A DNA stretch of 64,000 nucleotides from Zootoca vivipara (taxonomy: Eukaryota). This document shows, one piece after another, positions 1 to 64,000 of the stretch. The position numbers and the translations under genes are program-made. The first letter of the stretch is position 1, and each line of letters starts with the position of its first letter. Location: positions 47,492,001 to 47,556,000 of the forward strand of contig NC_083282.1 of assembly GCF_963506605.1 (NCBI RefSeq), read 5' to 3'. Under the pieces are notes generated by a model, which was given only the letters and a program-made list of their open reading frames with translations, made no database searches and was not told the DNA's origin.

Positions 1-18
1 ACTGGAGGTACCACTGTA
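1..18. mobile_element. Right end of a Tc1/mariner(pogo)-type MITE
   Basis: GAGGTACCACTG+TA matches the terminus of the element at 24983-25248. Confidence 0.55.
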
Positions 19-476
19 TACTGGCATGAGACCTTGTGAAATGCTTAAATGTTGAAACTTCCTTCAAATTCTAGCCTAATTGATTAGCAACAGAGAACCC
101 TGAGACTTCAGGTGTCTGTACAAGAAGTACCTTAACTCTACTTAAATCAAAGACTCTCCTTATTCCATAGGAAGAAGGCAATAGTCTTTTTGTGTGTCCC
201 TGGAAATCACCCTTCTGGGATCACACCCTACTCTCTATTCCAGCAGAATGTGGGGAAATTCCTCTAGCAAATTTGAGCAAAATCTCCCCCAGAAATTGTG
301 TTCTGGTATGGTCTATTTTCTGAACACAGAAAAATAGTCTGTAGGGGTGTAGGGAGAGACCTGTTCCAAGCAAACGTGGTAACACAACTTACTGGTCATA
401 AAATGCCTGTGCCACCTCCTAATCTGGTGTTCCCCATTCAGGCTCCTCCACCAGTTCCTTCCCCTACACTGCTCAC

Positions 477-3400
477 CTCTCTGCACCCTCGTACAGTGAA
501 GTCCTTGAAAGTCCGGATGTCATCAATAAGCAGATTCATAAGTCGGAGTTTGTCAGCAAAACCAACCAACACATACAGTCCACTAGGGTGAAGGGAAAGT
601 GCATATGCCTCTTCTTGGTATTCCTTGTACAGGTCCAGTGTGCTGCAGCAGGAGCAACCATGGCAATCAAAGCACAGACCACGCTTCTCTGCAACTAAGT
701 TGTACCTAGTGCTATTTTTGGTCACAGTTCCCCCAAGAAGGTCAAATGCTGGGGAACAGTGAACAAAGGGGAACAAAGACAACTTGACTGCGTCATAGAT
801 ATACCAGTCCCTTTCAATGCATACAACAGGGCAGCAAAAATAATTTTTCACATGACACGGAGTTCATACTGTCAGTCAACCAAATTAATTCAGCATCACA
901 GTAGAATCAATTTGTATAACCAGAACTAACAATAAAACTGCCATTTTTTAAACCTAAAGTTGATAAAAGAAATAGGCTTTCTAATTTTGATAGCTCCAGA
1001 CTTTTAATGGATTTTTCTGGATTTAGAACTAGGTTACGTTTCTGTTACATACACAGGAGTCCCATGAAGAAGTACAATTATGTCAACTGATTTCTAGAGC
1101 AACCACCATCTCTTAATATTATGTTGTACTCTGAGTAAATATAAGCAGTTTCTATTTATCAGAATAGGACTGACACTTGCCCTGATCATTGCCTGGGGCT
1201 CTGTAGTGAATTGCCACTCACTCATAGTATGAGTACAATTCATAGTCTGAGTACAAATCAAAAGGCCGTGCAACAGATCATGTCCCCTTACTTGTTTTCA
1301 TAATTCCAGATGCGGACAGATTTGTCCAGTGAACAGGTAGCAACCAGGGGCTTGCGAATGCAGGTATCCAAGCCAGTAATAGAAGCAGAATGTATTGGGT
1401 GGTTCAGGTATTCAAAGTGAGCTGTCTCCCCCTAGTGAAATATCACAAACATGTTAGCTACAGCTGCTCATGTGATGGTGTAACACTAGGCAACACTGAA
1501 CTTCTCTCCATAGCAAAAAGGAGGCATTTGATATGTACTAAATTTATCAAAGCCCTGGAAAGTCTAGTGACAAATAGGGCATTTGTAGAGAAGTACACCA
1601 GTGACTATAGAAAAGTACTCTGAAGAGGTCCAAACAGAAACAGCCACTGCTGGAAATCTGACTGGAGAATATACCTTACAAATCTTGGGGAGATTTTCTG
1701 CAAGAGGTATTTAAGATTGCTGAAATGTGTCCTTGCTGTCTCACAGGAGAACATGACATTTTGAATTGTTTTTGATGAGGATTACACCAACACGTCTATG
1801 CACCAGGGCAAAGGAGGTTGCAGAAGGAAAGGCTGCCATTCTCTCTATATCCATAAATTGATACTGGTCCGGATGGAAACACCGGCTATGGTCCGGATGG
1901 AAACACAAATGAAAGGCCTAAGTGCCATGTGGTCATGATATTGCTGCATGGTTATTGGTGCTTTCAATGTGAAGTTGCTATAGGAGCTATTCAGTGGTGA
2001 TATGACTGGTGAAGGAACTGTGCAATTGAGAGTATTCTTTATGTTGATGGTTCTCCTTTCAACACTTTTTTTTAGGGTTGCTGAGTAATTGATTTGATCC
2101 AATCATATTACCAGACTGTCTTGGTTTCTTGGTTTCGTTCTGTTCTTTGCAGCACAAGAATATAAAATTACTTTGAATACCACATTTCCGAGTCGTTGCT
2201 CAGAACACAGTGCTCTTAATGAACTCACCTTGCTCATCTCAGCTGCTGATATGGAGAGGAGATAGAGCTGATTCTTAGTTGTGCTGATCAGAAGTGTTTC
2301 CTCTGCAGGACTGAAGGCAATACACACAACATCCTGTTTGTCCGACTGGTTTGGATCATTGCTGCACTGGTCTTGTGGAATCTATGAAATAAAGCAGCTT
2401 AGTTAACTACTTTCCTAGATACATACTTTCTAGTCCAGTTTTGCAGCAGAGTAATAGATAATATTCCATAACCAATGGCAGCAAGATTGCCTTAATAAAG
2501 ATTTTCACCTTTAAAAGCACAGAGCCAAAATGGCACATGGGCCAAAAATGGGCAGTTCCAGGGCAGAGAGGGCTTAGTCCATATCCTAAATTCCCTCAAA
2601 CCCCAATCCTGACCCCTATGTTCACAATATTATGCTGTTAAAATAGGGGATATAAAAGAAAACATTTGAACTGAACACAATATGCACCCCTACCTCACAT
2701 TGCCAAACACTCTTGAGCCCTTGTGTTTTGAGGGATCATAGAATCTTAGAGTTGGCAGGGACCCAAGGGTCATCTAGGCCAGCGTTTCTCAACCGCTGTT
2801 CCGCGGCTCACTAGTGTGCCGCGAGACGCTGGCTGGTGTGCCGCGACGTGCGGCGACGAGAAGGGTGATTTGCATTGTCACGTGCCTGGCGGCCGCCAAT
2901 ACACTACACTAACCCGCCGGGAAGCAATATTTCTCCTCCTCTTTCCCAAAGCTCAGTGCAAACGAGCCTGGCGGCCGCCAATACACTGCGCTTACCCGCC
3001 GGAAAGCAATATTTGGCAAGTGTTTCTTACAGTCGTAATTATAATATAGGGCGGCACAGAGTTAAATTTTTTAATGGTGGTGTGCCTCATTATTTTTTTC
3101 ACGGAACAAGTGTGCCGTGGCCCAAAAAAGGTTGAGAAACACTGATCTAGGCCAACCCCCTACAATGCAGGAATCTCCGCTAAAGCATCCATGGCAGATG
3201 GCCATCCAACCTCTGCTTAAAAACCTCCAAGGAAGGAGACCCCTTGTGGGGGTCTGTTCCACTGCTGAACAGCTCTTACCATCCCCCTGGGCAGTGGAGC
3301 AGAGGAAATAGAAGCATCATAGTGCCACACACAAGGGAGGGAGAAGTACAGTGATGGTTCATGGAGGTGGGGCAGTGACGTCCTCCCAGCAGCAGCAGCA

Positions 3401-6400
3401 GCAGGATGAAGTGGTGGTGGTGAGGTTGGGGAAGCATTGGGTTGGTGCCATTGGCCCTGCAGATGGGTGCACACCTACCGTACAAGGGTATTGCCACCAG
3501 GGAGCTCTCGCAACCTCACTGCTGCCACCTAGCTTCATCCTGATGATCTCATCACTGCAGCTGCTGCAAGGATGTCCCCACCCCATGATTCATAAGGGCT
3601 AATGAAGATTACAGTCAACACAATCTCTTATCCAAGGCTCTTTCTTAGCTCTTCAGAACCCTCTGTAGGGTGGAGGGGGCTGGAGAATGGGCTGGTTGGC
3701 TGGAACCATGTACTCCATTTTTGCTACTGTGACTCAGCAACGTTCTCTTCCACCTGACCATGAGCTCCAGTGAAGGATGGGGGCAGGCTCCTCGCAGCTC
3801 ACAAGCTCACTACTGCTACCATGATAATTCAGATGGTATAGGGTGTGCAAATAACAAGGTCTGCTGTGGCAATAACCTGCAGGGTTGGCAATCAATTAAA
3901 CAAGCAGAGCAGGGAACAAGTATAGCAAGGTGGGATGACAGTGGCTGCAAGATGCAAACAGCAACCTGGGTGTGTGAGAGCAGCCAACTGGAATGTGAGT
4001 GCTTCCCCTGATTGACTTTGGCACGTGTAGGTGTGTGAGGACTTTCTCCAGCAGTCCTCACAATATCACATCCAAAGCCTGAACCTGATACCTCCTGCAT
4101 GCAAGACTTGTGAAGCACCACAGGGTAGGGTTTGTCATTTAGCCACCTTGGACCTCATTGATATGGCTGGGTCTGTTGGTTGGGGATTAGCAAATGCCTT
4201 ATTATGTGTTTGTCTCCTGCCTGAGGCTGGGGTTGAGTGGTGCCTGGCGCAGTGTGGGTTCTAGTTCTGCTGAATCTCCTTTTTCCTCCAACATTTATAT
4301 TGCTGGTGAGCTATGCAGTAGACCAAGCATTCCATGTCTCAGACTTCTTACCTACCCGTATCTCTCGGCTTTCTCTGTAACCTTCCTTCTCTTCTGACTT
4401 TTCAAACAGTAGAACAATCCCGGGACCAGCTGAACAAGCAAATCCCTTGGAATATGCAGCAATAGCAGAGACCCGAGGTAGAAATGCTTGCTGCTGTGCT
4501 TCAGTTTCACAAACCACCTCAGTGGAAATCTCAGGGGAATTGTGAGCAGGAAACTCAATAAGGCTTTAAAAAGAAATTCATCAATCAATCAGCAGCAAAT
4601 AGAGAAGTCTAACAAGGTCCAAATGTCAGTTGCATGAGGCATAAAAAAATGATTGTTGTTCTTTTTAAACTTTTTTTTTATTTCAGAGAATCCACATAGT
4701 CCTAGTATCAACATCAAGTTTTCCCTATTTGAAATTTTGTACACATATATTAGGACATAAGTCTCATTGAACTTGGTATAAATTCGAAGTCAACATACTG
4801 AAGGGTTTAGAGAAGATACTAAAGCTGTGCACACACTCCCATTTACTCTGCATTCAGTGCACTCTCACAACTGGTTTCTGAAGCCATGACCGTGTAATGT
4901 TAGCCACAATCCACATCTGTCCTGTAGTTTTTTGTGAAATACTGTGTTTTGATGCTTCTTGCCTCAGTCCAGTGTCAATCTGGATTGAATGCACCCATGA
5001 ATGCACCATGCCCCCCTCTGCCCAGTGGTGTGGGCAGACGGCATGTGACTTGGAAACATATCCAACTTTACTGAAGTGTACCAGTGCATGCCTATGCAAT
5101 TCAACATGCAGCAGAGGGGAAATGACCTTGCTGCATTTTAAGCCAGTAATGTATACAAATCCTAACACTCCAATCCTAAGCATGCTTCTTGAATTTAATT
5201 AGTACTTTACACAAGCTTTTAAATGATATCTTACAAATTTCAATTATTCATCCTCCCACAAGTGTGGCAGGTCATGATTAGTCCCATTTGACAGTGAGAC
5301 AAAACAGTTCCCATTTGACAAATGGTACAATCCTGTGCATGTCTATACAGAAGTTAAGTCCCACTGAGTTAAATGGGACTCACATTCTGGAAAGCGTGTA
5401 TAAAATGGGTGGACAACCTTTTCAAGCCTGAGGGCTGCCTCAGAGGCAATAACTTGTCTCAGAGAGGCAATACAGTCATGACCATGATACCATTTGTAGA
5501 TCACAGTAAAATGCATTATCTGCTGGAGCACATTGACCACTTGTGTCAATAGTTTGAAGGCAGTCTCACCTGTCTGAATCCTGTTGTGGTTCCTCCTTCT
5601 CTACTTCAGAGACTATCTCTTTGCGCTCAATACTTGTCTCCCAGCGAAGATCACCGGAGTCAAATAGGTAGATCTTGCCTGTGTCAGTGCCCACAACCAC
5701 CTTCTCTTCAGAAAGCCAGGCATGAGACAGGTAGTTTTGAGGTTCCCCTCGCAAGAAGTTGGTCTGTTTTAAGGTTCCCTCTGTGTATCTAAATAGCTTG
5801 AAAATGCCATATCCTGTAACACAGACTTGGGTGTTATCCTGTGGATTGAAGCTCACCTGGAAAAGGAAACACCATAAAATAAATAATTACTTGATGAGCA
5901 ACATGAATAATTGTCAGCTGATTAAAAAATTTAAGAGCAAAGGTCACCAGAGTGTTACAATACAAAATGTGTAAAAATGAAAGAACTGCTGTGTTAACAG
6001 CACCGAAGTGACCTCCCCAGGGCACAAGCCTGGACAGCGTGTGTGGAGGTCCTGGGCTGCCCAAACAAGATCCCCCTCTTGGTCTTACTGGTGTGGTTCA
6101 AAGAAAAGCAGAGCAATACGTTTGGCACCAGCTTGGCTGAAGGAGTTGCCAGAATGAGAAGTACAAAGCACCACACAACCATATTAGGGACTCAACCCTG
6201 GATTTGTGTAGGGTTTACTCATTAGCCTTTTCTTCACCCAAAGATACCCTCCAAAAGGCAGTGGAGGTTTAAGATCTCCTAGATGGGCTACCTTCCCAGG
6301 TTGACAAACCCCATCTGTCCCTCACTTCCCTCTACAGCATGTGCAGCATGTGACCGTAGGACCCCACTATTGGTCTCATCTGCTCTAGCCTGTCTTCACA

Positions 6401-8701
6401 TAGAGGAAGCTCCTACCTGACTAAGCTTTTGAGACCCATCATTTGCCATCACCTGGTTTAGCCAGCCAGTTGAATACATTTCCCAGGGTGTGGCTGCTAT
6501 CACATGCTGACAGCTTCTAGGAGCCAGAGGCGACAGCTGAGTGCAGAGTGGGGACCAAAGGTAGACAAACTACCTCAGAAAGGGCACAATATGTCCCCCA
6601 CCAGAAGCACTGCCTCTCCCCTAACACTCCATACAACCTAACCACCAGGGTCAAAAAAGGACAAAAGTATCTAAAGTATAATTGCTGATCTGCAATGCTT
6701 GTATACTCATTCAATCATGCAAGTTCTGTGTCTCAGATGTATATGTAAATGTGTGAATGTGAACAGCAGACCTGAGATTTCACACTGAGTCTATCTCCAT
6801 ATGGCAACTTTTCTCACTGAGGTCTCCAATGGTGGAGGCAGAGCCTTTCTCTTTGAGGCAATGACAAGTGGTGATAATTACCTCATGTACCCAAGTACAA
6901 TACTGATGCATGTGGTGCTTCTCTTCTATGTTACCTGATAAAGAGGATTGTTCTGGATATCAACCTTGATAATTGCCATTGTTCTTTGCTTTTCCCACAT
7001 CCAGTAGGCAAGGTTTGATTCTGGAGGTCCTGTCTGTGCCACTAGATATTTGGAATCAGGGGAAAAAGCTACACTAATAAATTCTTGGACCGCAAAATCA
7101 AAACTGTTCAAGATCTTCCGCTTCTTGCATGGGACAGATGACAGTTCATAGATTGTGATGGTCGGTTTATCCTGCAGTATCTCTGAAATAGCCAGATAGC
7201 GCCGATTTGGACTAATTGCCAGTGCTAGCATCCCTTGGCTCTTTTCTGAGCCTAAAAAGCACAGAGAAAAAGCTTATGTGAGCTTCATATAGGAACATGA
7301 CATTTTCAGGAGCCAAGTCCGATATCAAGGTTGGCCATGTGAGCGTCACCTTTTTTCAAAGACTTCAGGAAATAACTACATATTACTGAGATTAAACAGT
7401 TATAGAGATGACAAGCCAGGAAACTGAAATCCCAATAATTTCCCTCTTGTAGAGACACTGGCTCAGTTTACACATAACATTAAGCCATAGTTGAATCTAG
7501 GTATTAGCATGAATGTGTGACCATGCAGGTTCCCAGAGAGGGGATTGCAGTCACTTTGCTCCTTTACTAAAACAAGCCAAGCTTCAAACATTGGTTTACA
7601 AACTTGGCTTGTTTCAATAAACAATAATTAAAATTTACCACTGTTTAGGATATAGACATAATGCCAAATGGTAGGTAACTGGTAACAGAAGCTAGCCCTT
7701 CCAATCTCCTCATTACAGCCACCCTAGAGGAGAGAGAAGCATACAACAGCAAGGCCCATGGAATAATAGAATCATAGAATTGGAAGGAACCTCAAGGGTC
7801 ATCTCGTAGTCCAACCCCTGCAATGCAGGAGTCACATGACAGGTGGCCATTCAACCTTTGCTTAAAAACCTCACTCAGGTTAATTCACACGATGCTAAAC
7901 CATAGTTTCCTGAACATCTGCTTTGTTTATTTCTGACATTTTAATACCGCTTAATATAATAAATATCTAAGCAGTTTATACAAAAACATTCCAAGGATAC
8001 TCAGATGAATTGTTCAGCAATGCTTGAATGTAACCAGCTCTAAAATATACACCTAATGGGAAGATGCATTTTAAAACAGCATAAGCAAGAAGCGAAAATG
8101 TTTATATTTCACCTAAATCTAGACAGAACATAATTATGGGCAGAAGCCACTTTGCAACCAAGTGTCAGATCTGTAAACGACACTGTTGTGAAAGCATATA
8201 AAAACAAATACTGTAATTATTTTTTGGAAACCATGAAGCAGTGTAAACTGAGTTTCCTACCAGCTTCAATCATGCTTTCCAACTTTAATGTGATATGTGG
8301 GTTCCGAGCCTGACTGCAACTATTTTTAAAAAACAAACCCAGGTGGCTACTTTATTAGTAAGAAATAGCACAAGTATCATGTCTAAAATCTGAAAGGGAA
8401 GGGTCAGCAGCTAGGAATGCAGACGAGGCCTTGCTTATTTAGAAGACTGTTATTTTAGGCTGCACCTTCCCGCTTCCTTTCCTAAGTTTCAGCCTTGGCA
8501 GTGAGGGGACATGGGGGGTAGGGGTGGGGAGGAAGCTGATTTACCTGGGATGAACTTCTGCCATTTCTGCTCAATGTGATATTTCACACAGCTATTCCCC
8601 GCAGGGTACACTATTATCTGTTCATCGAAGAAGCAAATATTATTTGCCACCCGAGACTGGAAGCCAAAGATGTGGAGGGCTTGCGCTACAATCACCGACA
8701 T
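477..8701 (-). CDS. CFAP57: Cilia- and flagella-associated protein 57 (WDR65), first 7 coding exons; gene continues beyond window start
   Basis: Coding exons (minus): 8545-8701 (ATG; [13 protein letters not shown]...QKFIP), 6935-7251 ([21 protein letters not shown]...), 5570-5856 ([15 protein letters not shown]), 4356-4563 (SLIEFP...[13 protein letters not shown]...RESREIR), 2229-2381, 1292-1431 ([28 protein letters not shown]), 477-642 ([27 protein letters not shown]). All junctions GT-AG and phase-compatible (476 codons). WD40 peptides match recalled CFAP57; head-to-head with EBNA1BP2 as in human. Confidence 0.95.
2735..3290 (-). mobile_element. CR1-type LINE 3' fragment, split by a hAT MITE
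   Basis: ATCATAGAATC..AGAGTTGG..GGGACC..AGGGTCATCTAG..CCAACCC..CAATGCAGGAATC; related copy at ~7763-7870. Confidence 0.6.
2780..3144. mobile_element. hAT non-autonomous DNA transposon (MITE)
   Basis: TIR CAGCGTTTCTCAACC ... GGTTGAGAAACACTG; 8-bp TSD ATCTAGGC; internal ~50-bp direct repeat. Confidence 0.9.
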
Positions 8702-8853
8702 GGCGCCTGAGATTCAGCAAACTTTGCTGGAAAAGGAGAAAGAAGCGTCAGGATGATTTCCCAGGTGGGGTTGTCGTGCTCCTTCCCCAACAGGCTCCCA
8801 GGGATGGGGCCCCCACCCGCCAAGTCGTTTTGCTTGCTCGTCCCGAGTCTTGC

Positions 8854-9030
8854 NNNNNNNNNNNNNNNNNNNNNNNNNNNNNNNNNNNNNNNNNNNNNNN
8901 NNNNNNNNNNNNNNNNNNNNNNNNNNNNNNNNNNNNNNNNNNNNNNNNNNNNNNNNNNNNNNNNNNNNNNNNNNNNNNNNNNNNNNNNNNNNNNNNNNNN
9001 NNNNNNNNNNNNNNNNNNNNNNNNNNNNNN
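8854..9030. other. Assembly gap (177 N)
   Basis: Run of n characters in the GC-rich CFAP57/EBNA1BP2 promoter region; may hide part of the CFAP57 non-coding first exon (splice acceptor seen at 8727-8728). Confidence 0.99.
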
Positions 9031-9300
9031 TAAAAAGGAAGTCGGGGCTGGTTGCTATGGAGACGGCGTCCTGGTCGCATGGCGAGAGGGCGGGGGAGGT
9101 GGGGAACTCTAACCGGAAGAGGAAATACACGGAAACCGGAAGTAGTGCTGAGCCGTTCCGCGTGGTTTCTGAACCAGCGGCTGGCTGGAGTCGTGGAGGG
9201 GGCCTGCAGAAGAGGAGTCCTTGTAAGACCAAGTCTATAGTCGTATGTACGGTTTACGTAGGAGTAAGCGCTATTGAATACAGCGGGGGCTCCTTCCGAG
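9031..9300. promoter_or_regulatory. Bidirectional CpG-rich promoter CFAP57/EBNA1BP2 with RFX X-box and ETS sites
   Basis: GTTGCTATGGAGAC (9051-9064) fits the RFX X-box; CCGGAAGA (9113-9120) and CCGGAAGT (9136-9143) fit ETS/GABPA sites; CpG-rich, between divergent genes. Confidence 0.75.
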
Positions 9301-9585
9301 CAGCATTATAAAACGGTTTCTAGGGAGGGAAGAAGCCCCAGGTTCGGCTTAATACAACGTTAGGAATGTTTTGGGGCGGCAGGTGGAAGTTCAACACGTG
9401 GAGCATTCCCGGAATTTAAATGTATGCCGTTTCTCCGTCTTTTACCAGCCTGGCCGCGGGGAGGCAGGGAAGCAATACCAATCTCTCCAGTGGAGAAATT
9501 GAAGGTAAAGCGCACTTTCTGTGTTGTTTTTTTTCGTTCTTTGTGTAGCTCGGTGGATTCGAGGCACCCCAAAGCACAGTGTGCA

Positions 9586-12500
9586 ATGCCTCACGTAGAA
9601 ATGGAGGAAGGCTTCTCGTCATCGGATTCGGAAGAGTCCCTTGTCACTGACCGAGAGGTAAGTTTAGTGCTGTGATCATGCTGCACTGGAGTGTGGCCAG
9701 GATGTTGGTTATGGCTGGTGATGTTTAGCTCATTTCTCTGTAGTCTGCTGTGGAGGGCTACACTTCATTTCTTACAAGGGTTGTAGACAGGACTATATTT
9801 ATATAATAGTAATACCTTAAAATTAAAATTTATATAGGGCATTTCCCTATATAAATATCTTTACTTGCATGTAGAAGCAACACAGGGACAGCAGGGCTAA
9901 TCCATGTTAGCTAGAGCTGCTCATGTGATGGTGCAACACCAGGCAACACTGAAATTCTCTCCATAGTAAATCGTGCAGGGAGCTTCCACAACCCATTTCA
10001 TGGGTTCATCATATATTACATACTTTTTTGGTTTTTTAAGTAAGTAGCCCTGTATTATTGTTCATATTGTAAGTAAGCAGCGGAGGTGGAAAGAATAGCA
10101 GCTTGCCTAGTTGTTTTGTGACTAGAGTGAAATTTGAGTTAGTAGCTTACCGGCTCCTAGCCACCAATGCCTGTTCACAGTAGCACGCCACAGTGCACTG
10201 TCAGTACAGCATCTAAAGCAAAGCGTGCTTACACAGGTTAGATAGAGAGCTGCTTTGTCTAATCACTTGCAATTTGAGTGCTTCATTTTAGGGTTCCTCC
10301 CACTTGTGCTCCTGTGTGCTTTGTTTCTTACTTTTTCCAAGGTTTCTGTTATTAAGGGTTTGGGGTGGGTGAGCTAACATCCTTCTGTTTCAGCATTCTG
10401 GGATGTTGCTGATTTTATCACTTTTCTTCCTTATAGCTCCAAGACGCATTTTCCAAAGGTTCACTAAAGCCAGGCCTAAACATTGTGCTAGAGGGACAGC
10501 CAAAAGCTTTCAACAATGTGGTGAGTGCTGTATGATCATGACCTTTGTGGGATTAATTTGTGTGGGCAGATTGAGCTTCCTTTGGCATACCATTTAGCCA
10601 GAGTAAAATTGTTCAGCCACTCAGTTCAGTCAGTCTGCTGCACTGAACCTTTAAACTGAATTCCTGGCATCTATAGTCCTCTTCATTTTTTGGAATGGCT
10701 TGGGCTTATTTATCTGTATGCTTGGTGAGTCTTACTTTTTAGATTGGGCATCACCCACCACTTACATGGTAACTTAATAATGCTGTACTTGCTTGGACCA
10801 TCAAGACATGTTGGAAGTGGGGCAAGAAAAAAAGTTGACACTTATTTGACTACACTGTATCAAAATTAGAGTGGTACCATGTTCTGCAGGCTGATAAAAC
10901 TACTTAAGCTATTCAGTTTCCTTCAAATTTATAGGGGAAATTCTGTATTGGTCTCTATTTGTGTTGTCATTGTTAAGACTGAAGCACTAGGAGGAGCTTG
11001 AGGCTCAAAAACCTCCGGCATCTGTTTTGATAGAGAGCAGAAGACAATGCATCTTTTGGGGTGGGAGTATCAGGACATGGTCTATTTGGGGAGGAGAGAT
11101 TCCTAGTTCTGCATTGGTTGGCATGTTAGTTTTTGTGTAGAAGATTTTTGTGTTGCATTTAATGCACAATTAATATGCTCTTTTCTAGGATGGATTGAAG
11201 CAGTGCTTGTCTGAATTCCAGAAACACCTGGCCTGGATTGAAAGGCTTGATGTCACCTCTCATTTGGAAACAAGTGCCACAAATGCAGCTTCTAGTCAAA
11301 CACTTGACAAAGATGATGTTGACCCCGAGGATGACTTCAAGAGAGAGATGAGCTTGTAAGTCTGTGTATAGGAAGTAGAGCTGCTTCTTATCAGCCTGGT
11401 GTGTTGAGCTTTTAGCTTTTTTCAGCCATATGCACAATGGAACAATATGTTAGTAGTTCAAGAGTTTTTTTATTGTCCAATGGAAGAAGTAACAATTTAC
11501 TAATGGCCCAATGGCTGCTTGCATATAACATCTTAATACATTATCCTGTGTTCCCAGCTATCGTCAAGCCCAAGCATCTGTTTTAGAAGCTTTGCCTCGG
11601 CTGCATAAGTTCAAAATCCCTACTAGGCGGCCTGATGACTATTTTGCAGAGATGGCAAAATCTGATCAGCAGATGCAGAAGGTAAGATGCATGGTTCTCT
11701 TCTTTTCTCATCTGGCTGCTATAATGGATATGTTAACAGTTGCTGGCCATATACAAAATTGTGTCACATTGGGTCTGGTATTTTGATGGTGCTTGATCAT
11801 AGTGCATCAGCAAATGAAGAAAAAAAGCTTTAGCAAAGATCTTCTCAGTGCATAATACTACAGATCATGAATTGTTAATTGAAAAATGGTTAATAAAAGG
11901 TCATAAAAAGCTTGCTTGTGGGCATTTTCAGCTTGTACTGAACTCTTAAGAAAGAGGGACTATAATGAAGATTGATTTTGTGTGGAACATAATGCTGCTG
12001 TCACATACAATGTTGGGTATGGGGTAAATGTGTGTAGTTTAGGGAGACAGGTCTTGCAGCCTCAGTTGGGACCTGTGCCAGGCCTAGTAAAGGTTCCCAT
12101 CCCTGCTGCATATTTTCTTGGGCCTTCAGAATAAAGAATTAGCCGTGGATTCTGTAGCAATTCTTTGGCAGCAATATGTCCTTATCGAGCTCTTTAGAGA
12201 ACTGTCATTTTTTCTGTATTAACAAAATGATGCATCTAAGGCCATGGCTGCATTTTGAGGCATTAATAGTGAATGTGTGCGTCTGCTCTTGCCTCTCCCT
12301 TTGGTCATTAAGTATCCAAGAAATAATGGTGGGTTATGAGTTTCTGGCATGATGCTTTTTCTTGTCTTGTGTGACCTCGCTGGAGAAAGACAGCAACTTT
12401 TGCCCAACAGTTATAGAGTCTGAGTAGTCCTAAACAGCTGAAGCAATTGTCAAAATTCACATTTAGGAGTGCAGCACACTCTAAGCTGCTTTGGTTTTCA

Positions 12501-15500
12501 TTTCTGAAATTAAAAAGAGCATCCTTGCCACAAACAAGCAGATTTTCATAGTCACAAATTCAGGGGACCTGCCTTCATCTGCATAAAAAGCACATTGGTT
12601 GCTCTCTCTCAATTAGATTCGGCATAAGCTGAAGAGTAAACAAGAAGCAATGGAAAAGTCTGAAAGAGCCAAACAGCTCCGTGCCCTGAGAAAATACGGC
12701 AAAAAGGTGAGAAAAATGGGGACAAAAACATAGGTGCCCCCTTGGAATGGAGGAAGCGGGAAAGACACACCCATTGTTTTTATTGGCAATCTCAGCATTG
12801 GAATCCTTTGGCAGAAGTATCTAGAAGTATCATGAACAGGACTCCTAGGGTGTGGGAAGGATACATGTGTGTGCAAAAAAGGGGAGCATTTTGGAAAGGA
12901 CTGGGGTACTGTGGAAGGAAAGGCTCACTTTTTATTTCTGGTTGGTAGGTCCAAACTGAGGTGCTGCAGAAGAGGCAGAAGGAGAAATCCACAATGCTGA
13001 ATGCAATCAAGAAATACCAGAAAGGTGAGGCATTCCATTCCCACTTTATCCTTCACTACTCCCCCCCCCCCAACCCTTACTACAGCAGCAGAAAATTGTA
13101 GCCCTCTTCAGGCATTCCACTTGCATGTAAAAGCAACATGAGAGAGGGAATAAGTATGCTCAGCTCCATCACAGTCCCTCCACAACTTGGGAGGGGGCAC
13201 ACTTCTGAAGCAGGGAGCTTCCTGGGTTGTGGAAGCTCCCTGCATGATTCAGAGCTCTGCTGTCCCCGTGTTGCTTTTGCATGCAAGTAGAATACCTAAA
13301 GGAAGGCTTCTGTGTAGTCCATGTTGCATTAACAACAACAATTTATTATTTATACCCCGCCCATCTGGCTGGGTTTCCCCAGCCACTCTGGGCGGCTTCC
13401 AACCAAATATTAAAAACAATACACCATCAAACATTAAAAGCAGGGCCTCCTTCAGTTGTCTTTTAAAAGTAAAATAGTTGCTTATTGCCTTGGGCCGCAT
13501 CTGGCCCCCGGGCCTTAGTTTGCCTACTCATGGTCTAAATGCTGCACAATATTCATGTGCATAGATATACATACCCCTTTGGGTGATAAAGCAAGCTTTC
13601 CTGCAGTGTTTGTCCTGGAGCTTCTTTTCTGGCTTGGCATGCAGCTCATTTATTCTGTCTTTTATGCAGGTCTTTCAGACAAGCTGGACTTCTTGGAAGG
13701 TGAAAAAGCACCAGCAACTCAGGGAAAGAAGGAAGGGGCTGGAGGCCAGCATAAAAATAAAGGGTAAGGTCTATGAAGTGCAGGGATGTCTACTAAGACT
13801 TGCATTTCTTTTGCTTTACCATGAATAGGTCTTTTATTGCAGTGTTTCCCAACCTTGTGCCTCCAGCTGTTTTCGGACTACAATTCCCATCATTCCTGAC
13901 CACTGGTCTTGCTAGCTAGGGATGATGGGAATTGTAGTCTCAAAACATCTGGAGGCACAAGGTTGGGAAACACTGTTTTATTTGATCAGTTTTGTTTTGT
14001 TTCGTGTTTAAGTTCTAAGTCCTTCTAATAACAAAAGTTGATCCATTAGCAGAGCACTGGAGGGGGAGCGAGGCGGCAGCGATGGGGTTGGATTGGCCAA
14101 AGGTGTCCCTATGCCCAGCTCTCTCAGCTAAAGCAGCCTCCTGCTAGCTGATGGCAACTGAGTGGCGTGTCATTCCGTTGATGTGGCACTGCCCCTTTCA
14201 TTTGCAAATGCATGTGCACAAGTGTTGTCAGTGAGGTGCCTGCTGGTGACAGTGACTGAAATTCTCCAAAATGGTGTTTTGGAGGTGGGGAGGGGCTGAG
14301 CTGGCTACCTGGATCCCAAGTTGATCTCACTGCCATCACACCGACGGCATTGGAGCCCAAGATAAAAATGTAACTTCTTTCATACCTAACATCTAAGACT
14401 AATGCCCCCAGAACACTTGATCACTACAGCTAAACTAGCCTAGTAAGACTGAACTGTCTGAGACCTACAACCTTAGAACTGTTGCTGTTTGGGTGCACAG
14501 AAAAAGCAAACTGACTACTGGCTTCCAGTGTTTCTGTTTGATGCTGAATGAGTAGTCTTTGCCGTTAGGTGTCTGGCAAAGTGGGAAGCGGGTTGTGAAG
14601 TGTCAGGATGGGGTGTGCTGCTTAAAATAATGATGTACTGAAGTTGGAATAATTCCTTTTGAGGGCAGGGAGAAAAAAATAAAAATGTGTGCAGTTTTTG
14701 GGGAGAGAGATGGCCAAGTACCCAGCCATAATTAGCTGGTTGTTTTTCTTTCAGCCCGAGTGCCAAACGACGCTACAAGAATCAGAAATTTGGTTTTGGT
14801 GGCAAGAAGAAAGGGTCAAAATGGAACACTCGAGAAAGTCACAATGATACCTCCAACTTCCGTGCTAGTGTGGCCCACCACAAGGGTCCTGGGAAAGCAG
14901 GGAAAAAGGGTGCCAATGTGAGTACCTGCCATGAATTGTTTTTATTTAGACATTTAATTTTAATGAACAGAAGTCGGTTATAATAAATTACCAATGCATT
15001 CATATAATTTGGAGGGATTTTAATCAGGCTACACTTAGGGTTTAGAGTGGGCTGTGTTTTAATGTCTTAGTATTTATTTATGGCTGCTGTTTATTACGTT
15101 GAGGGTGTGTGTTTGAGTTTTACTTACATTGCTTTATATACTGCTATCTCCTTTTTTAGTGAACTTTGTAAGGCAGGGTATAAATTCATTAAATTTATAA
15201 GTGCATAAATTAAATGATTAAAATTTATCAGGGTGTCTTCTGCTGGCATAAATAAAAATTAGCTAACAGCTGCCAACTGGGAAAATCTTGCTGTAATCTG
15301 GCTGCTAGTGGAGCATTCGCTGAGCTGGTTCACACCTCACATTAAGCCACAGTAACAAGTAAACCATGGCGTTCTGTGAATGAGCAACAAGCAGGACTGT
15401 TCAGTCCCTTTGCCCTGCCTGGACTCAGAAAAGCAACCCACAAGGTGTGGCTTGCCATTACATGTGAACCAGTCCATTGTGGTACACAGCTCCCCCTCTC

Positions 15501-15631
15501 CCTCCCTGCCATCACCCTTTCCCTTGTACAGTATAGCTAAGGTAGTAGAATGATAACATTCAACTTGTATCTCATTTTAGAAGAGGCCTGGCAAGAAGGT
15601 GAGGCAGAAAATGAAGAACCGTTCCCGATAA
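9586..15631 (+). CDS. EBNA1BP2: Probable rRNA-processing protein EBP2 (EBNA1-binding protein 2), 306 aa, 9 coding exons
   Basis: Exons 9586-9657, 10437-10520, 11189-11355, 11558-11681, 12617-12706, 12949-13024, 13670-13763, 14755-14917, 15581-15631 (TAA); 921 nt, phases consistent. Peptides ESLVTDRE/LQDAFSKG, WIERLDVT, DDFKREMSFYRQAQ, PTRRPDDYFAEMAKSD, KFGFGGKKKGSKWNT, KRPGKKVRQKMK are typical of EBP2. Confidence 0.96.
13331..13488 (-). mobile_element. L2-type LINE 3' tail fragment
   Basis: Reverse complement of the 3' tail at ~46140-46200 (TATACCCCGCCCATCTGGCTGGGTTTCCCC..CCACTCTGGGCGGCTTCCAAC). Confidence 0.75.
13840..13975. mobile_element. 136-bp hAT MITE
   Basis: TIR CAGTGTTTCCCAACCTTGTGCCTCCAG; TSD TTTTATTG/TTTTATTT; shares internal core with copies at 39879, 42572, 42716 and 59247. 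Confidence 0.88.
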
Positions 15632-16452
15632 TGAGTACAATGGGTGACCTTTCCTTCTTCGTGAAGTGTGACTCCCTACGGAACGTTGGCGTGAAATGAT
15701 GCTGACCTGGACAACATAGCTGTTCAGATTGCCATTCAGAGTCAGCAAGTGGTACTGCCTGACACTGGGTGTACTCACTTCTCGTACATAAATAACAAGC
15801 AGGTGCTTCTGGTTTCCTATATTTCATACTGATTTGGTCTTTCTTGCTCCTCCTTGTGCAAGATTGTGAATTAAAAAGTCTTGATAGCTTGATCATCCGT
15901 GTCAGGTTGGGAGAGATCCTTTCTGGTTTGCATTGTGTCTCACTAAATCCTTCAATTTTTTTGGTACCTCATACATAACATCATACTGTGTGCTCCTCCT
16001 TGTCACCCAGCAGTGGTGCATGCAGAGTACTAAGCAACAGCTTTTGTATTTCTGCCACTATGACTTCCTTTGCTAAGGGCATTGATTGGGTCTTCCTCTT
16101 CCCTTCAACAGCAGAAACTGGTGGTCTACCAGCAAACAATCACATGAACTACTGCTGCTGCTCATACCACAGCTTCTGGTTGAGAAACAGATTGTCCTAT
16201 CCACCCAACATAAAAACTGATGATTTGTACAAAATGAATATGGTGGCAGAAAGAATAGCAGGCAGTTTCAGGTCAGGTTTATTGTAATACTAAATGTTCA
16301 TATCACACAGGACTTTCCTTTCCTAAACCCACTGCCTTGTACCCTGTGTCTTATGATTCTGCAATAATTAAAAGATGGAGACCATGGAAGTCTGGAAGCC
16401 TAAATTTATGTCTACGGTCCTTCCCTCGTAAGTCCTGCAATGCTGTGTTCCT

Positions 16453-19400
16453 TTATCGCTTATCTTTTGTCATCTCGTTCAGGCGCCACATAGCAGCCAT
16501 GTATCTGGTGATTTCAGTGCTCCGACTTGGGAAGTATAGCCTTCTGTCATTCCGGTTTATACTGCTCTGTAAATGAGAATATTAACATAGTATAAGAACA
16601 TCTGGCATAAGGGAGGAGCTAGGAATTGAATATTTCACTCAAACTATCTCCCCATTTGGTGAAAAGTCTAGATTCTGATAGCCAACCAGGTACTCCCTAC
16701 AAACTTTCAAAGCTTTCTCCATAGCTATAACAGCTTAAAATTATTTTTCTGTAAAGTCTGGATTATTAAAATGACAGACAACTACACACACTTCCCAAGA
16801 AGCTCCTTAAAAACCCACTTACCAAAGGTGCGGAAAACCAGCCGATTTCTTGGCTTGTTGTTTGTGGTTCTGTATATTTCTTGTTTGGTTCAAGTGCAGC
16901 ATGATGAATTAGTTTCAGGAACTTAGCTATAGGGTTAAAGCATTGGCAATGAGACTCACTTAGTGTAGACTGGGTGCAAAGCACTTAGATTGCACTGAAA
17001 TTTTTAGATGTGATGATGCTACAGTGCTCTGTTAAAGACTATTGATTTCAATGTTTGTTCTGCTTGCATAACTTATTAGCTTGCACCTGATGTTTTGACA
17101 TACTTTATTCATTTATTTCACAATGTATATGCTGCCTTTCATGGTCAAGTCTCTCAAGTTGGCTTGCATCAAACAACAACAAACAACCAACAAAATTAAT
17201 CATATACCAATAATACCTACCACCTACCACCTCAAAAAAATGTTAGAGGAGTTGAACATGCTGTTGGTTCCTGCTGTGAATGAGGAACGACAGCTGCTTT
17301 GCCTGTTCTGTGAGCAGCATTGCAAGAAAGTTGATATATCTCGTTCTGTGTGTGTCAAACATCTAGAAACCCTATGGCAAACCTAGTAAAAATGCAATTG
17401 AATTTTCTTTGTATTTAATGACAAGGTCATAGGATAGGATAGCCCACCCTTTGGCAACCTAGTGCCCTCTAGATGCTTGGGACAACAACTTCCATCAGCC
17501 CCAGCCAGTACAATTGTCCTGGTTGGAGCTGATGAAGAGTTGTCATCCAAAACAGCTGGAGGGCATGAGCTTTGTGAAAGCTGGGATAGCTGGAATTAAT
17601 ACTTCCAAATAACACACTCTTAACTTGTGCTATGGCTTTGTCTTGTTTCTCTTATTTTCACTCAGGCCTAAATTACGTAACAAAAGTGGCTTGTTTCCTA
17701 TTATTTCCAGTAAGTCTTGTACCCTGGCCCTGATTCTAAATTTCCAGGCACTACTCTTCTGCATAGAGTATAGCAACTGCAACCTGATGATGCCTATGCT
17801 GCCATGCTCTCGCTCTGTAGATGCATGACAGGAGAATGAAGCTTGGGAAAGATCTTCAGTGAAGTTCACATCTTCTCTAAGGCAGGCAGGAGGCCTGCAT
17901 TGTACTGGTAAAATGGGATGACTACAGTATTTTGTATAATTTAATAGAGCTTGCATAAAACCTCAATTCCCAAAGACATGTTCTCTTGGCTGCTCTACAT
18001 TTTGCCTTTCCAAAAAGGTTAGCTGTCACTGGCCTTAAGCTAACTTCATTGTTGTCCCAAAAGGCTTAACTATATTACAACAGTATGTGCTGGCAATAAT
18101 TCAAGTTACAAAAAGGCCACAAACCAGTGTCTTCTGAAGCCAGTATTCTGGATAAAGGCATTTCAACATAACAAGCACCATTTAGGTCTCTCAAAACCCT
18201 TAGAAAGGTAAAGAATTAAAAAGATGAAATGGGAACTAATGAATCTAGTTGTTACTTTTAATGAAATAATATTAAGTTGGAAGTCAAATTTGATAGTATC
18301 ACAATAAAAAAATTCCTTCAGTAGCACCTTAAAAACCAACTAAGTTTATATTTTGGTATGAGCTTTCGTGTGCATGCACACTTCTTCAGTATCTGAAGAA
18401 GTGTGCATGCACACGAAAGCTCATACCAAAATATAAACTTAGTTGGTCTTTAAGGTGCTACTGAAGGAATTTTTTTATTTTGCTTCGACTCAGACCAACA
18501 CGGCTACCTACCTGTAACTTGATAGTATCACGTGAGGCTAGGTAAGTTGGGGTTTGTTGCTTTGAATATTGAAGCTTGTGCTTTTAAATATTTATTTGCA
18601 AAATATATCATTAAGAAAAAACATAATGGCAGTGAATTTTTTCTTAACTTGAAAGTTTCAATACTCCAACATACATGGAAATGAATTGATCCAATAAAAG
18701 ATCGATCCCAAGAAACAAGAAATTCAAAAATTGGAGCTATCAGCTGTCTCTTGCCACATTCCACTGCAGATTGTATACTATAATGCTTCTTGGTTTACAG
18801 AGGGAGAAAGAGAGTGAAGTTTGACGTTTAGACTTCAGTATGGTGCTACATACTTTGCCTTCTTTTATTCATGCGGCAAAACATTTCATAAATGGAGTAC
18901 TCCTCTCTGTTTCACTAACTTAAATGTTAACTGTTTAAAAGCATGTGCTTACCATCTGCAGGTTCCTCTAAGTTATCATGCCAAGAGGTAGGCTTTCGAG
19001 TTATGGTGTAAACTAAAGGTAAAAGCAAGATAAGGCAAATTAATCACTAGATAACCTTACGCAAGGGCAGAGGGAAACTAACAAAACTTAGAAATTTATC
19101 ATTCTTTCTCCACACCACCCCTCTTTGGCAGGAATTTAGGCCTTTTTATTAAATGCAGGTTTTCAAAGAGCCGCAAGGATATTTGGGGGACAACAGTTGG
19201 GGGTCCCACAGATAGGCATGGGAGACACTACAAAGCCAGTTGATCCTTTTAGAGGAAAAGACTGGCACTTGGGATCAAAACTATTAGAGATTAGTGTAAT
19301 ATGTCAGTTTCCAGAGGGGTAGGCCTGTTAGGGTATGTTTACATTAGTGGCTTAAAATGCAGCAAGTGTTTCAAGCTGCATTTGCACAGTAGTGTTCACA

Positions 19401-20796
19401 TTGGAGATAGGGCGGGGTTGTCTTCCCGCATGTGAGATCTTTTCGATTTCTTGCCCCTGCAATGCCCACCTTCCAACTCCTATTCATGAAGCTGTCGTCT
19501 GTATAAGTGTCGAGCAATCTGGGCATGTGAGATAGCTGTCTCAAATGTTCACATTGCTGTTTACTCCCCCCCCCCAATCCAGTTTTCCAGCCAGATTAAA
19601 GTAATTTGGGAGGGAGGATGGGAAATGCATCAAACAATAGTATTTGTCAAAGTACAAGATCACTATGGATTGTGGCTAACGTCGTGTGAATGCAGCTTCA
19701 AAAAGTAGTGGGTGCCTTGGATGGGGAGTAAGCAGTAATGTGAACATATCCTTAGTATGTAGAGGCAAAAGGATCTTGTAACAAGCTTTTTTGATGTGTT
19801 CATGAAACAACTCTTTGTAAGTCATCTTGATTGAGTTTTAGGATTGCAATTTGCAAATCCAGGTACTGTACACAGAAAACTGCAAAGATGTTACCAACAA
19901 ATGGCTCTATTCTATGAATCCCTCCTGAATTCAGTTTGGCACTGAGAATGTGGTTTAGGAATATAGGAAGCTGCCTTTTATCAAGTCAGACTATTGGTCC
20001 ATGATATACCACAGTATTGTCCACACCAGCTGGCAACAGCTCTCCAGGATTTCAGGCAGGTTTTTCTCCTAGCCTCACCTAGAGATGCTGGGGATTGAAG
20101 CTGAGACCTTCTGCAAGCACTGAGCTACAGCCCCTCCCCTCTAGTTATTGCACCTCTACACGGCTCTGATCCTATGGAGATCTAACCGCTCATATTGCAG
20201 CTCATATTTCTGCTTGGGAATTTAAGGTGCACTTTGTGATAACACAAATTGCTATTGCTGTGAGGGTCAGTCTGCATACATTTAAGCTCTTAATTCAACT
20301 GCCAATACCGCTTTTGCATTCCTTTGCAACTTGTTTCCACCGCAACCTACAACTCTCCCTCCTTTAACACGGATGTGTGTGTCGGCGCGCGCCAGAAACC
20401 TGTGGATCACACTCTTTAAAGTGCCACAGACCCCTCTGGTGGCAGTGGTGGTGGTTGGGTTTTTTTTGTTTTAGTTTACAGCAAGTGACTTGACCTAGAA
20501 ATGTTTGACAACTAGCACCCAAACACGGTTCATTCGTGGAAAGGGGAAAAAATAGAGCCAACTGGAGTCAAGAGCCAGAGGACTCCCTTAGACCTAACTG
20601 GGAAGCTCCGTCTGCCCATGAGAAGGGGAGAAGTCTCCCCTCCCCCCGGTACCCCCGTACCCGTCATCAGGGGGTTCATCGCGTATTCCGTCTGCAGGCG
20701 CTGGCATCGTAGCTCCTTCCGGACCGTCTCACAGAAGATCTTGTTCTGGCTTACTGGGTCCAACGGTTCCCTTGGGACCCGCGCGGCTCCTGCCAT
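16453..20796 (-). CDS. CFAP144: Cilia- and flagella-associated protein 144 (FAM183A), 137 aa, 4 exons
   Basis: Exons 20661-20796 (ATG; [20 protein letters not shown]), 18953-19012 ([20 protein letters not shown]), 16823-16926 ([29 protein letters not shown]), 16453-16566 (TAA). Matches recalled FAM183A motifs; same neighbour order as human; minus-strand AATAAA at 16278-16283. Confidence 0.93.
18303..18518. mobile_element. Penelope-like element remnant forming an 87-bp inverted repeat
   Basis: Arms 18303-18389 and 18393-18479 (1 mismatch, 3-nt loop); 13-bp TSD TTGATAGTATCAC (18290-18302 / 18519-18531). Family call rests on recalled squamate Penelope ends. Confidence 0.75.
19956..20140 (-). 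mobile_element. Degenerate tRNA-derived SINE
   Basis: GGGATTGAAGC (B-box-like on minus) with AGGAAGCTGCCTT..AGTCAGAC tail; similar plus-strand copy at ~22330-22500. Confidence 0.5.
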
Positions 20797-21189
20797 GGGC
20801 CGCTATCTGGGGGGGAGGCTATTTAGAACGTGCCTGGAGCTCCCCGAAATGCCCTTCGTGTATGTGCGGGCGGAGTTTCCCCTCCTTTTCGTATCGTAGC
20901 AACCGAGCGGATTCTGACCGCGCCCCTTCTCTTTTTCATTGGCCGAGGAGTTAAATCTCCCGCAGCGCTGATTGGCTGCTGCGACCCCCGTTAAAGGTTT
21001 GAATCCGCTTGCGGCAGAAGCGAAGGCACTACTGGAAGAGTTATTTAGGCACATGGGAGAAATCAGTGGCTGTCTAAATCAACGCGAAAGGGAAAGGCAG
21101 CAAGAAGACGGCGTCTTTTCAGTACAGACATTTTAGCTGGTCGGTCTCGACTTCTGTGTTGCTTGCCTCCTCGTTTTCAGTCGGACGGA
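20797..21189. promoter_or_regulatory. Bidirectional CpG promoter CFAP144/PIF1: X-box-like site, two CCAAT boxes, CHR element
   Basis: GTATCGTAGCAAC (20891-20903); ATTGG at 20938-20942 and 20971-20975 (33-bp spacing); TTTGAA at 20998-21003. Confidence 0.7.
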
Positions 21190-24100
21190 ATGCAACCAGG
21201 CTCCGTATCGGACGGTCGGGTTCGCTGCACCGTAGCGATCGAGCACTTGGGTGCTGCAGCAGCCCCGAATCGTGTGCTTCTCCGCGATGCTTGGGTCACG
21301 CTGGGCCGGGACGAGTTCCATGAGCTGGTTCTGCAAGTGGCCAGCGCCGGCGGTCCGGGGCGCCCCCAGAACTTCCCCTTGCGGCTGGGTGAAGTGCGGC
21401 TGTTCACACGCTTCATGAAGGAGGGGAAGAGCTCGGTGCAGCTTGGGCCAAACCACAATCAGGTGCAGCTGCTGCTCTCTAATTGTCCTCCGGATCGGCT
21501 GCGCCGCTTTGTCCAGACGCTGCGCATCAAGCACGCAGCCGCACAGAGGGGAACCAGGCCTGTGGCCGAGCGAACGCGGCTTCTCGCTAGCCTCCCGCGG
21601 ACGTTCGACACGGTAAGCCCGGTGCAGACTCGCGACTTGCAGCAGGCGAGCGCCCGGCAGGCTCTGACTGACGTGACAAGCACTCCGCGGAAAGGTCAGC
21701 CCTTACGCTGCGCGTCTCGGAAGCGGATCCGGACCGAGTCAGTCGATGGGAAACAGGTGAGGCGGCTGCTGCCGGAAAGCATGATCTAGCTGGGAGTTGG
21801 ATCTGTCCACAATAAAAGGATCTCTGGCCGCCCAGGTATTGCTGGACTCCAACCCCCATCACCCCTGGCCTGGCAGTGCTGGCTGGGACTGGTAGGAGTT
21901 GTAGTCCAAGGATACCCAGAGGTTTCCCGTCCTTGGCATAAGAGTGGTGGCTAGTTTCTGAAGAAGTGGACCTACCCACCTGCTAATCCAGGATGCTGAA
22001 GTTGTGGTTATGCAAAGTGACAGATTCATGCACTCCTTAAGCACTTTAGAAACTCACTTAGCAAGTTCCATAACTGAGGCCACCACAGAGTAGGTCCTTT
22101 CTCCAATGCATGCTGGTCTTACTGGCAGAAACCTGAGCAGAACCTCCAAAGTAGTATGGGCAAGGTCAAATTATTATTTTATTTTAATGTAAGACTTCTT
22201 TGGTCCAATTGAAATTCAAATAAGGATCCCTCTGGATAAGAGAGGCGTTCTCCTCTCTGGCTGCTATAATCAAGAGAGATGGGATGGAAAGCTCTCATGA
22301 GCACTTTGGATTCAGAGGAGTTTGCCTTTTGGGGAATGTGTTCAGTTCTGTTATGCAGGCAGGAAGTCCTAGGTTCAACCCACAGAATCTCCAGGTGGGG
22401 CTAACCCCCCCCCCCTGTCTGAAGCTGCTCCCAGTCAGTGGATACAGTACTGAGCAAGATGATCCACTGGTCTGACTCAACATAAGGCAGGTTTCTGTGC
22501 TCTCTTCAGGTGGCTGAAAAGCAGCAGGTGAAGAAGACTTTGTCTATGTGCTCCCGAGCAAAACTCTCCCAGGAACAGTCAATGGTGCTGAATGCGGTGC
22601 TGAGTGGCAAGAATGTTTTCTTCACAGGCAGTGCTGGTGAGAGAAGAGGGTCAAGGAGGGTCTGTGTGTTTGCAGGTTAGAGGCTGTAGTGGCTTCATCT
22701 ACTATGTTGGGAATCTCACATTCCTTCCAGGACTGAACAAACCTGGGATTTAGGGTGAAGGAAGTTTGGTGGTTCTGATGTTTCTCTCTTTTTTGGGGGG
22801 TAGTGGCATGGGGCAGGTGGAGATTTATGAGAGGTAAGTACCATTGAGTCGACTTTGATTTACAATCTAGGTCTCACTTCTGAAACTGATCAAGTTTTAC
22901 ACCTGCCTCTTGCCATTTAAATGGTTCCGCTTTGAAGGGAAGTATGAATGGTGTTGGAATAATTGTAAAACTGAAATTTAGATTGTGTGCCTCTAAATAC
23001 AAGGACTCTCTCTGTAGGGACTGGGAAATCCTACCTGCTGAAAAAGATCGTGGCCTCGCTGCCTCCAAACAGCACTTATGCCACAGCCAGCACAGGGGTG
23101 GCAGCCTGTCAGATTGGTGGCACTACTCTCCATGCCTTTGCAGGTAACTGGGATCCTGGGAAGCGAGAAAGGGCCTAGTGGTGGGTTACTGCTGACATAC
23201 TCTTTCCCCTCTCCTTTGATAGGTATTGGGTCAGGGAAGGCGTCCCTACATCAGTGCATTGAGCTGGCTCAGAGACCCGGAATTCGGCAGCAATGGCTGA
23301 ACAGCCGCCATCTGATCATAGATGAAATCTCTATGGTAGAGGGGGATTTCTTTGATAAACTGGAGGCAGTAGCTAGGTGGGTGGAGACTTCCTTTTGGGG
23401 GATATTGCTGCACTTGCATTAATCCTGTGTGTACATGGCTTTGAGGAGGGTATTAAAAAGGCAGAAGACAAAACATTGCATGCCGTGTTTTTCCGAAAAT
23501 AAGACACCCGTCTTATATTTATTTTTCCTCAAAAAACCAACTATGGCTTATTTTCAGGGGATGTCTTATTTTCCCCCTCCTCCTGCCGTGGCCGGCATTG
23601 CTGCTGCGGCTATCACTATGTCTTATTTTCGGGGTATGGCTTATATTCTTTGAATGCTTAAAAATCCTGCTATGGCTTATTTTATGCCTACGACTTAAAA
23701 TAGGGAAAACAGGGTAGTTGTTTTAAAGTTCTGCCTAAGCAGGCACTTGATGCAACTCTGCAGCAAACAGTCCCACACTCACTTTGCCCATGTATACGCT
23801 TCAGTCCCACATCTAGTTTTGGTAACGCTGTGGCCAGTGCCCACCCAGAGCTTCCAGTCAGCATTGCCATCGCTGTGCTTCAGTCCTGTCTGTTTCCCAT
23901 GCTCCTGTCCATGCACCATAGTTCTAAAATGACTCCTTAAGTATAATGTGGTCCTAGAAGAGGGGTTTGCAGCAATAGAGAGAAGCAGAACTGAATTATA
24001 TTTGTTACTCTGTCTTAGCGTATGCAGAGCATGTGTAAGTGTTGCAAGGAAAACAGAAACAGGGAATATTCCAGATGCAATTGGATTACAATTCCCATCA

Positions 24101-27100
24101 GTCCCAAGCAGCATGACCAACAGCCAGGCATCATGGGAACTGCAGTATAATAATAATAATAAATTATAATAAAATTTTATTTATACCCCGCCCTCCCCAG
24201 CCAAGGCCGGGCTCAGAGCAGCTAACACCAAATATAAAACAACTAGTTAAAATACAATTCAACAACAAGACTTAAATACATTAAAATTAAATTTAAAAAT
24301 TAGACAGTAGAAAGTAGAACAACATCTGGAGGGCCACAGGCTTCCCATCCTTGGTCTAGGATATTGCATTTCTTTTCTCTTGGACCAGAATAAGATCAGC
24401 TCCCTGAAGGTGTCTCCATTCTCTTTTGGTAGAGCGGTCAGGAAATGTGAGGATCCATTTGGAGGAATCCAACTCATCATATGTGGAGACTTCTTGCAGC
24501 TGCCTCCTGTCAGCAAATCCTCCGAGCAGCCCAGGTTCTGTTTCCAGGTGTGCTGCTGTTGCTGTTTGTCACTGCATGCTCCTTGTCACAGGCTGAGCTA
24601 TAGTTTGATCAAAGGGTTTCCTTCACAGGCAAAGAGCTGGCGCAAGTGTATCCACCTGAACATGGAGCTGACAGAGGTGCGGAGGCAGACTGACAGGGAC
24701 TTCATTTCTCTTCTGCATACTGTCCGCCTGGGCAGGTGAGATGCCATCCTCCCCCAGCAGAATATCTGGCTAATCTCTTGGGGTGGAAGTTCTATGTCTA
24801 GAGAGACCTAACCAAACATTTGAATGCTGATATAGCTGCTTCTGTCAAGTTGGCTGGCCTGCTCCAATACTTCCTTTAAACTCATTGCACTGTTTGAAAA
24901 TTGGGTCAAGTACTCTTTGAGGAACCATGGAGAAATGCAGGGAGGCACTGGGTTTGGAGGAATGGGGGGGAATTTAGAGGTACAGTGGTGCCTCGACTTA
25001 CGAATTTAATCCGTTCCGAAGGCAGCTTTGTAGGTTGAAAAATTCGTAAGTTGAAAAGCGCCATTGGAAACGCAATTTCCCATAGGAATGCATTGGAAAC
25101 GGAAAAATTCCTAAGTCAAAGCAACCCTATCTAAAACCGCTACAGTTTCCGTTCGGATGTCAATAAATTTGTAAGCGTGTGGCCATTTGTCCCATTTGTA
25201 AGTCTAAAAATTTGGTTTTTGAGTCGTTTGTAAGTCGAGGTACCACTGTATTGTGTTTGCTGGGGTATTCCTTTACCTGCAAGCATCCTTGGTCACATAC
25301 TAGCCATGTACAGACTTGATCTCCATGTTTAGGTGCTGGTTACGGCCTCGTGTTCTCATGGAAAGCAATTTGAATGGGCACAGTAGCAAGCTTGATAGTT
25401 CTTCATGGTCTTCAATGTTTTTCATCAGATACAAATGTCTTCTTAATTTTAATTGTCCCCATTCAGATGCACAGAGGAGGTTACCAGACAGCTAACTCTA
25501 ACAGCTACCCATCGGGTGGAGAAAGATGGAATCTTGGCTACCCGGTTATGCACCCACAAGGATGATGTGGAGCTCACAAATGCTAGAAGGCTGGATGAGT
25601 TGCCTGGTGAGAATGCTGCAATGACTCCAACTGTGACAAGTAGCCCTTTCCTTTAAGAGACAGACTTCCAACTATGAGCCGGGAACCAACACTTGGGAAC
25701 TCACCCTGCCCCTCTTTTTTCTGAATAAAACAACATGAGACCATTATAAAATTAGGCAATACATCCTACTGACACCAATAGTTACGTTTTCCAGTCCTGA
25801 TATTCTTGCCACCACTTTTTGATAGGTGGATACAAGGACACATTTATTTTATTTTATAATATTTTCTTCTGTTGCTGATATCTGGAATCCACAGAAATGG
25901 GAAACATATTATGATATGTATTGTCTGGAATTTTGGAAGTTTACAGAATTATGCTTTCGGAATAGTGTGCAGAGCCTAATACTTGGAGCTCAGCTATTGG
26001 GAAGTAACCCTTTCAAAACACATCAGGTAGGAGGGATGCAAGTTTTTTACATCTTGTTTGTCTTCTAGGAGAACGAAGAACCTTCAAGGCAGTGGATAGT
26101 GACCCTGTACTGGTGAAAACTCTTGATGCACAGTGTCCAGTAAGCAGCATCATTGAACTTAAGCAAGGTGCCCAGGTGAGCATTGCCCAAGCTAGAGGCG
26201 GTTCTTTAGTAGGCGATGGAATTTTGCTTCTTTTTTTGGGGGGGGGGGAGATTTTTATGTTATCTACTTCTCACACTAGCGCCACAGTCCTGTAATCTCC
26301 ACCTTTCCCAAGGGGTCTCACAAAAGGGGTCCCCAACCCTAGGATACTGGAGTCCTCTTGATGCAGAATATGACAGCATAAAGAGCGACAGGCAAATGCA
26401 GGCTGGATCTTATAGGAACAGGCAAGCAGAGTAATTGTAAAATGAATGGTTCTATTATATAGTTTGTTTGAGGGAGTAATGGTGGCAGTTACAGGTAATT
26501 GCTGACTGTAGCTTGGAATGTCAGCTATAGGCTTGGACACACCTGCAAGCTATTCATATGTGCTCGGTATTTTGCCTGCTGAGCAATTCAGTTTCTCCTT
26601 GCATACTATTAATACTGATTTCTCTTACAAATGCGTGGCTGGCTAGCACTGATTATAGCTTCTCAGGAATTGTTACCTGCCCTACCATGGCTAGGTTGGA
26701 CAGATCTTCACATGACAGAACCTAGAGTATCAGCTGAGTGAAATGAGACTCTTATGGACCCTAGTGGCTCCCAGTTGCTTTCTTTGAGCTGGTTGTGCAC
26801 TGCTTTCGATAACTTTTAAACCTTAAAACCGGCCATGCCAAATGCCACAGTGTCCTTGACTTTTAAGAGCTGCAACCAGCTGTTAAATATGGGTGGCAAA
26901 TCTGTGATGCTGTTTAACTGTGATTGTATTGTGACATTAAAGTTTAACTGAGGCCAGTTACCATTTTCAACACATTGTTCACTTTTTTAGACAGATTAGA
27001 CAGACAGGTTTTTCCCCTGGTCTCATATGTATGTATTTAATATTTCACTGTTTGTTTGGTTATCTACCTTGTGTGCTGCCTTCTTGAAAAGCAGGATAAA

Positions 27101-29366
27101 AGTGTATACAATGAGTAACACCCAAACAAGTATGAGGCTTTCCCTACCCGAGGAACAGGGTGGGGACATTCTTGTTTGTTTTCAGTGGCGGTTCTTGGGA
27201 CTCCACTGTTAATGCTGACTATGTACAATAAAGTCGACTGACTGGACAGGAGAAAGCTATGGCGTTTTTCTTCATTAGTAATTTTTACATTCTTTCACTA
27301 GGTGATGCTTACTAAGAATCTTGATGTGTCCCAGGGTCTTGTGAATGGGGCTCGTGGAGTTGTGATTGGATTTGAAACAGAAGGAAAAGGTTAGTTTTTG
27401 ACAGATGCACTTACCACCCATGACTGGGTGTTCTTCAGACTGTCTGAACTGCTCTTCTAGAGTCACAACAAAACTTTGGTAGGTGCCTCTGCACTGTGCC
27501 AGAGGAGGTGGATTTTTTTGAGACAGAGTTGCTGCTCTTTGCCATCCAGTTTTTTGTACATGAGCTGCTATTCTATTGGCGTCCCATTTGCAAGAACTCA
27601 AGTGGATGAGTTCTAGGCTGCCTTGCAGTATCTCCTTAAAGACAATAGATATTTGGGAGGTTACCTGCCCCTGACTCCTGGGCATAGGAGATCAAAGTTC
27701 TGACTTGGCTCTCTTTCTACAGGGCTACCGAAAGTGAGATTTCTGTGTGGCGTCACTAATGTTGTTGGGTTGGAACGATGGGTTTTAAAGGGACCAGCAG
27801 GAACTTATCTGAGTCGCCAGCAGCTGCCCCTGAAACTTGCCTGGGCCATTTCCATCCACAAGAGCCAGGTTAGTGATACATTGTGTGATATTCTGTACAA
27901 GAACTCAAGACAGTAAAAATGGTCCATAATGGGACCTCTGTAAGGAACTTGTGTTTATCTCTGTATATCTGTACTTAAAGCTCCTACCGAAGTTATTATG
28001 GTTCTGGTTGGGCCCCACATCTATGTGGGATCTGTAAGAATCTGCTTATTTGTCTTGTTTTTACTAGTTAATTATAAGTCAGTGGAATCTAGGCAGACCA
28101 ATCCTGTACACCAATCAAACTCAAGCTGTTTTCCTTGCAACATGTGTCTGTTCTAGAAACACTGGAACATCACCACCTTGCAAACAAAATTATAAAGGAT
28201 GAGGGAACTGTGGAAATGTTGTTCAGCAATGTTAATTCTTCCGATTTGCCTAATATCCATTTTGCAGAATCAAGCATCATACATAAAATATATAGGTACT
28301 TTACTGTACTGGGGGTGCAAATACTTATCAGAATAACTAGGGAGTATCTGCTTCCTGACCGTTTCTCTTTTACTACCGGTAGGGTATGTCTCTGGACTGC
28401 GTTGAGATTTCCTTGGCTCGTGTTTTTGAATTTGGCCAGGCTTATGTAGCACTTTCTCGAGCACGTAGCCTTGCAGGTCTTCGTGTTCTGGATTTTGATC
28501 CCAAGGTAGTGAGAGCCAATCCATACGTGTTGCAGTTCTACAGGCACTTGAAGAGAGAAAAATTTCTAACCCAGGTAAAGTGATAATCTGCCACTAGGCT
28601 ACCATAACCATCTGCAATGTAGACATTCTGATTTTGCGTTGTATAAACTGCAAAGGGAGGAGGGTGGGAGAAAGGAAGGGCAATATGGGAGCCTGGAACA
28701 AGGGCCACAGGTGACTAATGGCATTGCGAATTAGGGATATCTGGTCACCATTCCTCTGTAACCCTGAAATAGACACAATCTGTCTGCAGCTCTCATTGCA
28801 AAATGTATCTTCCCTTCATTTCCCTCTCCAAAAAAGAATATACTGTTACAAGTCCATACTTTATTTAAGAAAAAAGTAGCGGAAGGTCATAGTGAATCCT
28901 TGCCCCTTCCTTCCATATGGCAGAAATGTTCTCCTCCGGGGGATCAGTGGCGGAGCAAGCCGACTGGGCATCTGGGGCGGCACACGTGCCCTGTGCCCAG
29001 GGGCGGGGCCAGGCAAGCTGGGGGCAGGACGCTCCGTGGGGCCTCCGAGGAGTCTGCCTGCCTCCTCCCACTCAGCCACCCTACAGCTGAGGGAGAGGCA
29101 GTGGGCGGACCGTTTGGGGCAGCGCGGAGCCTGCAGGTGCCCAAGCCATTATGTCACTCCCAGGAGAGATGCATGGCTCAGGCACGCTGCAGGCCGCGCG
29201 GTGAGTGCCGCCTGGCCTTTTGTCACCCCCCGGGGTGGCCCACCCCCCCCACCCCTTGGGGATCATACCAAGTGTGAGTTGCTGTGTATAACTTGTTACT
29301 TTTGTTCTTTAGGCTTTGCTGCACTCCTCTATTCAAGCTAATAAAGAAAATGAAGAAGCTGCCTGA
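21190..29366 (+). CDS. PIF1: ATP-dependent 5'-3' DNA helicase PIF1, 640 aa, 12 coding exons
   Basis: Exons 21190-21756, 22510-22636, 23018-23143, 23223-23376, 24433-24547, 24629-24735, 25467-25606, 26069-26175, 27302-27389, 27723-27868, 28383-28574, 29313-29366 (TGA); 1923 nt, phases consistent. Motifs [59 protein letters not shown]. The last exon is the least certain. Confidence 0.96.
23483..23714. mobile_element. Tc1/mariner-type MITE
   Basis: Imperfect TIR CCGTGTTT../..AAACAGGG with TA flank; closely similar inverted copy at 40111-40345. Confidence 0.8.
24983..25248. mobile_element. Tc1/mariner(pogo/Tigger)-type MITE
   Basis: TIR CAGTGGTGCCTCGACTTAC ... GTAAGTCGAGGTACCACTG with TA TSD. 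Confidence 0.9.
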
Positions 29367-29912
29367 ACTTGACATCTTTTTATTCCTCCTTGTACTTTTA
29401 TTGAATCTACACCACTAAGTGGGAAACTTCTTCCATGGAGAATCAGCTTATGGATTTTCTGCACTGCAGCTCCTGATACTTCCATGATCATTCTGTTTTC
29501 TAGCAGTAGAACAACATCCTGGAAACATTTTCCACAGACAATCTATCATAGTCCAAGAGATGAACCTAAAAGCCAATTTTTTAACCAAAATCTATTATTA
29601 GGACGGCAGTAAGATTTTCTGCTATCACACCTTCAAGAAGTCTTTTAATTCAAACATCTGCATTGACAGTATTGTACCTATGGCAAGAGTTTGACACTAC
29701 TTGAATAATAAAGAATGCACTTTATTTTTAAAGGATATAAAAGTGAATGAAATTGCTGCTGTCATGTGTGTATGACATGCCAAGAGTCTGAGTTTACAAA
29801 GATGGCATACTAGTTTTCTAGGACTTGCCTGTTACTTACATTCTCTACAGAAGCCTCTTCAAATAAAATAAATAAAGCAAAGGTGCTAAATTGTAGTAAT
29901 TTGTTAAGCTAC

Positions 29913-30339
29913 TGTGAGGGGCAAGGGATATCGCGAAGCCCCTCCCCTCCTGAGTTCCAGCCCAGCCCCGAGCGAGGCTGAAAAGAGGGAAAGCTCCAGC
30001 TCAAGTGGGGAAACAGGAAGTGGTGTCCAAGGCTCTGGCAGGGTAGAAGAGCCATCGTCCCAGGTGGGACAGGAAGGGGGAAGGAAGGGGGGCAGGCCAG
30101 TCCCCCCAACTCCGGAACTTCGCAGAAAGCGTCGGGGGAAGAGGATGGGTCTCCCCAAGTTGTTATGCTGGCGCAAGACGCGCCAAAAGCCACTTGGAGG
30201 TTCTGATTCAAGCTGAACAGATGTGTCTTTGTAAATAGCACTGCCATTAGCACTGTAAATACCCAGCACCAATAAAAGACAAAATGCAGAGCTGTGTAGA
30301 GTCGTTACTCTGAAGTAGCCTTCTCCGGCCACCGTGACA
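29913..30339 (+). repeat. 5' LTR
   Basis: Starts TGTGAGGGG, ends CCGTGACA; AATAAA at 30271-30276; direct repeat of 32368-32794. Confidence 0.95.
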
Positions 30340-30379
30340 GCAACCTCCAAGTCTTTCTGGCTACTTTGGAGCGGCCGCG

Positions 30380-31455
30380 ATGAGCGCGCAAGACGCTGAG
30401 CAGTGGAGGCTGGAGGCCGAAGCCGCAGCACAGGAATTACAGAAATTACAGAACCTGACAGCGCAGGCACACCAGCAATTACTTGCCGCTCAGGAGGAAG
30501 CGTGAGGAACGCGGGAGGAGCTGAACAAGCTGGCAGAGCAGGTGAGAGCGAAAGATGAAACTGAGAAGCAACTAAGGGTGATGGTGGTGGAGTTACAGAA
30601 AAAGCTGGATGAGGAAAAAGCTGCGAGAGGTGGGGGGGTGCCCCAGCCCCAGCTAGTCCAAGTGAGGAGGGGACAGACCCTAGTCACCAAGTTTAGCGGC
30701 GACCCAAGAGAGTACCTAGGCTTTGAGACAGAAATAAATTATGCGCTGGAACTGCATGCGGCAGAATTCCCAGATGACGCGCACAGAGTCTTCTTTATCA
30801 TAGAGCATTTGACGGGGGCCGCCAGAGAATGGGTCAGACCGCTCATCGCGCAAAAAAATGATTGCATAAAGAACGCAAAACTATTCTTAGAAGCTTTAAA
30901 AATCATGTATGCGAGTGACTCTGAAATGGAAGCCACAAAAGAAGAGCTTCATAACTTAACACAAGGAAAATCGACAGTTCGGGACTACTGGGCGAGGTTC
31001 ACCATGCTAGTGCACAAACTGGGGTGGGATCTGCACAGTGAGCCAGTGAAATCAGCCTTCTACCTGGGGTTGCACTCAGACGTTAGGTCCCAAACCGCGG
31101 ACGAGAGGTCCCAAACCGCGGACTATGGATGAGTTAAGCAAAGCGGCGCTAGCGGTGGGGGTGAGACAGGAATCCAGATGGAATGACAAACAAACGACGC
31201 GCGCAGCAAAGCCTTGGTTCCCACGCTCCCAGGACAGACCACTTCACCAAACCCCACCCCAGGGCCCACCCCTAGTCCCGCCCAGACCGAGCTCAGAGCC
31301 GGAAGCGATGGAGATCGGTGGAGCGCGCGCGCGCGCGGACTTTTCAAACCCCGGCGGCGCCAAGACGCAAGGAGGGAAGAGGCGGGAATTGCTTTCTCTG
31401 CAACTCCCCCCAGCATCGCATCAGAGACTGCCCACATCGCAGGGAGTGGCAATGA
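30380..31455 (+). pseudogene. Disrupted gag (coiled coil, capsid, CCHC zinc knuckle)
   Basis: ATG 30380, in-frame TGA at 30503-30505; capsid-like KFSGDPREYLGF...HLTGAAREW...LTQGKSTVRDYWARF; frame break at an 18-bp duplication (31085-31123); EAMEIG motif; CFLCNSPQHRIRDC zinc knuckle at 31390-31431 in another frame. Confidence 0.88.
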
Positions 31456-31479
31456 AAGGCGGGAACGGTTGTGCCCTCC

Positions 31480-32671
31480 CCCACTGACGGTGCACCAGCA
31501 GCTCAGAGAACACTTGGAGAGGGCCAAAGAAGCGTACAAGAAGGGGGCAGATCGCCACAGGCGACCGGGGGAGGCCATCAGGGTGGGGGACAAGGTTTGG
31601 TTGTCCTCTGAGGGCCTTCCCACCAGAGGGAGGTGCAAGAAGTTGGCACCCAGAAGGTTGGGCCCCTTCACGGTCACGCAGCAGGTAAACCCGGTGGCAT
31701 ACAGGCTGGCACTGCCAGAGGACATGAGGGTGCACCCAGTGTTTCATAGATCGCTGCTGTCTCCGTACAGGGAAAGTAGCAGGTTCCGAGGCAGCGAACA
31801 GCCCCCCGAGGGAGGGGGGGAGAGTGGAGGCAGGGAGCCACTCAATGAAGCAACGGCCATCCTTGATTCACGAAGGGGTGTGTGGGGCCTGGAGTACCTC
31901 ATGGCATGGGAGGACGCCCCGCCATCCCAAAATGAATGGGTCCCAGCCACCCAGATACAAGAGGAATTCTTAGTGGAAGAATTCCACGCCCTCTTCCCAC
32001 ACAGGCCTAAGCCCTGGCACATGGAACGGGAGTGGGAGGAGGAGGAAGCACAGGAGGGGGAAAGCAGTTCACCATGGAGATGGGAAGCAGAGTTTGAGGA
32101 CACGGAGGAGGAGATATGGGCATCTCCGAGGTCCATTCAGTCAGGAGAAGAGGTGGACTGGCAGCAGATTTTCACCCCCACCAGCTCTGAGGCCACGGAC
32201 TTTTGGGGCTTTCCCTCTTCCCAGGAGGAAGGAGGGGGCCAACGGGACTGGGGGGAGGTGTTCACACCAACCGGCTCGGACAGCACGGAGTTTTTAGGCT
32301 TTCAGTCACCACCGACACCCGTGCAGCCTCTAGGGAGGGGAGAAGGGGGGCCTGGGAGGGGGGTGGATGTGAGGGGCAAGGGATATCGCGAAGCCCCTCC
32401 CCTCCTGAGTTCCAGCCCAGCCCCGAGCGAGGCTGAAAAGAGGGAAAGCTCCAGCTCAAGTGGGGAAACAGGAAGTGGTGTCCAAGGCTCTGGCAGGGTA
32501 GAAGAGCCATCGTCCCAGGTGGGACAGGAAGGGGGAAGGAAGGGGGGCAGGCCAGTCCCCCCAACTCTGGAACTTCGCAGAAAGCGTCGGGGGAAGAGGA
32601 TGGGTCTCCCCAAGTTGTTATGCTGGCGCAAGACGCGCCAAAAGCCACTTGGAGGTTCTGATTCAAGCTGA
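31480..32671 (+). pseudogene. Remnant of pol 3' end: integrase GPY/F region, chromodomain and acidic extension running into the 3' LTR
   Basis: VGDKVWLS...KKLAPRRLGPFTV...AYRLALP..MRVHPVFHRSLLSPY, then ILDSRR..LEYLMAW....SQNEWVP (chromodomain); frame stays open to TGA at 32669-32671. Confidence 0.88.
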
Positions 32672-32794
32672 ACAGATGTGTCTTTGTAAATAGCACTGCC
32701 ATTAGCACTGTAAATACCCAGCACCAATAAAAGACAAAATGCAGAGCTGTGTAGAGTCATTGCTCTGAAGTAGCCTTCTCCGGCCACCGTGACA
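32368..32794 (+). repeat. 3' LTR
   Basis: Direct repeat of 29913-30339, preceded by a G/A-rich polypurine tract and followed by TSD GCTAC. Confidence 0.95.
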
Positions 32795-33594
32795 GCTACC
32801 TATATGCATGTTGCCAATTTAGGAGCCAGAAACTGCTTCCCAAGTTAACATGGTTCAGTTAAGATTCAGATTTTGAGAAGTGCATTGAATCTATGTTTGA
32901 AGTAATAATTACTTAAGGTGCTAGTTATGTTATGTTACAAAGTATGCTTTCTATCCCCAGTCCTACCAGTTTATGGCAAGTACTGCTAGTACTGTTAGTG
33001 GTAGATGGGCATTTCTTCCAAGAAGATATACTGCACCATGAAGCATTGCTTAATAGTAACATTCCTAAACATGGTATAAGTTAACTTTGACTAGTTTCTT
33101 TCATGGTTTCTATAGCTTCTCAAAACCTATTGAAAGTAACCCCTGGTGAGCATATGATTACAGCTTTTCAACTGGTATTTTTGTAGTCCATATTTTTTAT
33201 ATATATTTTAAAATAATGGTTATTACAAAATAATTTGACTATTCTGTGACTCGGGAATGATATCCAACATCACTTATTTTACTGGCCACAATGATCTGTA
33301 GACCAAGGTAAAGATTAACACTCAACGCCATCTCTGAGCTGCTACATAGCAACTGGCCAAATAAGTAGCAGCTGTCATGGAGTAGTAAGACCAGACACCA
33401 GTGTACATATAGTATTAATACAAAACAATTATCATACTCATTAGCCAAGGTGTAAAAGAGCAGGTCAGGCTGCTTAAACCCCATGCTACGATGAGGGGGA
33501 TCATGGCTGAGCTAAGCTCAGCAAGCTTGTTTAGTCTTCCCTCATGTTATGAGAGTACATAGTTCATTACTGGGCAGCACAGAATCCAGTTTCC

Positions 33595-36404
33595 TCAGTC
33601 AAAGCTTTCTTCTTTACGAGCAAGGATATCCAAAGGAAACAAGAATGAATTCAAAGGGCAGATACCCAGAGTCCTCCAGTCCATGGTAGAGGCAGAAGTT
33701 GCATCATCTTTGGAAGTGGTAGGAGAACTACTACTCCCCTCCTGTTGTTGTAAGCCACTAGTAGCTGGCTGCACATGTGGAAATAGCTCCCCATTATTGT
33801 TTACAGGCTGGTTGCCCTCTTTCATTCTGCTTCTTTCACCTTTGTAGTGGGTGTTCAACTCTGTGTAACATTTGTGCATGTGACTCTTCAGCTTCTTAAA
33901 GTCCAGAAAGCCCAGCTCTTCTGGCAGTGACAGTAGCAAATCTAGGACCACAGCTGACTCTGCAGAAAGCAAGCAAAATGTATGAGGAGAGTGGCTACAC
34001 TCACTTTGGCAGAAACATACCTAGGATTTTTATTACCTCCTCCTCTCCAGTTACAGATTCTGAAACGTCACCCTGCCTCCAACAGGTGTAACAAATGAAG
34101 CAGTAAATTTTATCACATTAACAGCTAAGCTATTTTAGATTTTTAGAAATTACATCTTAGAGGTTAAGGATAACTTTCTATATGAGAAGTTTTAGTTTAA
34201 GAACTGGAAATCTGATGAGAACCTTTTATCTGTTTTACATTATATGACAAGTTGCTGCTTCCTCTCACCTAGGAAAACACTCCCTGTCTCCAAGCTCATG
34301 GGCCACTCGTATTTTCACTGGGGGGTGGGGAGAAACATAACAATTCCCTTCTGAAGTGTTTTCCTTAGTCCCCAAAATCCCACCCATCATCCACAACAGT
34401 AACCTCAAAGGTTACCCAACTATGCCCAGCAAGGTGGTTGTTGCTTTTAGCAGCACTAAATATGTTGGACGTTTTGGCAGAAGTACAGTTTTTGGCAGGA
34501 CACATAGTGTTTCCAGTCCTAGGGGATGCTCCATTTCTGGGAAGCATTTTTAAGATTTAGTATCCAGCCCTTCAGCTGAAATAGAACTCCACAGCACATG
34601 ACAAAAATGGCACAATAAAGAAAAAGCAACAGAATAAAAAGGAAGGGATGGAATGATTGCAAATAAAGCTCAATAAGGCAGCTTCCTTAAGGAGAAATGT
34701 TTTTGCTTGGCACCAAGAATACAGTAGGTATGCTGTAATAGATGTCTTGGTTACATGGAGTCACATTCCAGTGCAGAAACATTTCTTCCACTGAAGGAAA
34801 ATAGCAAGAACCTCTGCATTTTGAGATTTTAAGTACAAACCCTATCTACATGTAGCCATGTGCAGGGGCAAATCAAAATACATTCAACTGCATATATGAT
34901 TTTTAAAACTCAGGTTTCTCTGGGAAGAAGGTTTATGTCTATCTTTTATCACTACAATGGTGTAGTACACTGTAGTGGGATACAACTGAAGGCATAGTTC
35001 CCTTAGAATTATGAAATGTTGCATAGTAGCTGCCTGTTATTTAAATTCATCTTGGTCAAACACAAACTCTGACTTACCACCTGGTGGGAGTTCAGGTGCC
35101 TTACAGCCACGTGAGATCACAGAAAGGTACTTGTAGATCTTTTCAAAGTCCACATGGAACCCACTGTTTTCTGCAGGGGCCATTTCCTCTACATTTGATG
35201 ATACAGTTGGTTCATGAGATTCTTCGTTGGATTTCCTACTCTCAGTATTAAGATTTTGGGATGAACATTGAGAATTCTTTATCACCACTGACTTTGGAGG
35301 CACGGAATGGAGCAAGGTGAGTGGCTCAGTAGATGCAATTGTCCAAACCTAATGAGTAGAAAAAAAGTCACAAGTATGGACTTCGTATGGCAAGCAGTCA
35401 GGGATTCTCTAGTAAACCAAATACATTTCCCAGCATTAAATCTGTCTGAAAAGCTATACAAGAACCAAGAGAACCAGTGACAGAGTCATGTATTTCAGAG
35501 ACATTTTGTCAGATGGAGACATGAAGATATCTTAAATTACTGCATCAAGAACAATATCTATCTTATTAAGATCATGGAAAAGGTTACCTGGGAAAAAGCA
35601 GTTGCCACAGCATCTTCAAGGGGACCTGTCAATTTCTCAGCTAACTCTGTCCATATCTAAAAAAAGGAAGTGTCAGTTGTGTGAATAGTCCTTAGCTTAT
35701 GTTGTGCCATATCACATTACCTACACTTTTAAAACTCTCATACCTCAATAGGTGCTGGAATAGGAGCATCCTTCTGTTTACGCTGGCGATACTGATATTG
35801 TTCCTTGACTGCCTCCTTTGCCACACGCTCTTTCAGGTGCTCCACAAATGCCATGATCTGCAAGAGCAGCACATCTTAGGGGACATACATGCAATGTTTT
35901 GGGGAAGACAGTACAGTATCCTACTTTCTGAAGACATAAAAACTGGATATTTCTTCAAGGCAGAAAGTTTGCAATTACTCTCCTTTAACTAGGATTTGCC
36001 AGTATGAATGTGTAGTAGGATTAAAAAAGCATAGGTCTCTCCCAATTCATCCCTTAAGATTTATCTGCCAAGGCCACCTAACTCTCGTGGCTGACCAGAG
36101 ATGGAGTCCTCATCTCCAAACCCTGCATGGTGGCCATCAGTCTGCCAACTCGTGGGCTTGTTGGGAAGCTCACAGCCCGGCCAAGTTCGAATCCTGCCCT
36201 CCACCACGTGGCCACGCCTCAACCCACCTCTTCTTCATCCCTCCAAGGCAGGTACTTCTTCAACAGCTCGGGCCGCAGCGGACCCTGGCAGTGAGCTCTC
36301 AAGGCCCGAAGAAGGCGTCGCTTTTCTGGGTCCGTCCAAGCCTGGCTCGTGGGGACCATCCTGTAGCGAGCAGGGGTTGAACGCTGCCTGGAAGGCGGCT
36401 TCAT
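33595..36404 (-). CDS. SNAPC2: snRNA-activating protein complex subunit 2 (SNAP45), 331 aa, 5 exons
   Basis: Exons 36228-36404 (MKPPSRQRSTPARY...WTDPEKRRLLR), 35744-35857 (LKERVAKEAV...PAPIE), 35588-35656 (WTELAEKLTGPLEDAVATAFSQ), 35078-35348 (TIASTEPLTLLHS...VDFEKIYKYLS), 33595-33959 (ESAVVLDLLLSLPEE...GICPLNSFLFPL, TGA); 996 nt, phases consistent; matches recalled SNAPC2. Confidence 0.93.
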
Positions 36405-36789
36405 GGCGCTGAGAAGAGAAAACAACAAGAAGTTAAGAACCTAAGAGGAGAAAACACGCCCAGGGGTGTCAATTGCAACCCGTCCAGCACCTATTCTCTT
36501 TCCCCTCACCTCTGTCCACCCGTTCCTGGCTTCTACGACGACACAACGCTGCTCGATACCTTCCGGTAGTCCTCACCCCAAACGCAACGCCGCCTAGTTT
36601 GCGAAAAACCGTTGCTTCTAGGTTGTCGCAATCGGATGACGTATAAAATACGCGGACGGTGGCCGCCGAGGACCAGAAACAATCAGAGGCGTAAGCAACC
36701 TTAGCAGCGTCTTCTGACGGGACGGTGGCGGAGATGGGTTCTAGAACGCCTCGACGTCACGAAGGAGCTCTAGGTTGCGTAGCAACCGC
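36405..36789. promoter_or_regulatory. Bidirectional CpG promoter SNAPC2 / ZPBP-like with X-box and CRE-like sites
   Basis: Near-palindromic GTTGCGTAGCAAC (36774-36786); GACGTCA (36753-36759); TGACGT near 36637; CTTCCGG ETS core near 36560; CpG-rich. Confidence 0.65.
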
Positions 36790-36873
36790 ATGGCTCTTGC
36801 AGGGATTCCAGAGACCCCCTCCGTTCTCACGGGGTTCTCTAGAATGGGACAGATCGCCCTTAAGCCTGGCTAC

Positions 36874-39800
36874 ATGTCTTGCTGGTCGTCCGGTGTCGCT
36901 TTGGGGATCCTAGTCCTGTTGCTGTGCGATGGGCCCGGTACGGAGAAGGGTGCTATCGAGGGGCTCCGCTGCAGACGGGTGTCTCCCACGAGAATGTGGT
37001 GGTAGTAGCAAATCAGAGCTGCAGTCGCTTATGGAAAGAGCCAAGGGCACGGTCTCCTAAACGGCTGCCTGTTATACGAATTTATTAATTCAATTAACAA
37101 CGGATGGAATCGCCTCGCAGGCAGCTCAAAAACACAATATTCTGGACCGAAATGGCTCCTTGGATGGGGCTAGAGAGCTGGAGTGAAGTTGAACTTGAGA
37201 CTTCTGAAACCGACTTTGTATATTGCTATCCTGAGGTCTACCAAATGGTGTCAGGAGCAAGATCCTGGCTGGGGTGGGTGGACAGTACAGAGCCACATTG
37301 TACAAAGGTGGCGGTGGGAACAGGATTGGCACCCCATGGAAAAGGGTGGTTCAGCAGGCAGAATTACCTGTACTACCCCATAAACCATACACTGGAATAA
37401 ACTGCATACACAAATGAAAATGTAACAATAACTACATCAAGAAATAAATATATAATTAATAATTCAACATCTAAGTTACTGCAGTTTAGGGATTTTAACA
37501 CAGAACTCTAAAACTGGCCAGCAGCAGCCAATAATGCAATCCTATGTGTACTCAGAAGGAAGTCCTGTTGAATTTACTAGGGCTTTCCCTTGGGTATGGT
37601 GTTAAGATTGCTGCCTACCTTTCAGGTGAGGAACACTGAGGCTGAGAGATAAGTGATTACTACAAAGTCAGCAATGGCAGATATATATATATATGTGTCA
37701 GTTATACTTGCTGTTGTAGAAATACTCTATGTCTTCCTGGGATTTGCCAGTATATTCCAATTTAACTTCCGACTCTCCCTGGTAAAAACACGGGAGCTCT
37801 GGGGTGGGTTTCAGACTGCACAATGTACCATGAAGCTGGGAACTACTGCTTTACGAACACAGAGATCCAGCGGACAAGTCTGTAATGATACTTTCCAAAG
37901 GAGGCATCATGCTGAAGTCTTTGCTCCTTTTCAGGCTGTGGACTTCACCTTGACTTGTCTGACAATGGAACTCCTGCAGGACTGGCACGTGTTAGAAAGA
38001 CAGCTGGAGAGATGGGTGAGAATGTAATAAAGATTAGTTCCATTTAGCTGACACTGCGCTAAGTAAAATAAACAAGCAATAAATGGGGACATCATCTGAT
38101 CAGCTTGATCCACTATGGCCTTGTTTCATCCATCTTCAGTGGCCATCTGATCTGTGCCTTGAATCCATGGCCTTGGCACTGCGCTCTGGCCACCTGAGCT
38201 AGCCAAGTGATATGATCATTGGATTATTTGTGCCCATTAACACAAAGCCCAACCAAGAACCTTGTTTTCCCATTGCCCTGTCACCAATGCCAAATTGATT
38301 CTTCTGATTTATTCATTACTTACTAAATTTAAACCCTGTCCTTCCTCCAAAAAGTGTAAGCCACAGTTCTTCCACCTTCCATTTTATCTTCATGGCAACC
38401 CTATGAGGTAGATTAGGCTGAGAGGTAGTGCCTGGCTCAAGGTCATCTAGGAAGCTTCATGGCCAAGGGAGGATTTAAACCCTGGTCTTCCTGGTTCTAG
38501 GCAGACACGCTAACCATTATACCTGCCTATTTTTTCAGACACCATCTTTGTCCACGTTGGTGCCAAGGAAATTACTATCCCCTGCAAGTCTTCAGAGAAG
38601 GATGCTGTGATTGGTATGAATCCCACCTACAACTGGAGCCTGGAAAACGAAGGTTAGGACTTACTGCTTGTGACTCTAGGACAGGGGTCAGCAAACTTTT
38701 CAGCAGGGGGCTGGTCCACTGTCCCTCAGACCTTGTGGGGGGCCGGACTATATTTTGAAGAAAAATATGAACGAATTCCTATGTCCCACAAATAATCCAG
38801 AGATGCATTTTAAATAAAAGGACACATTCTACTCATCTAAAAACACCAGGCAGGTCCCGCAAATAGCTCAGAGATGCTTTTAAATAGAAGGACACATTCT
38901 ACTCATGTAAAAACATGCTGATTCCCAGATCGTCCGGGGGCCGGATTTAGAAGGCGATTGGGCTGCATCCGGCCCCTGGGCCTTAGTTTGGGGACCCCTG
39001 CTCTAGGATCTCTCAATAGATATCAGGGACAGATGTGTGAGGGAAAGAAGAGGATGGATTACTTGGGAAAAGGCAGCTGTTGGTGTCCCAGGGCTGCCAA
39101 TGTTTTTTTCTAGAATGATCAGCAACAGAGATTTTTTTGCACCTCAAACTGATTTGAACTTTAGCACCCAAGATAATATTTTCCAAGCATTTTATGTTGA
39201 GAATTAGTTTAGTCTTGCCTGTGCCCTCTGTGTCCTTGTGCCTTGGGCAAGAGCCCATGTTGTGTCATTCCTCCCCCTAATGGCTGCTACAGAGAGGCCA
39301 TTGTGTGGCTAAAATTGGGGTGAGTGGGGATTGGGCCATGTGGATTTCATTAAGGAGCCCATCTTCACCTCTTATACCAGTTCAATCACTGCTTGGAATG
39401 AGGCTTGAAGATGCATGAAAAGGTAACTTGCAAACACATTGATGCATCTGTTAAGCTTCCTAGATGTGAAACCAACTTGACCTGAAACTTCCTGCCCAAA
39501 TTAAACTCTCTGGAGAGAGTTCAACAGATTATTGTTCACAACAGGCATATTGGCAAAAACATCAAAACTACTGGAAGTGAAATTGACACAGAGCTCAGCT
39601 TTTTAAGGTTCCTGTTACTTAAAAGTTATGACTGAAGCAAGCTGTGAGACAACTTGCTTTTCCAAACCCAAAACTTGGTTTTAAATAGTAACAGCATGTC
39701 ACAAAATATTGACTAACTGTACCTGCCAATCTAAGCTATCCACATAGCTGCCAAGTTTTCCCTTTTCTCGCGAGGAAGCCTATTCAGCATAAGGGAAAAT

Positions 39801-42800
39801 CCCTTAAAAAAAGGGATAACTTGACAGCTATGAGCTATCCAGTGCATGGTCCCTATAATAAGAAAATACGGTGTAGAACAGGCACCCCCAAACTTCGGCC
39901 CTCCAGATGTTTTGGACTACAAATTCCCATCTCCCCGACCACTGGTCCTGTTAGCTAGGGATCATGGGAGTTGTAGGCCAAAACATCTGGAGGGCCGCAG
40001 TTTGGGGATGCCTGGTGTAGAATGTCAGGATTCAAGAAAGGTATTTTGTGTGGACATTCATGGCATAAGGGCAGCAGAAAAAAATTAGACTCTCTCGATG
40101 CATCCATGTACCCTGTTTCTCATATTTTAAGACATACCCATAAAATAAGCCATAGCAGGATTTTTAAGCATTCAAGGAATATAAGCCATACCCCGAAAAT
40201 AAGACATAGTGATAGGCGCAGCAGCAATGCCGGCCGCGGCAGGAGGAGGAGGAAAAAAATAAGACATCCCTTGAAAATAAGCCATAGTGTGTTTTTTTGA
40301 GGAAAAAATAAATATAAGACATGTCTTATAATATGAGAAACACGGTACTAGGACAGAGACCAATGAGCCTGGAGCCACATGAAGCTATAGAAGTATTAAA
40401 GGACCTCTTGACCTCAGTATTGGTGCCTAAGCTGGTTGAAGCAGAGCATTGTTCTTCTTAGGCTGATTCTGCCCTCTACTTTCAGAAACCCATCCCCTCA
40501 GTGGTGATGCTTCCCTGACTCTACATGATTTTCATACTGATGACAGTGGACTGTATACCTGCACAGTCTCCTACACCATGGATGGCCAGCTCCATACTGA
40601 GACTTTCTATCATACAGTGGTGGGTGAGTGGAGTCCAGATCTCTTAAAGGATAGTGAATCAAAAGAGACTGAACTATTTGACTAGATGGGTGATTGGATG
40701 GAACCAGGAACCATATATTGGGAGAAATGTGGGAGAGGTTTTGGCCTGTGGCCAAACATAGGTGGTTTCTCTCTGTTCTCCTGAGGATCCTGTCTTTCTT
40801 AGGATCTAGGTGTATGCAATTTCTTTCCATTTGAACTTCTTCATAGTGGACATGATGTGGAAGATGTGACTTTTGCCATCTTTTGAGCTCCCATTTTTGT
40901 AGGAGAAGCTGCCTTCCAGATTCCCCTTCCTCTGCCTCTTTTTCCAGGCTACCACATACGGGCAGAGTTGCATGTCCTACTGCTTTTCCAGTGCAACTCT
41001 TGCGATGAGGAATTGACACACGGGTTCCTGAAGACCCTGCGAGAGCATCTGAGCGAGGTGGTGCAGCACCTCCACTGTGAACTTCTGCTTGGCGCCATCA
41101 GCTGCTTCCCCACCATGGAGAAACCCTTGGATGAGTTCAACTTCCAGGTAGAGCTTGAAGGTCAGAGCCAAGAAATTCAGGGTGTTTCTAGAGGATGGCA
41201 GAGGAAGTCAGGATGGCTGGGTTCAGTCACAGTTTGGGGAGGAATTGAGGTTTGGAGCAGGAGAGGCTCATGCAGAAAGGCAGGATTCCACCAGCTAGGA
41301 CTGCCTACTGAAAACACCAGAAGTAAGTGTAGCCTCAGTGTGTGTCTTTGCTGAGAACAGACAGATTTTTGGGTAAAGGTACATTCCTTTGGATTGGCCA
41401 GAGGAACATTTCTTAAGCAGCAAGGGTGGCAATGGATATGTATCATGATCTGGAGGGTTGCGCTAAGTTGAATTAACATAATTAACATGAATTAACTGCA
41501 TTCATGCAAGCATCATATAGTGGATCTATTTTGCCATATCCTGGAATGAGAGTTTGGACTCTGCACTGATGGAAGAGCGAGCCTATTGGCAAAGGGACTG
41601 TAACATATTTGTCATTGTTTTCTAGTATCTCCTTTTGGGAAGGGCTGGGATAAGTTCTGCTCCCCCAAGGCTGATGCACTGGAATTTGATTGTTATAATG
41701 GAGCTGTCTTGAGCAATCTGCAGCAGGTACGTCAGCAAACCTCATCTCTCCCCTACCAGGAAATAAGTTTTCTGGGGTTTTGTACCTGCATACTGTATGT
41801 TGTTGAGCTGCAAAGGGCAACCATGTCTTTAATCTTCTTGAACAAGGCTAATGTGCATTGGTGCACATGGAATGGCTGGGGCTATTTACTTTGAGGCAAT
41901 AAAAGCAAGAACCTCATGTTATGCGTATTTCAAAGAAAGGATGGGTGCTTGCATTCTAGGCATTTACTATGGAATTACCACATTTTGTTCACTCACTCTT
42001 GTGATGACCCTGTCATCAGATTCTTATCCTTCTCTGTTTCCCTTGCACTGTTTTCAGAAAAAAAGATCAATAACAAAAAGCAGGACCCGCCCCCCCCAGT
42101 CTTCCTTCCCCCACTCTTGAACCACCCTATGCATTTCCCTACAGGCTGAGGAAGCAATAACCCTATTCATGGAGAACAACAAACGTTTCCCCTTGGGAGA
42201 GTCACCCACTTCCCGCACCTCCTTCGTCAACACCTTTGTCAACTTCCTGGAGGGTGGAACATGCCTGGAAGGTTATGGACAGAACCCGGAGCTACAGGCA
42301 CGCTGTCCCGACTGCTGTAGTGAGTGGAGCAGGTGATCCATGAGCTGCTGCCTCATCCCTCCTCAGACGCTGCCTCTGGTCCCATAGGCTGCAGTGTTTG
42401 TTCACGCCACTGGGAAGCCTCTCGCCACATTTGTTCTTAGCTGTCATCCCAGCCTTTGCAAACCCAATGCCTTCCAGAAGTTTTGGAACACAACTCCCAC
42501 CAGCCCCAAAACATATGGAGAGCACTGGGTTTGTAATGGCTCTCTTCTCTCTACCTTCCCTTCCTCTAGAGCAGGCACCCCCAAACTGCGGCCCTCCAGA
42601 TGTTTTGGCCTACAACTCCCATGATCCCTAGCTAACAGGACCAGTGGTCAGGGATGATGGGGATTGTAGTCCAAAACATCTGGAGGGCCGAAGTTTGGGG
42701 ATGCCTGCTCTAGAGCAGTGTTTCACAACCTTGGGTCTCCAGCTGTTTTTGGACTACAACTCCCATCATCCCTAGCTAGCAAGACCAGTGTTCAGGGATG

Positions 42801-45650
42801 ATGGGAACTGTAGTCTGAAAACAGCTGGAGACCCAAGGTTGGGAAACACTGTTTTAGAGTTTCACTGTAGCTCTGCCAGTGGGCTGTGTACACTTTAGTT
42901 TTCACCCCTCATGGAGCTATATTTCTCAGCACCCTTAACAAACTACAGTTCCCAATTTTTTGGGGGGGGGGAGTCACATGCTTTAAATACATGGTGTGTA
43001 CACATCCCTTGGCTCTGATCTACAATTCCATCCAGTCAGAGCTAGTTTGTCCACTTGTTTAGCACATTGCGCTAAGCATGACTCCCTCGACTCCAGGAAG
43101 AGACACCCTCTCCACAACTCCTTTGAGGAGCATGGCTGAAAAACGATGCCCCTTGGGTAGGGCTCACATGGTATGTGGCCAGCTTTGAATTCCCTCTCTC
43201 CCCACCCCTCCAGCTTAGCTGATGGAGGAATGAAACCTGTGCAATGTCTATATTTCAGGCCCTGCTCCTTTCGCTCCCCCCTCCATGCCTTTATCTGCCA
43301 TTTTGCTTGACAGCCGTGTGCCCTCCTGGAACACATAGTGTGACTGCAGCTGGAAATTGTGTTCCCTGCCCAAACGGAACATACAGCCAGCGCTATGGGA
43401 CAACTGTGTGCATTCAGTGCTACCACAACGGGTCGACTTTGCATCCTGCTGCTAGAACAGCTGCGGAATGCATGAACCCAGAAGGTATGTATCAGGTGGG
43501 AGACATGATGAAGGGCTTCCTGAGAGACCTTTTTGGACTTTCCAGCACTGGTTCTTGGACTTGGCATACTGAGAGTCAAGCTAGACACAATGTGAAATAT
43601 GTTCAATTTTAAGGGCAGGTTTTTAAAAAATGCACTTAACATCAGCTGTGTGGCTGGGGCTGATAATTACCATGATATGTAGAGGGTGAAGAGGGGGAAT
43701 TTTTTAAACTCTTTCCTTGCCACAGTCCTGAGAAAAATCCCTCCTCTGAAGTTGGTATTTGCATTGGGAAGATTTGCCGCAATGGGGAATTTCTTCCCAA
43801 TGGAAATACCAGCTCCAGAAGAGGGATTTACTTCAGTCCTGGATGCTGGACTTGAATTAGTTTCCTTGGTTCTGTGTTTTATTTAAAAGGTGGTTCCTCA
43901 CCTGGGTAACAGACTGAGTGATGTAGAAGTAAATTCGTACCACAAGAGTCACAGCAGGAGAGTTCAATTTCACCTCCTGTGATCGTGTTAATTATCCATC
44001 TCCCCTAAGGTGTTGCTCTGTATACTTAATGCCCCCTCAAACCGATATGTTAAATCCAAAGACAGATTTAACTTCAGATGGCTATGTTCCACCTCCACTA
44101 TTGGAGGCAGTATGCCTCTGAATACCAGTTACTCAGAACCACAGGTGAGTACTGTTGCACTCATGTCCTGCTTGCAGGCTTCTTGCAGACCTCAGTGAGA
44201 ACAAGATGCTGAAGGAGGTGGTCCTTTGGCGTGGGCTAGCAAGGCTTTTCTTGTGTTCTTAGGTACCTAAGAAACAGCACTCCTAGTCTGCAACCCTATA
44301 TATGAGCATCTAGTGAGGGAACAGTTCTGCACATGTGTGAATTTGGTCCAAACAGTGTTTGCTTATACTGGCTGCATATATCCCTTTGGCCTTTCTTTCC
44401 ACTAAAGCTCACCTCCCGCTTAACTTCCAAGTTCCTGAAATTAATAGAGGCAGGTGCTACTGCTGGATAGGCAGCTTGGCTCTGGGTGCTGAGGAGAACT
44501 GGCACCCCTGAGTGATCTGTGTCTCTTTCCACGCAGTCCCTCCAACACATCGGTTTCCTGCTCTGTTGGTCACCTTTGTCGTCTTGCTGCTTACGTGCCT
44601 CTGTATCATTATGCTGTGAGTTCTTTCCTATCTAAGCCCTCTTCTGTAAAATTTGGTGGACCAGGTAGATGTGTGGCTGGTCATTAAGTGAGGGCAGGGT
44701 CCCAAGAGATCCCGATAAATGACAGTGGCTGTGCAACCAGTTATCACAGATAATTGGGGGTGCCCAGGGAGTGTCTCCACTACTGGATCATATATCTGCA
44801 CCACCAGTTCCCTACTTTCCTGGCTTCTGGGACTAGAGTGCACCAAACAGGTGTTGCTTTAATTCCACCTTTGCCCTTCCTCTGAATACAGCCCCCTTGC
44901 ATAGTTTCCCCACATGCCTTTCTACAATTTGATTATTATCGCTTTTTTCAGTAACCACCACCTGATCCTGGCCAAGATACCCCAACCAGCATACCCTAAC
45001 CCAACAGAGTTCCTGGGCAAGGGGGATGTTACTACTTTCCTATGCATCTGGCTTCCATATTCCTTATATGTGTCCCTCCCTGTATTTTGCTCATGGGGTT
45101 CTGGGCAAACCAGAGCTGTATGGGAGGGGTGCCTACTAAGATCCACATGCCTTATGGTAATAAAGATTCCCTGTCCCTGTGCAGCTGCTGCTGCTGCTGG
45201 TACTTCCGTCGTAGCAGGAAGAAGAAACAGGATTCTTTTCCTAAAGGCGATAGCGAGACCAAGCAGGAAAAAGAAGTCGCAGTCCTTGCTGTTCCGGACT
45301 CCCCAAAAGATGACTCTCCCCTGTTGCCTTCTCTCACTTTGGAGAATCCTGACAAAGATTACTCTCCCCGGTTGCCTTCTCTCACTTTGGAGAATCCTGT
45401 CAAAGATTACTCTCCCCGGTTGCCTTCTATAACTTTGGAGAATCCTGACAAAGATTACTCTCCCCTGTTGCCTTCTCCTACTTTGGAGAATCCTGACCAA
45501 GAAGGGGTCATGTTTCCAAGTCCTCCCAATCCAGAGGAAGAGCCAGGTGGGGCTGTTTTGCCACCCTCTTCTGAGCTAGAAGAGCAGCCTGTTATTGAAA
45601 ATGTTGTGTTCCCATCATCCTCGCCTGTCTCAGATTTTGAAAGTACATAA
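36874..45650 (+). CDS. Membrane-anchored zona pellucida-binding protein (ZPBP/sp38)-like protein, ~533 aa, 10 exons
   Basis: Exons 36874-36937 (signal-peptide-like; in-frame upstream ATGs at 36790 and 36844), 37935-38015, 38539-38652, 40486-40623, 40948-41160, 41626-41726, 42145-42319, 43314-43484, 44537-44615 (TM), 45185-45650 (TAA); 1602 nt, all GT-AG, phases consistent. Ig-like (IPC...PTYNW...DSGLYTCTVSY) and sp38-like (VSPFGKGW..C, C.EGYGQN.....CPDCC, VCPPGT) segments resemble recalled ZPBP/ZPBP2. Exons 1-2 are the least certain. Confidence 0.82.
38682..39000. mobile_element. hAT MITE
   Basis: TIR CAGGGGTC..CAAACT ... AGTTTG..GACCCCTG; 8-bp TSD CTCTAGGA; internal ~70-bp direct repeat. 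Confidence 0.9.
39743..39832. mobile_element. 90-bp TIR element (CATAGCTGCCAAGTT termini)
   Basis: TIR CATAGCTGCCAAGTT / AACTTGACAGCTATG; flanking direct repeat AGCTATCCA (9 bp). Confidence 0.8.
39879..40014. mobile_element. 136-bp hAT MITE
   Basis: TIR CAGGCACCCCCAAACT ... AGTTTGGGGATGCCTG; 8-bp TSD GTGTAGAA. Confidence 0.9.
40111..40345. mobile_element. Tc1/mariner-type MITE (inverted copy of 23483-23714)
   Basis: TA-flanked; internal sequence closely similar to the reverse complement of 23483-23714. Confidence 0.82.
42572..42851. mobile_element. Two abutting 136-bp hAT MITEs (42572-42707 and 42716-42851)
   Basis: CTCTAGAG-[MITE]-CTCTAGAG-[MITE]-TTTTAGAG; each has complete TIRs. Confidence 0.9.
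45306..45497 (+). repeat. Coding minisatellite, 4 x 48 bp (16-aa unit KDYSPRLPSLTLENPD)
   Basis: Four in-frame tandem units in the last exon of the ZPBP-like gene. Confidence 0.95.
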
Positions 45651-45825
45651 TTCCCAGTAAATTCATGTCCAACAAACAGACCTGCTTCACGTGTTCTTAA
45701 AGGTTGCCGATAATACTAACCACTCGTTCCCTTGCTCAAGGTCTGTGCCCTGCAAGGCCTCCTATTTTCTTGAGTTGGGTTGTACATCTAGAAGATCATG
45801 GAAGAACCGAAAACTTCTTCATCAC

Positions 45826-46193
45826 TTCAAAGTGTTGGTGCTGACCTTTAAAGCCCTAAATGGCCTTGGTCCTGTATACCTGAAGGAGCGTCTTCACCCC
45901 CATTGTTCAGCCCAGACACTGAGATCCGGCACCCAGGGCCTTTTGGCGGTTCCCTCACTGCGAGAAGCAAAGCTACAGGGAACCAGGCAGAGGGCCTTTT
46001 CGGTAGTGGCGCCTGCCCTGTGCAACGCCCTCCCATCGGAGGTCAAGGAGATAAACAACTACTGACATTTAGAAACACCTAAAGGCAGCCCTGTTTAGGG
46101 AAGTTTTTAATCTGTGATATATTGATGTATTTTAATGTTTGTTGGAAGCCGCCCAGAGTGGCCGGGGAAACCCAGCCAGATGGGCGGGGTATA

Positions 46194-46232
<39 letters not shown>
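45826..46232 (+). mobile_element. 5'-truncated L2-type LINE (ORF2 C-terminus and 3' tail with (AAT)n)
   Basis: FKVLVLTFKALNGLGPVYLKERL...RAFSVVAPALCNALP is the typical L2 ORF2 C-terminus; ends in (AAT)n at ~46193-46232. Confidence 0.88.
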
Positions 46233-46233
<1 letters not shown>

Positions 46234-49200
46234 GCCATAACGCACTGCACCACAGTCCCCTAACAAAACCAGTGTTGGAAGTGAGCGGCCTGAAAGGAAA
46301 CTGAGCTAATCTTTAATTTCCAGAGGACATGCTCAGACTGGGCAAGCAACTGCAGTGAAGCGGCTGAAGGCTCTAACCTAAAAGTACCACAAATGAAGCA
46401 GCAAATGCTGCAGTGATTGTTTTGTGCTTCTGGCTATCACCCAACTGAGAAGATGTCAATCTGTGGTGGCAGCACTGTGGGCTGACCTTTACGAATGGCA
46501 GTTGAAAAACCAAGCCAGTCCGTTTTGACTGAACGTCAAAAGCAGCAGACTCAAACTCCTCTCCTCCTAGCTACCAAAACCCTGAACAGATGCATGATTC
46601 CTTTATTATTTATGGAGGTGAATTTGGAGACAGTTCAGAAGCCTCAGGGCCACTACTAAGAAGGCCCTGCTCCATCCCACGACAGTCCTGTTGAGCATAT
46701 GATACACGGGGGGCAGGGGGGCTTTCCTGATCATCTTAATAGGTGAGGGAGCTCATATGTGGAAGAGTGCACTCTGAAATATTCTAGAGCCTTTCTGTCG
46801 TCATTCCCTCCTATAGTTAAATAACAGATTTAGGATTGGGGACTGCCTGGCTACAGGGACAGCAGCCATGCAGACTCCAGGGCTACCTTAACAGCACCCC
46901 CCCCCCAAATGCTCCAAAACAATGACTCTCGCTTCTAACTTTTACAACTGTTCAACTGCTGTGGTGGGGTTTCTACCTCTTATAAGAACATCTCAGAGTG
47001 CTCACAATTTTTCCAGTTATTTAGAGCTCCCATGGAATGGGTAAATTGGCTTAGAGTCAAATACATCTATTTAATGCAATCTGATCAAGCAGATGTCAAG
47101 TCAGTTCATTTTCTGTAAGTCACACGCAGAAGAAATCTGTTGCAATGCAAAATACTAAACAAAAGCAAAGCCTGAAAATTGACACTGTTTTTCCAATGTT
47201 TTGTGGGGGCCCTGATTTCCCAGAGCCTTGTAAGCCCAACTCCAGGTATTTCCTCCCCACTTGTATTCCTTAGCAAATACCTGTTATCATTCTAGCTCCC
47301 CTGTTACTATTTTTTACTATGATCTGGGTATGCTTTCTGGGCTCATCCCTATGTTTTCGTATTTGTTCAGCATAAACAAAGCAGTCCCGTTTTCTATTGG
47401 TTGATATAAAACATACAGCAATCTCAGATCAAAGGAGTTCAAAACCTTGCACATTATGCACTGCGACGTATGTGGGTTTTGATGAGGTAATCAATTTCAG
47501 GCACCGGCAAAGTAAAACAAGAGAAAATGCCAAACCTCAAGATGGAGAGATACTGTACTCCTCATCAAGTGAGATGAACACATCTTCAAGTGAATGCATC
47601 AAGCAATCTGAAATGCTACTTGACTGAATGGTACATGGCATTAATGGTGCACACATTCCAGGCACATTCCAACACTGCTAACCAGATTGCTCAAAAGTGT
47701 GCCCCAGAGGGGTTTTTTTTTGTGGGGCTCACTGTCTTAATCCAGATATTCTCCTCAGGGCACCTTGGAGGTCTCCTGCTCCTTTGACCTTTTGTTGGCA
47801 ACAATAATTTTATTTTAATTTTTTTATGGCAACAATAATTTGAAGCACATTTCTCCCCTTCCTCCCAAAAAGAATCCTAGGAACTGTAGTTCAAGGGTGC
47901 TGCGAATTGTAGCTCTGTGAGGCGTAAACTACAGTTTCTAGGATTCTTTGGAGGAAGTCATTTGGGGCTGGGAATCTTGGACGTAAAAAAACTACTGGAG
48001 GAAGGGAGGGGGTAATAAATGGCCCACAGGTTTCCACCCCTGCCTTAGATCATTTGAAAATGAAATGAAAACAATTGTGCAATCCATTGCGGTAAGAGAT
48101 TATTAATTTAAAACATATTAATGTTTCAAAGCAAGGACTCATTAGTGCTTTCCATTAGGGAGTAAGTTAAAAAATAATAATCCATGCCATCAATATCAAG
48201 CTAACACAAGTCACTTATGCCTTCTAAAGGCTGGTGCAAAAGATCTGTCTTGTGCCCACGATGGAGAGTGGAGGAGACTCACAATGTGATAGCCTCAATG
48301 CTTATAAGCGGTACACCTGAAAGATATGCTTGGCTTGGCTAGGGAGCGATCACTTCAGAGAGGCTGTTTTCAATGTTACATCCATGACAAATGTAAGCTG
48401 CTCTTTCCTTTAGTGTGGGTTGAATAAAGCCCAATTCAGACTTACTATAGTTTGGGAAGACGGCTGTTTTTGAGTGCTAAGGTGTCCTAATGGGCCTGCC
48501 CACCTGGTCCCAAATTCTACATCAAAATAGCCCTGGAAGTGGCATAGGATGAAGCCCACCAAGCAGGTAATTGTGCTTCAAGACCAAGTGGATACACACA
48601 GGTAAGGCTGTGACCATTCAAGTCTAACCTAGGTTTGGTACATACCAGTAGTTCACTGCGGAAGATTGCCCTTTGTGAACGGAATGGATGAAGTTACCAT
48701 AATTCTGTTGTCTCTCCATACTCAGGACAACCACAGTGTTGGGGCTGACCGGGCCTATTCTCTGCTGAAAATGCAGATTGACATTGCAGAGAAAGCAGTG
48801 CATATGTGTTGTACATAGGCAGTATTAATGGAAGTTTGTCTGCCTGGAGACATTGCTTCAACACAACGACCCAAATCCTCATAGGAAGCCTATGGATTCC
48901 ATGCAAGACTCTTACACATTCATTCATTCATTTGTTTATTTACAGCTGTTTCCTGTGCACACACACACACACACACACCTCACATCTCCTTGCAGCATAA
49001 GCTTATCAACAGAGCCTCCCTTTGCAGGAGTAGTCTACCCCCCCGACAACATGTTTCATTCCTATAAGTTTCCTTACTGCTCTTCACATGTAGAAACAGG
49101 CAGAGACAAAGCAGGAGCTGTGCTGTATCCCTCTATTCCGAATAGCACACAGCTCCCCGCCCCACCTCCCTTTTGGTGAGTCAGAAGAAAAGCCAGCTGC

Positions 49201-52200
49201 ACATTCATTTCCATAAATAATATGTACACAGAGATGCATGCTCAGGGGAGGAAAGTTTGGGGGTGCGGGTGCGGAAATGAGCAAGTACCTTTAAAAGAAT
49301 ACATTGCATGCCAGTTTCTTTGCCGCAAAAGGTATCATTTTTGGCATAATCGTTAAGTTATTGGGTGTAAAAATAACAACGAAGGGGTGTATGCGTGTAT
49401 ATATATGTGTAGGTGTTTGATATCTGGTGCCTATGTTGGGCATAAGCTGCTGTATTCCTAAATAAATAAGAAGTGGGGAGGGAATGCAGTTAGTTGCTTC
49501 CTAAAAATTGAGATGATAGGGCCATGGGATTTCCTCCAAATAAGGGATCCGAAAAGGGCAGCTACCCAGACAGAACAGGGGCAATTGGAGGACAGTCTGC
49601 ACTCATGCTGCACAGTCTACTCTGCCATCTCACTCTGCTGGATGCACAACCTTGGGCCCCTTTTCATTCCAGGGATGGGACCCTGGCTCCAGAAGCATTG
49701 CTAGTAGCTACTTAAAGGACTTGGGGCACAGGCCCAAGACACATTTTTTTAACAATAAAATTTTCATGTGAATTTATATGTATAGACACTACTGGGCAAA
49801 TTAAGACGATGAGTACTGTTTAGTGTAAGCAAAGTTATACACATGTTTTAAAAAACAGAGGCGAAAGGGCAGGAGATCTGAGGCCCAGCACAGTATACCT
49901 GGGGTTCAGGCACCCTGCCCTATTCTCTTATAAAGAGGTGGGGAAACTGTTTGGCTTTGAGCAGGACAGGTTAACTTTGACAGCTGGAGGGAATTTGAGA
50001 CAACTCATCTGTCAGTTGCCTGGTGTCATTATGACATCACATGGTTGATGGGTCGGATGTTGGGTGCTTGGGAACCACTATGCAAGGGGTGTTGCCAGCC
50101 CTATGCTTGCTCGTTGGGACGAGCCTAACAGCCCACCCCAAGTCAGGCTCAGTGCTAATTGCTCACTCCCACTGATCATTTCTTCAGCCTACTCACCAAA
50201 TGGTTGACTTTGGGTGCTTGGTTGGCTCAATTACCACTATGGGGTTTTCTTTTCTTTTCTGCATGTGTGTGCATTTTACTTTTCCAGGAGAAGAAACCGA
50301 GCACACCTGTAGTTAGGCTGAATCTGACAGGCTCTGCTATTTCCCCCAAAGCTGACTGAGTTTCTGGGCAGCCATGATAAATACAGCCCCCATCTGCCAG
50401 CTCCTGATAAAGAGCTCACAGAATGTCTTGCTAATGGGAAAGAGGATAAATGGGCCTGAACTGAGGCTCCATTTCAGACAAAATGCCCGATATTAATCTT
50501 GTCAACAAGGATAAGAAGGGAGGCAGGTTAACTGAGTGCATTGCTGGCAGACAATCAAGCAGCAGTAGTGTTTTGCACCACTGTTTGTTGTTCTGATCAC
50601 AGCCGGTGCTCAGATGTTAAAAAAAATATCTCAGTTTTGGTAATATGATGCAGAGGGCTCAATAGATGGCAATTTCGTAATTGGAATCACAGATACCCAA
50701 GATTCAGCTTGTAAGTTTGCCAACGTCTTTGATGGGCTGCTGTCTCCCTAACACAGGGATGGGCAACCTATGGCCCAACTCCCACCAGCCCTCACATTGA
50801 CTATGATGGCTGGGGCTGAGGGAAGTTGGAGTCCAACAACATCCACAGGGCCACAGGTTCCCGATCCCTCCTTTGACAGCAGTTTGATGTGCAGATAGCA
50901 GCAGGCACTATTGATTTCTTTCTCCTGACGAAAGCCTTCCCTGCTGATTTCTGCAGATCAAGTGGCTGTCGAAAGCACAGGAGCAAGCAAAGCTGTTTTA
51001 TCTGGCCAGCCGGCAGTCCGATCAGCACCCTCAGTATCGGAGAGCGGCTCATTGAGGGCCTGAGTGGAATCATCAGTGATGTCCCCCAAAGGAAAGTGGT
51101 GAAGTACATACAGCTCCATGGAGAAGTTGCTATTGATTTCAGCACAACAAGGCAGATCCCATGTTGCACTGAGGTTGGCGCAAAAGAAACCTGGGTTGCT
51201 GGGATTGTTACAGTAGCTCACTGGAAAAATATGCATTTGAAGTGACCATGGCCCCCGGTAATGACTGTGTTAAAATACAGCCTGGATCAGATTGAGCTGG
51301 ACTGTGCATGTCTAATAACTATTAGGTTGAATTCAATGGCAGTTTTGTGGTAATAGAAAACACTTCTGCTTATGCAAGGCAGGAAAAAAACACACACAAA
51401 AAAAACCGTGAAACCCTCTCCAACCTGCCAACCACTAGCTTATACTGTATCACCCTGTTGAAGTGTTGGTTATGATAGGACTTTGTGTGGTCTCACCTCC
51501 TCCTGACCTGGGCAAGAGTGGGCTTTCACAACTGTTTGTGTAGGTGTCGCAGCAGCATCCCCCTGCCCCCAAAGTGGTGTATAGGATTGCTCAGTTAAAG
51601 ACTCATTTAGTTCAACAGGAATGGTAAGCATGTGCTTAAAATCTCTTCCATTACAAATCTCTTCCACTGAAATCAGCGGGACTTTAAAATGTAGCAGCTG
51701 GATGATGCAATGGTTGCAAGCTCATAGCCTCATTTTTGTTGCTAAAAGTGATGCCAGTTGTGAAAACAAATACTTTACAGCATGAAAGACAGCAGCAAAG
51801 AAAGCCATTTATATGCACATGACAGTAATGCTATTTTTCGCAAGGCCCGAGGTGAGGCCAGAATAGATTTCTGTCTTAACCAAGGGTGTGCAAGGTTAAG
51901 GAAGGCTCAGAAAGAAGGGGGTGGAGGGCTTGGAAGTAGAATTGTTATTTTTAGAATCTCACGTCTCTAAGCTTCAGGATCTATCAGTGAAAACCGTGCT
52001 AGAGGCCAGATTTATTATTATTAACATGACCCAACCGATAAAGAATCCTGACTTATCAGCAATTGTCCAATCCACATTTCCTGCTTAGGGTCAAACTGCA
52101 CACATTATATAGGAGGAGACAAGCTCTCTCAGTGTTTTGCAATGCTTAAAAAACTGCTGCAGGGTATGGGGTGGTGGTGGTCTGAACTGCATGGGAGCAG

Positions 52201-52500
52201 TGGAGTGGGGAAGAGAGGTGAACATTTCCCCCTGTGCCATTTTCCCGATCTAAATCCCAACCCCAGCTGCTATCCGTGGTACTTCCGATGTCTTTATCAG
52301 CTGCGAAACAAGTCAGTCAGCTGGACTTTTTATGACACGGAGCTGCAGTGATGAAGGTTCACAATCAATCAGCAGCTGACAGTTTGGACCAGTCTAGCTG
52401 TAGTGGCTGCAGTTCTGTGTGTTTAATCAGGAACCACCACCCCACCCTCACAATATAGAAATAAGGGTGGCAAAGGGTGTGGTTTTAAAAAGCAAAATAG

Positions 52501-52502
<2 letters not shown>

Positions 52503-52548
<46 letters not shown>

Positions 52549-52549
52549 A
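52503..52549. repeat. (CA)n microsatellite
   Basis: About 23 CA units; shorter (CA)n at ~48957-48978. Confidence 0.95.
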
Positions 52550-53043
52550 TGAGAAGAATAGAGTGGCCATGTATGCACCAGCAGAAAAGAGGAAATGCAA
52601 AACTGAGGACAGAGATTTCTGTGAAATTTGCATAGGTTTATGTATAGCTATAGATCAAACTTAGACAGTTACAGTAATTGAAACAGAAATCTCACCATGG
52701 GGGGGAAGACTGCGACCAAGTGACCTGTGTGCCTGCTCAGTCTCTTGTTGATGGGCAACCTCAAGGACTTCTCAGGAGTCCTCCTCATGGCTCTTTATCT
52801 TTGAAGGAGTAAAAGTCTTTCAAAAAAAAGAAGCAGAGCACATGACCATCCTCCCTCGCCTATGTCTTGTTTCCCTACAGTCCATCATCCCATTTACTTT
52901 TCTCATAGCTGGAGAGCTCCCATACAGAAGTGAGCTCAGCAGAGTGGGCTTTTCAGATCATGATGTGGATGAGCCTATATATGGACAGTTTTTACATAGA
53001 CAAGTTTTTATCTGACACTGTGCAAATAAGTTCTGTTTCTGTA

Positions 53044-53395
53044 AAAAGGTAAAGGTAAAGGGACCCCTGACCATTAGGTCCAGTCGTGGACGACTCTGGG
53101 GTTGCGGCGCTCATCTTGCATTATTGGCCGAAGGAGCTGGTGAACAGCTTCCAGTCATGTGGCCAGCATGACGAAGCTGCTTCTGGCAAACCAGAGCAGC
53201 ACACGGAAACACTGTTTACCTTCCCGCCGGAGCAGTGCCTATTTATCTACTTGCGTTTTGACATGCTTTCAAACTGCTAGGTTGGCAGGAGCTGGGACTG
53301 AACAACGGGAGCTCACCCCGTCATGGGGATTCAAGCCGCCGACCTTCTGATCGGCAAGCCCTAGGCTCTGTGGTTTAACCCACAGCACCACCCAC
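53044..53395 (-). mobile_element. Sauria SINE
   Basis: (ACCTTT)n tail on minus strand, tRNA-like head with B-box-like motif at right end; TSD GTTTCTGTA (53035-53043 / 53396-53404). Confidence 0.85.
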
Positions 53396-53574
53396 GTTTC
53401 TGTAGTGGGGCTCAAATCTGCTCTGCAGGGTCCCTCAGTGCTCTGGAGTAGATCTGGAAGGGTGAATAGGGGGTGCAGAGGAGAAGAGAGGGTTGTTCTG
53501 TTGTGAAATGGATGTCTGCTACCATGAGTGGAATAGCAGCATACGACCCAGAGGGTTTGTGCAGATTATGTGTA

Positions 53575-53953
53575 TAAGGTAAAGGTAAAGGACCCGTGGA
53601 CAATTAAGTCCAGTCAAAGGTGACTATGGGGTGTGGTGCTCATCTCGCTTTTCAGACAGAGGGAGCCGGCATTTGTCCACCGACAGCTTTCTGGGTCATG
53701 TGGCCAGCATGACTAAACCACTTCTGGTGCAACGGGACACCGTGACGAGTGCCAGAGTGCACAGAAACACCGTTTACCTTCCTGCCACATTGGTACCCGT
53801 TTATTTACTTGCACTGGTATGCTTTTGAACTGCTAGGTCAGCAGAAGCTGGGACAGAGCAATGGGAGCTCACTCCGTCACATGGATTCGAACCGCCGACC
53901 TTCCGATTGGCGATCCCAGGAGGCTCAGTAGTTTAGACCACAGTGCCACCCAC
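53575..53953 (-). mobile_element. Sauria SINE (second, divergent copy)
   Basis: Same architecture; GGTTCGAATCC B-box on minus strand near 53883-53893; TGTGTA flanks. Confidence 0.85.
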
Positions 53954-56900
53954 TGTGTACAGAAGAGGGGTGCTATTGCCTTCCACCCCCTTTCTCAGAG
54001 TACACACAGTAAAAATTATGAGCACAACATTTAGGCAAGGATGTGGCAACTTTTCACTCTCCCTATCACTGCACCTGCATGCTAAGAAAAGCTTTACCTG
54101 TTGAATTCCTGCTTGTTATGCATATATTAATGGCATAGGAGCCCTGCCAGAAAGAGTTGGCAACCACATTCTAGACAAGAGCTAGAGCAGAGTTAGTTGA
54201 TAATAGACTCTTGCCAAGAAATGCCAGCATTCCTTACTCCTGCACAGGAGTTTTTATCCTGCTAGTTTATTGTCAAATTATATTAACATTACCTTAAAGA
54301 GAAACTGTACAGGAAATGGAAGGATTAAATGAGATAGGAGGTAATTGTAATGATCCTAGATATGACATTATCTATCCACCAGGTGGTGTTCTACTCTCAG
54401 TCGGAATATACCAACTATTTTTCTGTTTGAGCCTTCTAATATGTTGCTATTTTTTTTTAGTCTATGGCTGATAATTTTCATCAGGAATACGAACAGCATC
54501 AATGGGAAAGGAATTTCATTCTCATTTAGAAAAGCCTAACCCAGATGGCTGGGAAGTAGCCACAAATCTCTAAATGTGCCTGCACCAGAGGTAAGTCCAT
54601 CAGGAAAGGTGGTGGGGTCTTTAGGTAATGATTCACACTGCCACGCTGCTATCTTTCCATTCTATTTCATTTTGACAGGCACCTCATATGTACAAAAGTC
54701 TAAGCTACCTTAGTTGGGGTTGATGTGTCATGGGAGTCACTGGTAACAGTAAACAGGGTTTAACAAAATATGCGCGCGCACACACAAAACCAAGTGGATC
54801 AACCCAGCAACACACACTGAAACTTATTCACTGTGGGAACTTTTACTTGACCAGTGTCTCCTCTCTAGACAAACAGCAAAGGGAATCTTTAGCAGAATTA
54901 ACACATTGGAAAAGGAAGTTTTGGATTTGAATGCCATAGCTGGTGCACTGGTTGGGATAGTGGAGACAGGAATTCTGACTGCAGCCCCACAGATAAGACC
55001 TACCGGCAAAGAAACTGAAGTTAGTGATGGTTGGAAGGTACATCAATATGGGGGTAGGTCTGAGTACGCTAAGTCCCTATCAGATTCAGCAATCAAACAA
55101 TTAAATGGCATATATCAACATTGGAAGTTGAACTCAGAAACCTGCTTTTACATCAATATGAATGCTCAATAAATGGACTTGGAGCAGTGGCGGAGCTTCA
55201 TGCTCCGGAACCGGAGGACGGAGAGCAAGTGGGGGTGGGGGTGGGGGTGGGGCTGGCACAGGGCAGTCTCAAGCAGGTTGCGCGTGGCGCACTGCCTGTG
55301 GGGGCGTAGTACCATTTCTGTAGCCAAACATTACATTATTCTGCTATTCAGAGGGAGCAAAACAGGAATAAGCTGCCTATCCATTTTTAATAAAACCATT
55401 ATTAAAAATCTTGCATATGAATATGGCATTAACCTAATTGTTCTTTCTGTCCTTTGATGATTAGGAATATTGAAGAAAGCTTATTCTTATTCCTAATCAG
55501 CCAGCGTTTCTGTACTAACTGTAATGATGTGAAATACTTGTGGGCTAAAGTGCCATTAAACTTCAGCAGTGAGCAAACCTCTGAACCCCGTTCCTTCACT
55601 ATATACCACAAACATCAAATGTTTTTATGAGTTGTTCTAGCACTTTCTATCATGGTACTTCTGCTTAGAATCCTTCTCTAGAAGATTCCTCTGTAAACTG
55701 AATTGTTTTTAATACATCTTACAAATGTGTGGTTCTGAGGAACAAATCTCTTCTAATCTGATTTGCTTTTATGTCGGCATCTGCTATCACAGAACATAAT
55801 ACTCACAGGAGGCCATTATTGGCTCCAAACAACTTTTAGACAAGTTGAAAGGGGATGCTGAAGATTTGCAGTAGAAATGTCGAGCCAACAAACTATTCTA
55901 ATCATAAATTACTCAGTCAAGTTTCCCATATTTGGGGAACTTGCAGGGGTCAGCGCACCCAAAGTGCAATGGATGAGCCTCGCCCTGGGAAAGCTCCACT
56001 TTAATGAGTAGTGTGAAGTTTTAGGGATGCTGCTAACCCAGGTTTGGTTATCTTTTGGAAGTCACCGGAGATAAAACATTTACATTTACAGTGTTTACAA
56101 ATGTACAAGTTGAGCAGAGTTGGAGAGATGCAGCTTAAACATTCAGAACTGATAGACTTGGAAGTCCACTGGTCCTACACAAGATCTCTATGGAGACTGC
56201 CAGAAACCTGTGACCCATACAGATATTAAACTCAGCTCTCTGTCCCTTCACTTCTTTCCAACTCAAACTATTGTCTGTCCTGTGTAGACAGGCACCCAGA
56301 TTACTGTGCCCTTTGCTGGGAAGGAGTGCCCAGCCTAGATCTGTCAAGGGCCTGGCGTTGTTTCTCTGGAGATGCTGGAAGTGGCTGGTGTAGTGCTAGG
56401 CTCTTCAGATTTTGTGTCATGGGGTCTTCATTGGAGGAGGAGTTGTCCTGGCTCAGATCTGAGTCAGGTATGACAAAGAGGAAGACCTGCCCCCTTTTCT
56501 TCTCAGTTTTTCCTACTCAGAATAATCCTAAAATGATCCTACTTCAAGAAGTAGCTGGCAAACGTATTGACTGTAGTTAATCTAACAAAAGGGTGTGCCC
56601 TGCCAGATCTGGCCCATGAACCATGTCCTGTACCACTCCAGAGACTCACAACGATGTGTACAGTGGTATGACGACTTCATACAGAAAGCTATGACTTGGT
56701 ATGCCTTCTCTATCTCACCGTCAAACTGGAGCGCATGGATTGACACAATGGATGAAGAAGGGGATGTAAGTAATTTTTGGCACAGTGCTTCTTTGTGGCT
56801 ATGGAAGGATCTCTTTTTTTTGTCACCCAACATGGCAGAGCGTCTTCTGAATGATTTCTTGCGCTGGTGTGAATCAGCATCGCTCAGCTGATTTCAGTGA

Positions 56901-59246
56901 AGTGACACAAATAGATACCATCTTGGGATATGGCCCTCTTTGTTTTGAACAGCAGATATCTGTAAGTGACTCCTTTGACATTTCAGTTGCTGCAAGGCAT
57001 ACAGAAAACAGAACAAGAGCAAGTTTATAGGTTATCACATGATTCTCTTGCTGTTTTAAGAAATATGTAGGGCACACATACTCCAAGGAGGTCTTATCCT
57101 CAATTTAAAGTTGGCAAGTTACTGGTCTTTCCTTTGTGATACTTTCATTCTTAGACAGTTCTTCACTGAGTTCTATACTTGGCTTATTCATTATGTCTCT
57201 TCATTGATAGACCAGAAAACATTCCACCTCTCTTTCAGCCCTGAAGCTGAAAACACCAGGTGGAATTGAAAGAAGAGACAAGAAACAAAAGAGATGGAAA
57301 CTGCAGCCGCTGAAGCAACTGAACACTTGACAGGTGTGGTAGCTGCAGGTGAATGGTTGTGACTACCTGTCTATGCAATTGACCTATATGTGTTCAGTTA
57401 AAATAAGGAGATTAATAAGACAAATTTGAAGGTTGGATCAGGGGAGAAGGCTAAATAAATCCAGTGAGAGAAGGACAAAAGCAATGAACTTTAGTTCCCC
57501 CCCTCATTTTTCCAGTCTTAAACTCATTCCCAACATTTCCATATTTGATTGCAATTGTTTTCTTTTAATCAGCATTATGAATTTATTCTAATGTACACAT
57601 TTTTGCATGCAGTTTTGCCCTACACAATACATTTTGGAATATTATGTTCACTAATATATGCATTTCTGTGCACACTTTACCATATAATATGCCTTTTTGT
57701 ATGGATTACTTGAAAGGGTAATTCAGAGAACTATGAATTTGGAAGGACTGCTGTGTTTTGGTTTGTGCATTGTTTCCAAAGTGTGAATTGCATAGGCACA
57801 AGGGCAAACTAAACTGAATTCCACCTCCACCTCTATCCACATCCCACAAGAGACTGTTTACTCACCTCACTCAGTTCCTGTTTGCACTGGCTCAGTCTTT
57901 CCAACAGACCCGTGTTTCATTGGATACCAGGATTGGATAACCACTCTCCCATTGATTCTGAACAGAGGAGAGGTGCAAAGAGCTTCTCTCTGTGAGGTAG
58001 CATGGCAGTGGCTGAAGCAGGTATTTTCCCCATTGGTGGAGTGGCCGATGTGGTATGTGTGGAATTTCCTTTTCAGCTGTTTTGGATGTGGCAGCCATTT
58101 TGTGCTATGCCATGCCCCCATGGCTTTTTACTGCCCGTCACCAATGCGAACCCCCACACCACACTTCCACTCAAAGCAGGAGCTCAGCAGCAGCAGAGTG
58201 ATGGTGGCATCCCTTTGTAGGCAGTGGTTGGCAGAAGGCTAGTGGGGGCTGGCAGGGCTGTGTGGAGGGTACCTCTGCCCAATCCAAGCCCCAGTGCCCC
58301 TGGCTGTGGCAACGGGGATTTGGGTTGCTCGGCTGATTAAGCACCTTGTCCATATTCAAAATTGACACATCTAGCGCAGGCTCTTTCATACTTACAAGCT
58401 GATGCCCAGTTAGAGAAAGTATTTAGAACTGATGTATGGTTGCAACATATTGACATTTGGCTGGGCATTGAAGCCTGTGCTAGGGGCTGGATCTGTCTGT
58501 CTTAATAATGTGTGGCAATTAAAGAGGCACACTGCCATAGACAGGGATCTCGTCTCAGTGCAGAAGTCATGCTCTTCCCATGCAGATGAAAACCTAACTG
58601 CGACCTGGGCAAATGCAACATGAAGGAATGAGAAAGCACCATGCTCATCAGGATTTTGCCGGCAGTCACTAACTTTGTTATCATTAGCTTTTTGAAAGGA
58701 GGACAGGCCACCAGACTTGAGGGGAGAGGACTAGCAGCTAATCTCTTCATTCAGCTTTCTCTCCCATATGCTGTGAGTGCTGTTTTTGTATTATTTCAGT
58801 CTTTATAGTCTTTGATCTGTATACATATTGCACCATACCAGCTACATAAATCTGAATTTCTTTTTCTCTGCCAATTCCCAGGGACAATGGTCATAAGTAG
58901 AAGACAAGAGTGAAGTCAACTGGGAGGATTTGATGTGTTTTTTCTCTCTCTCGAGCTCCAGGAAGTCTTCTTCCTGTGCAAGACACTGAAGTGGGAGTAA
59001 GGATTCTTTACCACAACACAATTAATATGGGAGATCCTCTGATTCATGATCAGATCTCCCAAATTTTTTGTGTGAGGATGGACAATTTAAACTGGGCCTG
59101 TGGTGCTTGGATATAAATTTTAACACTCTGCATCCAGTGTCTTGTCCCCAATTTAAATCACACTCAAAGCTGCTATTAACCATGGTAGCGGAGAAAGACA
59201 GGGACTTGTATTATAGATGTCTCTTGGAGAGAGGAATGATCTAAAT

Positions 59247-59382
59247 CAGTGGTCCTCAACCTTGGGCCTCCAGATGTTTTTGGCCTACAACTCCCATGAT
59301 CCCTAGCTAGCAGGACCAGTGGTCAGGGATGATGGGAACTGTAGTCTCAAAACATCTGGAGGCCCAAGGTTGAGGACCACTG
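59247..59382. mobile_element. 136-bp hAT MITE
   Basis: TIR CAGTGGTCCTCAACCTTGGGCCTCCAGATG; 8-bp TSD ATCTAAAT. Confidence 0.92.
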
Positions 59383-60984
59383 ATCTAAATAATAAAAAAC
59401 AGTATGGCGAAAGACCAGGGAGGGTTAACTCTTCTTCCCCCAATACCATGGTACCAAACCAAATTATCCCTGCTGCACTTGCTTTTAGCCAAATACACTA
59501 GGATATGCAATTACATGAACATCTCAGCTTGTCTCCTAGGCTTAGGAATGGCCACAGCCTGCATCTCACACTCTCCTCTGCATACAATACTGGGACAGGG
59601 TCACATCACATCTGCACAAAGAGAGGATATATTTAGATCATGAGTGTAAAAATTTGAAACAATGCAGTTTTCAGAAAGCAGAATGGGAACAAGAGGACTA
59701 AAACAGACAGCACCATTATTTTCCAGATGTGTCCACTGTGTCAAATCAATCCAATGTTTGGTGATATATGACTAATAGGATTTCCAGAAGAAGAAACATA
59801 AAATGGGGGATGTCTGTCTTTGATAACAACTCAGGCATAGGAAGGAAATGAGTGGCCTCAAAACATTAAACACTGAATAAATGATCGTGGAAAGCAGCAC
59901 AGGAGGTCTAATGCAAGATCTGGGGGAGGAAGAATACTCTGGATTGTGTTTGACCTCCTAATATGGCTTTAATTCCCAGAGAAAATGGTTAAATAAAAAT
60001 GTTTGTGCCGTTGTTCCAAATCCATTACAGTACTGAAGTTTGATCTGTTTCCCTGCTTCTTCCTTCCTTAATTGGTTAATGCATGCATGAGTCTTGGAAA
60101 TTAAGTTCTACAATTAAGGCCACATTTTTTGGTTGGCAATCTAGGTGTAATTCTTTCCTGCCTAGGCAAAACAAACATTTATGACCTTCCCCATTACATT
60201 TTCCTTAGTCTGATGGTTTCTTTGAAAGTGATAAGTTTCTAATAATGCGATGAGAGGGGATGTTTCTGGCACTTCTTAGTAATGACATCAATCATCATAC
60301 CCTCTGAGGTTGTTGAAAAGACTACGGGAAAATGAATAGTACAGGGTACAAACTCAGTTTCTGTACCGAGGGCCAGCATGAGGGAAGATCACATGCATAA
60401 TGCAGCGCAATCTGTACTTCACATGCTGCAAAGCTTCCAGAAGTGAGCTGGCAGTATGGCACAATAAAAATGGGTTGAATTATGGTCTGGATATATGGTG
60501 AAGAGAACCATGAGCCCCTTTTGAAACTGAAAAACCATCTGCTCACCAAGGCAGGTATGTCAACTGAATGCCTAAGATGTACCAACAGATCTTTGCCTAC
60601 CCCCTAGTATGATCTAGCTTCAGCTGCCCTGAGGATGCAACTCTGGGGTGGGGCAGGCAGGAAGCTTGAACGGGAAAGGGAAAGTTGTCATATCTTGTGT
60701 GGAATCCCACCAGATTTTGAGCGATTCTTTGTTTCAGCATCCCCAGTGCCCCACCCTATATTGTTTACACACACCCCCAACCCATTGTATAAGTTCAGGA
60801 TAGCCTCCCTGTCTCTCAGACTTGCAACTAGAAATTTTGTAGAGGTGAGGAGGTAGTGAAAGGCAGGACCAGTCCAAGATACTTTGCAGCCTGAGGTGGA
60901 GCAGCAAATGTGACTCCCTCACTCCACCCGCTCCAGCCAAAATGCATAGAACCCAAGGCTGGTCCAATTATTTTGCAACCTGAC

Positions 60985-61322
60985 CATACCTGCCAAGTTG
61001 CTGTCAGAGAAATAAGGGACTGGGCGGAAGTAGCAGACCGGAAGTAGCGCTGCCGCCATTTTGGAACTGGGCGGAGCATGCTCAGAAGTGACTTTTGATG
61101 CTGCTTTGCCCAGTTCCAAAATGGCCACCGCGCCAGAAGTCGCACTGCAGCCATTTTGGAACTGGGCAGAGCAGCATCAAAAGTCACTTCTGAGCATGCT
61201 CCGCCCACTGCCAAAATGGCCGCCGCGCCAGAATAAACTGGGGGGAAAAATCCATTTTTTCAGCTAGGAACAGCTGGAAAAACGGGGATTTCCCGGGGAA
61301 TACGGGAGACTTGGCAGCTATG
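60985..61322. mobile_element. TIR element (CATA(C/G)CTGCCAAG termini) with internal inverted duplication
   Basis: 8-bp TSD AACCTGAC (60977-60984 / 61323-61330); termini like 39743-39832; two ~70-bp internal units in inverted orientation. Confidence 0.85.
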
Positions 61323-63849
61323 AACCTGACGCAGAAAATCTTTCCTGACACTTCTCCCCCTCACTGGCAGTAAAAATACAACAATAGTAAACCAAGCAAC
61401 TGATGATTTCTTGCCTTTTCAAAACACCCGAAATCAGCTGCTCTGCTTTGTCTAATGGTAGGACTGACCTTGATGGGAGGCTTCACAAATTAATAGAAAA
61501 CCACAAAAAAAACCTAGATACAAGCAGTCTAATATGTTTAACAGAGCATTCCTACAGTTGTGGTGGAGATGCTGTGAAAAAGAATCTGCCACTTCCTATG
61601 CCCTGCTGGTGTGCTTTTGTAACCTCCCAAAAGGGTCTCTGCCACCACCTCCCCTGTTAAAACCAATTGAGGAGACGGTGGGTGGAAAAGGTATTCAGTT
61701 TATTGAAAGATGCATCAATCTAGACGCAGGGTGAATAAGATCACAAAGCTTGCACCCCAAGCATTGGGGAAAGCAGATACTTATATTGCAAAAATACCTG
61801 ACCCTGTGCCCGATCCCTGTAAACTTCCTACGTGGCTAAAGTCCTGCATGGGCAGAGCATGCTAAGCTCTAATTGGCCTTTTCCCTGTTTTGTGTGGATT
61901 CTCGTGTCTGTTCCCTGCTCGCATTTAGCAGTTTTCATATATGATTTTGTTAAGCTGCCAGCTTCTTGTCATGCTCTGTGGTTACATTACCTACGTACTT
62001 TCTAGACCCCCAAGGTCACATTTACTGTATTTTGCTAAGCTGGTGGATTCTTATCTCTATTACTGGAGCAGCCTGCAAGTTCATGCAAGCATAACAAGAC
62101 TTCTGCTATGCTGTAAGGGAGGGGGAGCAGTTACCGAAAGCAAAAGAAAACTTCATGTTAGCAACATCCTTGTGGTAATGATTGAACACTCATGTCCACC
62201 TGGCCCTGGATCCCTTGTGGGCTCAGAGTGAATCCTCAGGTCCAGGGATGGTGTATCTGTTGGATCAATCCATCAACCTTTAGTGGATGATTAGAAGGAT
62301 TGGGTCCGACATCACTTTCGCTGCATGTATGTGCCAGTATCTATACTCAGCAGAGTTACCTCTCAGCGGAGCTCCAGTGGCAGCAACCCCCACAACTGCT
62401 GGTTCGGGAGGCGGCTGAGCTGCATCACTCTGGTATTGGACGTTTGCTGTATATTTCCCAAAAAACAGACCAGAGGCAATGAATATTTCATCCAGCAGAG
62501 CTTTACTGCTACTGAAGGCAAATGAGCTTAATGGTCACAAATCCAATATTTTCAGGATTGGCACTGTCAATAAGAAATCCAGTTGCAGCAGACTTAAACT
62601 TAAAATAACTTATAAGTCTAAACCTTTATCACAAAGCATACTACGTACAGAACACTACACCAGAAGGAAGAGAGGTAGAAAGAGAAAGTGAAACCCAGGC
62701 TCCTTCTGGCCTATTATTATAGTCGTGGTATATGTAGATATTATTTTTAAACTATCCAAATCTGTGCTATTTTAAGTGTCTCACTTTATGGGTTATCTTT
62801 GCATCGTGATATCATATTGACGTACTGTCCCTTTAAGTTCCTTTACATTCTCCTCAATTTATTGTTATTTGAAACACCTGTGGTCAACTTTATATGTCCT
62901 GTGCATTTGTGTTGTAAGCACCAGTAGCTACACTATCAAATGAGCACTGAGCCACTAGCAAGATTCCCACTAGTATAAATATTTCATTGATAATTATTCG
63001 GTATGTACTTCTTTATATATTTTGTTTTACTGTATAACATACATGCAGGTTGCTCAGTTTTGTTGTCATTCATTGCTAGCAATGCCTTCTGTTCCATTTT
63101 CAGCTGATGAAGACTTTATTCCAAAACAGTGAACTATTCTGGATACACTGTCCTCTTGAGACTTCCTTTTAAGATTTCTGAGAGATGGCTTCCTTTGAGA
63201 TGAGACTTTTATAGGACGTCTTCCTTGGTGTTCCTCGCTATTCATTGACTTGTTTGACTGCTCATTTGACTCATATATATACAACAACTCACAGTCACGT
63301 GTATATTTTGTGAGATGTACTGTATGATATATACATTATTTTGAAGTGGCTTATTGGTATATTTTGAATGACATTGTAATTAACTATATATTAACTACCA
63401 GTTATTTGCCAGCGTGTTGCGTTTGTGTTGACTGTTATTATAGTCAGCATGGCCTTGACAGAAAGAGATAACAGAAGCCAGTTTAAGCCAGCTGTACTCA
63501 GCTTCTCTGAAGGTATGACCCAAACATCATGAACCTTCTGCTTGTATCTTTATCTCTGCATCTGTTCGGGGGGAATGTCAAGGAAACGTGGGGACTGGGC
63601 CCAATCAGAGAGGACTGCAGGTGGACTATTCAGCATGGGCCTCATGCTCAAATGCTGCCTTAGATCTAGACACACGTTATTTTGGCATTTGACAAATTTT
63701 CCTTTTTCTGCAAAGCTAACGTGGAGGCATCGTTGTGAGTGACAACATCAAGGGTGTCGGTGTGTAGGGGGTAAGGTTGCTTAGGATGCTATGGGCATGT
63801 TTTGAAGTATTTCTATGGCTACAGTTGTCTCTGCTACTGGATGAGCATC

Positions 63850-64000
63850 TGTCAGGAGCCAGGTGTAGGTCAGTGTAGGTAAGTGATAAAAACACAGTGT
63901 TAACTCTTTATTCAAAGAAACCAAAACAGTGCACACTTAGTGACCCCAGCAACACTTCCCAGTAGGTCTTGCCCCAATGAGGCAGTTGTGAGGACAGAAG
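63850..64000 (-). mobile_element. Possible LTR end in reverse orientation (cut by window edge)
   Basis: Begins TGTCA with TTTATT ~57 nt inside, the same layout as the reverse complement of the LTR at 29913-30339; no partner LTR visible. Confidence 0.3.

What the first reader, a model, noticed from the sequence alone, without database searches (positions are those of the whole stretch)
36874..45650. Intact type-I transmembrane paralog of the sperm acrosomal ZPBP/sp38 family
Seen: ten phase-consistent GT-AG exons give an uninterrupted ~533-aa ORF. It runs: hydrophobic leader, Ig-like domain (IPCK..PTYNW..DDSGLYTCTVSY), sp38-type region (CNSC..FLKTL..LHCE..SCF; VSPFGKGWDKFC; TCLEGYGQN..RCPDCC), extended Cys-rich module (VCPPGTHS..CVPCPNGTYS..CIQC..TLHPAARTAAEC, Ephrin_rec_like/GCC2-GCC3 type), TM helix (ALLVTFVVLLLTCLCIIML), CCCC, basic stop-transfer RRSRKKK and a ~140-aa acidic Pro/Ser tail. 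Established: human ZPBP and ZPBP2 are acrosomal proteins that end shortly after the Cys-rich region without a TM helix or tail, and lie near IKZF1 and IKZF3/GSDMB, not SNAPC2. Inference: a third, receptor-like ZPBP lineage, a candidate membrane-tethered egg-envelope-binding or acrosome-anchoring protein of squamate sperm.
Basis: partly seen in the sequence, partly recalled or inferred. Interest (0 to 1): 0.85.

Follow-up and report, generated by a model that had tools for sequence, protein, structure and literature searches.

The report
Membrane-anchored ZPBP-like gene of reptiles and birds
This lizard locus holds an intact gene for a single-pass membrane protein whose outer part resembles the sperm acrosome proteins ZPBP1/ZPBP2; reptile and bird genome annotations already predict it, usually as "ZPBP2-like", but no study of it was found, so it is a real but only moderately new find.

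Summary
Ten GT-AG, phase-consistent exons (36874-45650, + strand) give 533 codons plus TAA. A better-context ATG at 36844 would give 543. Each exon is 84-100% identical to RefSeq models from three Podarcis species.

The architecture is signal peptide, Ig domain, an alpha/beta middle domain, a Cys-rich module (EGF_Sp38_C overlapping Ephrin_rec_like), one TM helix, a poly-Cys and basic patch, and a disordered acidic Pro/Ser tail. The tail carries a 48-bp repeat present in 4.1 copies.

The gene is not squamate-specific and is not new to databases. Single-copy orthologs with the same TM and tail occur in squamates, turtles, alligator and birds. They are annotated "ZPBP2-like", "ZPBP1-like", "ZPBP2 protein, partial" or "uncharacterized LOC". 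Their tree follows the species tree.

ZPBP affiliation is supported, but only near Pfam thresholds. That weakness, plus SNAPC2 lying head-to-head 440 bp away, favours a lineage separate from ZPBP1/ZPBP2. No tree could be built, because ZPBP1/2 sequences were never retrieved.

Sperm expression and egg-coat binding remain inference. RefSeq also models isoforms without the TM helix. No paper on this gene was found.

The parts
36844..36937 (+). Ends in phase 1.
   Evidence: Best 15-aa Kyte-Doolittle window 2.19. 20/21 identical to P0020. P0020, P0001 and P0052 start at the upstream ATG.
37935..38015 (+). Exon 2 (81 nt, phase 1 to 1): poorly conserved linker with one N-glycosylation sequon (NGT).
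   Evidence: 25/26 identical to the Podarcis models. The SDN(G/E)T motif is shared with Pogona, Rhineura and snakes. No Pfam hit.
38539..38652 (+). Exon 3: first half of the Ig domain (IPCK, first Ig cysteine; PTYNWS sequon).
   Evidence: Model strands 61-95 of P0020.
40486..40623 (+). Exon 4: second half of the Ig domain (DDSGLYTCTVSY, second Ig cysteine).
   Evidence: V-set 29.4 bits (cut-off 26); Sp38 N-terminal Ig 19.9 bits (cut-off 23.1).
40948..41160 (+). Exon 5: start of the alpha/beta middle domain (CNSC...LHCE...SCFPT; 4 Cys).
   Evidence: an exhaustive phmmer search found related sequences only in sauropsids. 69/70 identical to Podarcis. Model pLDDT above 90.
41626..41726 (+). Exon 6: middle domain continued (VSPFGKGWDKFC...DCY).
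   Evidence: 33/33 identical to the Podarcis models.
42145..42319 (+). Exon 7: long helix and last strand of the middle domain, then the start of the ZPBP-type C-terminal Cys-rich domain (CLEGYGQN...RCPDCC). Read-through of its donor would stop after SEWSR (42320-42337).
   Evidence: EGF_Sp38_C positions 1-19 of 50; the whole domain scores 27.6 bits in P0020. for the read-through isoform models.
43314..43484 (+). Exon 8: Cys-rich module of Ephrin_rec_like (GCC2/GCC3) type with 6 Cys and 2 sequons. It overlaps the rest of EGF_Sp38_C.
   Evidence: Ephrin_rec_like 37.3 bits (cut-off 23.1) on this exon alone.
44537..44615 (+). Exon 9: short stalk and the transmembrane helix (ALLVTFVVLLLTCLCIIM).
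   Evidence: best 15-aa hydropathy window 3.13; helix 368-402 in the P0020 model. A TM helix is present in all orthologs.
45185..45650 (+). Exon 10: juxtamembrane CCCC, WYF, basic RRSRKKK, a disordered acidic Pro/Ser tail, the C-terminal VFPSSSPVSDFEST, and the TAA stop at 45648-45650.
   Evidence: Model pLDDT below 50.
45306..45502 (+). Coding tandem repeat of 48 bp (16 aa, KDYSPRLPSLTLENPD), 4.1 copies.
   Evidence: The Podarcis models carry four or five comparable units.
45180..45199 (+). TGC triplet run that encodes the poly-Cys patch. The window has four Cys where the Podarcis models have two.
   Evidence: for the Podarcis sequences.

Best explanation
The locus is the lacertid copy of a single-copy gene found across reptiles and birds. 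It encodes a type-I membrane glycoprotein.

Shown:
- After a signal peptide and a variable linker, the ectodomain has an Ig domain, a beta-alpha-beta-beta-alpha-beta middle domain and a disulfide-rich module.
- That module matches both the C-terminal EGF-like domain of ZPBP (Sp38) and the Ephrin_rec_like family.
- One TM helix follows, then a cysteine cluster and a basic patch. The tail is disordered, acidic and Pro/Ser-rich, and its internal repeats differ between lineages.

Inferred from sequence features: the cysteine cluster is palmitoylated and the basic patch acts as a stop-transfer signal.

Inferred from homology to ZPBP1/ZPBP2 only (about 0.4 probability): the protein is made in spermatids and holds a ZPBP-like module on the luminal face of the acrosomal membrane. 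It would be exposed after the acrosome reaction. There it would help organise acrosomal matrix or bind the egg coat, while the tail contacts cytosolic sorting or perinuclear structures.

It most likely forms a lineage separate from ZPBP1 and ZPBP2 (about 0.7). That was not tested by a tree.
For: - Gene structure and intact ORF.
- Near-identical RefSeq models in Podarcis, and orthologs in squamates, turtles, alligator and birds with the same TM and tail.
- The gene tree of 30 orthologs follows the species tree with full support for squamates, turtles and birds.
- Pfam on the window's own exons: Ephrin_rec_like 37.3 bits and V-set 29.4 bits.
- Pfam on full-length orthologs: EGF_Sp38_C 24.6-33 bits (cut-off 24) in all of them. 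Sp38 N-terminal Ig 23.3-32.4 bits in the five bird and one of the three turtle proteins tested.
- AlphaFold model with a 30-sequence alignment: 10-residue block pLDDT mostly 80-94 over residues 60-360, a TM helix at 368-402 and a disordered tail.
- 16 ectodomain cysteines are invariant in 30 species.
- The ectodomain is two to three times better conserved than the tail.
- For a separate lineage: the Sp38 scores sit at threshold. An exhaustive phmmer search with the 70-aa middle-domain exon found related sequences only in sauropsids among 1.84 billion representatives. The gene lies head-to-head with SNAPC2, with start codons 440 bp apart.
Against: - No expression data could be consulted, so testis or sperm expression is unshown.
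- ZPBP1/ZPBP2 sequences were never retrieved, so neither a tree nor a positive control for the Pfam scores exists.
- Several bird records call this protein simply ZPBP2.
- RefSeq models in relatives include forms without the TM helix. P0001 skips the TM exon. P0016 and P0026 read through the exon-7 donor.
- The lizard protein itself is below Pfam's cut-off for the Sp38 N-terminal Ig model (16.6 bits in P0020).
- A shared promoter region with the housekeeping gene SNAPC2 does not by itself suggest germ-cell-restricted expression.
Confidence: 0.75

Rival explanations
1. It is simply the sauropsid ortholog of ZPBP2 (or ZPBP1). The ancestral gene would have had a TM anchor that mammals lost, or sauropsids would have added one. 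It would then be not a third lineage but a rearranged, fast-evolving ortholog.
For: Many bird records name it 'ZPBP2 protein' or 'zona pellucida-binding protein 2'. Both Sp38 Pfam models hit the bird proteins. Reproductive proteins evolve fast, which could explain weak scores.
Against: NCBI names nearly all reptile copies, and several bird copies, '-like' or 'uncharacterized'. Scores for models built on the ZPBP1/2 family are only 16-33 bits. The middle-domain exon finds no ZPBP1/2 in an exhaustive search. The neighbour is SNAPC2, not IKZF1 or IKZF3; the IKZF linkage of ZPBP1/2 is established knowledge and was not tested here. A turkey testis study, citing Lin et al. 2007, says ZPBP1 and ZPBP2 coexist in birds (PMC7647744), though which gene was meant is not stated.
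Confidence: 0.2
2. The main product is a soluble, secreted ZPBP-like protein. The TM and tail exons would be used rarely, or would be an annotation artefact that joins unrelated downstream exons.
For: Predicted isoforms stop right after CPDCC by reading through the exon-7 donor (Pogona P0016, Varanus P0026). Another skips the TM exon with a frameshift (P. muralis P0001). The window would give SEWSR-stop on read-through.
Against: The TM helix, the juxtamembrane Cys/aromatic/basic patch and a tail are present in frame in all 30 aligned orthologs. Exons 8-10 keep phase and canonical splice sites. Non-snake lizards share a C-terminal motif, VFPPSSPVSD.ES. An invariant Cys (C391) lies in the TM region.
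Confidence: 0.15
3. It is a cell-surface Ig/Cys-rich receptor or adhesion protein with no role in sperm, for example immune or epithelial. It would share only ancient domains with ZPBP.
For: There are no expression data. The promoter region is shared with the ubiquitously needed SNAPC2. The structural neighbours are general receptors: RAGE, IL-1 receptors and the alpha-dystroglycan N-terminal region.
Against: The only family-specific sequence signals are to the two Sp38 models. The fast evolution, with lineage-specific tail repeats and roughly 35-47% ectodomain identity between squamates and archelosaurs, is typical of, but not specific to, reproductive proteins.
Confidence: 0.25

Closest known systems
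ZPBP1 (sp38 / IAM38) and ZPBP2, acrosomal zona-pellucida-binding proteins
   Same: Signal peptide, an N-terminal Ig domain of Sp38 type and a C-terminal EGF-like Cys-rich domain (Pfam PF07354 and PF20626). The ectodomain is also of similar overall size.
   Different: This protein continues past the point where Pfam's 'C-terminal' ZPBP domain ends. It adds a last Cys loop, a stalk, a TM helix, a poly-Cys/basic patch and a tail of 100-350 aa. Its scores to the ZPBP models are at threshold. It lies next to SNAPC2. ZPBP1 is described as an acrosomal matrix and peripheral inner-acrosomal-membrane protein (PMC7827414), not an integral membrane one.
Ephrin_rec_like (GCC2/GCC3) cysteine-rich modules, as in thyroglobulin and the ELAPOR/TNFR-like repeats
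   Same: Exon 8 alone passes the Pfam cut-off (37.3 bits). The best PDB sequence and fold matches include the thyroglobulin region at about residues 1440-1512.
   Different: There is a single module fused to a ZPBP-like core. Nothing else of those proteins is shared.
N-terminal region of alpha-dystroglycan (Ig-like domain followed by an S6-like alpha/beta domain)
   Same: Foldseek aligns about 260 columns of the model to 5llk, 1u2c and 4wiq (E about 2e-5). The predicted order Ig then beta-alpha-beta-beta-alpha-beta is the same two-domain arrangement.
   Different: About 10% sequence identity, a large rmsd (18 A) and low TM-scores. This is a structural lead only, not evidence of common function.
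[quoted passage not shown]
   Same: Single-pass topology with an Ig domain in the ectodomain. P0006 gives a weak Izumo-Ig hit (18.1 bits, below cut-off).
   Different: No Izumo domain and no significant sequence relationship. The analogy is functional and speculative.

Membership tests
ZPBP / Sp38 family (Pfam PF07354 + PF20626) | N-terminal Sp38-type Ig domain (PF07354, cut-off 23.1 bits) | tested here: inconclusive
   Window exon 4 alone scores 19.9 bits. The closest full-length ortholog P0020 scores 16.6 bits. Birds score 23.3-32.4 bits, the turtle P0056 27.5, and other turtles 19.8-23.0. So it is met in bird and some turtle orthologs, and below cut-off in the lizard.
ZPBP / Sp38 family (Pfam PF07354 + PF20626) | C-terminal EGF-like Sp38 domain (PF20626, cut-off 24 bits) | tested here: met
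   P0020 scores 27.6 bits over residues 287-338 (profile positions 1-49 of 50). All 11 full-length orthologs tested score 24.6-33 bits. On the window itself only the first 19 profile positions could be scored, because the domain is split between exons 7 and 8. The joined test was left out by rule.
ZPBP / Sp38 family (Pfam PF07354 + PF20626) | Secreted acrosomal-matrix protein that ends at the EGF-like domain, with no TM helix | tested here: not met
   A TM helix and a cytoplasmic tail follow the Cys-rich module in the window and in all orthologs.
ZPBP / Sp38 family (Pfam PF07354 + PF20626) | Placement within the ZPBP1 or ZPBP2 clade in a gene tree | not tested
   No ZPBP1 or ZPBP2 sequence was returned by any of the four database searches, so no tree with them could be built.
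ZPBP / Sp38 family (Pfam PF07354 + PF20626) | Linkage to IKZF1 (ZPBP1) or IKZF3/GSDM/ORMDL3 (ZPBP2) | tested here: not met
   The upstream neighbour is SNAPC2, head-to-head, followed by a retroelement fragment and a PIF1-like helicase. The linkage of ZPBP1/2 itself comes from general knowledge. The 18 kb downstream of the gene was only scanned for long ORFs.
ZPBP / Sp38 family (Pfam PF07354 + PF20626) | Testis- or spermatid-specific expression and acrosomal localisation | not testable with these tools
   There is no expression resource here, and no paper on this gene was found.
Ephrin_rec_like (PF07699) | Cys-rich module scoring above the 23.1-bit cut-off | tested here: met
   37.3 bits, E 2.3e-9, on window exon 8 alone, covering profile positions 1-48 of 48.
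Immunoglobulin superfamily (V-set, PF07686) | Ig fold with the C...DSGxYxC signature | tested here: met
   29.4 bits (cut-off 26) on window exon 4. The Ig sandwich is modelled at pLDDT about 70-91. C74 and C122 are invariant.

The most novel reading that the evidence does not exclude
Reptiles and birds keep an old, membrane-anchored branch of the ZPBP family that mammals lack. It would be the integral-membrane tether that fixes ZPBP-type acrosomal matrix to the inner acrosomal membrane, or presents an egg-coat-binding module on acrosome-reacted sperm. Its fast-changing tail repeats and ectodomain would make it a candidate for species-specific fertilisation in sauropsids.
Probability: 0.3. Interest if true: 0.6.

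Novelty: new variant of a known kind. Interest (0 to 1): 0.4.

Why it matters
ZPBP1 and ZPBP2 are needed for acrosome compaction and sperm head shape in mice, and they are classic candidate egg-coat binders (PMC7827414). A conserved relative with a TM anchor and a cytoplasmic tail, present in all major sauropsid groups and not found in mammals, amphibians or fish in these searches, would be a natural candidate for how such matrix proteins are fixed to membrane in birds and reptiles.

It would also be a new target for avian and reptile fertility genetics. There is a practical point too: many bird genome records label this protein 'ZPBP2'. That could mislead studies of selection or expression that assume it is the mammalian-type gene.

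Tried and rejected
- Retrieval of ZPBP1/ZPBP2 for a tree failed four ways: exhaustive phmmer with the 70-aa exon 5; word-indexed searches with Pogona P0006; the 12-sequence profile A1; and the turtle ectodomain P0029:25-345. All returned only this lineage plus unrelated repeat or Ephrin_rec_like proteins. All caps for these tools are used.
No ortholog DNA could be fetched, so there is no synteny in other species and no dN/dS.
- PDB sequence searches with exon 5 and with profile A1 found no solved ZPBP structure, only generic Ig and GCC2/GCC3 hits.
- Literature searches for ZPBP2-like, ZPBP-like, ZPBPL, ZPBP3 and ZPBP1-like (one search was a malformed query) and for ZPBP with transmembrane, paralog, chicken, reptile or synteny found nothing on this gene. 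Lin et al. 2007 (PMC2099232) is not held. A desert-tortoise paper lists 'ZPBP2' under positive selection without saying which locus is meant.
- The first structure run, with 12 sequences, was too weak (mean pLDDT 53.8) and was replaced by the 30-sequence run.
- A gene-fusion artefact was rejected, because the architecture is the same in 30 species. A pseudogene was rejected, because the frame, the splice sites and 16 cysteines are intact.
- The weak tblastn hit at 8725-8847 is low-complexity sequence beside an N run and was ignored.
- Left out by rule: the joined spliced CDS or protein of the window was never built, translated as one piece, searched or folded. All searches of the window's model were done exon by exon by reference. 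Whole-protein analyses used database orthologs, chiefly P0020. I met no contig that I took for human. The N run near 8.85-9.03 kb was left untouched.
Full report
**Observation**

I re-read 36500-46200 and checked the model by script without assembling a joined sequence.
- Ten exons on the + strand are bounded by AG...GT: 36874-36937, 37935-38015, 38539-38652, 40486-40623, 40948-41160, 41626-41726, 42145-42319, 43314-43484, 44537-44615 and 45185-45650.
- The phases chain as 0/1/1/1/1/1/0/1/1/2. None of the eight split codons is a stop.
- The total is 1602 nt, which is 533 codons plus TAA.
- tblastn of five orthologs onto the whole window hits these exons and nothing else of substance. The gene is therefore single-copy here.

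- An in-frame ATG at 36844 has a purine at -3 and G at +4, unlike 36874. It is the start used by the Podarcis RefSeq models, and would give 543 aa.
- Exon 5 needs the donor at 41160/41161, not the nearer one at 41147. Orthologs confirm this.
- The tail holds a 48-bp coding tandem repeat with 4.1 copies at 45306-45502.
- The CCCC patch is a TGC triplet run. It is two units longer than in the Podarcis models.

**What it matches**

By rule the spliced model was searched exon by exon. The joined protein was never built, searched or folded.

Pfam on single exons:

| Exon | Model | Bits | Cut-off |
|---|---|---|---|
| 8 | Ephrin_rec_like | 37.3 | 23.1 |
| 4 | V-set | 29.4 | 26 |
| 4 | Sp38 N-terminal Ig | 19.9 | 23.1 |
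| 7 (end) | EGF_Sp38_C, first 19 of 50 positions | 15.1 | 24 |

- An exhaustive phmmer run with the 70-aa exon 5 against 1.84 billion representatives gave 14 hits. The related sequences come from Podarcis, snakes, Pogona, alligator, a parrot and unnamed read-archive assemblies. The remaining hits are unrelated repeat proteins.
- The Podarcis raffonei model P0020 (LOC128415914 X1, 557 aa) matches each window exon at 84-100%.
- The window therefore comes from a lacertid close to Podarcis.

**Distribution**

Further searches returned the same gene from these groups:
- Squamates: iguanians, snakes, an amphisbaenian, Varanus and lacertids.
- Turtles: Mauremys, Pelodiscus, sea turtles and Chrysemys.
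- Crocodilians: Alligator.
- Birds: many, including emu and tinamou.

The records name it 'ZPBP2-like', 'ZPBP1-like', 'ZPBP2 protein, partial', 'uncharacterized protein LOC...' or even 'mucin-1-like'.

- All full-length members have the TM helix, a Cys/aromatic/basic juxtamembrane patch and a long tail.
- A maximum-likelihood tree of 30 members recovers squamates, turtles and birds with 100/100 support. Within birds it places palaeognaths, then Galloanserae, then Neoaves. These are single-copy orthologs.
- No mammal, amphibian or fish protein appeared in any search. Those searches are weak below about 35% identity, so absence there is not proven.

**Family membership**

Pfam on full-length orthologs:

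| Model | Cut-off | Result |
|---|---|---|
| EGF_Sp38_C | 24 | Passes in all 11 tested (24.6-33 bits) |
| Sp38 N-terminal Ig | 23.1 | Passes in the five bird proteins (23.3-32.4) and one turtle (27.5); near or below in other turtles (19.8-23.0), alligator (16.7) and Podarcis (16.6) |

- EGF_Sp38_C covers P0020 residues 287-338 and overlaps Ephrin_rec_like (311-358).
- What is extra relative to the ZPBP domain set is the last Cys loop, the stalk, the TM helix and the tail.
- The protein thus belongs to the ZPBP/Sp38 superfamily but fails the 'secreted, no TM' feature of ZPBP1/2.

**Structure**

- With the 30-sequence alignment A2, AlphaFold gave 10-residue block pLDDT mostly 80-94 over residues 60-360 of P0020.
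- The model has an Ig sandwich (61-146), a beta-alpha-beta-beta-alpha-beta domain (149-284), a Cys-rich module (287-360), a helix at 368-402 and a disordered tail.
- Foldseek against the PDB found thyroglobulin (the GCC2/GCC3 region), Ig receptors (RAGE, IL-1R family) and the alpha-dystroglycan N-terminal region, which is an Ig domain followed by an S6-like domain (E about 2e-5). The last is a structural lead, not a functional claim.
- No ZPBP structure exists in the PDB copy.
- Sixteen ectodomain cysteines are invariant across 30 species.
- Mean identity between squamates and archelosaurs is 0.34-0.47 in the three ectodomain domains, 0.25 in stalk plus TM, and 0.16 in the tail.
- Non-snake lizards share the C-terminus VFPPSSPVSD.ES(A/T). 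Turtles and alligator share EFVFP(S/P)PP. Tail repeats differ by lineage.

**Third lineage or ZPBP2?**

This is the main open point.

Evidence for a separate lineage:
- Scores to models built on ZPBP1/2 sit only at threshold.
- No ZPBP1/2 hit came from the exhaustive search.
- NCBI uses '-like' or 'uncharacterized' names for nearly all reptile copies and several bird copies.
- SNAPC2 is the head-to-head neighbour. Its last exon is at 33595-33972 and its first coding exon at 36222-36404, both on the minus strand. The two start codons are 440 bp apart.
- ZPBP1 and ZPBP2 are known to sit beside IKZF1 and IKZF3 (general knowledge).

Evidence against:
- Several bird records call it ZPBP2.
- I could not retrieve any true ZPBP1/2 sequence, so there is no tree and no positive control.

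I put a separate lineage at about 0.7.

**Function**

- Nothing here shows expression. The sperm and acrosome role rests only on homology to ZPBP1/2. Those proteins are acrosomal matrix or inner-acrosomal-membrane-associated, and are needed for acrosome compaction (PMC7827414).
- RefSeq also models forms without the TM helix. One skips the TM exon with a frameshift (P0001). Two read through the exon-7 donor (P0016, P0026; the window would add SEWSR and stop).
- A soluble product therefore cannot be excluded.
- No paper describing this gene was found.

**Verdict**

This is a real, intact, TM-anchored ZPBP-like gene.
- It is sauropsid-wide rather than squamate-specific. It is already present in annotations, though under inconsistent names.
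- Its status as a third lineage is probable but untested, and its sperm role is inferred.

**Limits**

There is therefore no synteny in other species and no dN/dS.
- I met no contig that I took for human.
- N runs were left as they are.

Noticed in passing
window 33595-33972 (-) and 36222-36404 (-): These are the last exon and the first coding exon of SNAPC2 (Pfam SNAPC2 7.8e-25 and 8.5e-7). The SNAPC2 start codon at 36404 and the ZPBP-like ATG at 36844 are only 440 bp apart and point away from each other, so the two genes may share a promoter region.
   Followed up: partly
window 42320-42337: Read-through of the exon-7 donor adds SEWSR and a stop. Predicted short isoforms of Pogona (P0016) and Varanus (P0026) end in the same way (CPDCC-SEWSS...). 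That would give a soluble protein lacking part of the Cys-rich module, the TM helix and the tail.
   Followed up: partly
window 39874-40021, 42564-42715, 42708-42859: Three copies of a palindromic element of about 150 nt (arms 54-66 nt, 87-91% complementary) lie in two introns of the gene. They look like a MITE or SINE family.
   Followed up: partly
window 29913-30212 and 32368-32667, with 30542-32671 (+): Two 300-nt direct repeats, 100% identical and 2455 nt apart, lie around ORFs with retrotransposon gag, Tf2-type SH3, integrase C-terminal and chromo domains. This is a truncated Ty3/gypsy-type element between the PIF1-like gene and SNAPC2. I described it only.
   Followed up: partly
window 21163-24739 (+): Exon-sized ORFs here carry an LRR1-type PH domain (8.2e-14) and PIF1-like helicase motifs (6.5e-8, 8.2e-11). 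They indicate a PIF1-family helicase gene upstream of SNAPC2.
   Followed up: no
window 45180-45199 and 45306-45502: Two coding repeats differ between close species. The TGC run gives four Cys here against two in the Podarcis models. The 16-aa tail unit is present in four to five comparable copies in this window and the Podarcis models.
   Followed up: partly
window about 8850-9030: A run of N appears as X in all ORF translations across it. I left it as it is.
   Followed up: no
window 45691-46065 (+) and about 46200-46260: A 124-aa ORF just downstream of the stop codon has no Pfam hit and looks like part of an interspersed repeat. A trinucleotide run follows it, read as poly-N, poly-I or poly-Y depending on strand and frame.
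   Followed up: no
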